A DNA stretch of 62,361 nt, counting the filler, from Candidatus Tectimicrobiota bacterium (lineage in GTDB: Bacteria; JACPSX01), in the NCBI GenBank assembly GCA_016193065.1. It is 7 parts of 7 records of this genome, joined end to end, with 100 filler letters (N's around TTAATTAATTAA, not from the genome) between each part and the next. Parts side by side here need not be neighbours in the genome. Positions count along the whole stretch, not along the records: positions 28,737 to 39,153 come from JACPSX010000206.1; 6 more parts are not named here. One strand, 5' to 3'. This document shows positions 1 to 62,361 of the stretch, one piece after another (within the stretch, counting starts at the first letter, position 1; every line of letters starts with the position of its first letter). The notes beneath the pieces are model-generated. The model was not told where the DNA came from. It did no database searches and worked only from the letters and a program-made list of their open reading frames with translations. The translations under genes and the position numbers were made by a program.

Positions 1-151
1 GAGAGGGGAAGGGTGAGGGGCGCTGCGGCGGAATGTAACAAATATTTCTGCGGGAATCCCCTTCACTGAAGAAAATCCCCTCTGCTCCCCCCTTTAAAAA
101 GGGGGGTAAAACCAAAACTCCCCCTTTAGAAAAGGGGGGAAGGGGGGATTT
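1..151. repeat. REP/MITE-like palindromic remnants (two CCCCCTTT..AAAGGGGG hairpins inside AAATCCCC/GGGGATTT arms)
   Basis: Hairpins are visible at about 72-151. A degenerate relative lies at 12162-12212. Confidence 0.6.
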
Positions 152-196
152 CGCATGAGAAATAACAATTCCCCGCTTCCATACTTTCCCCCTTGA

Positions 197-1387
197 TTAG
201 CCGCTATCCGACGGTCGGCCAAGCACGCCAATTCTCTCAAGTCCTTTCATGAGCTGGGAGGCGATAACCCGGTGCCCTGAGGGGTTCGCATGGGGGTCCA
301 ACGCAAAGCGGAACTCCCTCACGGAAATACTGGGAAACTCCTGGAGCATATCAATGAATTGTACACCCAGCTTCTCGGCGATCCGCCGGTATCCGCGCTG
401 CAATTTCATCCGGTCAACGCGCCCTGACAGTTCCGGCAGGGCTGCTATTACTTTGGCATAATACGCGTCCGACCATTCTATGGGATCCGGATGCACGGCG
501 ATCACCAGCGTTCCACCATACGAAGACACCAGATGATTGAGCGAGCGTATGGCCGCCGTCGCCAGTTCCCAGCGCTGCCTTGCCAAGGGATCAAGATCAT
601 CCCGCAAATACGTGTTCTTTACCCAGCCGCCCACGTCACGAGGTGTCCGTAGAATGCGGTAGGAATACCATACATGCCTGAGGATTGCCGAATTCCGAAG
701 CCAGAAATTCGGCTTGGGAGGAGGGGTCTCCTTTGCCCTGCGCAGAAGATCGAGCCGTGCCGGATCAGGTGGTAGCGGAACGAGATAACCGTCAGGTCCC
801 ACCGTGTACCGGCCGTAGGGCAGCTCGGGTACATCTTCAAAAAGATCATTATTGGTGACATACATCACTACAATCCGCGGCCGGAAACCTTGCCTATACA
901 ACTTCCGAAAGAACAAGTATTCCTGTACCGTGTTAAAACCATTGGAGCCAGCGTTCATCGTCTTCACTGCCCAACCTTTGCGTACAAGCTCGCGCTCAAT
1001 GAGGGAGACATAGGTGGATTCGGCCGGAACCTGCACCGCCGTCGTTTGCGAGTCGCCAAGAAATAATATGGTCCCCTCCCCGGGTGGGATCGGACCGGAC
1101 TGCCCCGCGGCGATTCTAAAACCAAACTCGTTTGTCCGAACCTCATTCATCCACTCATTTGTATAGAAAGTAATATGCAATCTGGATGCCGGAGCAAACC
1201 CAATCTCTGGATCGGTCTGCCAGAGAACATTGTCGGGCGTTTTCCCGGCACGTTGAAATGGCCCAAAAAAACGAAGACCCAACTCGAGGCAGACCAAACC
1301 AGCCAGAACTGAGAAGAAGCAAAGCGCTACTCTTCTCCACAGAGGCCCCCGCTCGGAACCTGCCGCTGTCCCAGGGGAACGATTCAA
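197..1387 (-). CDS. SGNH/GDSL-family hydrolase with N-terminal membrane anchor
   Basis: FLGDSQT block I, NAGSNG, TNND and DPHAN catalytic DxH; lies in a polysaccharide cluster. Confidence 0.8.
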   Translation of the reverse strand: MNRSPGTAAGSERGPLWRRVALCFFSVLAGLVCLELGLRFFGPFQRAGKTPDNVLWQTDPEIGFAPASRLHITFYTNEWMNEVRTNEFGFRIAAGQSGPIPPGEGTILFLGDSQTTAVQVPAESTYVSLIERELVRKGWAVKTMNAGSNGFNTVQEYLFFRKLYRQGFRPRIVVMYVTNNDLFEDVPELPYGRYTVGPDGYLVPLPPDPARLDLLRRAKETPPPKPNFWLRNSAILRHVWYSYRILRTPRDVGGWVKNTYLRDDLDPLARQRWELATAAIRSLNHLVSSYGGTLVIAVHPDPIEWSDAYYAKVIAALPELSGRVDRMKLQRGYRRIAEKLGVQFIDMLQEFPSISVREFRFALDPHANPSGHRVIASQLMKGLERIGVLGRPSDSG

Positions 1388-2881
1388 CTACCCCTCACCC
1401 CTTTGAGGCTTCCTGCCCTCCAGATACTCGATCAAAGCGAGGAGTAGGGGCTTCCTTCTATGGCGATCACCGGGTCGTGCCGGTACGATCCACCCTCTTG
1501 CCCGCCCCAAGATCAAGAGACCAACCATCAAAAGGTACGATGTCCAGGCCCCTCCCACAAAAAAAACAAAATTCGACGGCATATTGATCGTCGTGCCGAA
1601 AAGACTTACATAAATAACGCAGGTTCCTATATCATACCCCCCGAACCATCGTTCGCAGGTGCGGCTGATGACCATGATCAGCATTCCCAGGAGAAGACAT
1701 GCAATCACGATCCCCGCTCCGCCGCCGGAGAGGTAGGCGTCCTGGAAAAAATTGGACTTCGCGGACACCAATGATTCCCTTGGCACGACACCTGCCTCAT
1801 AGACCCGCTCCATGGACAATTGTTCCAGGTCTGGTTTCCCGGGCCACAAGATGCGCGGCACCAGACCGAACATTGACTCCTTGACGAGTTCCACACCATA
1901 ATACGGCCTGTTCCCGGGTACAAATTCAAGATATTTGCCGAACGCATCCATATCGTTTGCTCGGCCTGATAGTCCCCCCCAAATCTGCTCCAGACGCTCC
2001 TCGAGGGACATACTCAGCACAGGCTCAAGAGACAAGGTTACCGCGGCGCTCCGCCCGACTCCCACATACCACAACAACGGCCTCAACAAGGTCCCCAATG
2101 GGTAGAGAAATAAAAACCAAATGAGAACAAATGCACTCCCCCCGATTACGACCCGCCGGGGCATCAGGGGATACAGAAGAGCAGCAAGCGTGATACCACT
2201 GAAAAGCACCAGGCCTCTCCAACCGCTGATCATCATGCGGGTGAGGTTGATCCCCAACAGGAGGAATGTCACAGCCATGTTGATGAAGCGCCGACGCCGT
2301 ACGGACAACGCAAACTCCACCAGGATCGCGGTTGCGGAGATGTCAAGCAACTTCTGGCTAAGATTCCACAGGCCGGGTATGAGAGCACTCACCGTCCCCA
2401 CACCCAGAGCAATGAGCGAGACGACGATTAGGCTATAGGGCGGAATGGAGCGGATCACATATTTGGGCGGGCCATACCGAAAGCCAACCAGCTTGATCCC
2501 GGCGGTCACACTCGCGTGAGCCAGCAGCATCCAAGCTTGCCCCACAGCAATCGTCTTAAGTACATCCTCCAGCGGATCAAGATCCCGTCCGAAGAAACCA
2601 AACCCGGCGGCATTCAAAGCGTAAAATCCCGCTCCGACTACATGATAGGCCACGAAGAATAAGTGAAACATGAAGCCGGGACGCAGCAGCCTGTGGGTGA
2701 TTGGCAGGTTATCTCCAGATTGCCTGAACCAACGGGTCTGAGCAATCCCTGCAATGAAAAAGGACCCCACACTGGACAAGGCGATGGACAGTCCGGGAGG
2801 GTCCCGCCACATCAACCCGAGGAGATACGGCAAGAAAACAACGAAAATCCTATCCATCTCTATGGCGGGCTTTGCCCGCAA
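1388..2881 (-). CDS. Multi-pass membrane protein, Wzy/O-antigen polymerase-like
   Basis: About 10-12 hydrophobic segments and a periplasmic loop with PRILWPGKP; follows three glycosyltransferases. Confidence 0.65.
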   Translation of the reverse strand: MRAKPAIEMDRIFVVFLPYLLGLMWRDPPGLSIALSSVGSFFIAGIAQTRWFRQSGDNLPITHRLLRPGFMFHLFFVAYHVVGAGFYALNAAGFGFFGRDLDPLEDVLKTIAVGQAWMLLAHASVTAGIKLVGFRYGPPKYVIRSIPPYSLIVVSLIALGVGTVSALIPGLWNLSQKLLDISATAILVEFALSVRRRRFINMAVTFLLLGINLTRMMISGWRGLVLFSGITLAALLYPLMPRRVVIGGSAFVLIWFLFLYPLGTLLRPLLWYVGVGRSAAVTLSLEPVLSMSLEERLEQIWGGLSGRANDMDAFGKYLEFVPGNRPYYGVELVKESMFGLVPRILWPGKPDLEQLSMERVYEAGVVPRESLVSAKSNFFQDAYLSGGGAGIVIACLLLGMLIMVISRTCERWFGGYDIGTCVIYVSLFGTTINMPSNFVFFVGGAWTSYLLMVGLLILGRARGWIVPARPGDRHRRKPLLLALIEYLEGRKPQRGEG

Positions 2882-2953
2882 CCCAAGTGTCAGTGCGAGT
2901 GTCTGTAGTCATCTGTCCGTGACAAGACGGCGTCTTGCAAGAGTTTTCAAGCC

Positions 2954-3031
2954 GTCATCCCGGCGAAGGCCGGGATCCAGTGTCTTCACCGACTCTCAAA
3001 ACAGCTGGACCCCGGTTTCCACCGGGGTGAC
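2954..3031. repeat. Paired inverted REP-like palindromes
   Basis: GTCATCCCGGCGAAGGCCGGGATCCAG ... CTGGACCCCGGTTTCCACCGGGGTGAC in an intergenic gap. A relative lies at about 59097-59123. Confidence 0.75.
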
Positions 3032-3092
3032 GACTTCTGACCAGGCGATGAAAGATGCGACGCATTTGCGTCATATCTCACGACGGAACAAT

Positions 3093-4343
3093 CTAACCTG
3101 CTGGAATGCCGGCGTGCCAGGTTGACACGCCGGAAGTTGACGCACGCTGGACGATCCGGAGCCCTTCCAGGATGCCATCCACGGCACGTTCAATGGAGTA
3201 TCCGGCGATCTTTTCCCGGACCGCCGCCTTCGCTGAGTGACACCGAACCGGATCAGACCACGCCGCCATCCTCACAGCGAGCCGTTCCACATCCCCCATG
3301 GGGAAGAAGTCCCCGGTCCTTCCCGGATCGATCAAGTCCGGCCCGCAGCCGGCTTGGTCGCTCACGATGGCGGGCAGACCGCAGGCCATGGCTTCGTTCA
3401 CGACGAGACCCCAGGTCTCTCCGGCATCCGATGGCAAAATCAGACAGTCCGCCGCCACGTAGGCCTTCGGTATCTCTGTTTGATTCATAAACCCGGCAAA
3501 TGTCACGCAGCGCCTGCCGGTCATACTCCGCAATACCTCTGCTCTCTCTTCAAACATCCCCCGCATACTACCATCCCCGACCACAAGCAGGTGGATCGGG
3601 CACTTGACAAAAAATTGCGTACGCTTGACAGACAGCACTTCGAGTGCGGACAAGATATCCTGGAAGTGCTTTTTCGGAATCAGTTTTCCGCTAAAGAGGA
3701 AGCATATGCTATCCGGAGGAATCCCCCACTCCTCTCGTAGCATAGACCTCTGCGGCTCATAACTCCTGGCGGTTTCCAAGAAACGGCGGTTGTCCACGCA
3801 ATAGGGAGCCGCGATGAGCCTGCTCTCCGGAATTCCAAACTTTTCGTACAGGCGCCGATTGGCAACGCCAACGGTCAAAAATACTGATACGCGCTGAAAG
3901 AGCAACTTTAGGAGCGGCCGCTTGACCATCTCCTTCCACCAGGAGGCTCGGCGCAAGTCGTTTGTCTCCGCCCGCAGCAGGACCGGGATGCCCGCCCTAC
4001 GTGCTTGGAAGACTGCCTGCCAGTATGCCTGCGGATACCAGCCGTTGACCAAAAGCGCGTGGACATCGAGCTCCTGGAACAACGGCCCAAGAGAACCGAT
4101 GCGCGTGCCGCGGAAACGAGTGATCTCCGCCCGCAATGGGTGAGTCTTCAGGAAGCGGTAGGAATAGCCGCCGAGCATATCGATGTCCCAGGAGAAAGCC
4201 CTGCCGAATCCCTGGTCGAAGCTCTCCTGGTATCCCTGGTCGGAGAGATACCAGACCTCAAAGGGCACCTCCCCGCGCCGGGCCAGCTCCTTCCAGAGCG
4301 GGACCTGGTACTGGATCGGATGTGTGGTCAGAATCGCCAGCAT
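3093..4343 (-). CDS. Glycosyltransferase family 4
   Basis: THPIQY N-terminus, SGKLIPKK, ETWGLVVNEAMACG (EX7E). Confidence 0.9.
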   Translation of the reverse strand: MLAILTTHPIQYQVPLWKELARRGEVPFEVWYLSDQGYQESFDQGFGRAFSWDIDMLGGYSYRFLKTHPLRAEITRFRGTRIGSLGPLFQELDVHALLVNGWYPQAYWQAVFQARRAGIPVLLRAETNDLRRASWWKEMVKRPLLKLLFQRVSVFLTVGVANRRLYEKFGIPESRLIAAPYCVDNRRFLETARSYEPQRSMLREEWGIPPDSICFLFSGKLIPKKHFQDILSALEVLSVKRTQFFVKCPIHLLVVGDGSMRGMFEERAEVLRSMTGRRCVTFAGFMNQTEIPKAYVAADCLILPSDAGETWGLVVNEAMACGLPAIVSDQAGCGPDLIDPGRTGDFFPMGDVERLAVRMAAWSDPVRCHSAKAAVREKIAGYSIERAVDGILEGLRIVQRASTSGVSTWHAGIPAG

Positions 4344-4364
4344 ATCCTGCTCTGACTTCCGCCG

Positions 4365-5522
4365 TTAAGCGGCGTCGCTCAGCCGGCGGAAGAGACTGAC
4401 AATTCTTGCGCCGTATTCGTCCCAACCCCCGATCTTCCGCACGCGCTCCAGGGCGGCCTTGCGCATCGCTTCACGCTCGCCGCGGTGCTCGTAGAGCCAC
4501 ACCAGCTTCGCCGCGATCGCCTCGGGGGAGCGTACGGGGACGATAAACCCCTCAACGCCGTCCGTGAAGAAGTCCGCTCCGCCCGTGTGGGTAGTCGCAA
4601 TGACAGGGCTGCCGCAGGCCAGCGCCTCGCCAATGACGGAGCCAAAACCATCCTCGATCGAGGGGAGCACCATGACGTCGGCCTGCGAGTAGTAGTGAGA
4701 CAGCTCCTGCTTGCTGCGGGGCCCGAGCACATCCACCGCGAGGCCGTGGGCCCGACGGAGAAGAGTTTCACTCTCCCGCAAGACGGAGCCGACAAGAACC
4801 AGACGGCTCCCGGGGAGAGCCGCCATCCGGAAGGCATCAATGAGGTCGTGAACGCCCTTGCGCACTGAAAGTTGCCCCACAAACAACACGCGGAAAGTCC
4901 GATCCTGCGGTGTGTCCACCGGGTGGAATCGCGTCAGGTCGACGCCATACGGAATCACCGCCAGCTTGCCGGCAGGGACGCCCTTGGCGAGGAAGGTTGA
5001 TTGCGCGAACGTTGATAGGACGGTAATCATGTCCGCCTGCTCGTACGATGCGGCGGCATAGTCCAGGAACCTTGAGTCCTCCCGCCTCCGCGAGAGTCCA
5101 ACCCGCCGGTATTCCTCCGCCAGGATCTCATCCTGGAAGACGGGATGAGAGTTGACGACGTCACACACCCAGCGCGCGCCGCGGCGCCTGGCCTCCACGC
5201 CGCTGCGCAGCCCGCAGTAGGATAGAGCGTGAAAGACCTCACAGTCCGGCAGGAGCCGCGCCACGTATCCGTCCAGGGTCTGGTGACAGAACCAGTTCAG
5301 CTCGGTCCGGAACGGGTAGCGCTCGATGCCCGCTCGCCCCATTGCCTCGAAGATCGTCTGCAGATACGGAAACGTCTTGACCTTGTGGAGCGGCAGAGTC
5401 TCGCCACGGAGTTTCCATCGCGGGCGTCCGGTGAACAGCCGTTCAAGAACACCACGCCTCTCAAGCTGCCTGGCAAGGTCAAACGTGTGGAACTTCGAAA
5501 TGGTAGAGAGCACCACCCGCAT
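4365..5522 (-). CDS. Glycosyltransferase family 4
   Basis: FVGQLSVRKG, EDGFGSVIGEALACG. Confidence 0.9.
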   Translation of the reverse strand: MRVVLSTISKFHTFDLARQLERRGVLERLFTGRPRWKLRGETLPLHKVKTFPYLQTIFEAMGRAGIERYPFRTELNWFCHQTLDGYVARLLPDCEVFHALSYCGLRSGVEARRRGARWVCDVVNSHPVFQDEILAEEYRRVGLSRRREDSRFLDYAAASYEQADMITVLSTFAQSTFLAKGVPAGKLAVIPYGVDLTRFHPVDTPQDRTFRVLFVGQLSVRKGVHDLIDAFRMAALPGSRLVLVGSVLRESETLLRRAHGLAVDVLGPRSKQELSHYYSQADVMVLPSIEDGFGSVIGEALACGSPVIATTHTGGADFFTDGVEGFIVPVRSPEAIAAKLVWLYEHRGEREAMRKAALERVRKIGGWDEYGARIVSLFRRLSDAA

Positions 5523-5544
5523 CGGGCACCTCGCGCTCGCCTTC

Positions 5545-6735
5545 CTACCGATTCATCGCGACCATATCGGCGAGGCAACCCGCCAGCACTTGCGTCTGCT
5601 TGGCGATGTCGAAGAGCTTCTCGACCCGCGCGCGTCCCTTCCGTCCCATCTCCACCGCCATAGCACGATCGTCGACCAGCGCCAATATCGCCTCAGCCAT
5701 CTTCGGAACGTCGTACTTCTCCACGACAAACCCAGTCTCGCCATCCTGAATCAGCTCAGGAAGACCGCCGGCTCGCGTTACCACGACGGGCTTCGCCGCC
5801 GCCATGGCCTCGGCCACGACGAGACCGAAGGACTCCTCGCATCGAGACGGAGCGACGAGGATGTCGATCGACCTGAACAGGTCGGGGCTGTTCCGCTCGG
5901 GACCGCATATCACGACCACCTTGTCAAGCCCGTACTCACGGACGCGCCGGTCGATCTCCTCGCGAAAGCTCTCCTCGGCCCGGCCGATCAGAAGCATCCT
6001 CACGTCGCTTCGCTGGGCGCAAACAATTCGCGCGGCCTCGACAAAGTCATGAATCCCCTTGGGCTCATCAACCCGGCCGACGAACGCCACCAGAGGCGTC
6101 GACTCTGCCCATCCGTAACGCTTCCTGAATATGTCCTTAGCAGACGTGTTCAGCTCGAATGCCGCGGCCTCGACTCCGTTGTAGATTTTCTCGATCTTGG
6201 CGCTGGCGATACCCAGCGCTTGCAGGCGAGACCGAACCGCGTCGGAGACGACGACATACCTCGTCACCGCGCGATCCAGCAGGCGAAATAGAACCCGGTA
6301 GAAGCAAGTGTCGGGATAATACTCGTGGACGTGGCAGACGACGGGGATCCGCGACCATAATAAGATCGGGAACATCTGGATCAGCAGATGGTAGCCGGAG
6401 ACGTAGAACAGGTCGAACCGGTGCTGCCGCCGCAGGCGCTGCAGGTCCCAGAACAGCCACGGGAGGCGAAGCAAGCACTCCGCCGTCATCCTGATGTTTG
6501 ACCAAGTCGGCTGCTTCGACAGAAAACCCAGATACGACAGGTCGAACCGAATCCCCAGACTGTTCAAGCGCTCGATGAAGTTGCCGTCGTTCCAATGAGT
6601 CACCAGGAATCGCACGCTGAACCTCTCAGGGTTCAGGTGCTTGAAGAATCGCAGCGTGGCGTGCGCGAGGCCGAATACCTGGCCCGTAGGAATCACGACC
6701 AGAATCTTCACCGGTCTTGCCACCGGGTCAGTCAT
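5545..6735 (-). CDS. Glycosyltransferase family 4
   Basis: FVGRVDEPKG, EESFGLVVAEAMAA. Start 6735 overlaps the reconstructed asnB stop (ATGA). Confidence 0.88.
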   Translation of the reverse strand: MTDPVARPVKILVVIPTGQVFGLAHATLRFFKHLNPERFSVRFLVTHWNDGNFIERLNSLGIRFDLSYLGFLSKQPTWSNIRMTAECLLRLPWLFWDLQRLRRQHRFDLFYVSGYHLLIQMFPILLWSRIPVVCHVHEYYPDTCFYRVLFRLLDRAVTRYVVVSDAVRSRLQALGIASAKIEKIYNGVEAAAFELNTSAKDIFRKRYGWAESTPLVAFVGRVDEPKGIHDFVEAARIVCAQRSDVRMLLIGRAEESFREEIDRRVREYGLDKVVVICGPERNSPDLFRSIDILVAPSRCEESFGLVVAEAMAAAKPVVVTRAGGLPELIQDGETGFVVEKYDVPKMAEAILALVDDRAMAVEMGRKGRARVEKLFDIAKQTQVLAGCLADMVAMNR

Positions 6736-8584
6736 GGGGCGGCCGGCAGCTTTTCGTGGTGTCGCATCCATTCCGCGAAGCAGACGACCCGCCAGAGAAA
6801 CTGCCGATGCTCGTCGTTAAGACTCGCCGCGCAGTCCCGCCACTCCTGGGATTCTAAAGGCAACCGCAGCGGGGCAAGCTCTCCCCGCTTGAGTCGATGA
6901 AGGGCGTCGCGGATCCCTGTTTCGGCCGCTCCCAGAGATCCTTCGGAACGCGCCGCTCCAGCAAATCACGGGGAAAGACCTTCCCCCTGTGCGCTGACTG
7001 ATCGTACCGAAACGTCACGGGAAGCCGCAGGCACCATGTGGTGAGATCATGGTCGAGCAAAGGCTCGCGGAGCTCAAGGCCGACACTCATACTCGCCCGG
7101 TCCGCTTTGACCATCAGGTCGTCCGGCAGGTAAGTCAAAAGGTCCATGCGGCAGGCCCAATCCAACGGATCCGTGACGGCCTTAAGTCCCTGCGCCCCTT
7201 GACGGAAATACTCAGAAAGAGGGGCCCGCTCGTCGGCATGCTCGACCGGCAGTAGCCGGGCAGTGTCCTCGGAAAGACCGGTGCGCAAGGCACTCCACTG
7301 AGCGACCCGATCAACCTGGCTGAAGACAAGAGCCTTGTAGCGGAAAGAGGGCAGGACGGTTGCCGTCATGGTGGCGATCAGCCGGCGAACGGGTCCAGGC
7401 ACCTGCCGTGAACCATTCAGGCGACCAAGCGCCCGATGCCACGGATATCCGCAGAACGCCTCATCACCCCCATCACCGGTGAGGCCCACTTTCACATGGG
7501 GAGCCACCAGGCGACAGAGGGCGACCATGGGCAGGGCCGAGGAGTCGGCAAACGGTTCGTCGTACACACCCCAAAGGCCGTCCCATATCTTGAGAACCTC
7601 CTCTTCCCGGATGCGGAACTCGGTGTGTTTCCCGCCCAGATGTTTCGCCACCTCCCGAGCAAAGGGGGCTTCGTCCGCCCGGGGATCCTCGAATCCCATG
7701 GTGAAGCTGGGAACTTCCGCTCCCGGTTGCTGTCGGGAGAACGCCGTAACCAACGTCGAGTCAATGCCTCCCGACAAGAGGCTGCCGACCGGGACATCGC
7801 TGATCAGGCGATAGCGCACTGCTTCGCCGACCAGTTCCTCATAGCGTTCCAGGAGGTCCGTTCGGCTCTCCCTGCCAGGTTCGGAGGCGGCAGCGACTTC
7901 ACTCATCGACCAGTATGCATACTCTTGTACGTCGAAGCCTTCCTCCGACCATCGCACGCGCAGGTAATGACCCGGCCGAACCTTGCGGACACGTTTCAGG
8001 ATCGAGCGCGGATTCGGTACATACCCGAGGCCCAAATAGAGGTACGCGGATTCGCTATCGATCTCGCGACTGCCTCCCGGCAGCGCCCGCAGAGCGAACA
8101 GATCAGAAGCAAACCTGAAGTCGTCCTTCCCGTGCTCGTAAGCCAGCGGCTTCACGCCGTAGCGGTCCCGAGCCAGAATCAGCTCCCGGCGCCCTGCGTC
8201 CAGCCATCCGAAGGCAAACATCCCACGCAGGCGCCCGAGGCAGGCAACCCCCCACTCGCGCATCGCGTACAGCACGACCTCGGCGTCGCCCGTCGATTGG
8301 AAACGCGCGCCCCGCGCTTCGAGCTCGCGCCTGAGCTCTTCGAAGTTGTAGACCTCGCCGTTGTACACGAGCCAGTGGCCCTCGCCGTCCGTCATCGGCT
8401 GGCTCGCGCGCTCGGTGAGGTCGAGGATCGCGAGGCGCGTGTGGCCCAGGAGCCAGCCCGGCCCCGCCTCCAGTCGACTTCCGTCCGGACCGCGCCGCCG
8501 CAACGCCTCGAGCGCCGGCCGAGCCGAATTTTTCACCGCCTCCGGCTCCCCACCGACACCGACCCAGCCCAGGATACCGCACAC
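6732..8584 (-). CDS. asnB: Asparagine synthase (glutamine-hydrolysing)-family amidotransferase, frameshifted near 6914
   Basis: MCGI N-terminus, LSGGIDS, GDGGDE, RPKQG. The typical C-terminus (LWRVVCFAEWMRHH) is in another frame and ends at 6732. Confidence 0.85.
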
Positions 8585-8585
8585 G

Positions 8586-8739
8586 CTAGTGTAGTGTCCC
8601 CAACACTTCTTTACAATTCCGTTCGCCCTGAGCTTGTCGAAGGGCGAAGCGTTTTCAACGGGCTTCGTTCATGGTTCGACAAGCCTGTCCTGAGCCTGCC
8701 GCTCTCCTTCGACGAGCTCAGGATGAGCGGCAGAGTCGA
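8586..8739. repeat. Nested palindromic MITE/REP-like element
   Basis: CCGTTCGCCCTGAGCTTGTCGAAGGG...TTCGACAAGC with an inner TCCTGAGC..GCTCAGGA copy; runs into an assembly gap. Confidence 0.65.
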
Positions 8740-8779
8740 NNNNNNNNNNNNNNNNNNNNNNNNNNNNNNNNNNNNNCCG

Positions 8780-9739
8780 TCAGCCCGGCGCCACCGCTCT
8801 GAAGCAGAAGCTGCTGCGGTCGGCGCGGACCTCGCGCGCGCCGACCTCCTCGATGGCACGCAAGATCGCGCCGAACGTCATCGGGCGGTCGTAGCGAGGC
8901 GTGTACATGTCGACGGTGTCGAGCACGGACCACTCGACGCGACGGCTCCACGGCCCGAGCTCCTCGGCCTCGCTGAAGTCCGCGATCGGGATGAGCTGGT
9001 TCGCGATGTTCCGGCCGAGCTTGGTTCGGGGCAGCGCGCGATTGACCACGCGATGCTTGATCTCGAGGAATCTCGGCACCCAGTGCTCCGCGAGCGCCAT
9101 GAACCGCTCGGGCGGGATCCGGCGCGTGAGCGGCCGCAGCCAGTACTTCGTGAGGAACGGCGTGTACCACTTGAGCGCGTAGACGTCGAACAGCACGCTT
9201 CCCCCCGGACGCACGTAGTCGAACAGCCGCTTGATCGCCTCACGCGGGTTCCGCGTGTGCTGGATCACGCCGCGACAGAACACGACGTCGATCTCGTCAC
9301 GGCGCACGGGCACGTCGAAGAGGTCCGCCCGGCACGCGATCAGGTTCGGAGCGCCCAGAGCGACGTTGACGAAGAGCGCCGGGCTCGGGTCCACGGTGAT
9401 GACCGTGCGGCACAGGTCCACGAGGTAGTCGGTGAACCGCCCCGCGCCCGAGCCGATCTCCAGACATGTCATGCCGTCCAGCATCGACACGTCGCCTTGC
9501 GTGAAGAGCCTGAGGTGATTGTAAGAAGCGCGGGTCCCGTTGAGCCGGTCGATCTGGACATTCCGGTACTTCGTCCACTGGATTCCGAATGACCGGCTGT
9601 AGTGGTTCGGCCCTCCGATGAAGTCGTGAACGTCGGTGCGCTGCACCCGCCCGCGGAAGTCGGCGGTAAGCGTCCGCACCCCCACCGGCGTGCGTGTCAA
9701 GCAACGAGCGATGTCGGCCACCGGAGGGGCGACGCTCAT
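8780..9739 (-). CDS. Class I SAM-dependent methyltransferase
   Basis: LEIGSGAGRF motif I, SFGIQW, GVIQHT. ATG at 9739 chosen as start. Confidence 0.85.
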   Translation of the reverse strand: MSVAPPVADIARCLTRTPVGVRTLTADFRGRVQRTDVHDFIGGPNHYSRSFGIQWTKYRNVQIDRLNGTRASYNHLRLFTQGDVSMLDGMTCLEIGSGAGRFTDYLVDLCRTVITVDPSPALFVNVALGAPNLIACRADLFDVPVRRDEIDVVFCRGVIQHTRNPREAIKRLFDYVRPGGSVLFDVYALKWYTPFLTKYWLRPLTRRIPPERFMALAEHWVPRFLEIKHRVVNRALPRTKLGRNIANQLIPIADFSEAEELGPWSRRVEWSVLDTVDMYTPRYDRPMTFGAILRAIEEVGAREVRADRSSFCFRAVAPG

Positions 9740-9761
9740 TCGGACTTCTCCGACCGTTCCG

Positions 9762-9951
9762 TCATGTGAGGCGGCCTCCGAGCCGCTCGAGCGTGGCGAC
9801 GTCGGAGGCGGGCTGCTCGCGCAACCGCCACAGGAGCTTCTGCGTGCGCCACCTAATGGGATCGCGCATCCGCAGCGCCTCCGGCAGGCAGGCAAGCACG
9901 CTCAGCCACGAGTGCGCCCAGGTGGCCAGATGTCCCCAGCGCGCGTACTGC
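9762..9951 (-). CDS. 3' end of a CDS cut by the scaffold edge (possibly a glycosyltransferase)
   Basis: Open frame QYARWGHLATW...GGRLT* running to the gap. Confidence 0.4.
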
Positions 9952-10051
9952 NNNNNNNNNNNNNNNNNNNNNNNNNNNNNNNNNNNNNNNNNNNNTTAAT
10001 TAATTAANNNNNNNNNNNNNNNNNNNNNNNNNNNNNNNNNNNNNNNNNNNN
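9952..10051. other. Artificial scaffold spacer
   Basis: N44-TTAATTAATTAA-N44 (stops in all six frames). Confidence 0.98.
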
Positions 10052-10490
10052 CTCCGCTACCGCCACGTTGAATGCTCAGCTATCTGCAAGCAACTCTAGG
10101 CTACGCGGTTTCCCACCCCTGGCCGCTCCCGGTGCGGGTACCCGCGCTTCGCGGGTGTTGCGCTGCCCCCGGCACTTTCGCTCAGGGCGGGAGGGTCGGC
10201 CCCTGCTGCTCTTCCTCCGAGGGGGCAGCCTCCGCAGGCGACCGACAGAGTTCCAGAAAGAGACCGGGTGTGCCCCGTAGGGCGACTTAAAGTTTTGCAG
10301 GCGCCGCACCCCGAAGACTTGAATCTCCTCGCATGCGAAGCGCAACCGACCCTGGATCGCCCTCCTGCGCAAAAGTTTACTGGAGCCCCAAGGGGCACCC
10401 CGGTCTCCCATCTCCTCATCCCTCTCGCCAAAAGCGTTTCGGGAGCCGGGTACCCATCCTGGGTGTAGCCTCCCCCGAGGAGTTGATGAG
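10052..10490. repeat. Copy A of a dispersed structured element, 5'-truncated by the scaffold edge
   Basis: About 190 nt align closely with 21065-21250. Downstream GAGCCC.AAGGGG and CCCGAGGAGT.GATGAG blocks are also shared. Confidence 0.85.
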
Positions 10491-10541
10491 GACAACAATC
10501 CCTTTTTTGCTGGACCCGGGAGACTACAGTGCGGCAAATCA

Positions 10542-12143
10542 CTAGGTGCGAGACGGGGCCCCCTGATCGCCGATCTGCGCAAGCGTCACGCCTTGGTAGG
10601 CCGGCACGGACGCGGAGATTTCCTGCCATAGGTCCACGAAGGGTAGGTTTGCCAATTCCTTTCCCATGGCACGGGCCACTTCTTGAAGGACGCTCCCCAG
10701 AGAACGGACACCGGACGGAGGATTGACCGCCTTGCGCAGGCGCTGCAATCGCCCCTGGGCATTCGTAAAGGTCCCATCCATTTCCAGATGCCACGGCAGG
10801 GGGAAAGCAATGGAGGCTGTTTCCGTCGTTGGGGTTCGCAGCAAATCCAGGACGACTAGGTGCTCCAGTCCCTCCAGACCCCCCCTACCCCAGAGAGGCT
10901 CCGCCGACAGGTCTTCCCTGACTACGACCAGACCCTTCAGTGCTCCCGTCCGGATCGCCTCCCGCATCCCTCCTATGTCCAGACCGCCCTCAGCCGGGAC
11001 CAGACCCACAGCCCGGGCCCCATTGCTGTTGGGAGTCCGGTCCGCTCTCAGGAGGAGTTGGTCTTCCTTGAAGTCGCGGCCTTCCTGCTGAACCTCCCGC
11101 AGGCGGAAATCCATGTGCCTGGTGCCGAGAACTTCGCGGGCGAACTTCTTGAGCAGATAGGCTTCCTCATTCGTGCAGCGGCCGGAACCGATCACGCCCA
11201 CGGCCTGCGGGCCGTATCGTGAAATAATCTCCGCAAGGCCTCGCCCACAGGTCAAGACAGCCTCTTCCCAGGAGCACGCCTCACCGCCGCCTCGGCCTTT
11301 GATCCGGGGAGTCAGCAGGCGTCCATCCTTCAGGTCGCGGTCGAATTCGAAGCGTCCCATGTCGCACATCCAGAGGCCGTTTACCTCCTCATTTTCCCGG
11401 GGCTCCACACGGACCACCTCGGGTCTCAACTTGCGGACGCTCACCCTGATGTTGCAGCCCGTACTGCACAGCCCGCAAATCGTGTCCACCTTTTGAATAT
11501 CCCAGGGTCGGGCTCGAAAGCGGTATTCCCGGCTGGTGAGAGCCCCAACCGGGCACAGGTCGATGACATTGCCGGAGTAGTTGTTGTTGAGCTCACGGCC
11601 GGGATGCACCCGGATTTCCGCACGAACCCCACGGTTAAACACTCCCAACTCCCCCGTGCCGACAACCTCCGAGCAGAAGCGCACGCACCGGGTGCAGAGG
11701 ACGCAACGCTCGGCATCAAAGACGATATAGGGACCAATGGGGAGATGTTTCACTTTGACCAGCTTTTCATCCACGAAGCGGCTATGCCCCGGCCCGTATT
11801 TCAGCGTGTAATCCTGCAGCGGGCACTCACCCCCTTTGTCACAAATGGGGCAGTCGAGGGGGTGATTCAGCAGGAAAAACTCCAGGACGGCCTGCCGGGA
11901 CTTTACGACCGCCGGGGTACGGGTTCGGACTTCCATGCCCTCTCTCACGACGGTGGAACAGGCGGCCTGGAGTTTGGGCATCTTGTCAACTTCCACATGG
12001 CACATGCGACAGGTCGCCACCACTCGCAGCTTCTGGTGGAAGCAGTACCGGGGAATCTCAATTCCGGCGTGCTGGGCGGCCTGAATAATGTTAATCCCCT
12101 CCGGAACCGTGATCTCCTTGCCGTCAATGGTCAACTTGGGCAT
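10542..12143 (-). CDS. nuoG: NuoG-like NADH dehydrogenase subunit (short, 533 aa)
   Basis: N1b cysteines, HPLDCPICDKGGECPLQD (N5), RCVLCTRCVRFC (N4), CGLCSTGC...C (N7). Confidence 0.85.
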   Translation of the reverse strand: MPKLTIDGKEITVPEGINIIQAAQHAGIEIPRYCFHQKLRVVATCRMCHVEVDKMPKLQAACSTVVREGMEVRTRTPAVVKSRQAVLEFFLLNHPLDCPICDKGGECPLQDYTLKYGPGHSRFVDEKLVKVKHLPIGPYIVFDAERCVLCTRCVRFCSEVVGTGELGVFNRGVRAEIRVHPGRELNNNYSGNVIDLCPVGALTSREYRFRARPWDIQKVDTICGLCSTGCNIRVSVRKLRPEVVRVEPRENEEVNGLWMCDMGRFEFDRDLKDGRLLTPRIKGRGGGEACSWEEAVLTCGRGLAEIISRYGPQAVGVIGSGRCTNEEAYLLKKFAREVLGTRHMDFRLREVQQEGRDFKEDQLLLRADRTPNSNGARAVGLVPAEGGLDIGGMREAIRTGALKGLVVVREDLSAEPLWGRGGLEGLEHLVVLDLLRTPTTETASIAFPLPWHLEMDGTFTNAQGRLQRLRKAVNPPSGVRSLGSVLQEVARAMGKELANLPFVDLWQEISASVPAYQGVTLAQIGDQGAPSRT

Positions 12144-12294
12144 TCTTTATCTCCTGCATAGAAAATCCCCCGCCTTCTTGCCCTCTGTTCCGGAGAGAGG
12201 GAGGGGATTTTTCCCTTGGATGGCCGAAAATCTATTTCTTCTTCCCGCTGGCCGGGAACTCTCCCGGCATTCCCGAACAATGACAGGGCCCTGC

Positions 12295-12858
12295 TCAAGA
12301 CATCGGGCTCGCAACCAGACCGGAGGAGGATCTGGAGCCTGCATCCTTGCTTGCCGGAAGCTCCCCTTTCGATTTGAGGGGCACCAGCAGACGTTCCTTG
12401 TTATAGATAAAATCCTTGGGGTTCCCCTTGGAGAACTCCATCTGGGGCCCTAGAATAATTGCATCCACAGGGCAAACCTCCTCGCAATAGCCGCAAAAGA
12501 TGCAGCGAAACTCGTTAATCTCATAGATCCGGCAATACCGCTCGCCCGGGGAATAGCGCGCCTCCTCGGTGTTCTCCGCCGCTTCCAGGTAGATACATTG
12601 AGCCGGGCATACGGCCGCGCACAAGCCGCATCCAATACAGCGCTCCAGGCCGTTTTCGTGGCGCTCGAGCCGGTGCAGGCCCCGGGCGCGGGGAACGCTC
12701 GGACGCTTCTCTTCCGGATATTGAATCGTTATGGGCGCGCTGAAAAGGCGCCTCAGCGTCAGCCAAAATCCCTTGGTCAGCTCAATGATCACTTGTGCTC
12801 TCCCCTTCCCGACCACCCGCTCCCGTTCTGCGAGAGGGCATTTCAAGAGGTCCGCCAC
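12295..12858 (-). CDS. nuoI: NADH-quinone oxidoreductase subunit I
   Basis: TIQYPEE and two CxxCxxCxxxCP motifs. Confidence 0.93.
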   Translation of the reverse strand: MADLLKCPLAERERVVGKGRAQVIIELTKGFWLTLRRLFSAPITIQYPEEKRPSVPRARGLHRLERHENGLERCIGCGLCAAVCPAQCIYLEAAENTEEARYSPGERYCRIYEINEFRCIFCGYCEEVCPVDAIILGPQMEFSKGNPKDFIYNKERLLVPLKSKGELPASKDAGSRSSSGLVASPMS

Positions 12859-12861
12859 CGG

Positions 12862-14034
12862 CTAGCGGTCAACCTCCCCCAGAACGAAATCCACACTGCC
12901 CACAATGGCGATGACGTCCGGCACCATCTTCCCTGAAATGAGAAAGGGAATCGCCTGGACGTTGAGAAAGGAAGGAGGACGCACGCGGACCCGCCAGGGC
13001 ATGTTGGAACCATTGCTGACGATATAGTAGCCCATTTCTCCCCGCGGGCCCTCGACGCTGAAGTAGACTTCCCCCGCAGGCGGAGAAAATCCCTCCGTCG
13101 CCAGTTTGAAGTGATGAATCAGGTCCTCCATGCTCTCCTTGATCCTTTCCTTTTCAGGAAAGACCACCTTGGGATTGTCGCTCCGCACCGGCCCTGCAGG
13201 CAGAACCCGCACGGCCTGGTCAATGAGGCGGGTGCTCTCCCGCATCTCGATCATGCGGACGAGGTAGCGGTCATAGGTGTCTCCCACTTCCCCCACAGGG
13301 ACGCGGAAATCAAACTGGTCATAGAGAAGATAGGGCGACTGCTTCCTGATGTCCCAGTTGACGCCGGAGGCGCGCAAATTGGGCCCGCTCAGACTGTACC
13401 TCAGGGCATCGGCACCGGACAGCACCCCCACCCCTTTGGTGCGCTTGAGCCAGATCGGGTTCTTGGTGAGGAGGGTCTCGTATTCATCCACCCGGGCCGG
13501 GAACTCCCGGATGAACTCCGCCAGCTTTTCAATCCAGCCTGCGGGCAGGTCGGCCATGAGGCCGCCGATGCGGCTATAGCTGGTCATCATGCGCACCCCG
13601 GAAGCCATCTCGAACAGGTCCAGAATCTTTTCCCGTTCGCTGAAAGCGTACAGGAAAGGGGTTGCAGCCCCCAATTCCAGCGCCTGGGTGGCCAGCCAGA
13701 CCAGATGGCTGCCGATCCGGTTGAGCTCCGCCCAGATGACCCGGATGCACTGGGCCCGGGGGGGAACCTCCAGCCCCAGGAGCTTCTCCACAGCCATGGT
13801 GAAGGCCAGATTGTTGGAGACGGTGGACAGGTAGTCCATGCGATCCGTATAGGGAATGCACTGGTGGTAGGTCTTATACTCCATGTTCTTCTCAAAGCCG
13901 GTATGGAGGTAGCCGATGTGCGGCGTCGCCTTGACGACTATTTCGCCGTCCAGTTCCAGCTCGAGCCTCAGCACACCGTGGGTACTCGGGTGCTGGGGCC
14001 CCATGTTCAGGATCATGGTGTCGGTTTGTGCCAT
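12862..14034 (-). CDS. nuoD: NADH-quinone oxidoreductase subunit D
   Basis: NMGPQHPSTHGVLR, YTDRMDY, C-terminal GEVDR; no NiFe CxxC motifs. Confidence 0.95.
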   Translation of the reverse strand: MAQTDTMILNMGPQHPSTHGVLRLELELDGEIVVKATPHIGYLHTGFEKNMEYKTYHQCIPYTDRMDYLSTVSNNLAFTMAVEKLLGLEVPPRAQCIRVIWAELNRIGSHLVWLATQALELGAATPFLYAFSEREKILDLFEMASGVRMMTSYSRIGGLMADLPAGWIEKLAEFIREFPARVDEYETLLTKNPIWLKRTKGVGVLSGADALRYSLSGPNLRASGVNWDIRKQSPYLLYDQFDFRVPVGEVGDTYDRYLVRMIEMRESTRLIDQAVRVLPAGPVRSDNPKVVFPEKERIKESMEDLIHHFKLATEGFSPPAGEVYFSVEGPRGEMGYYIVSNGSNMPWRVRVRPPSFLNVQAIPFLISGKMVPDVIAIVGSVDFVLGEVDR

Positions 14035-14062
14035 AATTGCCCCTTGACTCAAGGAAGAATCG

Positions 14063-14596
14063 TCAGCCCGCCTTTCTTCCGGACGGGTCGATCCCGGCAG
14101 AGGCGGCGCTAGAGCGCAACACCCTCTCCTTTTCGATCTTCTCCTGCAGCCTTAGAATTCCCTCCATCAGAGCTTCAGGTCGCGGAGGACACCCCGGAAC
14201 ATAGATATCCACGGGAACGATCTGATCGACGCCCTGAACGATGGCGTAGTTGTCGAACATCCCGCCCGTGGAGGCGCACGCCCCCATGGAGATCACCCAC
14301 TTGGGGTTGGGCATCTGGTCGTAGATCCGCCGCAGCACCGGCGCCATTTTCACGGAAACCCGACCCGCCACAATCATGAGGTCGGCCTGGCGCGGCGAGC
14401 CTCTGAAAACTTCCGCTCCAAAGCGGGCCAGATCGTAGCGGGAAGTGCTCGTGGCCATCATCTCGATGGCGCAGCAGGCCAGGCCGAACATGGCCGGCCA
14501 CAGGGAATTTTTCCGTGACCAGTTGATGAGATCATCAACCCGGGTCAAAAAGACGTCCTTAAAAACATGGTCTCCACTTGCCTCATCTCTTCCCAT
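14063..14596 (-). CDS. nuoB: NADH-quinone oxidoreductase subunit B
   Basis: [24 protein letters not shown]. Confidence 0.95.
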
Positions 14597-14628
14597 GATC
14601 GCTCCCCAAAGATCAGCTCGATCGTCTC

Positions 14629-15948
14629 TCAGTTCTGCAACGGAGCGAGATCCGACAAGCCATAGGCTCTGGCCAACAATTCCACCACATGATAGACCGG
14701 GATCCCCGGGCCGAACTTTCGGGTCCCGCCTTCAAGCTGTATGTGGCACCCCGGGTTCGCCGTTACAATCGCCTGCGCCCCCGTGGCGGCTACAGCCCCC
14801 ATTTTGCTTTTCAGGAGGCGCATGGACATTTCAAACTCCGTGATTGTATACGTTCCTGCGCTTCCGCAGCAACGATCCGAATCGGGCATTTCCACCAATT
14901 CGACTCCAGGAATGGACGCCAACAGCAGCCGGGGTTCCCGGCGGATGCCCTGAACGTGCGCCAGATGACAGGGATCCTGGTAAGTGACCCTTAAGGGTAG
15001 ACGCACGGAGGGCCGGGGCAAATCCCGACGTCCCAGAAACTCGCTGATGTCCTTGACCCGGCTGCTGAAGCTGACAGCCGCAGGCGCATGATCCAGGAGG
15101 TCTCCGTACCCTTTGAGGACAGCTCCACAGCCCGCGGCCGTGACCAGGATCTCCCGGGAGCCTATTTCAGCAAAAACCTCAACGTTCCTGCTGGCCAGGG
15201 CGCGGGCACCCTCCCGATCTCCGTTGTGCAACTGCAAGGCACCGCAACAGACCTGGCGGGCCGGAGTTTGGACCTGAAAACCGTGATGAACCAGGACCCG
15301 TGCCGCCAGACGATTGACCCGTCCAAACAGGGTTGACCCCACACAACCCGCAAAGAGGCTGACCTCCCCCGCCTGTTCCGCAGGACCTAGAATTTCCGGC
15401 ATGGATCTGCGTTCACGCCGGGCCGGCACGGCGGGGAGCATCTCCTCCAACCCCCGGATCTTCTCAGGAAAATACCGCGAGACTCCGGACCTCCTGACAG
15501 CTTTCTGAATCCCCGTGACCTGGTAGAACCGGATTACCTGGCATAGCCAATCGAAAAGCCGGGTGTGAGCAAACAAAGCCCGAAACACCCACTTCGACTT
15601 CCTGACACCGCCCAGATTCCCTCTGCGCTCCAACAACTGAACCCGTGTCCTCTCCAGGAGACTGCCGTAAGGTACCCCCGATGGGCAGGCAGGCTCGCAG
15701 GCCCGGCATCCCAGGCACAGATCAATATGACGCAGGACCCGGGGCGAGAGATCAATCCGCCCTTCCGCTGCCGCCCGCATGAGGGAAATGCGGCCCCGGG
15801 GCGAATCCATTTCGGTCCCGAGCTCCCGGTACGTCGGGCAGGCGGGAAGGCACAGCCCACAATGAACGCAGGTGAGAAGCCCGCGGTAGTAGTCCGTACG
15901 TGAGTCTTCCCCGCGCCGGAATTCCACTTCAGTTGCGGCCTTGGCCAT
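14629..15948 (-). CDS. glcF: GlcF-like 4Fe-4S/CCG-domain oxidoreductase subunit
   Basis: [20 protein letters not shown], two CCG motifs, DPCHLAH, ANPGC. Confidence 0.85.
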
Positions 15949-16005
15949 GCCCTCCTCGCAAAGAACGCCAGGGAGCGGACTCCTGGGTATCCACCCGTGT
16001 ACCGA

Positions 16006-17229
16006 TCACGCCGGGGACTCGAATCCCCGCAGCGCAACACCCGCGAAGCGCGGGTACCCACCCATGGAGCGCTCCAGCAGCGAAACCCAGAACCGATCTC
16101 CCATGCCGCCCGGCAGTGTCAAAGTCTTGAGAGCCAGGCGCTCGGGCAGCCCCACGGACGGGTCCCGGGAATCATACCTTCTCATCGCCCGCTCCACAAT
16201 CCCCAGGTTGAAAAGAAACTTCCGTTGAGAAACCAGGCCCTGCGCGGCGAAGCCGAGCTTTTTGGCAGTAAGGAGCAGACTGTGGAAATCCACATGGGTC
16301 GTCATATCCTGTTCCCCGAGCCAAATGTAGGGGTTATGATGAGCTGTCTGCCGGAAGTGGCAGGACAGCGTATCGGCCAGCAGCGGAGATCCCCAGATGC
16401 CGTAATCCAGAATGAGGATGTAGCCTTGCTGCAGCCGATCGGAAAGTTCCTGGAGCCAGCGGGCCGCCGCCAGGTTAATCTCCAGGGCGGTTCCCGTTGC
16501 CATCGGCCCCTGCACGGGCGCAAGCCGACAGTATTCCCAAAGGTCGGGAGAAGAGAGCGGCCCTACGACTTCCGTAAAGGAGCCCTCCCGGTAATCGACA
16601 TAAATCTCTCCCCAGTCCTGACCGTTGTAGACGACCCGGTGGACAGGCAATGCATCCAGGAACTCCTGGGCCAGAACACACCCTCCGAAAGGCTCCGAGT
16701 TCCGCATCCACTCTGCGGGCGCAAACCAGCACAGGCGGTTCCGAAATTCCGGCATGAACCGGTCCACTTCCTCCCGGAAGGAAGATGGGGGCCGGCCAAC
16801 TTCCACAATCCCGTAGTGGGTACGATCGTAAACCGGCGGGAATTCTCCTTTGAGGCACTTNNNNNNNNNNNNNNNNNNNNNNNNNNNNAGGCACTTCAGG
16901 ATATCCAGGCAGAGAGCCCCCTTCCCAGCGCCAAATTCCATGATTTGAAAACGGTCCGTTCCGATCCTCTCGGCCATCTCGGCAATCTGAACGGCCAGAC
17001 ATTGCCCAAAGAGCGGATGCACGGACACACTCGTGATGAAATCGCCATCGCGGCCAACCGTGGGGTGCTCCCTCGTATAGTAACCCCAGGAAGGATTGTA
17101 GAGGACAGTTTCCATAAACTCAGAAAAGGGGATCGGTCCCTTTTCCCGGATGCGTGCGGCCAGCCACTGCTCGGGTGCGGACAGGGCCTGATCCCTCACC
17201 ATCGAAGCACTCCTCAAGAAAGGGGACAT
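16006..17229 (-). CDS. MidA/NDUFAF7-family SAM-dependent methyltransferase (internal N gap)
   Basis: GPIPFSEFM..LY..GYY, GDFITS, EFGAGKG, EFLDALP, DYG, QDMTTHVDF. Confidence 0.88.
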   Translation of the reverse strand: MSPFLRSASMVRDQALSAPEQWLAARIREKGPIPFSEFMETVLYNPSWGYYTREHPTVGRDGDFITSVSVHPLFGQCLAVQIAEMAERIGTDRFQIMEFGAGKGALCLDILKCXXXXXXXXXXKCLKGEFPPVYDRTHYGIVEVGRPPSSFREEVDRFMPEFRNRLCWFAPAEWMRNSEPFGGCVLAQEFLDALPVHRVVYNGQDWGEIYVDYREGSFTEVVGPLSSPDLWEYCRLAPVQGPMATGTALEINLAAARWLQELSDRLQQGYILILDYGIWGSPLLADTLSCHFRQTAHHNPYIWLGEQDMTTHVDFHSLLLTAKKLGFAAQGLVSQRKFLFNLGIVERAMRRYDSRDPSVGLPERLALKTLTLPGGMGDRFWVSLLERSMGGYPRFAGVALRGFESPA

Positions 17230-17311
17230 GGCGGCCTATACTATCGCAGGTGAGAACCCAATGCAAACAGCGGCCCGAACTCTATCGGGCCTCCCCTGCC
17301 CCACTGCGAAC

Positions 17312-17863
17312 TTATTTCAGGAATTTCGACACGAAAGGTGAGTTCTCCCCGCGACGTATGAAGTGGCCTGAGGGACCCTCGCCCAGGAATTCGGAGAACC
17401 AGGCTTCGTGCTCGACTTCCTCATGGAGGATCGCCAGAGCCAAATCGTAGGTCCGATGATCCTTGCCAGCAGTCATATTGCAGACGGTCGTATACCCCCT
17501 CACCGCGCATCTCTCCGCTTCCACGAGCACCTTAAGCATTGCCTGGATGTCCCTTGGATCCTTTGGTAGGGTAGCCGGCGGACAGGCCGAGGTATCATGG
17601 AAGGCCTTCATGTCCTCGGGGAGTTTGCCGCCGAGTTCGTAGATGCGAGGCAGCAGGGCCTCGAAGTGATTGCGGTCTTCGATGCGGGCGTCTTCGGTAA
17701 TCTGCTTGAGGCCTTCCCCCTCCAGCCCGATCAGGTTCGCCCGCAGGATCGTGTAGTAGTAATAGGTGGTGAGTTCGGCGGCCGCATTGTCGACCAACAG
17801 TTTCAGAAGCTGTTCAACGTTGACTCCCGCCTTCTCCACCATCTCTCGCGCTACCTTGGCCAT
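17312..17863 (-). CDS. DPS-like ferritin-superfamily protein (DPSL/thioferritin type)
   Basis: AELTTYYYYT, EDRNHFE, EEVEHE di-iron ligands; cysteine pair in ACPP and ERCA. Confidence 0.88.
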   Translation of the reverse strand: MAKVAREMVEKAGVNVEQLLKLLVDNAAAELTTYYYYTILRANLIGLEGEGLKQITEDARIEDRNHFEALLPRIYELGGKLPEDMKAFHDTSACPPATLPKDPRDIQAMLKVLVEAERCAVRGYTTVCNMTAGKDHRTYDLALAILHEEVEHEAWFSEFLGEGPSGHFIRRGENSPFVSKFLK

Positions 17864-18106
17864 GATCTTTCTCCTCTCTTGAAAGGGTTGTCTCTCTCTG
17901 AAGTGAACACACCTTTCGTCCTTTACTAATACCGCATGGCGTCATCACCTCACTAGCCCGGCGCTGGCGCCGGCGTGGAACTAAGGGGATCTAGCGGATC
18001 AAGGCCGAAAGCGGAAAAAACGCTGGTGCAGCAATCAAGCGGTATCCGTAGAAATTCCTCCGTAGACGACGCCCCCCATGCGACAGGGAGCACCGGGAAC
18101 GCAGAT

Positions 18107-18144
18107 AAAAAAGGGGCTGGGCCCCCCTCCGTGCCCAGCCCCTT
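18107..18144 (-). terminator. Rho-independent terminator
   Basis: 12-bp stem AAGGGGCTGGGC/GCCCAGCCCCTT followed by a U-run on the minus strand, downstream of the rubrerythrin. Confidence 0.8.
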
Positions 18145-18195
18145 CTCCCCTCGCCGAAAGACCGCCTGTTTGGCGCGTCTGAAGCCTTCCGATTC

Positions 18196-18266
18196 CTAGG
18201 CGGATTTCAAGGATTCCAGGGCTTTGCTGAAGCGCCCGGCATGGGACTTCTCGGCCCGCGCCAGGG
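18196..18266 (-). CDS. C-terminus of a short rubrerythrin (partial)
   Basis: LARAEKSHAGRFSKALESLKSA* (ExxH motif). Confidence 0.7.
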
Positions 18267-18366
18267 NNNNNNNNNNNNNNNNNNNNNNNNNNNNNNNNNN
18301 NNNNNNNNNNTTAATTAATTAANNNNNNNNNNNNNNNNNNNNNNNNNNNNNNNNNNNNNNNNNNNN
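18267..18366. other. Artificial scaffold spacer
   Basis: N-TTAATTAATTAA-N. Confidence 0.98.
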
Positions 18367-18436
18367 ACAAACTGTCCTCTTCCACACTGAGGTCAAACCG
18401 CTTGCCGTTGATGCTCAGGCGAAGTGGGATGGGCAT
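18367..18436 (-). CDS. N-terminus of a probable (2Fe-2S) CoxS/Xdh small-subunit-like protein (partial)
   Basis: MPIPLRLSINGKRFDLSVEEDSL with a GGAG SD; only 23 codons are visible. Confidence 0.45.
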
Positions 18437-18466
18437 GATGGGACGTCTCCATTGTGATGGGCAAGT

Positions 18467-19759
18467 TCAAACATCGGCGCCGACCGCGGCGACCTGAACG
18501 GGCGAGGTCGTTTCCTTCAATGGGGCGCGGGGCCCTTTGAGAAAGGCCAGATGGGCGGCAAATCCGATGGCCATCAGTCCCAGGGCCGTGCTGACCATAA
18601 AGGCCAAAAAGTAGCTCCCCGAAAGATCGAAGATGTAGCCCCCGACGATTCCCCCTGACCCCATCCCCAGGCTGGTCGCAAAAGAGTGCATCCCGTAAAC
18701 GGTGCCGAAGCGGTTCAGCCCGAAGAGCTCCCGGGTCACGACGGCGTACTGGGGAAGCACGCCCCCGTAAGCCAGCCCGAAGCCCACTGCGAAGACGTAG
18801 AAGGCCCCCAGGCTTTCGGCAAAAGCCACAACGAACATCATCATGGTCTGCAGGATGATGCAACAGAGCACGGTTTTCCTGGGACCGATCCGGTCGGAGA
18901 CGACTCCCCAGAGGAGCCGGCCGATCGCGGCCGAGATTCCGATGACGCCCAGGACACTGGCCGCTTTCAAATCCGGGATCCCCCGGTCCGAGGCGTAGGC
19001 GACGATGTGGGCCAGGGGGAGAGAGTGACTCACGCAACAGGCCAGCCCGGTAATGATGAAGATCCAGAAGACCCGGTTCCTGAGGGCTGCCGCCATCGTC
19101 CACTCTTCCTGCGCCGAGCCCAGGATTCCACGGGCGTCGGTGTCGATAGGGTTCTGTGCGGTGGGTTTTCCGGCGGGTTCGACTTCCCCGGGCTTCGGCT
19201 TGCGGATGATCAGGGCGGCCGGCACCAGGATGAGCCAGATGAGGAGGCCCATGACGAGAAACGCCGCTCTCCAGTCCGCGGCCGAGATTAAGTAGCGCGC
19301 CAGAGAGGGGAACAATAACGTCCCCACCCCGGTTCCGGACAGGGCGATCCCCACCGCCAGGCCCCTGCGCCGGTTGAAAAACTGGAAAACCGCGGACAGC
19401 AGAGGAGCCCTGGCTGCGGCCCTTCCGATCCCGCCGAGGACACCGAAGTAGAGGTAGAACTCCCACAGGCTCTGGATGCGGCCGGAGAGAAAGATTCCCA
19501 GACCGAAGACGAGCCCGGAGAACACCAGCACCTTGCGGGTTCCGATCCGGTCCGAAAGCCAGCCGAGGTAGATCGCGGCGAATCCCGAGACCCACCACAG
19601 GAGCGTGTAGGCGAAGGCCGTGGCCCCCCGGCTCCACTGGAACTGCTCCGACAGCGGCTTCAGGAAGACGCCGAAGCTGAAATGTCCTCCCGAGTAGGCC
19701 ATCTGCATGAGGAACGTCAAGGCCAGAACGATCCAGGCCATGGGCAGGCGGTTTTTCAT
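18467..19759 (-). CDS. MFS transporter (OFA/MCT-like)
   Basis: 12 TM segments, GWLSDRIGTR and GVVSDRIGPR motifs. Start at MKNRL. Confidence 0.9.
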   Translation of the reverse strand: MKNRLPMAWIVLALTFLMQMAYSGGHFSFGVFLKPLSEQFQWSRGATAFAYTLLWWVSGFAAIYLGWLSDRIGTRKVLVFSGLVFGLGIFLSGRIQSLWEFYLYFGVLGGIGRAAARAPLLSAVFQFFNRRRGLAVGIALSGTGVGTLLFPSLARYLISAADWRAAFLVMGLLIWLILVPAALIIRKPKPGEVEPAGKPTAQNPIDTDARGILGSAQEEWTMAAALRNRVFWIFIITGLACCVSHSLPLAHIVAYASDRGIPDLKAASVLGVIGISAAIGRLLWGVVSDRIGPRKTVLCCIILQTMMMFVVAFAESLGAFYVFAVGFGLAYGGVLPQYAVVTRELFGLNRFGTVYGMHSFATSLGMGSGGIVGGYIFDLSGSYFLAFMVSTALGLMAIGFAAHLAFLKGPRAPLKETTSPVQVAAVGADV

Positions 19760-19847
19760 ACGGGTCCTTCCCTGATCATTTCTGGTTTCACACGCTTCTG
19801 TCCACCCGCTGCCACCGGAAGTCGTCCGAGTCTCCCTTGGGGAATGT

Positions 19848-20891
19848 TCATGCCGGCTGGGTGACTGCAGCGTGGATTTTGAAGAGGTCCGGAACGTCTT
19901 TGCTGGCATAGCTGCGGCCGATGCCGCACTCAGTGGCCACGGCGAAGTCGGAGACCACCTTTTGCGCGGCCGCGATCCGCTTCCTGGTGCCCTGGACTCC
20001 GTCGGTATTGTGCACCAGCCCCAGGACCAACTCTGTTTCCGGATGCAGCTTAAGGTTCTTAAGGGGCGCGAAGTAGGCCTCATCGCTGCGGTCTTTGGGC
20101 ACCGGCATGTGGATCCAGGCGATCGGGCGCTTGACTGCGGCCGAGATTGCATTGGCGAGAGCCACCATCTTGCCGCTGTCCTCGGGCTCAATGAAGTGTT
20201 TCTTGTTCAAGTCGCCGTAGCAAAGGTGAAAGCCAAGCTGGACGTCGTCCGGAATCGGCTTGGAGATGCGGGCCAACCGCTTGACGATCTCGTCCTCCGG
20301 GTTCTGCCAGGGGGACTTAAACAGCCGGCCGTCGTAAATGACCATCTCGCGGCACACGTCCCACTGCATAGCCAGCTCGTTGTGGGGGATCGCGGCCAGG
20401 ATTCTTTCGACTTCGGCCATCATGGCCTGCTCGTAGGCAGGCTCGACCTTGAGTTGGTCGGCAAGCGTCACGTAGGCGTGGATCGGCGCAACCGGCGTTG
20501 GGAGGGAGACTTGGAACCGGCAGCGAACCGGGATCTTGCCGGCCTCCTTGGCCCGCTTGAAGTCGAAATACGAGATTCGGGCCTCCCGGGAGTAGCCGAG
20601 CTCCGGAAACTTCAGCTCCTCCGGCTTCACCCCGGGCCTGAGCCGCACAGGAGTCAGGGCGCCGGGATGCTGGCCTTTCTCCGTCTCCGTCACTTCCAGA
20701 TCGGGATGGACCCGGAAGAGGGCATACTGGTAGCTGATCCACCCCCGCCGGGGCCCGGGCTCCCCATCAGGCAGGCGTTGCAGCCGGTCGCCGAGAATCG
20801 AGCCGGCCGTCTCGAACACCTCTTGCACGGTGCTGAGATTGACGCTGCCCACCAGATGAACGTGGCGCGGAGTATTTTGAGACGTCGTCAT
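19848..20891 (-). CDS. Single-barrel cobalamin-independent methionine synthase-like (MetE C-terminal) protein
   Basis: HLVGS, PDGE, HLCYGD and TECG Zn ligands; GGAGG SD. Confidence 0.75.
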   Translation of the reverse strand: MTTSQNTPRHVHLVGSVNLSTVQEVFETAGSILGDRLQRLPDGEPGPRRGWISYQYALFRVHPDLEVTETEKGQHPGALTPVRLRPGVKPEELKFPELGYSREARISYFDFKRAKEAGKIPVRCRFQVSLPTPVAPIHAYVTLADQLKVEPAYEQAMMAEVERILAAIPHNELAMQWDVCREMVIYDGRLFKSPWQNPEDEIVKRLARISKPIPDDVQLGFHLCYGDLNKKHFIEPEDSGKMVALANAISAAVKRPIAWIHMPVPKDRSDEAYFAPLKNLKLHPETELVLGLVHNTDGVQGTRKRIAAAQKVVSDFAVATECGIGRSYASKDVPDLFKIHAAVTQPA

Positions 20892-20995
20892 TGGTGTGCC
20901 TCCATTGTTTGGTAGGAATTTGCTTTCGGCAGCAGACAAAGTCAAGGGATTTCTCGGTCTTGCCCACTCCCACTTTTGCGACAGTATAGTGGTGA

Positions 20996-21350
20996 GGCCG
21001 CCCTCCCGCCCTTCGCTGCACGCCTCCCGCAGCGGACCCTTACGGGGCGCCCAGGGTGGGAACCCTCCGCTACCGCCACGTTAAATGCTTGGCTATCTGC
21101 AAGCAAGTCTAGGCTGCGCGGTTTCCCATCCCTGGCCGCTCCCGGTGCGGGTACCCGCCTTGCGGGTGTTGCGCTGCTCCCGGCAGTTGCGCTCAGGGCG
21201 GGAAGGTCGGCCTCTGGTTCTCTTCCTCCGAGGGGTTGCCCCCGCAGGCGATCTAAGCGGTTGCGAGGAAGAGAACTCTCAATCTGGCCGACTCAATTCA
21301 CGCCGCAAGCGCTTCGTGAGCCCAAGGGGGCAACCCGAGGAGTGGATGAG
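20996..21350. repeat. Copy B of the dispersed long-hairpin element (MITE or structured RNA)
   Basis: Nested pairings 20996-21012/21195-21212, 21051-21064/21120-21135 and 21086-21091/21100-21105. Confidence 0.8.
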
Positions 21351-21411
21351 AGAGGGTAACAATTCCTCGGTAACGAAGTGGGGGTGGGCAAGATTTCTCG
21401 GTCTGGTAAAG

Positions 21412-21951
21412 CTAGGGTCCAAAGACAAGGCGGCAGATGATCAGGGCGGCGATGAGGCTCACCAGATCGGCGAAGAGTCCGGCCAGTACGGCATGCCGCG
21501 CCTTCTTGATTCCCACTGCGCCGAAGTAAACGGCCAGGACATAAAAGGTCGTCTCGGTGCTGGCATAAGCCGTGGCGGCCAGGCGGGCGATGAAAGAATC
21601 CGGGCCGTGGGTTTTGACCAGTTCGGTGACAATTCCCAGGGAACCGCTGCCGGAGAGGGGCCGCATGATGGCCAGCGCAAGTATCTCCGCGGGCATTCCG
21701 ACGCGGCTCAATACGGGATCCAGCCAGTGCGCCAGCAAGTCGATGGCCCCCGCTCCTCGCAGCATTCCGACGGCGATCAGGATCGCCACCAGATAGGGGA
21801 TGATGCGCACCCCGACTTGAAATCCCTCCTTGGCCCCCTCCACAAAACTTTCATAAACTTTCACTCCGCGACATACGCCGTAGAGAGGGATGCCGACCAG
21901 GAAAGCCGGGATGGCCCACAGAGAAACAAAGCCGATCGCATTCTGGATCAT
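21412..21951 (-). CDS. spmB: SpmB-like nucleoside-recognition (gate) membrane protein
   Basis: VKVYESFVEGAKEG, RPLSGSG, STETTFYVLAVYFG; ATGA overlap with spmA. Confidence 0.9.
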   Translation of the reverse strand: MIQNAIGFVSLWAIPAFLVGIPLYGVCRGVKVYESFVEGAKEGFQVGVRIIPYLVAILIAVGMLRGAGAIDLLAHWLDPVLSRVGMPAEILALAIMRPLSGSGSLGIVTELVKTHGPDSFIARLAATAYASTETTFYVLAVYFGAVGIKKARHAVLAGLFADLVSLIAALIICRLVFGP

Positions 21952-22565
21952 GAGGCCTTTCCCTCTCTGGCAGCGTTCTCGACGGAGAAGACCGGCAGGA
22001 CCTCCAGGAACTTGGCCGCGGCCAGGCCGAACAGGAGAGATATGGCGGTCGCGGCAAAGGTCGTGCCGATGATGACCGTGGGGTCTTTTGACCCCGCCGC
22101 CGCCATGATGCTGACCATGGTTGCGGGGATGAGTTGCACCCCGGCGGTGTTGATCGTGAGGAACATGCACATGGCGTTCGTGGCCACACCCGGTGTAGGG
22201 TTAAGCCGATCGAGATCCGCCATGGCCTTCAGTCCCAGAGGCGTGGCCGCGTTGCTCAATCCCAGCATGTTCGCGGTGATGTTCATGAGCATGCTGCCCA
22301 TGGCGGGATGATCGGCGGGAACGTCGGGGAAAAGCCGGCGCATGACCGGGGCGATGATCTTTGCCAGCAGCCTGACCAGACCTGAATCCTCGGCGATCTT
22401 CATGAGCCCCATCCACAGCGCCATGACCCCGATGAGACCGATGGCGATGGTCACGGAACTGCCGGCCGAATCGATGGCCGCCCGGGTCACGTCTTCGATT
22501 TTGCCGTTGATCCCTCCCACCACCACCGCAACAATAATCAGCGCAAGCCAAATGACGTTCAGCAT
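21948..22565 (-). CDS. spmA: SpmA-like membrane protein
   Basis: ANMLGLSNAATPLGLKAM. Confidence 0.9.
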   Translation of the reverse strand: MLNVIWLALIIVAVVVGGINGKIEDVTRAAIDSAGSSVTIAIGLIGVMALWMGLMKIAEDSGLVRLLAKIIAPVMRRLFPDVPADHPAMGSMLMNITANMLGLSNAATPLGLKAMADLDRLNPTPGVATNAMCMFLTINTAGVQLIPATMVSIMAAAGSKDPTVIIGTTFAATAISLLFGLAAAKFLEVLPVFSVENAAREGKAS

Positions 22566-22700
22566 GATTTCGTCTCCGGCAGGAGTACTCTCCCTGCAGG
22601 TTGTGCAGGCCTGAGCGCGACTTTCCGAAATTGGAACGTGAACAGCTTTCCGCCACTATACAAGTAGCCAATCTCAAACGTCAAACGAAATCGGAGAGGA

Positions 22701-23366
22701 TTAACGGCGGACGTTCAGGGTGAAGCTCACGTCCAGCGCGTCTTTGACCCTCACTAAGCCCAGCCCGGCCGTGACCGGTTCGATCCCGAAATCTGTTTGC
22801 TTGATCGTGAAGCTTCCCCTGGCTGTGATTGTGTCCTGCCCGAGGCTGGCCCGGACGACAACGGTGGTTGGCCGCGTGACGCCGTGCAGCGTCAGGTCGC
22901 CGGCGATCGTCAGGACGAGGCCGTCGGCCGTCTTTCCCGTCAGCGACACGGTGCGCGATTGAAACAGGATGGTCGGAAACCGCCGCACATCGAGCACGCG
23001 ATCGCTCAGCATGGTCTGTTGGACTTCAGGAACATCCTCCGCAGGTTCCCCCCTGCCGGTGACCTTGAGCGCCGCTGCATCGAATTCAACCCGGACGGTG
23101 GAGCGAGCCGGCTCGTCGGGATCGAAGGACACCTCACCCCTGACCGCCGGTGCGATTACTTCATGGGTGTGCCCCGCGAAGCTGAGGAGGCCGGTTTTTC
23201 CCACGTTGATCACGACGTGGCTGCCTTCCGGTGCGATGGCGAAGACCTGCGGGCCCTCCAGACCTGCCGCGCCGGCAGGATTTATCAAGGCGGACACAAG
23301 GAGGGCCGGCCACATCCAGCGGCCGCGCCCAAGCGAAGCTTTCATCGTTCGCATCCAGGCGTCCAC
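22701..23366 (-). CDS. YceI-family lipid/polyisoprenoid-binding protein
   Basis: Signal peptide, FPTILFQS, GDLTLHGVT, TDFGI. Exact start is uncertain. Confidence 0.85.
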   Translation of the reverse strand: MDAWMRTMKASLGRGRWMWPALLVSALINPAGAAGLEGPQVFAIAPEGSHVVINVGKTGLLSFAGHTHEVIAPAVRGEVSFDPDEPARSTVRVEFDAAALKVTGRGEPAEDVPEVQQTMLSDRVLDVRRFPTILFQSRTVSLTGKTADGLVLTIAGDLTLHGVTRPTTVVVRASLGQDTITARGSFTIKQTDFGIEPVTAGLGLVRVKDALDVSFTLNVRR

Positions 23367-23404
23367 AGTGAGAAAAGAATGAGGAATACTCGCAATGGAC
23401 CTCC

Positions 23405-26400
23405 TTATGCTCGGCGGGGAGAAGCCTGGCAGCCCTGGAGCCTGCTGATCACCGCTCCGAGCGCTCCGATTTCCACAGGAACGCCATCCCGATAGGCGAT
23501 CGCTTGATTGGAATAGGGCGAAACACGAGGACCGGGAGTGATGATGCCGACCAAGTTTAGGGGATCTGCGCTGGCCACGATCACTGTCTCCTGTTTCGCT
23601 TGCACGCGGCGCACGGCGCGTAGCGCTTCGACCGCTTCCGGCAGCGCGAATTGTTCGCCGATAAACCCGTTCACAAACCGGCCCCCTCGAATCTCACCCC
23701 GGGCCTCGAGGCGGCGGTAAATTGAAAGAAGCATGCGCCACGGCGGCGCCTGGGTTTCCCGGGCCAGCAATTCGCGAAAAACCAGCCCGTAGCGGCGCAG
23801 AAGCTGGCGCGCCATGACCTCTTGGGCCTTTTCCCGATCGAAGCCCTGCGCGGCATCCCGGTGGACGCGCCACAGAGACCAGCGCCCGACGGGCATTAAG
23901 CGTTCTGCCGCCCGGCCGCCTCGAAGCGTGCCCAGTCGAGGTCTTTTCCCCCTGCGCTTCACTTCAGGGGTGAGAAGAACTCGCAGACCCGCGACGCCGT
24001 CGCCGGTGGCCAGGCCGCGCGCCACCAGCTCCCAGAGGGCTTCTTCTGCCTGGATTTTCAGGCAACCCACGTCGCGGGCGATATCCGCGAGGAACGAGGC
24101 CCCGCGCCGCTCGAGATAACGGGCGATGTCCGCGGCCAGGGGGGACAGGCCCTCCGCTTCTTCCCGGAGGTCCGGCAGGGGCTCTAAAAAGTTCGTCAGA
24201 TCTTCGCGAAGGACGAAGGCAATCGGCGCCGAACGCGTGGGGGCCTGCCGGGATGTGCGCGATTTGGCGGGCCGCTGACCCTCTTTTTGGAGAACCTTCG
24301 GACCTGCCTCCCCGTCCTCTTGAGCTGAGCCGCCGGGTTTCAGCCTCCCCCATGCCACAACACCCGCAAGGCACAGGCTCTCCAGATCCTCCGGATCGTA
24401 TTTTGCGATCCTTGAGAGGAGCACATGTTGTTCCCATGCCTGGGCCGGGAGCTCCAGTCCCTGAAGTTGCCGGACGATCCCCAGCACGCCTTCCCGGCCG
24501 TGCAGTCGGCAGGTGGGCAGCAGGTGCTGCCAGCGCAGAAGGAAGCGCAGGAAATCCGCCGCGGAAACCGCCTCGATCTCCCGCCGCAGGGAGCCGATCG
24601 TCAAGCGGTGGATGCGCGCCAGGAGACCCCGCTCGCACCACTGGATTTCCTCGGACGGTGTCCCAGGCGTCCGCGCCGGCGCGAAGTGTCCCTGGAGAAC
24701 TACACCGGAAGCTTCCAGGGCTGAAAGCCCCCTGCGGGCCTGTCCCATTGGCGGAGATCTGCGGGTTTATCTGGAATCCGTGAAACAAGGCGCGCACCAG
24801 ATCCAATCGTTCCGCTGCCACGTAGCCGCTCCGTTCCAGAGCTTCGTTTTCCGGCTGCCAGCGGGCTACGGTGGCCCGCCCCGCCGCAATCAGCTCCCCG
24901 GCCAACCCTTGCCATGATCGGCTCTCTTCCAGTGGCAGCAGAACGACACCGAGGAGGAGATCGTGTAGTTCGTCAGCGTCGCGAACGTCCGGCCAGGCTT
25001 GCGCGCGGACCTGCTCAATGGCTTCCGGGCTTAAGGCGCCTATGCCGCGAGCCAGATCGGGGTCCACCCGGCGCAAGGCCACCGCCCGGGCGCGGCGCTC
25101 TTCCAGGGGGGCATCGTCAAGGAAAGCATACGGATTCGCGTTCAGGATCTCGTGAGCCATGGGGGAGGGGGAGGGTGTCTCAACGGCCATCGTCTGTAAC
25201 TCGCCGCGCTCGATCCTCGCTAAAATTTCCCGGAGCCCGTCCAGGTCCATGGCCTCGCGCAGGCAGTTTTCCATGGTCTCCCGGACCAGCGGATGATCCG
25301 GGGGGTCAATCGAGCCGGTTCGGTTATCCTGACACATGACCTGTTCCGGAAAGACGGCAGCCAGAAGATCCTCGGCGCGCATGCGCTGGATCGCCATCGG
25401 CACCTTCTTGCCGGTGCGGAAGCGCTCCACGGCCAGGGACCGGGTGACGTTCCAGCGCCACCGGTTCGTGAACATCGGCGCCGCCAGGGCGGCCTGGATC
25501 AGATCCTTTTCAACCGTGTCGGCGCGGACATAGGAGAAAATTGCGTCCAGGGGAAAAGAGTGTCGATCGGTGAGCGACAGGACCAGGCCGTCGTCCGTCG
25601 CGGCCGCTTGCAGTTCGAAGTCAAACGTCACACAGAAACGCTTGCGGAGCGCCAGTCCCCAGGCCCGGTTGATCCGGCCCCCGAAGGGGGTGTGGAGAAC
25701 GAGCTGCATGCCTCCGGCTTCATCGAAGAAGCGTTCGGCGACGATGCACCGGCTGGTGGGAACGCAGCCCAACACCGCCATGGTTTCCCGGACGTAAGAG
25801 ACGATCTGTGCCGCGGCCGGTTGCGGAACGCCGCTGGTTTCCTTGAGCCAGAGGATCGCACCGGGGACATCGCTGATTCGGGCGGAAACTTCCCGCCTCA
25901 GCTCCGAGACGGCGGTGGAGAGCTCGGCAGTTCGCGACGGCGCCTCCCCGAGCCAAAACGGCACCGACGGCGGCGCTCCTTGCGCGTCCTCAACCCACAC
26001 CTTGCCCTGCGCCACCCGGCGGATTTTCCAGGACCGGTTGCCAAGGAGAAAAATGTCTCCGGCCAGGCTTTCCACGGCAAAGTCTTCGTTGACCTTTCCG
26101 ACCATCATCTCACTGGGGGCCTCGATCACGTCGTAGTCCGCCGTATCGGGAATGGCCCCGCCGTTGGTGATCGCCGTGAGCCGCGTCCCGCGGCGAGCCC
26201 GCAGACGGCCGTGGACAAGGTCACGGTGGAGGAGGGCGCCCCGTCTTCCTCTTCTGCCGGCGATTCCCTCGGAGAGCATCTGCAAAATCTCTTCAAAATC
26301 TTCCCGGGTCAAATTTCGATAGGGGTAGGCCCCGCGCACGAGATCCCAGATCTCCTCCTCCGCCAGGCCGGAAGCTTCCTCTTCCTTAATGAAGGTAAGC

Positions 26401-27716
26401 TGCCTGCCCGGGTTCGGTTTTGCGGTCCTGCCGGCCACCGCCGCCGCGATCTGCTGAGCCAGGACATCCAGGGGTTTCTCAGGAATGAAGATCCGGTCCA
26501 AGTCGCCGCGCCGCGCCGCCCGAATCGCCGCGGCGCATTGCACCAGCTCGTCACGGGTTAAAGGATAAAGGACCCCTTTGGGCGTGGCGCCCAGCCAGTG
26601 CCCGGAACGACCGATTCTCTGCAGGAGAGTGGCCAGGGCGCGCGGAGCGCCGATGTGGCAGACCAGATCCACATGGCCGATGTCGATGCCGAGCTCCAGC
26701 GACGCCGTAGCCACCACCACGGGGACCTCCGCCGCTTTCAACTTGTGCTCCGCTTCCAGACGGGTCCTGCGGGAGAGGCTGCCGTGATGCGCCAGGACCC
26801 GGCCTTCGCCCAGCCGGGTGGCCAGTTGATGGGAGACGCGCTCCACCAACCGGCGGGTATTGACAAAAACCAGCGTTGTCCGGTGCGCTTGCACGCGGGC
26901 GGCAATGCGGTCGTAAATCTCCGCCCAAAGTTCGTGGGTCGTGATGGGGCCGAGCTCTTGGTCGGGGACTTCGATGGTTAGGTCCAGGTCGCGGCTGTGG
27001 CCTTCGTCCACAACGGCGCAGTCCGGCGAGCCGTCGGATCTCAAGTGGTTCGTCCCGACCAGAAGACGGGCAATCTCCGCGATAGGTTTTTGGGTGGCGC
27101 TCAAGCCGATGCGCTGCAGGCGGCGCCCGACGAGAGCATCCAGCCGTTCCAGAGAAAGCGCCAGATGAGATCCCCTCTTGTCACCGGCTACCGCATGAAT
27201 CTCGTCCACGATGACGGTCTGTGCCGTCTTTAAGAACTCCCGGCTGCCGGCGGCAGTCAAGAGAATGTAGAGCGACTCGGGAGTGGTAATGAGAAGGTGC
27301 GGGGGGCGTCGTGCCATCCGGCGGCGCTCCCCCATGGGCGTGTCCCCGGAACGCACGGCCACCCGGATCTCCGGAACGGTTAACCCTTCCGCTTGAGCCA
27401 ACTGCAGGATTCCGTGCAGGGGTTCCCTCAGGTTTTTTTCGATGTCGTTGCCGAGAGCTTTCAGCGGGGAGACATAAACAACTCTGGTTTTGTCCTCCAG
27501 ACGGCCTGCGGCAGCCTCGCGAACGAGGCGATCGATGAACCACAGAAAGGCGGCGAGGGTTTTCCCGGACCCGGTCGGCGCGGCGATGAGCGTATCGCTC
27601 CCCGCGGCGATGTGCTTCCAGCCCGATTCTTGGGGGGCGGTCGGATTGGAGAACCGCGCGGAGAACCATCGCCAGACCAGGGGGTGGAAGGAACTGTCCG
27701 CTGGACTTGCCTTCAT
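23405..27716 (-). CDS. lhr: Lhr-family SF2 helicase, frameshifted near 24750
   Basis: APTGSGKT, DEIH, HHGSLS, QRIGRSGH. The C-terminal winged-helix/AlkZ-like part (GGRFVNGFIGEQFA) is in a second frame. Confidence 0.88.
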
Positions 27717-27802
27717 ATATGCTTCTGTTTACAAGCAGTTACAGGTTTGGATCAACTTCCTCTTGCCTGCTTTTCCTTTTGCGGGTATTTCTTTACCTCG
27801 TT

Positions 27803-28390
27803 ATGCCGTTGCTCTTTACCCCACAAATGGAGAAGCGGGTCACCCCGCGCCTGCGCCACATGCTGGAGGTGGCCTTGCGCCGTTTCCCGGAATTGCAGGG
27901 AAAAGCCATCACCGTAGGGTACACCCGGGCCAATCTCGGCACCGCCATTATCCCGCTCGGACCCGGATCGGATGTGAAAATGGGCATTCGTCTGAACCCT
28001 CGCAATTTGACTTATAATACCATTGGTCACGAACTGACGCATCTGGTCCAGGGTCTATCCCAGCATTCAAGAAAGGCTCACCGCAAAAGCAAGCGGGCAA
28101 CGATGGGGAAAATCCCCGGTGGGGAAACGCAGTGCGATATCTGGACTTTGGCGCGCAGCGATCTGTTCTGTGATGATGCACCCCTGTATCTGCGCTTACC
28201 TCGTCATGTAAGAAAGAACTGGCCGCACTATGCCGGATCGGTTCGCACCCTTTGCATCGCCGCCATCGAGAAACGCCAGACGTACCGGCTCTACATCCGC
28301 TGGCTGGAATCTCAGATCAAACAGCTCCCCCGACGGTCGCTTTTCACGAGCGCAGACGACAGGCAACTGCGCCTCCCCTTTGACGACTGA
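27803..28390 (+). CDS. HExxH zincin-like hypothetical protein
   Basis: IGHELTH followed by GETQCD; ends in QLRLPF. Confidence 0.65.
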   Translation: MPLLFTPQMEKRVTPRLRHMLEVALRRFPELQGKAITVGYTRANLGTAIIPLGPGSDVKMGIRLNPRNLTYNTIGHELTHLVQGLSQHSRKAHRKSKRATMGKIPGGETQCDIWTLARSDLFCDDAPLYLRLPRHVRKNWPHYAGSVRTLCIAAIEKRQTYRLYIRWLESQIKQLPRRSLFTSADDRQLRLPFDD

Positions 28391-28636
28391 GGCGTCTCCT
28401 CCTCAAACTCTCAGGGTCCCCAGGAAGGCTGCGGAGCTCTCAGAGGATTTCCGCCGGGATTCGGCCTTCAATGTGCCAGGTCCCCTGCTCTAACCCCGAT
28501 CCGACATTCATCAGATCCGGTAATCGTGGCTGATCCGCGCTCGATCACGAGAAAAAGTCGGTTCTGCCATGAATCGACCACTCACCTTCAGTGAGTTTAT
28601 GGACCCCCCACCCATATCCCGACAGTCCTTGCCGCA

Positions 28637-28736
28637 NNNNNNNNNNNNNNNNNNNNNNNNNNNNNNNNNNNNNNNNNNNNTTAATTAATTAANNNNNNNN
28701 NNNNNNNNNNNNNNNNNNNNNNNNNNNNNNNNNNNN
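28637..28736. other. Artificial scaffold spacer
   Basis: N-TTAATTAATTAA-N. Confidence 0.98.
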
Positions 28737-28737
28737 T

Positions 28738-29295
28738 AACCCCTTCGAGGTTCGGAGCGGGCAGATCGGCAAAGAGCTCGATCAGACGCTTGTAAACGTC
28801 AAGCGAGATGGAATTAGGATTCACGGGCGGCAGATGGGTTCCCAACGGGCTGGCTCGATCCGCTGTGCAAGTCTCAACCCCACGGTATTCCTTGAATTCC
28901 CCAAGTCTGCCACGCTAGCCGACAATGAGCGGATTCCTGTCCGTTACGAGTTGACCATCAACCTTGATTTGAGTCCAGAGGCTCGCTACGTCACCCTCGT
29001 CCACGAACTCGCTCACCTTTACTGCGGGCATCTCGGCACACCCAATAAGAATGGGTGGCCAGACCGGCGCGGGCTGCCACACGGAGCAAGAGAGTTTGAG
29101 GCTGAGTCAGTCGCGTATCTTGTTTGCTCCCGGCTCGGTATCGACAACCCCTCCGCCGAGTACCTCGGCGGCTATGCCAACACACGTGAACAGGTGCCGC
29201 CCATCAGCCTTGAGTGCGTGATTAAATCCGCCAGCCTCATTGAGAATATGGGCCGGCAACTGCTGAAACCTAGGAAAGCAAGGATTTCCCCGTGA
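28738..29295 (+). CDS. ImmA/IrrE- or ArdC-like metallopeptidase (5'-partial)
   Basis: TLVHELAH...EFEAESVAY; frame is open to the scaffold edge. Confidence 0.75.
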   Translation, partial: NPFEVRSGQIGKELDQTLVNVKRDGIRIHGRQMGSQRAGSIRCASLNPTVFLEFPKSATLADNERIPVRYELTINLDLSPEARYVTLVHELAHLYCGHLGTPNKNGWPDRRGLPHGAREFEAESVAYLVCSRLGIDNPSAEYLGGYANTREQVPPISLECVIKSASLIENMGRQLLKPRKARISP

Positions 29296-29354
29296 CCACC
29301 CTCAAAGAGGGATCTGCCGCCTTTTTCGCCATCAATCTAATCCTAAAAACGCGC

Positions 29355-29384
29355 TTGACAGGTAACGGAGGCCAGTTTATGAAT
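29355..29384 (+). promoter_or_regulatory. Candidate sigma70 promoter for the HATPase-STAS-PIN operon
   Basis: TTGACA-17 nt-TATGAA(T). Confidence 0.45.
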
Positions 29385-29442
29385 GGCACATGGAATTCAA
29401 TTACTTCAATATGTTAGAAACGCCGTTAGAGCGAGTTAGTGA

Positions 29443-30321
29443 ATGCCTATCAGAGTAGGTATTCCTCAGGTGAACAAATGGGACGTGGAGGGGGGAGTAC
29501 GGGGGATCCTGAAAGCAACCGACAGATACGCAAACTCCCAAGATCCGCTTGTCTTGGACCTCGCCAGGTGTTCGTTCCTCTCAGCGGAAGCCACGGCCCT
29601 ATTGGCCTCGATATTCCTCGTAAGACGGAAAATGGAAGCTTCGACCCAAATTGACTCAACTACCGTACAGTGGCCCGTGTGGCGTCACTTGCAGCGGATG
29701 TGGTTCTTCTCCTTAAGTGGTATCGAGGAGAAGGGTATTGCTCCAGGGTCATCGCTCCCTTTGTTCCACACGGAGGCTCTAGAAAAAGACCGAATCCTCC
29801 GATATATTGATGAGGAGATACTGGGACGCCCGGCAATGCCTTCAATGACACCATCCCTGCGGAAGGAGATCCGGCGCGCATTTTTCGAAGTAATCGGAAA
29901 CGTATTTCACCATAGTGGCTCACTAATCGGAGCAGTTGTCTGCGGGCAGATCTATCCGAATGATAATGAGATTCAGATCACTTTCCTCGATAGGGGAGTT
30001 GGTGTGGCTTGCAAGGTTCGATCATGGCTTGATAGCATCGAGGACGACAAAAAGGCCATTGACTGGGCACTCAAGCGGGGAACCTCAACCTTGGCCACGG
30101 GAACCCAATCGCGCGGGTTGGGATTGTACCTGCTTCGGGAATTCATAAAAGCAAATGAAGGCCAGTTTAGAGTTTATGCAAACGGAGCCTTCCTTGAGGA
30201 GGCCTCCGGGCGAAGAACTTATAGGACGCTTAATCCCCCCCTGGGAGGAACTCTTGTGGACCTTCGGATCAATATTCGCCCGGATGTGGAGTATGGATTC
30301 CAACAGGATTTCGAGAATTAA
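29443..30321 (+). CDS. STAS-like + HATPase (RsbW/SpoIIAB-like GHKL) protein
   Basis: LDLARCSFLS N-terminal domain; N-box EVIGNVFHH, G1 DRGVG, GTST, G2 RGLGLY, GT; no HisKA domain. Confidence 0.8.
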   Translation: MPIRVGIPQVNKWDVEGGVRGILKATDRYANSQDPLVLDLARCSFLSAEATALLASIFLVRRKMEASTQIDSTTVQWPVWRHLQRMWFFSLSGIEEKGIAPGSSLPLFHTEALEKDRILRYIDEEILGRPAMPSMTPSLRKEIRRAFFEVIGNVFHHSGSLIGAVVCGQIYPNDNEIQITFLDRGVGVACKVRSWLDSIEDDKKAIDWALKRGTSTLATGTQSRGLGLYLLREFIKANEGQFRVYANGAFLEEASGRRTYRTLNPPLGGTLVDLRINIRPDVEYGFQQDFEN

Positions 30322-30354
30322 GGCAGAGCCTTTTGCCAATGAGAAAATGACACC

Positions 30355-30705
30355 ATGCGCACCCTAAAGGTCAGCATCATTTGTGGTAAGCATTGTCTTG
30401 CTCCTGATGAGGGCGAGGCTCTCTTCAAAGAGATCTATGGAACCTTGCAGAAAGGAGAAGATGTCCTTTTGGACTTCAACGGAGTGGACACCTTGGCCAG
30501 TTCCTTCCTGAATACGGCCGTGGGCAGACTATTTGGTAAATTCGACTACGGGTTCCTTGACGCCAGGCTGCAGTGGGTAGGTCTGGACCAGCAGGACGAG
30601 AGAGTGTTAAGGCTAGTCATCGAAAACGCCAAGGAGCATGTCCAAAAGAGTGAAGCCGAACGCGAGATCACGGCGAAGATTGTGCGCAGAGCCATTGGGG
30701 AGTAG
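30355..30705 (+). CDS. STAS-like (DUF4325-type) protein
   Basis: VLLDFNGVDTLASSFLNTAVGRL. Confidence 0.85.
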   Translation: MRTLKVSIICGKHCLAPDEGEALFKEIYGTLQKGEDVLLDFNGVDTLASSFLNTAVGRLFGKFDYGFLDARLQWVGLDQQDERVLRLVIENAKEHVQKSEAEREITAKIVRRAIGE

Positions 30706-30707
30706 CC

Positions 30708-31390
30708 ATGGCATCTGCGCTGACGAGCGCTGAGGAACTAAGACCTTGGGTCCGAGCGGAAGTGGTAGATCTGAGAAGCACCGGTGCCCCGACGGAAGAG
30801 AAGTATCTCGTCGATACAAACGTTCTGTACTTCATCCACTACGAACGCTTTGGCGACTTGGATGAGCTAGGAAAAGGAGCGAGGCCGTATCAATTAGAGC
30901 ACTACCCCAAATACTTCAAACGAGTTCGAGACCACGAAGGGAAACTTTTCGTCCACCGCCTCGGCTTGATAGAGTTTGCCCGGCTAGTTGAGAGGGCGGA
31001 GCTAAATTTCTCTACGCAATCAAGACGCCTGGTGTCACAGAGATTCCCCCGGAAATTAACATGAAAGATCTGCGGAGGGCTTACCCGCAAGATTACGGAA
31101 AGTGCCAGGCAAGAATCCTCACTTATATGGGCTCTGTGAGAAAAGTCCACTCTTTGCTCCAAATGCCACCTTGCGATGAATCGGCCTTCTGGGCGCAATG
31201 GGATATGGGGTGGCAGGGCACAGTTGCAAACCCGGAGGATGCTGCTCAACTGGTGGATGCACGGGATTCCGGTATATCAGCAGTGATATCGGATGACTCC
31301 GATTGGGTCAGCATTGAGGGAATCAGGCTCTTCACCGCGAATCGGCTTGCTATTCAGGCTGCTCGGCTAGCCGGAAAGCTTGCGCGGTAG
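30708..31390 (+). CDS. PIN-domain nuclease, split by a -1 frameshift at about 31004-31010
   Basis: LVDTNV...E in frame 0; EDA...SDDSDW..TAN in the -1 frame. The joined product is about 227 aa. Confidence 0.75.
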
Positions 31391-31442
31391 CCTCCGCTTT
31401 ACTAGTCGGTTGACGTCATGTTGAGGGGCGCGATTCAGCGGA

Positions 31443-31751
31443 TTAATCCGATTGCCTCAGGCGTCGCGCCACCTCTTTATAAATCTCCGCCCTCTCCCGT
31501 TTTCCAATACCTATGATAAGGATCACAAGTCTTTGTCGCTGGATCTCGTAGACGATCCGATATGCTTTTTTCCCGAAGTAGATTTTACGGTACCCTGTGA
31601 GATCGATCCCCATTCTTTTCCCCAGGGGTTCCCCCAGTTCGGGGCTTTCCAAAAGTTTGTCAATCTGCTTGGCAGCGATCTTTTTCAGTGAACCATCCAG
31701 CGCTTCGAACTCTCGGGCAGCTTCCGGCAGAAATTCAATCTTATAGGCCAT
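31443..31751 (-). CDS. RelE/ParE-family toxin
   Basis: YKIEF..EA..E, LGEPL, YRIVYEI, GKRE. Confidence 0.88.
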   Translation of the reverse strand: MAYKIEFLPEAAREFEALDGSLKKIAAKQIDKLLESPELGEPLGKRMGIDLTGYRKIYFGKKAYRIVYEIQRQRLVILIIGIGKRERAEIYKEVARRLRQSD

Positions 31752-32013
31752 ACTTGGCTTTCAGAGATTCCCAAGAGATTCTTTTTCCTCGATCCTGCGC
31801 TTTTCTATCCTGGATCTCAAGTGCGGTCAGGAGATGCTCCAAATCTTCGACCATGCCTTCGTATTCATCAATCGGGAGGATCACGGCCTCAAGCCGGTTG
31901 TTGCGAGATAGCACCATGCGCCCCTTCTTTTTGACCGCCTTTAGTACTTCTCCTAATTGTTTCGATGCGGTTGACGAGGAGACGATCTCGTCTCTACGGT
32001 AAGATGTCTCCAT
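31741..32013 (-). CDS. Phd/YefM-family antitoxin
   Basis: VLSRNNRLEAVIL..DEYE; overlaps the toxin start; GGAGG SD. Confidence 0.85.
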   Translation of the reverse strand: METSYRRDEIVSSSTASKQLGEVLKAVKKKGRMVLSRNNRLEAVILPIDEYEGMVEDLEHLLTALEIQDRKAQDRGKRISWESLKAKYGL

Positions 32014-32044
32014 AAGTTGAACCTCCTTTTTTAAAAACTGTTAC

Positions 32045-32078
32045 GATAAATTATCCTCTGGAGTTTACGGAAAATCAA
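32045..32078 (-). promoter_or_regulatory. TA promoter with overlapping operator-like palindrome
   Basis: TTGATT-17 nt-GATAAT; palindrome GATAA-A-TTATC lies over the -10. Confidence 0.55.
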
Positions 32079-32128
32079 GGGGAAGGATTTGGGTCAGAGT
32101 CAGGGAGGATTAATCGGGGCGTGAAGTT

Positions 32129-33050
32129 CTAGCCTGGAAACTGCAGGGTGTCCACCAGGGAGTTCACGTCAGCCACATCGTTTTCCCGGCAGTAGGCGCG
32201 GAGGCCGTCTAGGATCTTTACGGAGGACTGCGGGTCCACGAAGTTGGCCGTGCCCACCTGGATTGCGGTAGCTCCCACGATGAGAAATTCCAGGGCGTCC
32301 TCGGCGGTCATGATCCCGCCGATGCCGATGAGCGGGAGCTTCACGGCCTGGCGCACCTGCCACAGGGCCCGCAAAGCAATGGGGCGAACGGCGGGTCCGG
32401 AGAGTCCTCCCGTGGCCGTGGCGAGTCTCGGCTTGCGAGTACGGACGTCCACGGCCATGCCGAGGACCGTGTTCATGACGGAAAGGGCGTCGGCGCCGCC
32501 GTCGGCGGCGGCGCGGGCAATCACGCGGATGTCCGTCACGTTGGGCGAGAGCTTGATGAGCAGCGGCAGTGTTGTGGCCTTGCGCAGTGCCCTGGTGATC
32601 TCCAAGGTGGCTTTCGGGTCCAGGGCGAAATCGAGCCCCTTGCTCACGTTGGGGCAGGAGATGTTTGCCTCCACGGCGGCGACTCCGCCGCTCTCTTCCG
32701 CCCGCCGCGCCACCGCACAGTACTCTTCAATGGTTTCTCCAAAGATGTTGGCGATGACCGGCGTGCCGATTTCCCGCAGGCGCGGCAGCTTCTCGGAAAT
32801 GAAGGCTTCGATTCCGACGTTCTGCAAGCCGATGGAGTTAAGCATCCCGGCCGGGGTCTCGGCGATGCGCGGCGTCGGATTGCCGAGCCTGGGCTGCAAG
32901 GAAAGACCTTTGACCACGATGGCGCCGAGCTGCCCGAGGTCCAGATAGGGCTCAAACTCGAGGCCGTAGCCGAAGGTGCCCGAGGCCGTCATGACCGGGT
33001 TCTTGAGACGGAGCGGCCCGAGCTGTACGGCCAGGCGGGGTTCTTCTACC
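32129..33050 (-). CDS. pyrD: Dihydroorotate dehydrogenase 1B catalytic subunit (start codon apparently lost)
   Basis: [27 protein letters not shown]. Confidence 0.92.
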
Positions 33051-33857
33051 CACCACGCAGCCCAGGCAGGCTCCAAACCCGCAGCCCATGAGACACTCCA
33101 GGGAGGCGTATCCCGGCGCTTTCCACTGCCGGCACAGACGGGCGACGGCGGCCATCATGGCATGAGGGCCGCAGGTGTAAATCAGTCGAGGCAGTTTCTC
33201 CTTACCGGATGATTCACCGTCCAGCAAAAGATCCGTGACCACCCCTTTTTCTCCAAGAGAACCGTCCTCCGTGGCGATGCGAACCGGAATCTCCATGACC
33301 TGAAAATCCTCCGCCCCCACGATGTCCGCAGCCCGGCGCCCTCCAAAGAAGAGGGTTGTCTTGCACTTCCGGAAAAGGTTCGGCTCTCGCTGCTGGAATT
33401 CTTCCATGAGGACGAGAAGCGGTGCAATCCCGATCCCACCGGCAATCAGGAAGATCTCTGAGGGTTCGGTGGGGAGAGGAAACGGCTTCCCCAGCGGACC
33501 CAGGATGTCCACCGGCCGGCCGACCTCCATGTGGGCCATGATCCGGGTCCCCTGACCGACGACCCGGTAGATGAATTCCACGGAGTCCGGAGAGCGGGTT
33601 CTTGTTCCCCTGGCGATGCCGGGAGCCGCCGACGGGTTGGTCCCAGGCGGATTTCCCGCCGGCTGCTTCTTTCTCGCCGGTCCCGCTCCCAGGGAATAAA
33701 AGCTGAAAGGCCGGCGCAGCAGAGGATCTAGTGATTCTGAAACTCGCAGCATCACGAATTGGCCTGCCCGGGAGTTTCGGGCGAGCTCGGGAGCGAAAAT
33801 CCCCATCAGGAAATTGTCTCCCGCCAGAGACAGGTTGTAGAGAACCGACCCGTTCAC
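32952..33857 (-). CDS. pyrK: Dihydroorotate dehydrogenase electron-transfer subunit (true C-terminus missing)
   Basis: [31 protein letters not shown]; the final C..GPVF motif is absent. Confidence 0.85.
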
Positions 33858-36800
33858 CGTGCTGCGTTTCCCTGTTCGTAGAACTCCTGCAAGGGGGTCA
33901 CATCCATGTCCTCTTCCAGGAGAGCGTTGATCCCCTGGATGGCGGCAAAGGCACCGGGAATCGTGGTGTAGTAGGGGAGATTCTGCAGCAGGGTCGTGCG
34001 CCGGATCTGGAAGGCGTCGTGAAGCTGAATTTTTCCGGTGGGGGTGTTGATGACGAGCTGGATCTCCCCGTTCTTGATGTGATCCACGACGTGGGGCCTG
34101 CCTTCGGACACCTTGAGAACGGGCTTGACGGGCACGCCGCTCTCCCGGATCACGGCGGCGGTCCCCGAGGTGGCAACGATGGAAAATCCCAGCGCGGAAA
34201 GCTCCCGGGCCAGGCGGACGGCTGCCGGCTTGTCCTTGTCCTTGACGCTGATGAAGACGGTGCCTTCCCGGGGCAGCCCCCCGTTGCAGGACATCTGAGA
34301 CTTGGCGAACGCTTGCCCGAAGGAGCGCCCGATTCCCATCACTTCCCCGGTGGACTTCATCTCGGGCCCCAGCAGGGGATCTGTGCCGGGGAACTTTGTG
34401 AACGGGAGAATGGCCTCCTTGACCGCCACGTGGGGGAGGATTCGCTCGGACGTGTATCCCAGGTCCTGGAGGGTTAATCCCGTCATGATCTTTGCCGCCA
34501 GCTTGGCCAGGGGAACCCCGATGGCTTTGCTGACGAAGGGGACGGTGCGGGAAGCTCGGGGGTTTACTTCCAGAATGTAGACCTCTCCTTCGCGCACCGC
34601 AAACTGGATGTTGATGAGGCCGCGCACCCGCAGTTCCAGGGCAAGGATGCGGGTTTGCTCCCGGATGCGGCCCAAGATCGGGGCCGGGAGGGAGTAGGGG
34701 GGAAGGGAGCAGGCACTGTCCCCGGAGTGAACTCCCGCTTCCTCGATGTGTTCCATGATTCCGGCCACCACCACGGTGCGCCCGTCGCAGAGCGCATCCA
34801 CATCCACCTCGATGGAATCCTCCAGGTATTTGTCGATGAGGACGGGGTGCTCGGGAGACGCCTCGACGGCCCGGCTCATGTATTCCCTCAGGCTCTCCTC
34901 GTCATAGACGATCTCCATGGCCCTTCCGCCCAGGACGTACGAGGGGCGCACCATGACAGGGTAGCCGATCCGAGAGGCCACCTGCAGGGCTTCATCCACC
35001 GCGGTGGCCGTGCCGCTCTCTGCCTGTTTCAGTCTTAGCTTCTCCAAGAGCGCGCTGAAGCGTTTGCGGTCCTCGGCCAGGTCGATGTCGTCGGGAGAGG
35101 TTCCCAATATGGGCACTCCGGCCCGTTCCAGGGGAATGGCGAGCTTGAGGGGAGTCTGACCTCCGAACTGGACGATGACCCCGGTGGGCTTCTCCACCTC
35201 CACGATGTTGAGCACGTCCTCCAGGGTCAGGGGTTCGAAATAGAGGCGGTCGGAAGTGTCGTAATCGGTGCTCACCGTCTCCGGATTGCAGTTCACCATG
35301 ATCGTCTCGCAGCCGATCTCCTTGAGGGCCATGGCGGCGTGCACGCAGCAGTAGTCGAACTCGATCCCCTGGCCGATGCGGTTGGGTCCCCCCCCCAGGA
35401 TCATCACCTTCTTGCGATCCGTGGGGTTTGCCTCGCACTCCCGCTCGTAGGTGGAGTACAGGTAGGGGGTGTGGGCCTCGAACTCGGCGGCGCAGGTGTC
35501 CACGGTCTTGTACGTGGGGCGAATTCCCATCTCGAGCCGGCGGTGGCGCACTTCCCGTTCTGTAGTCCCCAGGAGCGTTCCCAGGCGCCGGTCCGAGAAC
35601 CCCAGCTCTTTGGCTCTCCTCAGAATGGGTTCCGAAAGCCGGCTGAGAGGGGGAGGTATCGTGCCGCGTGTGGAGGCGGATTCCCGGCAGAGAGCTTCTT
35701 CCGTTTCGATGATCTCGCGGATGTTGTGGAGGAACCAGGGATCGATTCGGGATAGCGCGTAGACCTCGTCCACGGAAAAACCCTGGCGAAATGCCTCTCC
35801 GATGTACCAGACCCGGTCGAAGGTGGGCAGCCGCAATTTCTCCCGGATCAGATCCCGGCGCCCTTCGGGGGACAGGCCCGCGGGAAGAAAGGATTCGAAG
35901 CCGTAGCGGTCCACTTCCAGGGAGCGCATGGCCTTGTGCAGGGATTCCTTGAAGGTGCGGCCGATGGCCATGACTTCCCCCACGGATTTCATCTGGGTCG
36001 TGAGGACCTCGTCGGTGCCGGGGAACTTCTCGAATGCAAAGCGGGGAAACTTGACCACGCAGTAATCGATCGTGGGCTCGAACGAGGCGGGGGTCTCCTT
36101 GGTGATGTCGTTGGGGATCTCGTCCAGCGTATAGCCCACGGCCAGCAGGGCTGCAATCTTGGCGATGGGGAACCCCGTGGCTTTGGAAGCCAGGGCCGAG
36201 CTGCGAGATACCCGGGGGTTCATCTCGATGACCACCATGTCCCCGTTTTCGGGGTTGATGGCGAACTGGATGTTGGATCCTCCCGTCTCCACGCCGATTT
36301 CCCGGATGATGGCGATAGCCGCATCTCTCATGAGCTGATACTCTTTGTCCGTCAGGGTCTGGGCGGGGGCCACGGTGATGCTGTCCCCCGTGTGGATCCC
36401 CATGGGATCAAAGTTCTCGATGGAACAGATGATGACCACGTTGTCTTTCCGGTCCCGCATGACCTCCAGCTCGAACTCCTTCCAGCCGGCGACGGAGCGC
36501 TCGATGAGGACCTCCCCGATAGGGCTTGTACTGAGCCCCCACTCCACCCGATCTTCAAACTCCTCGATGTTGTAGGCGGCACTTCCGCCCGTCCCTCCCA
36601 GCGTAAAGGAGGGGCGGATAATGAGGGGGAAGCCCAGGTGCTCTGCGACCCTGAATCCTTCTTCCAGGCTGCGGACGTAGCCGCTCGGTGGAAGAGAGAG
36701 GCCGATGCGCTCCATGGCTTCTTTGAACAGGTTGCGGTCTTCGGCTTTCTTGATAGCGGGGAGCTTGGCCCCGATGAGTTCCACGCCGTAGCGATCGAGT

Positions 36801-37120
36801 ACTCCGGCTTCGGCCAGGAAAACCGCCAGGTTCAGGCCCGTCTGGCCTCCCAGGGTGGGGAGGAGCGCGTCCGGGCGCTCGCGGGCGATGACCCGGGCCA
36901 CCATCTCCGGGGTCAGGGGCTCCACGTAGGTGCGGTGGGCCATCTCCGGATCGGTCATGATGGTGGCCGGGTTCGAGTTCACCAGCACGACGGTGAACCC
37001 CTGCTCGCGCAGGACCTTGCAGGCCTGGGTCCCCGAGTAGTCGAACTCGCAGGCCTGCCCGATGACGATGGGCCCCGAGCCGATGATCAGGATTTTCTGT
37101 ATGTCGGTTCTCTTGGGCAT
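33854..37120 (-). CDS. carB: Carbamoyl-phosphate synthase large chain
   Basis: [26 protein letters not shown], duplicated ATP-grasp domains, MGS domain. Confidence 0.98.
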
Positions 37121-37167
37121 CTTTGCTTCAACTCTTTTCGAATCAATTGCACCAGCCCGGCAACTTC

Positions 37168-37488
37168 TCAGGCGGCATAGAGCACCTTTCCGCGAGTGAG
37201 GATCTCCTGAAAGAACTGGTCCCCTCTGCTGAGACGCCGATGGAGCTCGTCAGGGGTTATCACGATGGGCTCCACCGGAGTGCGCCGCTCAGGATCTGCG
37301 ATCAGTTCCCGAACCGCCACCCAACGGTCGATGAACCGCTCGGGAGTCTCCTTCACGATCAGCAGATCAATATCGCTGTCCTCTGTTGCTTCTCCGTAAG
37401 CATACGAGCCGAAGAGGATTACCTTGAGGGGCTGATACCCCTCAATGATCCGCCTCACGATACTTTCGATCTCCTGGTCGCTGGTCAT
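37168..37488 (-). CDS. Minimal nucleotidyltransferase (MNT antitoxin type)
   Basis: ILFGSYAYG...DSDIDL; start at MTSDQ. Confidence 0.85.
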
Positions 37489-37533
37489 TTCGCCTTTCCT
37501 TTTGCACGCCTGATTCCACGCAACCCTTTCGCT

Positions 37534-37583
37534 TCCACCCCCTCCCTTCCCCTCCCCCGTCGAGGGGGAGGGATGGGTGGGGG
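37534..37583. repeat. REP-like palindrome
   Basis: CCACCCCCTCCCTTCCCCTCCCCC-GTCGA-GGGGGAGGGATGGGTGGGG; resembles the remnant at 1-20. Confidence 0.6.
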
Positions 37584-38219
37584 CTATTTCTTCTCGAAGC
37601 AGTAGATATCCCTTATCTTCACATGCCGGTAGCGTTCCCACTTGAGATGCATGACCATGAGCTGGTGAATCAGGGCCAGAGGGGAGGCCTCCCCTTCTTT
37701 TTTGAGACGCTTGATCTCCTGTTCCACGAGCCCTTTTACTTCACGAGGGTGGAAAAACAGAGCCGGAGAGAGAAAATACGCGCCGTTCAGGGGGAGGATC
37801 CTCCCCTGTACCAGGGAGCTGGGCTGAAAGGCCGAAATGAGATCATTCTCCGTCAGGGAGACCGGGAAACTTTTCTTGGTGAAGAGGTCCTGCAGGTCCA
37901 CCTGATTCTCCCGCAGCTTGCGGGCGAGAAAAACGCTGTGGACGTTGCCGACGAACTGCTGGCAGACCGCTCTTTCCTCTTCCGGAAGGGAGTTGGAATC
38001 GAGCAAGAGTTCCAGAGGGGTGAGACGGCTGTTGTCTAGAGGACGTTCGAAGAGAAACCAGTCGAGAAAGGAGGCCATGCGGACATCAAAGGAAGGATCT
38101 TCCTCGATCACCTCCCCGGTGCGAGCCAGAAACTCCCGCCGTGCTTCCGGCATCTCCGCCGCGATGTCCGGTACGGACAGCCGCTCCCAGAGCTTCTCCA
38201 GGTACTCTCTGACCATCAT
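37584..38219 (-). CDS. Conserved-looking hypothetical protein, coupled to carA
   Basis: 211-aa [12 protein letters not shown] motif, ATGA overlap with carA. Confidence 0.7.
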
Positions 38220-39153
38220 GCCCCTTTCATGAGATCGATGAACCGGGAAAATAAGTAGCCGGCATCATGGGGACCGGGCGAAGCCTCGGGGTGATACTGG
38301 ACGGAGAAGACCGGCAGCTCCTTGTGCCGCATCCCTTCCAGAGTATGGTCGTTCAAGTTCACGTGGGTCAGCTCGACCTCCGGTGGGAGAGATCCCGGAT
38401 CGACGGCGAAGCCGTGATTTTGCGTCGTGATCTCCACCCGGCCGGAACGCCGGTCCAGGACGGGGTGGTTTCCGCCGCGGTGACCGAACTTCAGCTTGTA
38501 GGTCTTCCCTCCAAAGGCCTGGCCCAGGATCTGGTGCCCCAGGCAAATCCCAAAGATCGGCTTTTTCCCCAGAAGTTGCCGCACCGTATCCACCGCATAG
38601 GGGACCGCGGCCGGATCGCCGGGACCGTTGGAGAGAAAGACGCCGTCCGGGTTTTGGCCCAAAACCTCTTCGGCGGGATAATCGGCCGGAACCACTTTCA
38701 CCCGGCATCCGGCATCGACTAACATCCGGAGAATATTCTGTTTGATACCGAAATCATAAGCGATGACGTTGAATTTCTTTTTTTGTACGGGCGCACGGCC
38801 CCTAGGAGGGACCACTTCGTGGCCCTGCGCCCCTACCATGCGCACAATCCTGTGACTCCCCCTGTTCCACCCATACGGCTTCTTGCATGAAACCACTTTT
38901 GCCAAATCCTGTCCCTCCATGGAAGGAAGGGCGGCCGCCTTTTTCTTCAGTTTCGAAAAATCCGTGACCACACCGACATGAATAAGCGCCGGTTTTGCCC
39001 CGGCATCGCGGATGTGCCTCACCAATGCGCGCGTGTCAATTCCCTCGACAGCCGGGACTTTATTCTTCTTCAAAAAAGCGGAGAGAGATGACTTCGCCCG
39101 AAAGTTGCTCACAATGGGGGAATTTTCTTTCACGACGAATCCCGAAAGATAAA
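38216..39153 (-). CDS. carA: Carbamoyl-phosphate synthase small chain (5'-partial)
   Basis: [31 protein letters not shown]. Confidence 0.95.
38785..38836 (-). repeat. GTAG-type REP with nested insert, in frame inside carA
   Basis: GTAGGGGCGCAGGGCC-[20 nt]-GGCCGTGCGCCCGTAC. Confidence 0.7.
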
Positions 39154-39253
39154 NNNNNNNNNNNNNNNNNNNNNNNNNNNNNNNNNNNNNNNNNNNNTTA
39201 ATTAATTAANNNNNNNNNNNNNNNNNNNNNNNNNNNNNNNNNNNNNNNNNNNN
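39154..39253. other. Artificial scaffold spacer
   Basis: N-TTAATTAATTAA-N. Confidence 0.98.
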
Positions 39254-39472
39254 GAGATCCACCACCCGGGTACCCGCAAAGCGGGTACCCGAAGAGCGGG
39301 TGCGCTCTGCGCGGGTACCCACCACGTGGGTGCGGCTCCGAGGAAGGTCCCAGCCGTTGTCTACAAAGGCCACCCGGACAATCCGTCCTTCTTCAACCCA
39401 GACGGCACGAGGGCCCTTCTCGAACCCCGAGGGTAAATAAACCCCTCCCCCCAGAAAGATTCGCGCCGCCAT
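39254..39472 (-). CDS. N-terminus of an amidohydrolase-superfamily protein (partial)
   Basis: AVWVEEGRIVRV...VVDL beta-sandwich pattern; GAGGAG SD. Confidence 0.6.
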
Positions 39473-39498
39473 CGAACTCCTCGAAATGGTTTGTGCGC

Positions 39499-40674
39499 TT
39501 AGCCTTTGTAGATGTTATCCAACAGTTCCCGGGCTTCCGGAAATTCGGGCAAAAGTTGCAGAGCCTGCCGCAGCGAGGAAACAGCCTCCACCCTTTCATC
39601 CGCCTCCCAATAGGCCCTGGCCATATTATAGTAGAGTATCTCGTCGCCCGGATCAATGGCGAGAGCTTTGCGGTACTGCTCAATGGCCTGGCCAAATTTA
39701 CGCTGCTTGCGCAGGGCAATCCCGAGCCGGTTGAGGACGTAGACTCGCTCCTGGGGATCGTCGGCCAGAGCTTTCAGGAAAGCATCCTCCGCCTGTGAAA
39801 ACTGCGCGCTCTCCAGGTACGCATCTCCGATCTTGGTCTTGATCGCGGCGTCGGCGGGATCGGCCGCCATGGCACGCTCAAAAGTCTCCTGGGCTTCCTC
39901 CACACGGTTCTGGGACAGGAGGAGTTCCCCCAGGTAGGCAAGGGCTTTGGAGCTATCGGGCCGGATTTGCAGCGACTTCTTCATGACAATGGTGGCCTTT
40001 CCGTAGTCCCCCCTCTCTCGGTAAAGATCGGCCAAGTGTTCATAGGCTTTTAGGAGCTGGTTGTCCAGAGCGATGGCCTGGCTGAAATGGGTGATGGCCA
40101 GCTCCAGTTCCCCCTTACCATGATATAGATCGCCGAGCTGAAAATGGGTTTCCGCCTCCGGGAACATGTTCAGGGCTGCCTCATACGCTTTAACGGCGCC
40201 CTCAATGTCCCCTTCTTCGCGTAGTGCCTCGGCTCGAAGGCAAATTTCCTGGGCCTCTATCTGCTTGGGGCCCATGCGGGCCTTGAAGGACTCCTCGATC
40301 TTTCCCTGCAGTGTCTCCAAGCTGAAAGGCTTGACCACATAGGCATTGGCCCCCCCCTGGACGCAGCGAATAATGTCATCCCGGTTATGGGAGGAGCTCA
40401 CCATGATGACGGGCACGTCGTTTATCTTGGTGCTCCTACGTACCCCCTTGAGGAGTTGAAAGCCGTTCATGCGGGCCATGTTGATGTCGCACAGGATCAG
40501 GTGAACCCGTTCGGTCAGGAGAATTTTCCAGGCCGAGTCCCCCCCATCGGCTTCCAGGATCCGGGGAAATCCCATCTTGGCCAGCATCTGCCGGATCAAG
40601 GCCCTGGTCTTGGACATGTCGTCCACGACCAGGACCGTCATCTCGCAGAAATCTCTAGGTTCCTCCCGGCTCAT
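39499..40674 (-). CDS. CheY-like receiver + TPR-repeat protein
   Basis: VVDD, CDINM, KPF, then multiple TPR repeats. Confidence 0.9.
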   Translation of the reverse strand: MSREEPRDFCEMTVLVVDDMSKTRALIRQMLAKMGFPRILEADGGDSAWKILLTERVHLILCDINMARMNGFQLLKGVRRSTKINDVPVIMVSSSHNRDDIIRCVQGGANAYVVKPFSLETLQGKIEESFKARMGPKQIEAQEICLRAEALREEGDIEGAVKAYEAALNMFPEAETHFQLGDLYHGKGELELAITHFSQAIALDNQLLKAYEHLADLYRERGDYGKATIVMKKSLQIRPDSSKALAYLGELLLSQNRVEEAQETFERAMAADPADAAIKTKIGDAYLESAQFSQAEDAFLKALADDPQERVYVLNRLGIALRKQRKFGQAIEQYRKALAIDPGDEILYYNMARAYWEADERVEAVSSLRQALQLLPEFPEARELLDNIYKG

Positions 40675-40693
40675 CTTTCCCCCTCACATCTCC

Positions 40694-42430
40694 TCAAACG
40701 TCCAGGGAGGTGCGGCGCCCGTTCTCCACCGGCAAGGTGAAGCTGAAGGTGCTCCCCACCCCTTTCTGGCTGTTCACCCAGATCTTGCCGCCGTGGGCCT
40801 CCACGAACTCCTTGCAGATGGCCAGGCCCAGGCCGGCGCCAAATTCTGACCGGGCCTCCTCCCCGCGCTCGAACTTCTCAAAGACTCTCTGCTGATCCTC
40901 GGGGGAAATCCCGCGGCCCGAGTCGATGATCGACACCATGACGTTCTCCCGGCGCTCCGGGCCGCTCCCGTTGCGCACGAGTTCCACCTGGATCACGACG
41001 ACTCCCTTCTCGTAGGAGAACTTGATGGCGTTGTCGAGAAGGTTGAAGATGACTCGCTGGATCTGCTCCCGGTCCACCGAGACGGGCAAAAGATTCCCCA
41101 GGAACCGGGGCTTGACCGTGATCCCCTTCTGGGTACCTTTCACCTCCAGGCGCTTGGCGCAGCCCACGACCAGATCGGCCAGGTTCACCGCTTCGAGCTT
41201 CCGGGCCAACTTTCCTTCTTCCATGCGGCTGATGTCGAGCATTTCCCGGATCATGTGAAGCATGGCCTGACCGTTTTCCAAACAGTTCTCCAGTGTCTTG
41301 CGCTGGTCACTCGTGAGACTGTTCGGATCGGACTGTAAGAGCTCCAGAGCCATTATGATCTGTCCCAACGGACCCTTCAGGTCATGGACGATCATGTTGG
41401 TCAGGTCCCGGCGCTTCTCCTCCGAACGTCGCAGCTTCTCGTTGGCCAGGGCCAGCTCGGACCGCTCGCGGCTCAAGGCCTCCTGGGCCTGGGCGTGGGC
41501 AATGGCCAGTGATACCTCCTGGGCAATGGCCATCATGGTTTCCTTATCGGACTCGCTGAATTTCTGGCGATTCGCCTTGTTGTTCACGTTGAAAACGCCG
41601 ATGACTTTCCCCTCCACCTTTAGAGGGACAGAGAGCAGAGAGGACGTGGTATACCGCTTGCTGCCCTCCTGGGGCCGGAAGCGGGGGTCATGCTCAATGT
41701 CGTTGATCAGGAGCGGCTCTCCGCACAGGGCGACCCACCCCGATACCTTCCCGGGGCCCACCTTGACCCGGGAGGATTTCACCACCTCCGGGGGAAGCCC
41801 CTGGGCCGCCTTGATGATGAGGTCACCCTGCTCGTCAATGAGCATGATAGACCCCGTTTGAGCCTGCATGAGGTCCGTGGAGAGGTAGCAGAACTTCTCC
41901 AGCTTCTCCTGCAACGGCAGAGGGGAGCTGGTCATTTTCGCAATTTGATGAAACACCTCCAGGCGGGCCTGGGTGACCTGGAGCTGGCTGGTGCGATCCT
42001 GGACCAGCCTCTCCATCTGCTGCTTGAGCCGCAACGTTTCGAATGCGCGGGCCACGGCGATTTGGATCAATTTGGGGGTGAAGGGTTTCAGTATATAATC
42101 AAAAGCTCCGGACTCCCTGGCCTGGACCGTCGTGTCAATGGTGGATTTTCCGGTAAGGATAATCACCGGGGTGGGAAGCTGCTTCTCGTTGACGAAATTG
42201 AGGACATCGAAGCCGCTGCGATCCGGCATGACCAGATCGGTCAGTACGAGATCGAAGGACTGGACACTAAGCTGGGAAATGCCGGCTTCCCCGTTGCTGG
42301 CCTTGGCCACTTCATAGCCTTCCTGCTCCAGGAAGGCAGCCAGAACCTCAAGAAGGCCCTCGTCGTTTTCGATGACGAGGATTCTGCCGCGTTCGGATTG
42401 AAAACTCCCCTCCGTTGCCGGAAGTTCCAT
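40694..42430 (-). CDS. Hybrid sensor kinase (REC-GAF-HisKA-HATPase)
   Basis: TDLVMPD, GAF with NVNNK, HDLKGP, NLLDNAIKF, GLGL. Confidence 0.92.
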   Translation of the reverse strand: MELPATEGSFQSERGRILVIENDEGLLEVLAAFLEQEGYEVAKASNGEAGISQLSVQSFDLVLTDLVMPDRSGFDVLNFVNEKQLPTPVIILTGKSTIDTTVQARESGAFDYILKPFTPKLIQIAVARAFETLRLKQQMERLVQDRTSQLQVTQARLEVFHQIAKMTSSPLPLQEKLEKFCYLSTDLMQAQTGSIMLIDEQGDLIIKAAQGLPPEVVKSSRVKVGPGKVSGWVALCGEPLLINDIEHDPRFRPQEGSKRYTTSSLLSVPLKVEGKVIGVFNVNNKANRQKFSESDKETMMAIAQEVSLAIAHAQAQEALSRERSELALANEKLRRSEEKRRDLTNMIVHDLKGPLGQIIMALELLQSDPNSLTSDQRKTLENCLENGQAMLHMIREMLDISRMEEGKLARKLEAVNLADLVVGCAKRLEVKGTQKGITVKPRFLGNLLPVSVDREQIQRVIFNLLDNAIKFSYEKGVVVIQVELVRNGSGPERRENVMVSIIDSGRGISPEDQQRVFEKFERGEEARSEFGAGLGLAICKEFVEAHGGKIWVNSQKGVGSTFSFTLPVENGRRTSLDV

Positions 42431-42450
42431 GGCTCAAGGACCTTCCTGGA

Positions 42451-43263
42451 TTACACCACGTACAGATGTACCTTTTCCCCCCTCTTGACCCCCAGTTTCT
42501 GTGCAGCGTTTGAACCCTTCCAGAAAATCTCTACCAGTCCGCTGCTGTTGAAGAGGGCAAAAGGTTCTTCTTCCGAACCCTCGCCATAGTATCGAACAAT
42601 CCTGCCAATCCCTTGAGCCAAAATGGAGATTCTGATAGGACGGTTCCCCCACCCGGACCGCAAGCGCTCGTACAGCTCCTGGCTGATGTTTGAAATTAAG
42701 TTCCCAAAGCGATCAACGTGGATGATTTCTCCCTGGACCTCGGAAGTCCCCACCACCCTGGGCTCTGGAAATTTCAGGGTCATCGGATCGTGAATCCTCT
42801 GGCCCATTTCTTCGATTGGAGTTCCTGCCGACAGCCAGGCGGCTGCCGGGGCAAAGACGTCTCTGCCGTGAAACGTGGCCCCCGCCGGCCGCAGGAAATA
42901 TTTCTCGGCCGTAAGCCCGTAGGCCCCCTGAAAGGTGGGATCACTGAAAACAAACGAAAACAATCCGTTATCAGGCCCCACGAAGAGGTAATCCCGGGTC
43001 ACTGCAATCAGGGGCCGGCGCAAGCTGCCGACCCCCGGATCCACGACGGCCAGATGAACTGTCCCCGACGGGAAATAGGCATAGGCGGACTGCAGGCAAA
43101 AAGAGCCTTCCAGGATGTCCTGGGGAGGGATCTGATGGGATATGTCTACGAAGCGCAAGGCCGGGTTGATGCGCAGCATGACTCCTTTCATGGTGCCGAC
43201 GAAAGGGTCCGCAAGACCAAAATCTGAAGTGAGAGTCATGATGCCTGATGCTTTGAAGTCCAC
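42451..43263 (-). CDS. SAM hydroxide adenosyltransferase / chlorinase-fluorinase family (DUF62)
   Basis: SDFG, VVDPGVG, GPDNG, TFHGRDVFAP, DRFGN. Confidence 0.92.
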   Translation of the reverse strand: MDFKASGIMTLTSDFGLADPFVGTMKGVMLRINPALRFVDISHQIPPQDILEGSFCLQSAYAYFPSGTVHLAVVDPGVGSLRRPLIAVTRDYLFVGPDNGLFSFVFSDPTFQGAYGLTAEKYFLRPAGATFHGRDVFAPAAAWLSAGTPIEEMGQRIHDPMTLKFPEPRVVGTSEVQGEIIHVDRFGNLISNISQELYERLRSGWGNRPIRISILAQGIGRIVRYYGEGSEEEPFALFNSSGLVEIFWKGSNAAQKLGVKRGEKVHLYVV

Positions 43264-43344
43264 CGTCTTTTTCCTCCTCTAGAAATCGAAAATTCCCTGG
43301 CCCGTTTCCCACACATGGTATCCTGCCGGTACAGGGAGGAGTGA

Positions 43345-43875
43345 ATGAATTTCACACGCAGCCTGATGGAACTTCTTGATCACCACAAGCAAATGGACGA
43401 GATGTTTCTGGGCCACCAGGAAGCGCTCATGGGTCTGGAATGGGACCGTGCCGAGATTCTCTTGGAACAGTTTCGACGAACGATTGAGGTCCACATCCAT
43501 TTTGAGGAAGCGCATCTTCTTCCCCTTTACAAGGACCGGGCCGGTGAGCGGCCCGGCGCCGCCGTGACCCTCTTTGTAGGAGAGCATAAAAAGATCAAAC
43601 AGTTTCTGGCCAGGTTCACCAGGCAAGTCCGTTCCGTCCAGGATGCGGAAAACCCCCGCCGTGCCCTCCTCTCCCTTTTCGATCAGCACACGATGTTCAA
43701 ACACTTGATGGAGCATCATGATCTGCGGGAACGCAACGTGCTGTACCCCTGTTTGGACGAGGTGACCACCCTCCCGGAAAGGGAGTCCCTTTTCCAGGCA
43801 CTATCCCGTCTTACAGATTCCCCCGAGGTCCAGGCGACCCCGCCTATCGCCACAAGCAACCAGGGAAACCGCTGA
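43345..43875 (+). CDS. Hemerythrin HHE-domain protein
   Basis: H..HIHFEE..L, EH, HDLRE..LYP; GGAGG SD. Confidence 0.8.
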   Translation: MNFTRSLMELLDHHKQMDEMFLGHQEALMGLEWDRAEILLEQFRRTIEVHIHFEEAHLLPLYKDRAGERPGAAVTLFVGEHKKIKQFLARFTRQVRSVQDAENPRRALLSLFDQHTMFKHLMEHHDLRERNVLYPCLDEVTTLPERESLFQALSRLTDSPEVQATPPIATSNQGNR

Positions 43876-44079
43876 CCTCCGCACTGCGTTCCTCCTTCAA
43901 TCCAGAATCTGCGGGGCTCCACTTGGAGAGCAAGAAGCCGGGATGAAACAGTCCACTAGGTCCACTGCCCTGCTTCGCGATAAGTTCCATTACTGTAGTT
44001 ATTAATCTTTCTAGGTAGTATTTTGTAATTTTTAGTTGTTTTTTTTCCATCGTTTGCTAAGATCTCCCCGGGAGAGCCC

Positions 44080-44251
44080 ATGACCCAGGAATACTTGACC
44101 ACTCGGGAAGTCAGCAAATACTTAAAAATCAATGAAAAGCTGGTCTACCGCCTGATCCAGGAGGGGGGAATTCCGTGCACGAGGGTAACCGGCAAGTGGC
44201 TTTTCCCCAAGACATTAATCGATGAATGGATGCTGGCCAGCATCCAGGAGC
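44080..44251 (+). CDS. Excisionase-like HTH_17 regulator (3'-partial)
   Basis: LTTREVSKYLKINEK.VY.LI...IP...TGKWLFP..ID.W. Confidence 0.8.
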
Positions 44252-44351
44252 NNNNNNNNNNNNNNNNNNNNNNNNNNNNNNNNNNNNNNNNNNNNTTAAT
44301 TAATTAANNNNNNNNNNNNNNNNNNNNNNNNNNNNNNNNNNNNNNNNNNNN
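44252..44351. other. Artificial scaffold spacer
   Basis: N-TTAATTAATTAA-N. Confidence 0.98.
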
Positions 44352-44476
44352 TGCCGGGCCAAGGAACGAGCATAACGAGGCGCGAGCCCTGAGCCGACTG
44401 AGGCGTACTGAGGGAGTACGCCGCAAGGACGGCGAAGGGCGATGAACGAAGTTAGGCGAAGTTAATTGGGCCGGCA
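44352..44476. mobile_element. MITE-like element, 125 bp
   Basis: TIR TGCCGGGCCAA/TTGGGCCGGCA, internal GGCGTACT..AGTACGCC hairpin, followed by CTAG. Confidence 0.6.
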
Positions 44477-45877
44477 CTAGAACCTCCGGAACATGGGGGG
44501 AGCGCCGGGCGGCCCTCCGCTGTTGGCAGTAGCGGACCGCAGGCCTATGATAACCTGATCCCCCTCTTTAAGGCTCCCCGAAACGATCTCCGTGAAGCGT
44601 CCGTCACTGATCCCCGTCTGCACGGAAACCGGCTGCAAACTTCCGCCCTGCCCCAGCATCCACACTTGCATCCGGTCTCTCTCCACGGTCTGCCGCTTTT
44701 GCCCTCCCGAACCTTTTCTTGCCACTGGAGACTTTTCTCCTCCCCCTACCGGTGTGGGAGGGCGAAACCGCGTGGCCTGAACAGGAAGCCTCAAAACGTT
44801 GTCCTTCCGGGATGTGATAATGGACACCTGGGCCGTCATCCCGGGCATGAGCCTCTTTCCCGGGTTTTCCACAGTCACCACCGCATTGTAGGTTACCACG
44901 TTTTGCACCGTGGTGGGATTGAGACGGACCTGTGAAACCCGGCCTCGGAAGGTCTGCGAGGGGAACGCATCGACGGTGAACTGGACTTCCTGGCCCTCCT
45001 GAATCCTGCCCACATCTGCTTCTGGAACACTAGTGTCGATCTGGAGCCGGCTGAGATCCAGGGCAATGATAAAAAGGGTTGGAGCTTGTAGACTGGCGGC
45101 CACCGTTTGCCCCACGTCCACGTTTCTTGCCACCACGATGCCGTCAATGGGGGAATAGATCGTGGCCTTCTCCAGATTGATCTGGGCCTGACGCAGAGCC
45201 GCAGCGGCCTGGGCAACCTGAGCTTCGTTTGTCTTGATCTGAGCCTGCGCCGACTGGACTCTGGCTCTGGCTGCCTCCAGATCCGCCTCCGCTTGCTGGA
45301 CCTGAGCTTCCACAACTCTCTTCTGAGCCACGGCCAGCTCGTAGGCCGTATTTGCCACCTCCACATCTCTCTGCGCAATGAGGTTGCGCTGCCAGAGAGC
45401 GGTCTGCCTGTCCCGATTATCCTTGGCGTCTTTCTCACTTACCCTGGCCTTTTCCGCGTTGGCCCGCACACTGGTCAGGTTGGCCTGGGCGCTCAGAAGA
45501 GCGGCCCGGAAGTTTTCCAGAGAAGCCTTGGCGTTCTCCACCTGGGCTCGAGCCGTTTGAAGATTGGCTGCAGCTTGAGCCACCTGGGATTCAAAGGTGT
45601 CCGTATCGAGTTGTGCCAGGATCTGCCCGCGCCGCACTGCAGAGTTGAAGTCGGCGTAGAGCTTTTTAATCGTGCCAGACACCTGGCTTCCCACCAATAC
45701 CGTCGTGATGGGGTTGACGGTACCGGTGGCCGTAACCCTCTCGACGATATTGCCCCGCTCCAGCCGGGCCAAATTGTACTGTGGATCGCTGGCACCCCTT
45801 CCCCGCCACCACAGGATCCCTGCCGCTACGGCCGCGATCCCAGCCGCCGCTCCGAGCCCTCGCCACCGCTTGTTCAT
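44477..45877 (-). CDS. Efflux periplasmic adaptor (MacA/HlyD-like)
   Basis: VGSQVSG, long coiled coil, SPIDG, GQTVAASLQAPTLF. Confidence 0.92.
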   Translation of the reverse strand: MNKRWRGLGAAAGIAAVAAGILWWRGRGASDPQYNLARLERGNIVERVTATGTVNPITTVLVGSQVSGTIKKLYADFNSAVRRGQILAQLDTDTFESQVAQAAANLQTARAQVENAKASLENFRAALLSAQANLTSVRANAEKARVSEKDAKDNRDRQTALWQRNLIAQRDVEVANTAYELAVAQKRVVEAQVQQAEADLEAARARVQSAQAQIKTNEAQVAQAAAALRQAQINLEKATIYSPIDGIVVARNVDVGQTVAASLQAPTLFIIALDLSRLQIDTSVPEADVGRIQEGQEVQFTVDAFPSQTFRGRVSQVRLNPTTVQNVVTYNAVVTVENPGKRLMPGMTAQVSIITSRKDNVLRLPVQATRFRPPTPVGGGEKSPVARKGSGGQKRQTVERDRMQVWMLGQGGSLQPVSVQTGISDGRFTEIVSGSLKEGDQVIIGLRSATANSGGPPGAPPMFRRF

Positions 45878-45878
45878 C

Positions 45879-46634
45879 TCACCTCCCTACCCCTCCCTCT
45901 TTACTTTGGCCGCGCGGACCGGGAAAAAGTTCCCTGGCGGGGACTTCGTCGCCACCGACCAGTTTGAGATCCTCCGAGGGGATGGTAATGCGCGCCCGGT
46001 CCCGCAGCTCCCGCGTCCATTCCTGAAGGCGCGCGTTGAACTTGCGGGCGGCGAGAAGTTGTTCAATCCGGCCCTTGAGCTCTTCGAGCGGGGTTTCTCC
46101 TAACTCCCCGCGCTGCTCCTTATAGTATTCCTCGATCTCTCCTGCCGTGACCCGGATGAACAGGCGCAGGCGCAGGTCCATGTACTTCAGGGCCAGAAGC
46201 TGGCGGCGCACCAGTTCGCGGATCACTTCCTCACTCACTCCAAGGGCCTTTCGTCTCTGCTCCCGGCTTTCCGCACCTCCCAACAGGGCCATCCGCCGGC
46301 GGATCTCGGAGTCCACTTCGTCCGCCGTAATCTCAACGATCTGCCGTCTTCTGGCCTCTTGGAGGATGAGAACCTGATCGATCAATTGGGCCAGAGATTC
46401 ACCGGGCTCCGTGTTCCGCATCGAGCCGGGGCCCGGAACCAAGCTCTGCAGGGCCATGAAATCCGTCAGATCCTTCGAGGTCAGGACCGTGTCATTCACC
46501 ACAGCGAGAACTCGCATAACCAAGCCGGCTCCTGCGGAACTCGCCGGGGTGAAAAGCCCCCAGAGGAGTCCCACGACCGCCAGAGCGCTCTCCAGCCACC
46601 TGTGCCGCAGCCACCCGGTTCCTGATTTCACCAC
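45879..46634 (-). CDS. SurA N-terminal-domain chaperone-like protein
   Basis: LAVVND, LIDQVLILQEA, W..ELR.RARI; no PPIase domain is evident. Confidence 0.7.
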   Translation of the reverse strand: MVKSGTGWLRHRWLESALAVVGLLWGLFTPASSAGAGLVMRVLAVVNDTVLTSKDLTDFMALQSLVPGPGSMRNTEPGESLAQLIDQVLILQEARRRQIVEITADEVDSEIRRRMALLGGAESREQRRKALGVSEEVIRELVRRQLLALKYMDLRLRLFIRVTAGEIEEYYKEQRGELGETPLEELKGRIEQLLAARKFNARLQEWTRELRDRARITIPSEDLKLVGGDEVPARELFPGPRGQSKEGGVGR

Positions 46635-46647
46635 GGAGCTCTTCTCC

Positions 46648-49407
46648 TCAAAACGGATACCCCAGGGTGAAGTAAAACTCCCCGGCAGTCTCCCCCGGCG
46701 CCCGGTTCAACTTGTGACCATAATCCAGGCGGAAGGGTCCGATGGGAGTCCCGTAGCGCAGTCCCAAACCTGTCGTGGTCCGCAGATGCCCCACGGAAAC
46801 CTCCCGTGTTTCGGTCCAGACATTCCCGGAGTCGACAAAGACAACACCATTGAGACCCAGGAAAAGGGGGAAGCGGATCTCCGCGTTCCCGATCAAAAGA
46901 AAGTTCCCCCCCGTGGGAGTGTTGTCACCGGCCTTGGGTCCCAACTCATCGCGGCGGTAGCCTCTGACCGTCGTGGAGCCCCCGGCGAAGAAGCGCTCGG
47001 TGATGGGGACTCCGGCCGTCGGGCCGAAGCTCCGGGCCCAGCCTACCCGGCCCCCCAGGGCAAGGACCACCTCGGTAGCGAGAGGAAAGTACCAACGGCT
47101 CTCCCCTGTCACCTTATAGAAGTCGACCTCCGAGGCCAATGCCTGGGAGGAGAGTTCGAAGGTCATGCTGTTCAGAGAACCGCGGAAAGGATTGATGGCG
47201 TCGTTGCGGCTGTCCCGGATCAAGGTGGGAGCAATGCTGGCCACAGTAAGCCGGCCCTGGTCCTCTTTTTCCAGAATGGCGCTCGGATCCACGTCGAGGA
47301 AACGGATGCCGCTGTAACGATAGGCCAGGGTCGTCCGGTAGGTTTCCCCCCAGGGCTTCTCCAGCCCGAGCTGAATCCCTTTTGTCCGGGTCGTGTAGCT
47401 TCTCTTCCTCAGGTCCCCCTGTTCCAGCCGAGACGTGCCGCTTACGGGAAGATCGAAAAGCCAGGGTTCCCGGTAACTCAAGCTGTAGTTTTCCTGAATC
47501 GAGCTCTTCTGGGCTCGCAAACTCGCGGTCCGCCCCCACCCTCCCAGGTTCCGGTGAGAAGCTTCCACAAACCCCCGCAGGCGGTCCTCGGATCCGTAGC
47601 CGAAGCCGAACTCGATGACCTTCGGCTGGGCTTCGTTCACCTCCACCACCAGATCCCGGGTTTCTTCTTCGGCGTCCAGGGAGGGGGCGGGGCGCAAATC
47701 GACCCTGGAAAAAATCCCGAGCCGGCTGATTTTGCGGGCCGCCCGAGCTCCAACAGCCCGGCTGTAGGGATCTCCTTCCTTGATGGTCATCTCCCGTGTA
47801 ACGACCCGGGAATGGGTGGCGAGATTGCCCTGCACGATGACTTGCCCTATGCGGACCTGTTTGCCCTCTTCAATGTCCAGTCCCAGGTTGATCTGTCCGG
47901 CCTCAGGGGCGGAACGCTCCACAGATACCTGGGCCTCCCCGAACCCCCGTTCCACGTACTTATCCAGGAGGCGATCGATCCCCCTTTGCAGAATCACCTG
48001 ATTGAAGGGGTCTCCAGGACGAACCCCCAGCAGATCACGCACCTCTTCTTCGGACAGGGCTTGATTCCCCTTCAGGGTGATGCGGGAAATAGTGGAGGGC
48101 TCCCCTTCCACGATGGTGACGCTGATCGTCAAACGGGTTGTATCCGGTGAGTACTCGTACTCGGCGGCCACTTCCGCTTGCAAGTAACCCCGGGAGCGGT
48201 ACAGGAACCGAACGGCTTCCAGGTCGTCCTCGAAGCGTTTCGCCACGTACCACTCCCTGCGGAAGGTTCCCGAGGGTCGGGTGAGCATCTGGGCCAAAAC
48301 ATCGGCCCGGGAAATGCGGGCATTCCCCTGAATCCCGATCTTATCGACCCGCACCCGGGGGCCTTCATCTACAGTGAATTTAAGGAGAGTTTCCCCGGCC
48401 CCTGTGGCGAGAGCCGATTCTACGCGGGCAAAGGGAAACCCGCTGTCCAGATATAAGAATTGAATTTGCCCGGTGTTTTTCTGCAAGGTGAGCGGGCTCA
48501 GATCCCCGTCTTCCTGCAAAGTCAGTTTTGACCTGAGCGCTTTGGCGGATAAAAACCGGTTCCCCTGAAACCGGATCAAAACCCGGGGACCTTCTGTAAG
48601 AGCAAGTCTGATGCGGACGCTTCCGGCTGACACCCGTTCGATCCCGGGCTTGTCGACCGTGGCGAATAGGAAGCCCCGGTCCCGGTAGTCTTTCTCCAGG
48701 CGCTCGATTCCCGCCTGCAGGCGGCGGCGGTCAAAGACCCGGCCAGCCTGCAGCCCCAGAGTCTTCAGGACCCTTTCCCGGTTCAGAGCACGGTTCCCTG
48801 CCAGGAGCAGAGAATCAATCCGGGTCGGCGGGCCTTCGCTCACCTCCAGGGTCACCACGACCCAGTGTCCGTCCGGTTTCCCGACCTGGGGCCTGACTTT
48901 GCAGTCTTCATATCCGAATTCCCGGCACCGTTCCCGCACCAACCCCACCTGCTTGGACAAGAAGGTCTGACTGAGAATCGGGGGTGGAGAGAGGGTCAAG
49001 CCCTCGCTGAGCTGGCTTCGGGAGAGAGCCCGGTTTCCCCGGATCCTCCAAGCCCCCACGAAAATCTGCGGCACGGTTCGGAAAGTGAGGGCAACTCCCC
49101 CTTCCACCTCCTCCGCATCAACCAGGATATCCGCAAACATGCCTTTCTGATAGAGCCGCTTGACGCTGTCGCTGATCTTTTGCAGATCGTAGGGCTCCCC
49201 TTCTTTGATCAAGAGCAGGCCCCGAAATTCTCTTTCTGACAGATTGCTCTGGGTCTGTAAGCGGATCGACCGGACCTGCCCTTCCGGGGGGGCACCCTGA
49301 ACAGAGGAGAGCGGGAGAAAGAAAAGTAAGACAAGCGCCAGGATGCCCGGCAGGCACCCCGCTTTCCGCTGGTGGGTTGCGGTCCAAACCAAGCCGTCAG
49401 TCATCAC
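46648..49407 (-). CDS. bamA: Omp85-family BamA/TamA-like protein with about 7 POTRA repeats
   Basis: Repeated GN POTRA units, FAGG..VRGY, TPIGPFRLDYG, terminal F. Confidence 0.88.
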   Translation of the reverse strand: MMTDGLVWTATHQRKAGCLPGILALVLLFFLPLSSVQGAPPEGQVRSIRLQTQSNLSEREFRGLLLIKEGEPYDLQKISDSVKRLYQKGMFADILVDAEEVEGGVALTFRTVPQIFVGAWRIRGNRALSRSQLSEGLTLSPPPILSQTFLSKQVGLVRERCREFGYEDCKVRPQVGKPDGHWVVVTLEVSEGPPTRIDSLLLAGNRALNRERVLKTLGLQAGRVFDRRRLQAGIERLEKDYRDRGFLFATVDKPGIERVSAGSVRIRLALTEGPRVLIRFQGNRFLSAKALRSKLTLQEDGDLSPLTLQKNTGQIQFLYLDSGFPFARVESALATGAGETLLKFTVDEGPRVRVDKIGIQGNARISRADVLAQMLTRPSGTFRREWYVAKRFEDDLEAVRFLYRSRGYLQAEVAAEYEYSPDTTRLTISVTIVEGEPSTISRITLKGNQALSEEEVRDLLGVRPGDPFNQVILQRGIDRLLDKYVERGFGEAQVSVERSAPEAGQINLGLDIEEGKQVRIGQVIVQGNLATHSRVVTREMTIKEGDPYSRAVGARAARKISRLGIFSRVDLRPAPSLDAEEETRDLVVEVNEAQPKVIEFGFGYGSEDRLRGFVEASHRNLGGWGRTASLRAQKSSIQENYSLSYREPWLFDLPVSGTSRLEQGDLRKRSYTTRTKGIQLGLEKPWGETYRTTLAYRYSGIRFLDVDPSAILEKEDQGRLTVASIAPTLIRDSRNDAINPFRGSLNSMTFELSSQALASEVDFYKVTGESRWYFPLATEVVLALGGRVGWARSFGPTAGVPITERFFAGGSTTVRGYRRDELGPKAGDNTPTGGNFLLIGNAEIRFPLFLGLNGVVFVDSGNVWTETREVSVGHLRTTTGLGLRYGTPIGPFRLDYGHKLNRAPGETAGEFYFTLGYPF

Positions 49408-49548
49408 CTTTCAGCCGTCAGCTTCGGAGGTCCGAACTTCTTCAACTTCTTTCCCTTTCCATGTCCGGGCTGACTGCTGATCGCTGACCACTGATCCTTG
49501 ACCGCGGACTGCTGGCAGGGGATGGCTAAACCGCGCAACGCATGCTCG

Positions 49549-49648
49549 TGCCGTTCCAACTATTTTGGGCTACGTTCCCGGTTCGCGTAGTCCATACTTT
49601 TGCTGCCACGTACATCGCTCAAATTGGGCGCATCAAGTTGGAACGGTA
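49549..49648. mobile_element. MITE-like element, 100 bp
   Basis: 13-bp TIR TGCCGTTCCAACT/AGTTGGAACGGTA, flanked by CTCG and CTAG. Confidence 0.6.
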
Positions 49649-52600
49649 CTAGCGGAAACGGAAAGAAAATTTCAGATCCACTCCGGCCTCCCCCCTCTCA
49701 TCCCGAATTCCAACCAGAGAAAGAGAGCGGGTGAGGCGATATTCCACCTCAAGCACCTGTCCTTCGGAGACCCCCACGATGCTGCTGTAAGTCACAGACA
49801 GGTCTTTGGAGAGATCTTTGCCTACCGTCACCCGGGGACCTGATCCCTGCCCCCCAACCACGTAAGGATCGACCTGGAAGCGATCCAGGCCCGTGATCTG
49901 ACGCACCCCTTTTTCCAGCTCCCTTTCCAGCTCTCCGGCCAGATAGGTGGAGGCCCCTTGAGCGGCAATCTCCCCCTGTCCGGGCGAGACCTCTCGACCC
50001 GTCTTGCCCAGGGTGATGAGGGAAACGATGTCAATCTCGTTCAGGGGGGGATTGGAGCTCAGGCCTACGTTGAATTGTTCCGGAGTGCCGTTTGCCCTTA
50101 ACGAGACCTGGTACCGCCTCACGGTCGCCTCCGCCAGCAGATCGAAATAGGGGACAAACCGGTTGGGGTCGAAGAAATCCAGGGTCCCTGAAGACACGAC
50201 GAACTCGGTGCCGCGGAAAACGATCTTTCCCTTCTTCACCTCGGCCCGGCCCGTGAGGCTCGGCCGCTGCAAGTTGCCGCCCAGCATGAGGTCGGCCCCC
50301 ATCTCCAGACGGGCTAGATTCGTGTCAATGAGGATCCCGTCCCGGCTGGTGATTTCCAAGTTAAGACCGAGATCCGCCACCCGCTCTCCGAAAGGTTCCA
50401 GACGACGCTTGCGCAACTGGGAGAGAAGAGACTTCAGGTCGATCTGCCTGTGGTAGATGGCCTTTTCAACGATGATTTGACCACTGAGGACTCGACCTCC
50501 GGGGCGCCCCTCCATGAGAAGCTGAGCGTTCACACGGGAGTTGAGTTCGGCTGGAAGGCGCAAGGCCAGATGCTCACCGTCCAGAACCAGGCGGAAGTTC
50601 CCCTTTTCCTTGCCGGCAAACAGGTATTCCCCCGAGCCGCTGAACCGACCGCCCCCTTCCATCCGGCCCCGGAATTCGAACACCCGCAACCGGTTGCCCG
50701 AAAACTCTCCGTCGGCCACCAGGTCGGATACCGACAGTCCCCCCAGTGTAGAAGCCGTGAACGCTCCTTCGCGCAGCGTTACAGCCCCCTCCATCTGCGG
50801 GCTGGCCAGGGGGCCGACAATTCTCATCTGGCCCTGCAGGGTACCGCGGGAAATCCGGAGCTGGGCACCCGCCAGGCGGGTACCCGGGCTTCTCAGGAGA
50901 CCCAGGCTGCCGGCCCCCCGCACGAGCAGGTCCGCTCTTTCCCCAAGGGTCACGGAGCCAGAGAGGTTCAGGTCTGTCCCTCCTCCGCGCAAATGAAAGC
51001 GGTTGACCGTCAACTTTCCTCCCTGATAGGCAAGCTCAATCGTCTCGGCGTTTGTCAATTCCACCCCGAACAGGCTGGCAGTCAGTTGCCTGACCCGGAT
51101 GCCCCCGGAAACTTGAGCTTTGGGGCGAAGGTTTCCCGCCAGATCCGCCTGCGCGCTAAACGTACCGCTCAGGGTCCCTGCCTTGCCTCCCGTGGCCTGC
51201 TGCACAAATGCCGCCAGGTCGCTGCGCGCCGCAGAGATTGTAGCCTGGAAGGGAAAGTCGCCCGCCAGTTTCCCGTTGCCCCGGACTTGGTAGCCGCCAA
51301 AACCTTCTCCCGACCACTCGATACTTTGGCCTTGTCCCCGTAAGGTGATCCGGCCTTCCCCTAGATTCTGACGCCACAGGCTCAACTTGGTAAGGTGGAT
51401 CTCTCCCGCCAGGGTGATTCCATCTCTGTTCCCGCTGCCGCTCATTTGCAGTTGGGCCACCCCCCCGGGCTCCGAACCTTGGGAGGCAAGAACTTGCAGC
51501 TTGGAGAGATCCAGAGCTGAGGCCGTGAGTTCCCCTCCCCATGCCCCTTTCTCCCAGCGGTAGTAGCCTTTCCCCCGCAGGGTTCCGGCGCCAAGCAGCA
51601 CGGCCAAGTTGTCCACCTTCAGTTCCCGTGCAGTTGTCAACCCGAGAGCTCCCTGCAGGGAAGAAAATGGTTCCCCCCGCCAGGTGCCAGCCTCGATTCT
51701 CACGATACCCTCACCCGACGGCGTAATCTCTTTCAGAGTCCCATCCACTTCGGCGGAACCCTCCAGGGAAAGGCGGGAAAAGTTCAGCACGGCGTTTCTG
51801 AAACTGCCGCCGAACAGACTGACCTTTCCTCGTGTGCTCCCCTTGCGGAAGCGGTCCCGGACAGAGACCGCCAGGTCCGCAACAAGGCGATCATAACCAA
51901 GCCCCCGGATCTCTCCGCGCTCCGCCCTCAGTAACACCCGGCCGGTTGCCCCAACTCCCGGACGCAGGGAATCCAGGGAGACGCTGGCTCGAAGAGCCGG
52001 AATCTTGCCCCCTCGAAACTCCCCCTGCAGCCATTCAACTTCAGCACTGCCCTTGAGATCCTGCGGCGACCCTGTCAAGGAGAGGGAGCCGTTCAGGTTC
52101 CCCGTGACCGGCCAGGATTTTCCAAGCACCTGCTGGAGGCGGCGGATCCCAATTCCTGCATAGGAGATCCCCAGTTCTTCAACCCCACGCAGAAAAGGAG
52201 CGGGCTTCTTCCCAAAGAGGTTCCCCGAAACCAAAAATCTCGCCCTCCCCCTGAGGTTCCCCTCGGGGTGGGAGAGGTGAAACTCACCCACGCGGAGATT
52301 TCCTCCGTCCCACTGTCCCGAGAACTTCAAGGAGGTGAAAGGAACCCCCTCGATTTCCCCTGAACCAAGAACCCCGCTNNNNNNNNNNNNNNNNNNNNNN
52401 NNNNNNNNNNNNNNNNNNNNNNGGCCGCCAAGATCGGATGACCCCAGCTCCCCGAGAGACGACCCTGGCCGCTTATCTCCCGGGCCTCTCCCTCCCATTC
52501 TAAATAGGCGGCCCAAGCGGAACGATAGGACCCCTGCAAGGGAAATTGCAGATCCACCCCCCCGTCCAAGGTAAGATCCCCACGGGGTTCCAGGGCGAGG

Positions 52601-53946
52601 CCGTGACTCATAAGCTTCGCCCGGGAAACATGGAACCGGTCCCCAGCGAAAGTCACATCCGCATCCAAGGTCAGAGGAGGGATCCCCATTTTTCGAGCTC
52701 CTTCCCCTTTTACATCGAGGGAAACCCGGCCCGTGACCCGGTGCGGCTCTGGTCCGGAATCCCCTCCTCCTTCCAGGGAGGCTTGTCCAGAGGCCGAACC
52801 GCTCAGATCCCGAAAGACGCCCATGGGGAGAAAGGGAAACACTTCCTCGATGCGGACCCCCTGCCATCGCACCTCACCCCGATAGCTGGGTTCCCCTCCC
52901 TCCGTGAATTGGAGCTCTCCCCGCCCTTTTAAATCCCCCTCTGCCCAGGCAACCTGCAATTGCTCCACCGCCAGGCGGCGGGCCGGGGACCACTGCCAGA
53001 GAAACTGCAATCGGGAGAGAGGAACTCTAGCCACCGTGACTTTGCTTCCTCCGGCCTCACCGGAGGCCCGCAGTTCGGGCCATGGACCCTCAATTTTCCC
53101 CCGCAGGGTGTAGAGCCCCTGAAACTGCCCGGCCGTCGGACGCGCCCCCCTGAGGGGTAAATCTGGAGGCAGGATCCTGGCGTCAAAGCGCACGGTCAGA
53201 GTGGGGGTCTCTCTAAAATCAACCACCCCTGCACCTGCGCCTTTCAGCCCGGGTAGTTCCATCTTCAACCGGCTGACCACAAGCTTCCTTTTCGCTCCTT
53301 GCCAGGCGCCCTCAACCTCCAACCGGCTCAAAGGAATCTGGAAGTCTGCCAGGCGCAAGTCTCCCCCCGACTGGGTGAAGCGGCCCGCAATCAGCCCCGC
53401 TCGGAAATCAACACTCCCCGACCCGTCGAGATCCACAACCCTCCCCGAAAGATCGCCACCTGCCGCGAAAGCCTGCAAGTCGCCCCGGTTGACCTGCACG
53501 CTCTCGGCAAAGAGATTCCAGGCTTCCGGGGTGGGAGAAGTCTTACGCTTTTGAAAGAGGGGAGAAAGGTTATCCCGGCCATCCTCATCAACGCGCAGGA
53601 GGACTCGCGGGCGATCGATCAGGACCGACTTCAAGTGCACGGTCCGGAAAAACAGAGGCAAGAAGCGCAGGCGCACCCGGACCCGATCGGCCCGGATCGG
53701 GATCTCCCGGCCTCCGGGCTGCGGTCCCGCAATGGCGACCCCCTGTGCTTCCAGGGAGAGGGACAGTGGCTCCACCCGCAGCCGATCCACATGCAGGGTC
53801 GACTGCAGGTTTTCATTATAGAGTGTGACCAGGCGACTCAAAAGCCAGCGATTGACCTGATCACTCTGGACCCAGACGCGCAGAAGAACCAGGGCCGCGC
53901 CGACGGCCAGGGCGGTCGCAAAAAGAAAGCCCCATCGCCGCTTCAT
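49649..53946 (-). CDS. tamB: TamB/AsmA-like protein (split by the N gap at 52379-52422)
   Basis: N-terminal TM anchor, beta-taco repeats, DUF490-like C-terminus (LSSNPPL, VGKDLS, FRFR). Confidence 0.85.
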
Positions 53947-53963
53947 TTAGGGGATCCTCGAGA

Positions 53964-54657
53964 TCAGGGCTCCGTCCTCGAGGCTGGCAAAGCCACCTTG
54001 CGCTTCAGACGGGCATAGACAAACTCTGCGGGCCCGGAGAGGGCGTAGGCCCCCGAAAGCACCAGGAGCATCACCTGAGGAACAGAAAGGACAATGTAGA
54101 GGAGCAAAACGGCAAACACGAGAACGCCGAAGGGCTTGCGTCCCGCAAACCGGGCCCGCTTGTAGCTCCGGTAGCGCAGATTACTGACCATAAGAAACCC
54201 CAGGGTGTAGACCAGACTCACCACCACCAGAGGAGGCATGCGGTAAAAAGATCCCACGTGAAAGGTGAAAAGCGCTGTGGAGGCAACGACCAGAGCCGCA
54301 GCCGGGATCGGGAGGCCCACGTAATCAACTCTCTTGGGGTCAGCCGACAACACATTAAATCGAGCCAGGCGCAGGGCCCCGCACAGGATAAAGAGGAATG
54401 CGGCGAGCCACCCCACCCGTCCGTAGGGTTTCAAGACCCAGACATAGACGAACAGGGCCGGGGCGAGGCCGAAGGAGACCAGGTCACAAAGGGAATCGTA
54501 CTGCACCCCAAATTCGGAAGTGGAGCGGGTCCAGCGCGCTACCCTGCCGTCAAAGCCGTCCAGGAGCGCGGCCAGAACGATGGCGTATGCGGCCAGTTGA
54601 GGACGGTTGTTAAGAACCGAAACGATGGAAAAGAATCCACTGGCGCTTTTCAGACAT
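53964..54657 (-). CDS. pssA: CDP-diacylglycerol--serine O-phosphatidyltransferase, frameshifted near its 5' end
   Basis: DGFDGRVAR..S.FG.QYDSLCDLVSFG, RLARFN. The SD and ATG at 54657 (MSEK) are out of frame with the body. Confidence 0.85.
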
Positions 54658-54954
54658 TTCGACCTCCCGCACCCACCTGAATGCTGCCGACCGCGCCCAT
54701 CCGGAATTTCACCCGTGACTGCCAAACATTTGCACGCGACAGACCTCTGGAAAACTGGATCTCCAGCAAGCAGTATCGCAACTTTTTTAGAAGCGCAAGA
54801 GGACAGATTGCGGGATACTCTCTAGCCGGGGACCCATATCGAGTAATAGGGCAAGCGTGGCGGCACCCCCAACGAAGCCCCGCCAACTCTTAACCGGGTC
54901 CTTACGCCAGAGGCAAACAGGATCCCCCCGGGCCGGCCGCAAAGAGCGGCTACT

Positions 54955-55050
54955 TTACTTGCGCTTGCCAATGCAGGGCCTGCGGCCGTGATTGGCCTTC
55001 TTCGATCGCCAACGGATCTTGCTACCCCGTCGACCTGTCCCTTTCCGCAT
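54955..55050 (-). CDS. 31-aa basic microprotein resembling ribosomal protein bL37
   Basis: MRKGTGRRGSKIRWRSKKANHGRRPCIGKRK; GGAGG SD; extended -10 upstream. Confidence 0.75.
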   Translation of the reverse strand: MRKGTGRRGSKIRWRSKKANHGRRPCIGKRK

Positions 55051-55090
55051 CCTGTCCTCCTCGGGGTTTGGAGAATTTTAGCACCGGCGT

Positions 55091-55099
55091 ATTATACCA
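55091..55099 (-). promoter_or_regulatory. Extended -10 promoter for the bL37-like ORF
   Basis: TGgTATAAT on the minus strand. Confidence 0.6.
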
Positions 55100-55109
55100 C
55101 CGGCAATTG

Positions 55110-55138
55110 TTGACCGATACAAAAAGTTGGGTTATAGT
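55110..55138 (+). promoter_or_regulatory. sigma70 promoter for hppA
   Basis: TTGACC-17 nt-TATAGT. Confidence 0.65.
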
Positions 55139-55256
55139 ACGTCGGCTTTGAACATCCCCGGCCTTGCAATCCGATCCTAAAAGCCGGATCCCTGATCGTG
55201 CCAATCTTCAGGCGAACTGAACTCGGGCGAAACTCTAAGGGAGGAGACAACTCAAG

Positions 55257-56314
55257 ATGCTGGCGGCCGTCATCATTCTCAACGTAGCGGTGTTGTTCTT
55301 TGTCCTCTGGCTGGCGAGATCGGTCCTCAAAGCGGATACAGGGACCCCGAATATGCAAGTGATCTCCGACGCCATCAAGGAAGGCGCCGAGGCTTTCCTG
55401 AAGCGCCAGTACACGACGATCGCCTGGCTCAGCATCCTGGTCGGCGTCATCATCTTGCTGGGGTACGGGTTTTTTAAAAACTGGGATCTGGCGATGAAAA
55501 CAACCATCGCCTTCTTTCTGGGAGCCGCGTGCTCGGCGTTGGCCGGCTACATCGGCATGTACATTTCGATCCGGGCCAACATCCGCACGGCCAGCGCCGT
55601 GCGCAACAGCCTGAACCGAGGTCTCACCATCGCCCTGCGGGGGGGGGGTGTTTCGGGGCTCACGGTGGTTTCCATGAGCCTCCTGGGCGTCGGCGGCCTC
55701 TTCTATCTGTACGGAGGATTAGTAGAGCCCCAAAAAGTACCTTTCCTTCTGGTGGGCTACGCGTTCGGCGCCAGCTTTGTGGCCTTATTTGCTCAACTTG
55801 GAGGGGGAATTTACACCAAGGCCGCTGATGTGGGCGCCGATTTGGTGGGCAAGGTCGAGGTCGGCATCCCCGAGGATGATCCCCGCAATCCGGCCGTCAT
55901 CGCCGATCTGGTGGGCGATAATGTGGGGGACTGCGCGGGCCGCGGCGCCGACCTCTTCGAGTCCACCGCCGCCGAAAACATTGGAGCCATGATCCTGGGA
56001 GTCGCCCTCTATCCCGCTTTTGGCATCAACGGCATCCTCTTCCCTCTGGTCGTGCGCGCCCTGGGGCTCATCGCCAGCATCGTGGGAATCATGGTCGTGC
56101 ACACGAAGGAGAACAAAGATCCGATGGCCGCCCTCAACCGCGGCTACCTGGTGACCTGCGTGCTGGCCATCATCGGGTGCTACATAGCCGCGAAGGGGAT
56201 GCTTAACAACATCTGGTTTTTCTGGGCCGGACTCACGGGGGTCGTGACCAGCTTTCTCTTCGTCCTCATCACCCAATACTACACCGAGTACCGCTACCGC
56301 CCGGTTAAGGAGAT
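55257..56314 (+). CDS. hppA: Membrane-integral H+/Na+-translocating pyrophosphatase (3'-partial)
   Basis: GGGIYTKAADVGADLVGKVE.GIPEDDPRNP, DNVGDCAG. Confidence 0.95.
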
Positions 56315-56414
56315 NNNNNNNNNNNNNNNNNNNNNNNNNNNNNNNNNNNNNNNNNNNNTTAATTAATTAANNNNNNNNNNNNNNNNNNNNNNNNNNNNNN
56401 NNNNNNNNNNNNNN
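56315..56414. other. Artificial scaffold spacer
   Basis: N-TTAATTAATTAA-N. Confidence 0.98.
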
Positions 56415-57154
56415 ACCGGCGGCATAAGCGATACGGCCATCTGTTCCAGAACCGGTATAAGTCCATTATTTGCGAGGAGGACCCGTATCTGCAGGAGTTG
56501 ACCCGCTACATCCACCTGAATCCTGTCCGGGGCGGTATCCTGAAAGGGCTGTCCGAACTGCGTCGGTATCCCTGGACAGGGCATTCTGCGATCCTGGGAG
56601 GGGTGGAGCGGGTCTGGTAGGACACCGCCGCGATACTGTCCTACTTCGGGCGAAAACGGAAGCAGGCCATCGAGCGATATGAAGACTTTGTGAGGGAGGG
56701 GATATCTCAAGGGAGGAGGCATGAATTAGTGGGTGGCGGCCTCGTCCGAAGCTTGGGCGGCTGGTCGCAAGTTCTCTCACTAAGGCGCAAGGGCGGCAGA
56801 GTTGCCTCGGATGAACGGATCCTGGGGAGTGGAGAATTCATTGAGCAGCTGCTCGCGGACGCGGCGAGCCGAGAGAAGGAGACCTTGCGGCTCTCCCGGA
56901 AGATTGTGGACTTGGCGAGCTTGGCCGAGAAGATCGCGTCGGGGCAGGAGGTAACGGAAGAAGAGTTGCGGTCGGGGAGTCGGCGGAGAGGTGTGGTGAG
57001 AACACGGCGGGTGTTCTGTCAGGTGGCCGTGAAGAGCCTGGGGTATTCCGGGGCGGAGGTGGCACGGTTCTTGGGAGTGACGACATCATCGGTGAATCGG
57101 TTGGCTGTTTCCGATGAACTGCCAGAATCCATGAGATACCGGGAAGTGCTTTAG
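56415..57154 (+). pseudogene. Y1/RAYT-like transposase with C-terminal HTH; 5'-partial, in-frame TAG at 56618
   Basis: GHLFQNRYKS, YIHLNPVR, YPWTGH, W*D, ILGSGEF, AEVARFLGV. Confidence 0.8.
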
Positions 57155-57420
57155 AACCTACGTCCCCCTTAACTGTGATCCGTGGGTGGCAGTCTATGTG
57201 GAGACAGCCAGGTATGCCGACCTGTATCTGATGAGCTTGGAGCATTTCGATCAGGTGTACTGCACGAACAAATCCTGCGCCATCGACGCGTGGAAGATGG
57301 GTGAGAAGCAAAAGCGTGATTACGACATGGACAAGGACGTTCAACATATCTACGTCGAGTTCAGAGCGCACAACTGGGCCTTTAGCGACCAGAAGGCGCA
57401 AATGGCGCGCGCGGCGGGTC

Positions 57421-57493
57421 GCCGAACATTACGTTCGATCGGGCCGTCGGCTCGCGATGTTCGCCGTACTGCTGCTGACCGCGAGCGTTTGTC
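57421..57493 (+). other. Degenerate attC-like site
   Basis: GCCGAAC...GTTTGTC ends, about 73 nt, partial internal symmetry; lies at a gene 3' end before a TA pair. Confidence 0.35.
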
Positions 57494-57558
57494 CAGGAAG
57501 AATTGAGATTCGCTCGATTCTGTGCTATTTTATTGAACGAAAAGCAGGAGAATCTGCC

Positions 57559-57747
57559 ATGTCAACAATGATGGAAAAGGAGGAAGCCCACAGACTCATC
57601 GATCGGATGCCTCCAAACGCCACATGGGAAGATCTGATGCGTGAAATATACGTTCGGGAGGCAATTGAGCGTGGGTTAGCAGACAGCGAGGCAGGACGTA
57701 CTAAAGACGTGAAAGTAGTTCGGGCAAAGTACGGCTTGCCGGAATGA
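57559..57747 (+). CDS. Small antitoxin-like protein
   Basis: MSTMMEKEEAHRLIDRMP.NATWEDLM.EIY...IERGLAD; ATGA overlap with the toxin. Confidence 0.8.
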   Translation: MSTMMEKEEAHRLIDRMPPNATWEDLMREIYVREAIERGLADSEAGRTKDVKVVRAKYGLPE

Positions 57748-58046
57748 AGGTCCACTGGACAGATGCAGCGGAGGGGCACCTCGATGCCCTCTACGCTTAC
57801 ATTGCTCAGGATTCGCCCGAGTATGCCAGGCGCATGGTCGACCGACTTACCCGAAGATCACAGCAGATTGCCGAGTTCCCCTTTTCAGGACGCAGAGTTC
57901 CAGAATATGATATTGACCAGATCAGAGAAGTGATCGAAGGTCCTTACCGCATCATCTACCACATCAAGCCGGATCAGATTGATGTCCTGGCTGTCATCCA
58001 CGGAGCTATGGATGTCCTTGGTTCATCAGAAGAAGAGAAGGACTGA
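57744..58046 (+). CDS. RelE/ParE-family toxin
   Basis: VHWT..A..L...YIAQD, FPFSGRRVPE, YRIIY. Confidence 0.88.
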   Translation: MKVHWTDAAEGHLDALYAYIAQDSPEYARRMVDRLTRRSQQIAEFPFSGRRVPEYDIDQIREVIEGPYRIIYHIKPDQIDVLAVIHGAMDVLGSSEEEKD

Positions 58047-58062
58047 ATCCAGGATCGACGAT

Positions 58063-58531
58063 ATGGATGTCTGGTGGATTGATGAACCGATCGTTCTCGG
58101 TAGCTGTAACCCCAGCACGGAAGATCTGGAAGCACTTCGCGCGCAAGGATTCGAGGTGTTGGGTCTCGCTGCTTCGTGAGCAGGAGCAACCGCCACGCTA
58201 CGATGTGGATCGCGTGCTCGCCCTGGGGTATGCGAGGCGCAACATTCCGGTGCGAGACTTCCAGCCGCCGAGCCTGGCCCAGCTCGGAGAGTTTGTCGAT
58301 TTCGTCTCTCACCTTCGGGCAGGCTCGAAAATTGTAATCCACTGCGAGGCCGGTGTGGGCAGGACGGGTACGTTCGCGGCCGCATACTGGATCGGGAAAG
58401 GGCTGCCTGCCGCGTAGGCGATTCGAAGAATTCGCGAGACGCGACCAGGCGCGATCGAGACGCCTGAACAGATTGCAGCCCTGGAGGAACTCGCTAGAAC
58501 GCGCGCGGCCAAGGGTTCGGGTGCAGTTTAG
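58063..58531 (+). pseudogene. Dual-specificity phosphatase pseudogene
   Basis: HCEAGVGRTG motif; frameshift near 58162 and in-frame TAG at 58415, after which the frame continues (RPGAIETPEQ). Confidence 0.8.
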
Positions 58532-58539
58532 AGGGTGTC

Positions 58540-59013
58540 ATGGCGAAGAAAAGTGCCGGGCTTCTGCTTTTCCGGGAGAGATCAGGTCATTTTGAGGTCC
58601 TCCTGGTCCATCCGGGTGGTCCCTTCTGGGCCAAGAAGGATGAGGGTGCGTGGTCTATCCCCAAGGGAGAGTTCGAAGACGGCGAGGATCCTTTGACTGC
58701 GGCCAGACGTGAGTTTGAAGAAGAGACCGGGTTTATGGCCGCCGGTGACGTCATTCCGCTGGAGCCACTGCGTCAGCCCGGTGGCAAAGTCGTCTACGCC
58801 TGGGCGATGAGGAGAAACCTCGATCCGGCCGGCTTGAAGAGCAATACGTTCTCGATGGAGTGGCCCCCGAGGTCCGGAAAGCAGCAGGAGTTCCCTGAGA
58901 TCGATCGGGCAGCCTGGTTTCCCATCGAGATCGCCGCAGGGAAGATTGTGAAGGGCCAGGCGGGCTTTCTTGCCGAGCTTGAAGCGAAGCTCGGCAGCGG
59001 GCGGGCGACTTAG
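58540..59013 (+). CDS. NUDIX hydrolase
   Basis: HPGGPFW, PKGE...AARREFEEETG, FPEIDR. Confidence 0.92.
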   Translation: MAKKSAGLLLFRERSGHFEVLLVHPGGPFWAKKDEGAWSIPKGEFEDGEDPLTAARREFEEETGFMAAGDVIPLEPLRQPGGKVVYAWAMRRNLDPAGLKSNTFSMEWPPRSGKQQEFPEIDRAAWFPIEIAAGKIVKGQAGFLAELEAKLGSGRAT

Positions 59014-59047
59014 CTCTTTTTGGTGCACTGCACTGGATTCCCGTTCC

Positions 59048-59123
59048 CGGGCGCAATGAATTGCGCCCCTACCGAAATGAACATCAGGATAAACGACTGG
59101 ATTCCCGCTTGCGCGGGAATGAC
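59048..59123. repeat. Cluster of REP-like palindromes
   Basis: GGGCGCAATGAATTGCGCCCCTAC (GTAG type) and CTGGATTCCCGCTTGCGCGGGAATGAC. Confidence 0.7.
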
Positions 59124-59182
59124 GAAGACAAAGCGATTCCCGACGGAGCAGGTTTCTCAAGTAATCAACGCCGCGGTTCGAA

Positions 59183-59211
59183 TTGACTTTTCCTCGTGCT
59201 GATGATAAGGT
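59183..59211 (+). promoter_or_regulatory. Candidate promoter for tctCBA
   Basis: TTGACT-17 nt-TAAGGT with a TGn extension. Confidence 0.4.
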
Positions 59212-59346
59212 AGCGCCATTCTTCAGCACAGCGTAATGTCAAGGCCGCCGAGTCGTGCGATCGTAGTTTTGCAGCAAACTTTCGCAGCGGCGGCTCGGCC
59301 CCTCGTCTGCAGGGAATCGATCCTAAGGGTGAAGAAGGAGGAGACG

Positions 59347-60318
59347 ATGAGGAAAATGTTAGTAGTCTCTGCAATGTTCTTGTTGGCCCTGGCATTTTTC
59401 GGGACTGCCCTGGCTCAGGAAAAGTATCCGTCCAAGCCCATCAAGATCATCATCCCACTTGGACCGGGCTCGGGAAATGACGTGGTCACCCGGATCCTGA
59501 GCGAGTCTCTGGAAAAGGAACTGAAGACACAGGTGAGCGTGGAGTACAAAGCCGGCGGGGGAGGAGGTGTGGTAGGGTCTGATTTCGTGGCTAAATCCAA
59601 GCCGGACGGTTACACCTTGGGAACGCTCAACAACTCGGTGTTCACCATCTCACCCGTGTTCACCCCGGTGCCCTATGACCCGGTCAAGGATTTCTCCCCG
59701 ATTGCCCGCCTGGGCAGCGGATCGGTCGTGCTGGTGGTCAATTCCAATTCCCCATGGAAAACCCTGGAGGATTTCCTGGACTACGCCAAGAAAAACCCGG
59801 GAAAGGCCACCTCCGGAACGACAGGGGCAACCGCAGTGGGAGGCCTCGATATAGAGCTCCTGAAGATCGCGGCGGGTATTCAGTTGACTCTCGTCCCCTA
59901 CAAGGAGGGATCCGGACCCAACATCGCGGCGCTGCTGGGGGGCCACATCGACTCTGCCATGCAGCTTTGGCCCGTCTTGACCAGCCATGTCCGTGGGGGG
60001 AAGCTGCGGCCCCTGGCGACGACCTCGCCCCTCAAGGAGTACCCGCAGGTTCCCACTTTTGCAGAGAAAGGACTCTCGTCGGTGAGCCTGGATGTCTGGT
60101 TTGGGTTCTACGGACCGGCCAATCTCCCTAAGGAGGCAATGGCGAAACTGGTTCCCGCCTTCGAGAAGGCGCTCCGAGATCCGGAAAACGTGGCAAAACT
60201 GGAGAAGATCGGCTGGAGGGTGGCCTACGAAGGCCCCCAGGATGTGTCTGAACGGATCAAGAAAGAACTCGCCGTTGTCCAGGACATCGCCAAGAAGGCG
60301 GGGATCAAGGCGCAGTGA
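59347..60318 (+). CDS. tctC: Tripartite tricarboxylate transporter solute-binding protein (Bug/TctC)
   Basis: Signal peptide, YPSKPI, PDGYTL, VPYK.G, GGHID, VPT. Confidence 0.92.
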   Translation: MRKMLVVSAMFLLALAFFGTALAQEKYPSKPIKIIIPLGPGSGNDVVTRILSESLEKELKTQVSVEYKAGGGGGVVGSDFVAKSKPDGYTLGTLNNSVFTISPVFTPVPYDPVKDFSPIARLGSGSVVLVVNSNSPWKTLEDFLDYAKKNPGKATSGTTGATAVGGLDIELLKIAAGIQLTLVPYKEGSGPNIAALLGGHIDSAMQLWPVLTSHVRGGKLRPLATTSPLKEYPQVPTFAEKGLSSVSLDVWFGFYGPANLPKEAMAKLVPAFEKALRDPENVAKLEKIGWRVAYEGPQDVSERIKKELAVVQDIAKKAGIKAQ

Positions 60319-60338
60319 GGAGGGTCGGGTAAGCGAGA

Positions 60339-60782
60339 ATGACGAAGGCGGATCGTTGGATCGGGCTGTTCCTGGTCCTCTTTTCCCTCTATGTCTGCCT
60401 GGAAAGCCTGAAGCTGGGGCTCGGGACCTATCACAGACCGGGCTCCGGCTTTTTCTCGTTTTACGGGGCTCTGGTCCTGGGCCTCCTGGCCCTGGCGCTG
60501 ACCGTCCTCTCCTGGCGCCGGGAGACGGAAAAAGGGGGAGCCTGGGGAAGCTGGGACAAGATTCTTCTGGTGATCCTGGCCCTGTTTGGATTCACGCTGC
60601 TCTTGGAGTGGCTGGGGTTCCTGCCGACCACCTTTCTTTTTATCGGGGTCCTGCTTAGGATCATCGAGCGGCGAAGCTGGATTTTCTCCCTGAGTGCGGC
60701 TCTGCTGATTACGGCAGCTTCGTATGTTGTCTTCGACCTCTGGCTCAAGGCCCAACTCCCGGCCGGGATCCTGGGAAAATAG
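60339..60782 (+). CDS. tctB: TctB small membrane subunit
   Basis: Four TM segments, PGSGFF, LGF, LPAG. Confidence 0.88.
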   Translation: MTKADRWIGLFLVLFSLYVCLESLKLGLGTYHRPGSGFFSFYGALVLGLLALALTVLSWRRETEKGGAWGSWDKILLVILALFGFTLLLEWLGFLPTTFLFIGVLLRIIERRSWIFSLSAALLITAASYVVFDLWLKAQLPAGILGK

Positions 60783-60790
60783 GGAAGAGA

Positions 60791-62284
60791 TTGGACGAGT
60801 TACAGAGCATACTCTACGGGTTCACGGTAGCTCTCACCTGGAAGAACCTGGCCTTTGCCTTTGCGGGCGTGCTGTTGGGGACCCTGGTCGGCGTTCTGCC
60901 CGGGATTGGACCGGCCGCCGCCATCTCTCTTCTTCTCCCGTCCACATTCCATGCGGATCCCATCTCCTCCATGATCATGCTGTGCGGCCTCTACTACGGC
61001 ACCATGTACGGCGGCTCCACGACTTCCATTCTGGTGAACATCCCGGGAGAGGCGGCCTCCATTGTGACCTGTTTCGACGGCTACCAGATGGCTCGCCAGG
61101 GCAGGGCGGGGGCGGCCCTGGGAATCGCCGCGTTCGGATCCTTCTTTGCGGGGACCATCTCGGTGGTAGGACTCATGTTCCTGGCGCCGACCTTGGCCTC
61201 CTTCGCCTTGAAGTTCGGCTCTCCCGAGTATTTCTCTCTGATGGTGATGTCCATGACCCTGGTGACCTATCTGTCCCAGCGCTCGCTGCTCAAGGGGATG
61301 ATGATGGCGGCGCTGGGTCTGATCCTGAGCGTGGTGGGATTGGATCCGGAGACGGCCAAGCTGCGGTTTACCTACAACACTCTGGTTCTCCGGGACGGAC
61401 TGGGGATCGTCCCCGTGGTCATGGGGCTCTTTGGGGTGTCCGAGGTCCTGTTGAACGTCGGGATCGTCATCAATCGGGAAGTTTTTCAGACCAAGATCAA
61501 GGGCTTGTTTCCCAACCGTCAGGACTGGAAGGATTCCACCATGCCGATTGTGCGGGGCTCATTCCTGGGATTCCTGTTGGGAATCATCCCCGGTCTCGGC
61601 ACGATCATCCCCACGTTCATGTCCTACGGCCTGGAAAAACGCTTGTCCAAACATCCGGAGCAGTTCGGGACCGGCAGGATCGAAGGCCTGGCGGGGCCGG
61701 AGTCCTGCAACAACGCCGCGGCCACCGGGAACTTCGTTCCCATGCTTTCCCTGGGGATCCCGGCCAACGCGATCATGGCCATTCTGCTGGGGGCCCTCAC
61801 CATCTACGGCCTGCAGCCCGGTCCGTTGCTGATCAAAGAGAAGCCCGATCTGTTCTGGGGGGTGATCGCCTCCATGTACGTGGGAAACGCCATGCTCCTG
61901 GTTCTGAACCTGCCGCTCATTCCCCTGTGGGTACAGATCCTCAGGGTCCCGTACACGATCCTCTATCCCCTGATTCTGCTGTTCGTCGTCATCGGCGCTT
62001 ACAGCTTGAACAACAATGTGGGGGACGTAATCATCATGTCCATTTTCGGCGTGGTCGGGTTCGCCATGAAGAAGTTCCAATTTGAGCCCGCCCCGCTGGT
62101 CCTGGGTCTGGTCCTGGGACCCATGCTGGAGGATAACTTGCGGCGTTCCTTGCTCATTTCCGGTGGGAGCTTTTCCACATTCTTCATCCGTCCCCTTTCC
62201 GCCGCGTTCTTGGTCGTTTCCCTGGCGATTCTTCTCTTTCCTCTTTTCCGGTTGCGATCCTCTGCCCGGTCCCGGGGGGCCTAA
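60791..62284 (+). CDS. tctA: TctA large membrane subunit
   Basis: GVLPGIG, YGGSTTSILVNIPGE, PESCNNA, LGIP. Confidence 0.95.
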   Translation: MDELQSILYGFTVALTWKNLAFAFAGVLLGTLVGVLPGIGPAAAISLLLPSTFHADPISSMIMLCGLYYGTMYGGSTTSILVNIPGEAASIVTCFDGYQMARQGRAGAALGIAAFGSFFAGTISVVGLMFLAPTLASFALKFGSPEYFSLMVMSMTLVTYLSQRSLLKGMMMAALGLILSVVGLDPETAKLRFTYNTLVLRDGLGIVPVVMGLFGVSEVLLNVGIVINREVFQTKIKGLFPNRQDWKDSTMPIVRGSFLGFLLGIIPGLGTIIPTFMSYGLEKRLSKHPEQFGTGRIEGLAGPESCNNAAATGNFVPMLSLGIPANAIMAILLGALTIYGLQPGPLLIKEKPDLFWGVIASMYVGNAMLLVLNLPLIPLWVQILRVPYTILYPLILLFVVIGAYSLNNNVGDVIIMSIFGVVGFAMKKFQFEPAPLVLGLVLGPMLEDNLRRSLLISGGSFSTFFIRPLSAAFLVVSLAILLFPLFRLRSSARSRGA

Positions 62285-62361
62285 ACAAGAGCGCCGCGCT
62301 TTCTGGAGAACTGATGCATTTTCCCCAGAAAGATAAGAAAAAAGGACCATTTACTTGGGGA

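Follow-up and report, generated by a model that had tools for sequence, protein, structure and literature searches.

A probable vapKSC operon with a frameshifted toxin gene in an uncultivated Candidatus Tectimicrobiota bacterium

The genome of a Candidatus Tectimicrobiota bacterium (GCA_016193065.1) contains three closely linked genes that resemble a GHKL kinase, a STAS protein and a PIN nuclease, and this raises the question to which system they belong and whether this copy can still deliver a nuclease. The genes lie in a stretch of 62,361 nucleotides, here called the window, in which seven contigs have been joined end to end. An earlier note, made from the sequence alone, had proposed a phosphorylation-gated toxin. 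The best explanation, to which we give a probability of about three in four, is that the locus is a vapKSC operon with a frameshifted vapC, i.e., a decaying copy with an intact kinase and an intact antitoxin. VapKSC is a toxin-antitoxin system that is directed against phages and consists of a kinase, a STAS-type antitoxin and a PIN nuclease toxin (Chambers et al., EMBO J 2026, PMC13373217). It was described by Chambers, Rani, Min, Villa and Corbett for Escherichia sp. E4736 (PDB 9Z7O).

Gene layout and relationship to VapKSC

The features of the locus and of its surroundings are the following.

28637-28736, no strand: artificial contig join, linker N44-TTAATTAATTAA-N44
28738-29295, + strand: M78/IrrE-like metallopeptidase, neighbour outside the system (Pfam Peptidase_M78, E 5.8e-6)
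29355-29383, + strand: candidate promoter, TTGACA (29355-29360) and TATGAA with 17 nt between them; located some 60 nt ahead of vapK
29443-30321, + strand: vapK (ORF1), 292 aa; putative STAS-like N-terminus (about 1-110) and GHKL kinase domain (about 140-290)
30355-30705, + strand: vapS (ORF2), 116 aa; STAS-like DUF4325 antitoxin with C-terminal tail (about 94-116)
30708-31064, + strand: vapC N-terminal part, ORF of 118 aa; first catalytic Asp D36 in LVDTNV
30992-31390, + strand: vapC C-terminal part; frame open from 30992, listed ORF from ATG 31061, 109 aa
31002-31010, + strand: vapC frameshift junction, located by translating all three frames and aligning them with intact relatives
31443-31751, - strand: ParE/RelE-family toxin, neighbour outside the system (Pfam ParE_toxin, E 2.9e-10)
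31741-32013, - strand: Phd/YefM antitoxin, neighbour outside the system (Pfam PhdYeFM_antitox, E 1.4e-13)

The three reading units are co-oriented, with gaps of 33 nt between vapK and vapS and of only 2 nt between vapS and vapC. Thus, orientation and tight spacing are as the earlier note had described them, but its third gene is split into two ORFs. The placement between a peptidase and a Phd-RelE pair was also confirmed by Pfam: the peptidase gene upstream has lost its 5' end at the contig start (28737) and is open from 28738, and the ParE/RelE and Phd/YefM genes downstream (31443-32013) form a type II toxin-antitoxin pair that is distinct from vapKSC. The contig that carries the locus extends from 28737 to 39153. 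The GC content is 0.49-0.54 across 29.0-32.0 kb, compared to 0.59-0.65 to the right. The N linker at 28637-28736 means that the GC-rich genes on the left belong to another contig.

The promoter-like element postulated in front of the three genes was not recovered by the promoter scan, which found no sigma-70-like site upstream of vapK under a rule that requires the second hexamer to end in T, as TATGAA does not. Read by eye, TTGACA-17 nt-TATGAA is a weak candidate for a vapK promoter. Between 29290 and 29450 a single inverted repeat was found, a palindrome of 9 nt that contains GAATTC.

The kinase part of the vapK product is well conserved. Its GHKL N-box, G1 and G2 motifs are kept in 74/74 relatives, in all of which E149, N153 (N-box), D183, G185, G187, G225 and G227 are invariant. 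The match to Pfam HATPase_c (E 9.4e-5, 23.3 bits) lies below the gathering cut-off of 26.4 bits; the match to phrog_3364 has an E value of 7.6e-32. Neither a HisKA nor an HTH domain was detected in ORF1 by the Pfam scan. The protein is 30% identical to the vapK product of Pseudomonas sp. GM84 (L069; Dataset EV3) in BLASTP (E 3e-33), and the HMM of the window's VapK family matches the vapK genes of loci L013, L019, L051, L053 and L069 with E values of 8e-47 to 1e-48; the genomes of all five loci are named as vapKSC in Dataset EV3. A GHKL ATPase without HisKA, as suggested before, is thus well supported, but the STAS-like nature of its N-terminus is less clear. Residues 20-95 match the SpoIIAA-like chain 4hyl weakly (E 0.015), a profile comparison of VapK with VapS by hhalign gave a probability of 24.5%, and DUF4325 is found in 16% of the members of one Atlas cluster of look-alikes. 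Residue F45 is kept in 73/74 relatives; in Escherichia VapK a conserved aromatic residue, F54, lies in the predicted ssDNA site, according to the VapKSC article (PMC13373217).

ORF2 is a stand-alone STAS-like protein with a serine in an ASSFL motif, exactly as had been proposed. It matches Pfam DUF4325 (E 2.6e-13) and, over residues 8-96, the 'Escherichia VapS' chain 9z7o_A (E 8.2e-12). Ser49 of the ASSFL motif is located opposite the serine of FASPFF in 9z7o_A, in a conserved Ser/Thr column with at least 90% Ser among 20 VapS sequences and Thr in L008, and it is the predicted phospho-site. For Escherichia VapS it was reported that an S48E mutant has lost VapC binding (PMC13373217); the serine of FASPFF is S48 on the assumption that the crystallised chain carries a tag of 18 residues. 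The length of 116 aa and a C-terminal region (94-116) are common to both proteins.

The earlier note had seen one PIN-domain protein, in contrast to the two ORFs in different frames found here, and neither half gives a match to Pfam PIN. The N-terminal half matches the 'Escherichia VapC' chain 9z7o_C weakly (E 0.0016), with D36 opposite the catalytic D28, and the C-terminal half matches residues 164-201 of the same chain, likewise weakly (E 0.0088), with SDDSDW opposite TDDGDY. The strong link to 9z7o_C goes via the profile of the VapC family (100 relatives), which matches it over the full length with an E value of 2.6e-56; PIN (PF01850) was found in 53/100 of the family members. The N-terminal part is 59% identical to residues 1-100 of an intact relative of 227 aa, P0032, and the C-terminal part is 67% identical to its residues 102-227. 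The C-terminal part contains the acidic cluster SDDSDW and a TAN motif, and the invariant residues of the family are D196, D197, D199, T210 and N212 (P0032 numbering; alignment A7).

The assignment to VapKSC is based on the homology of all three genes, the conserved gene order and the retention of key residues, which are shown here. By analogy to the homologues, VapC would be a PIN-domain nuclease toxin, to which VapS, with its STAS fold and C-terminal helix, would bind as a 2:2 complex and thereby block it. VapK would be a STAS and GHKL serine kinase related to anti-sigma-factor kinases. It is thought to be activated by ssDNA, which arises from DNA damage or phage infection, and then to phosphorylate the conserved serine of VapS, presumably Ser49 in the window, so that active VapC would be freed and growth would stop. 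Several steps are backed by results on the Escherichia system as given in the VapKSC article: VapC is toxic and is neutralised by VapS, the crystal structure of the VapS-VapC complex has been solved and is 2:2, and the protection that the system gives against phage Bas42 amounts to about 2 logs; that VapK phosphorylates directly and is activated by ssDNA was inferred even for the Escherichia homologues (PMC13373217). The phosphorylation-gated PIN toxin of the earlier note has therefore been shown or proposed for homologous VapKSC systems, but in the present copy the PIN gene is frameshifted.

The break in vapC

The two vapC ORFs occupy different frames (30708-31064 and 31061-31390), whereas all complete relatives of the close clade (5/5) have a single vapC ORF of 221-227 aa. 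Compared to intact relatives, the gene is one base short near 31002-31010. The upstream frame reads CTA AAT TTC at this position, the VapC homology goes on in the -1 frame (AAA TTT CTC), and the upstream frame meets a stop 60 nt past the break.

A sequencing or assembly error that conceals an intact gene is quite improbable. The break lies within a short A/T run, and the source genome was assembled from a metagenome and is fragmented (294 contigs, 86% complete). However, the same break, with no indel relative to the window, is present in contigs of four separately assembled runs with word depths of 3.5, 22.5, 9.75 and 3.5 over the break, although all four runs belong to one study and one may be the assembly's source. 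One of the four carries a variant allele with five differences from the window, and a run of three A's is an atypical error site.

If the break is real, full-length VapC might still be produced. A_AAT_TTC (31004-31010) is a canonical -1 slippery heptamer of the X_XXY_YYZ form in the upstream frame, and it is located exactly where the VapC homology changes frame. Slippage at this site could make some full-length VapC and act as a translational throttle on the toxin dose of a functional system. Heptamers of this form in which Y is A or T are uncommon: the long open frames of the window contain 38 of them at 21361 in-frame positions, and the number expected in the 23 codons where a slip would rescue VapC is about 0.04. 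Furthermore, two alleles that differ slightly both carry the frameshift, and 3/4 SNPs between them are synonymous in the downstream frame, but four SNPs are too few for a selection test. No stable structure was predicted for the RNA downstream of the heptamer (z 0.02; 100/200 shuffles folded equally well). The heptamer would arise as a by-product if an AAAATTT run lost one A. P0032, which is the closest intact relative, and the 5/5 complete close-clade loci have a single ORF, and breaks of a different kind are seen in other vapC genes. The vapC gene of L013 contains two in-frame stops, and P0096 and P0076 resemble out-of-frame VapC fragments. On balance, such slippage seems unlikely. If it occurred, it would provide a kinase-gated abortive-infection toxin with a second safety catch, and it would explain the persistence of the break in two alleles beside an intact kinase and an intact antitoxin.

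It is also conceivable that both halves are made separately, the second from ATG 31061, and assemble into a split active PIN nuclease. The ATGA overlap of the first stop with this ATG resembles translational coupling, and catalytic acidic residues are kept in both halves. Yet about 20 residues of conserved sequence between the halves would be lost or replaced out of frame, and a conserved two-gene form was found in none of the relatives examined, which makes a split nuclease very unlikely.

As no stimulatory RNA structure was found downstream of the heptamer, we read vapC of the present copy as a pseudogene. Due to the frameshift this copy most likely makes no toxin, and its output has probably been lost. 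VapC is not encoded by one ORF here, and the locus is a broken member of the VapKSC group rather than a non-member. Natural copies of the system decay in the toxin gene while kinase and antitoxin are kept, as is expected if the toxin is costly.

Conservation and genomic setting

The earlier note had named a lack of conservation of the triad as a refutation, and the triad is conserved. The order vapK-vapS-vapC is kept in all seven close-clade metagenome loci that reach past vapS (7/7) and in 59/74 informative genome loci. In these 59 loci the VapK-family HMM matches the gene upstream of vapS-vapC, mostly with E values of 1e-39 to 1e-53; vapK is short or split in 10/59, and the HMM scores are weaker there. 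The vapS gene precedes vapC in 79/80 genome loci; in the remaining locus the DNA upstream is missing. The arrangement is far above chance.

This synteny also bears on the view that the locus encodes an RsbW/RsbV-type partner switch for a sigma factor, with the PIN gene as an unrelated neighbour. VapK resembles anti-sigma-factor kinases, and a homologue is named 'anti-sigma regulatory factor (Ser/Thr protein kinase)' in one source. However, neither a sigma factor nor a PP2C phosphatase is encoded by the eight ORFs scanned in 27.7-32.0 kb, in agreement with the earlier note, or by the 16 ORFs, both operon genes and neighbours, that were scanned in five related loci. A PIN gene follows vapS in 7/7 close loci, vapS precedes vapC in nearly every genome locus, and a VapS-VapC complex has been solved, as reported in the VapKSC article. 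The conserved synteny and the solved complex already contradict regulation of a sigma factor, and we regard it as extremely improbable.

The upstream neighbours vary among related loci. In L001 and L008 the operon is directly preceded by restriction-modification genes, and in L001 a serine recombinase is encoded on the downstream side. Together with the low GC content and the ParE-Phd pair of the window, the restriction-modification genes and the recombinase of the relatives were counted for a mobile or defence-like setting. One same-genus genome that was searched (91% complete) did not yield a VapK, and in G001, a genome of the same genus, the DNA beside pyrD is low in GC and unrelated, and the contig ends there. 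Scans with the VapK alignment recovered no relatives among 60 pattern matches in genome contigs and none among eight in viral contigs; the VapC scan used the narrower alignment A5 in place of the 100-sequence VapC alignment. A tblastn search with P0032 gave no match in plasmids, and the NCBIfam scan gave nothing useful. PADLOC, which had been recommended as a check, contains no model for the system in version 2.0.0, and its sole matches were partial and to a DrmA model. Besides this uncultivated genome from groundwater, the clade was found in metagenome data only.

Comparison with known systems

The layout of kinase, STAS protein and PIN protein is no longer new, because it was published as VapKSC in 2026. 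The statement of the earlier note that no characterised system with such a layout was known is thus overturned by the match to VapKSC as described in PMC13373217, an outcome that the note itself had named as a refutation. In principle little is new here, since the layout was published with a crystal structure, toxicity tests and a phage-protection test. On the other hand, the mechanism that had been derived from the sequence alone agrees with independent experiments on homologues.

Judged by its description, the earliest printed vapS-vapC pairing that we found is the PIN.4 clade (Matelska, Steczkiewicz and Ginalski, NAR 2017, PMC5499597). Table 1 of that article gives its function as unknown and does not mention a kinase.

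With the VapBC type II toxin-antitoxin systems the locus shares a PIN-domain toxin that is neutralised when a small protein, whose gene lies immediately upstream, binds directly to it. In contrast to VapBC, the antitoxin of the window is STAS-like and does not have a DNA-binding fold (AbrB, RHH, HTH or Phd). VapS leaves the active-site Mg2+ in place, according to the VapKSC article (PMC13373217), and the VapKSC toxin would be released through phosphorylation, VapBC toxins through proteolysis of the antitoxin.

The SpoIIAB-SpoIIAA and RsbW-RsbV pairs operate by a similar principle, i.e., a GHKL serine kinase phosphorylates a conserved serine in helix 2 of a STAS protein and the binding partner is switched. 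They differ from the locus in that a sigma factor and a PP2C phosphatase are absent from the ORFs scanned around the latter, VapS itself inhibits the output protein, and VapK has a putative N-terminal STAS-like domain of its own.

CapK-CapS, which regulates the transcription of immune operons, is a homologous pair of a kinase and a STAS protein for which the same DNA-damage input has been proposed (PMC13373217). As described there, CapS ends in a winged-helix DNA-binding domain and acts as the repressor of a downstream operon, whereas CapK begins with an HTH. In contrast, VapS of the window consists only of STAS and a short tail, and VapK lacks an HTH (Pfam). The output of CapK-CapS is transcription, while that of VapKSC is a toxin protein.

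The best counterpart is VapKSC of Escherichia sp. E4736 as presented in the article. Both have the same three genes in the same order, a VapK with a GHKL kinase, without an HTH and, as predicted here, with a STAS-like region, a 116-aa VapS that combines a STAS domain with a C-terminal tail and carries the conserved serine, a PIN protein VapC with conserved acidic residues, and a mobile or defence-like setting. The locus differs from Escherichia in the frameshift of vapC, and from the published set in sequence, since VapK and VapS are about 30% identical to members of that set (Pseudomonas sp. GM84 was the one measured). VapC has 203 aa in Escherichia and about 200-210 aa in the published set, compared to 221-227 aa in the window's clade, and the VapK motif is CxFLSAEA in this clade instead of CxFLRxNA. 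The VapKSC group extends to a divergent clade, in which VapC is longer and the VapK motif differs.

Layout of the locus and its neighbourhood

The window contains runs of N with a fixed 12-nt spacing at six places, which mark separate pieces of DNA. These linkers have the form N44, 12 nt, N44, whereby the 12 letters were read at 28681-28692 alone. Because the window consists of joined contigs, gene neighbourhoods cannot be read across the joins. The linker at 28637-28736 confines the contig of the locus to 28737-39153 (10417 bases), and therefore the GC-rich helicase-like gene on the left belongs to a different contig.

Features of the window
9952-10051, N linker
18267-18366, N linker
28637-28736, N linker, N44-TTAATTAATTAA-N44
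28738-29295, open frame of an M78/IrrE-like peptidase gene, truncated by the contig start
29443-30321, ORF1 (vapK), 292 aa
30355-30705, ORF2 (vapS), 116 aa
30708-31064 and 31061-31390, third gene (vapC), two ORFs in different frames, 118 aa and 109 aa
31443-31751, opposite strand to ORF1 and ORF2, ParE/RelE-family toxin gene
31741-32013, opposite strand to ORF1 and ORF2, Phd/YefM antitoxin gene
After the Phd/YefM gene, in this order: pyrD, a pyrK-like gene, carB
39154-39253, N linker
44252-44351, N linker
56315-56414, N linker
8740-8776, 16861-16888 and 52379-52422, single N runs

An earlier note on this DNA had described a triad of kinase, STAS and PIN genes behind one promoter-like element, located between a peptidase gene and a Phd-RelE pair. 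The triad is real and both neighbours are present, but the third gene is split, and neither the promoter nor the GC-rich left flank could be upheld. The GC content is 0.49-0.54 across 29.0-32.0 kb, versus 0.59-0.65 beyond. The upstream neighbours of close-clade operons vary between loci: L001 has genes for an HTH protein, a DNA methylase and an unknown product there, with a large serine recombinase gene downstream; L008 has genes for a methylase and an MjaI-type restriction enzyme; and L006 has a PorP/OmpA gene. Because of these differences, the M78 peptidase and the ParE-Phd pair are regarded as neighbours in a variable, defence-rich spot, outside the system.

Several observations concern the surroundings. 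In the 5' part of the M78 gene (28744-28870), contigs of the separately assembled sequencing runs X2 and X3 show 20 differences to the window within about 130 nt; they extend at least 255 nt further upstream and are near-identical to the window from 28870 on. The assembly break is at a strain-variable or recombinant spot. In a same-genus genome (L098, G001:C221:1-277, compared with 32014-32130 of the window), the low-GC DNA that adjoins pyrD at its 3' end shows no relation to the island of the window, and the contig stops at this point; a variable insertion spot may exist beside pyrD. On the neighbouring contig, a 227-aa ORF (27707-28390) with an HELTH motif has weak SprT-like and RtcB matches (E 0.05-0.07) and may encode an uncharacterised zinc peptidase.

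VapK, VapS and the conservation of the operon

ORF1 yielded a weak match to Pfam HATPase_c (E 9.4e-5, under the gathering score) and a strong full-length match to phrog_3364 (E 7.6e-32). It has 24 metagenome relatives with identities of 38-70%. The GHKL residues E149 and N153 (N-box), D183, G185 and G187 (G1), and G225 and G227 (G2) are invariant across 74 VapK relatives, and F45, a candidate counterpart of Escherichia F54, is conserved in 73 of them. The N-terminal 110 residues matched the SpoIIAA-like STAS protein 4hyl weakly (E 0.015), and a comparison of the ORF1-family and ORF2-family profiles was also weak (probability 24.5%). A STAS fold of the VapK N-terminus is weakly suggested by these sequence comparisons.

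VapK also matched positions 41-251 of the PADLOC model PDLC02567 (DrmA, 1750 positions; E 5e-12) and VapS positions 336-398 (E 0.0013), which suggests that some DISARM DrmA proteins might bear an N-terminal kinase and STAS module. Distant VapK-like genes (24-30% identity) were found in 15 phage records. In Streptococcus phage Javan172 (L099, record 1-5561), a 307-aa "ATPase-like protein" gene and a 114-aa gene lie between the regulator and integrase genes, and a PIN gene is absent there. For Francisella phage KIRK, a 293-aa gene and a 112-aa DUF4325 gene are described as adjoining the CI repressor gene (PMC7924643).

ORF2 is a DUF4325 ("STAS-like") protein (Pfam E 2.6e-13) and matched chain A, "Escherichia VapS", of the VapS-VapC complex 9z7o (E 8.2e-12). 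Its S49, within ASSFL, is opposite the serine of FASPFF in chain A, which corresponds to Escherichia S48 if the crystallized chain has an 18-residue tag. Serine makes up at least 90% of the nearly invariant S49 column (n=20 VapS sequences), with Thr in L008. In runs X2, X3 and X4 a G>T exchange at 30640 changes VapS Val96 to Phe, within the C-terminal inhibitory region.

Ten metagenome loci encode ORF1 relatives. An ORF2-like gene (119-130 aa) is next in all eight that reach past the kinase gene, and the third gene is present in all seven that reach beyond the ORF2-like gene. As the structure of VapK has not been solved, its homology was tested through synteny. A scan of species-representative genomes with a VapC alignment gave 217 relatives, 80 loci were kept, and their ORFs were searched with HMMs of the VapK family of the window, nine VapS sequences and the VapC family. 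Of these loci, 74 have 1350 nt or more upstream of vapC, and 59 of the 74 contain vapK, vapS and vapC in this order. Fourteen, mostly from cyanobacteria, have vapS-vapC without an adjoining vapK (L012, L026, L031, L033, L036, L054, L060, L061, L063, L065, L066, L074, L085, L087), with unrelated genes directly upstream of vapS in its place; one locus fits neither pattern. The vapS-like ORF is 263 aa long in L031 and L033.

Five loci are from genomes of Dataset EV3, the published list of vapKSC instances: Pseudomonas sp. GM84, Planctomycetes bacterium GWA2_39_15, Calothrix sp. NIES-4105, Nostoc sp. FACHB-280 and Candidatus Desantisbacteria CG2_30_40_21. The window-derived VapK HMM matched vapK of all five (E 8e-47 to 1e-48). 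BLASTP of VapK against that of Pseudomonas sp. GM84 gave 30% identity over 261 residues (E 3e-33), and the VapS proteins share 33% identity (E 4e-14).

The split vapC gene

Neither half of the third gene had a meaningful match in Pfam, PADLOC, NCBIfam or PHROG. In the five loci where the gene is complete (L001, L002, L004, L005, L008), one ORF of 221-227 aa encodes it, while in L006 and L010 the contig ends within the gene. The 118-aa and 109-aa ORFs of the window align with the N- and C-terminal halves of these intact relatives: the first ORF with residues 1-100 of the close relative P0032 (227 aa; 59% identity), and the second frame, read from 30992, with residues 102-227 (67% identity). When the intact relatives were used as a search profile, 567 representative clusters matched at E <= 0.001, 313 of them at E <= 1e-10, and 53 of 100 aligned family members have a Pfam PIN match at E <= 0.01. 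The profile of these 100 members matched one structure, 9z7o chain C ("Escherichia VapC"), over its full length (E 2.6e-56). In alignments of the two halves of the window's gene with chain C, D36 of the N-terminal half is opposite the catalytic D28 and SDDSDW of the C-terminal half is opposite TDDGDY. The proposed PIN gene thus does belong to the PIN family, by way of its relatives' profile, but it is split into two frames instead of being a single ORF.

The frame of homology switches at CTA AAT TTC (31002-31010), consistent with the loss of one base from the A run. The break is covered by contigs of four public runs, each assembled separately (word depths 3.5, 22.5, 9.75 and 3.5), all from a single study and one possibly the source of the assembly; none has an indel compared to the window, and one has a slightly different allele. 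Therefore, the frameshift is very probably real in the source population.

The junction holds A_AAT_TTC, a canonical X_XXY_YYZ -1 slippery heptamer in the upstream frame, and it is precisely in the -1 frame that VapC continues, so that a programmed frameshift would yield the full-length protein. Heptamers of this form with Y = A or T occupy 38 of 21361 in-frame positions in the long open frames of the window, and about 0.04 would be expected across the 23 codons in which slippage would rescue VapC. However, an AAAATTT run that lost one A would yield the heptamer unaided, the RNA 3' of it folds no better than shuffled sequences (z 0.02), and vapC is intact in close relatives. The variant allele of run X3 has four SNPs downstream of the break, three of which are silent in the downstream frame, but a set of four proves nothing. 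Programmed frameshifting thus seems rather improbable; because vapC is split, the locus is most simply read as a decaying one that has ceased to make the toxin.

Damaged genes also occur elsewhere in the family. At the Desantisbacteria locus L013 (3492-4109) vapC has two in-frame stops, yet the genome is listed in Dataset EV3; vapK is short or split in 10 of the 59 vapK-vapS-vapC loci; and the representative proteins P0096 and P0076 resemble out-of-frame fragments. No second vapK or vapC was found in the genome of the window (2.9 Mb, 294 contigs, 86% complete), and no VapK match in the single same-genus genome searched (91% complete).

Comparison with the published VapKSC system

A bioRxiv version of the VapKSC work is reportedly dated February 2026. 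The 9z7o entry is from Chambers, Rani, Min, Villa and Corbett (EMBO J 2026; PMC13373217), who define vapKSC as a three-gene operon of VapK, a kinase that combines CapK-like STAS and GHKL domains, VapS, a STAS protein whose C-terminal region is short, and the PIN protein VapC. They report 289 instances, 103 of them with a PADLOC defence gene no more than 10 kb away; a recount in Dataset EV3 confirmed both figures. The vapS-vapC pairing had been noted in print before, in the PIN.4 row of Table 1 of Matelska et al. (PMC5499597).

The crystal structure of VapS-VapC is 2:2, VapC is toxic unless D28 is replaced (D28A), and VapS neutralises it, an ability lost upon deletion of residues 94-116 or with S48E (PMC13373217). 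Protection against phage Bas42 is about 2-log and is lost with VapC D28A, VapS S48A or VapK F54A. That VapK phosphorylates VapS and is activated by ssDNA was deduced from CapK-CapS experiments and AlphaFold 3 models, because VapK was insoluble (PMC13373217). By homology, VapS would keep VapC inactive, ssDNA would signal DNA damage or infection to VapK, and phosphorylation of S49 of VapS by VapK would free the nuclease. The phosphorylation-gated PIN toxin proposed in the earlier note agrees with this later publication on homologues.

The gene order and spacing of the operon fit VapKSC, while an intact vapC, a defining feature, is lacking. On the grounds of synteny, the HMM and BLASTP matches of VapK and the residue alignments of VapS and VapC, the locus is a member of the VapKSC family, and the split vapC makes it a broken member rather than a non-member. 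Given the match to the published system, i.e., to chains A and C of 9z7o and to the Dataset EV3 homologues, this layout can no longer count as uncharacterised. The system is therefore already known, and the copy in the window is a new, divergent and broken member of it.
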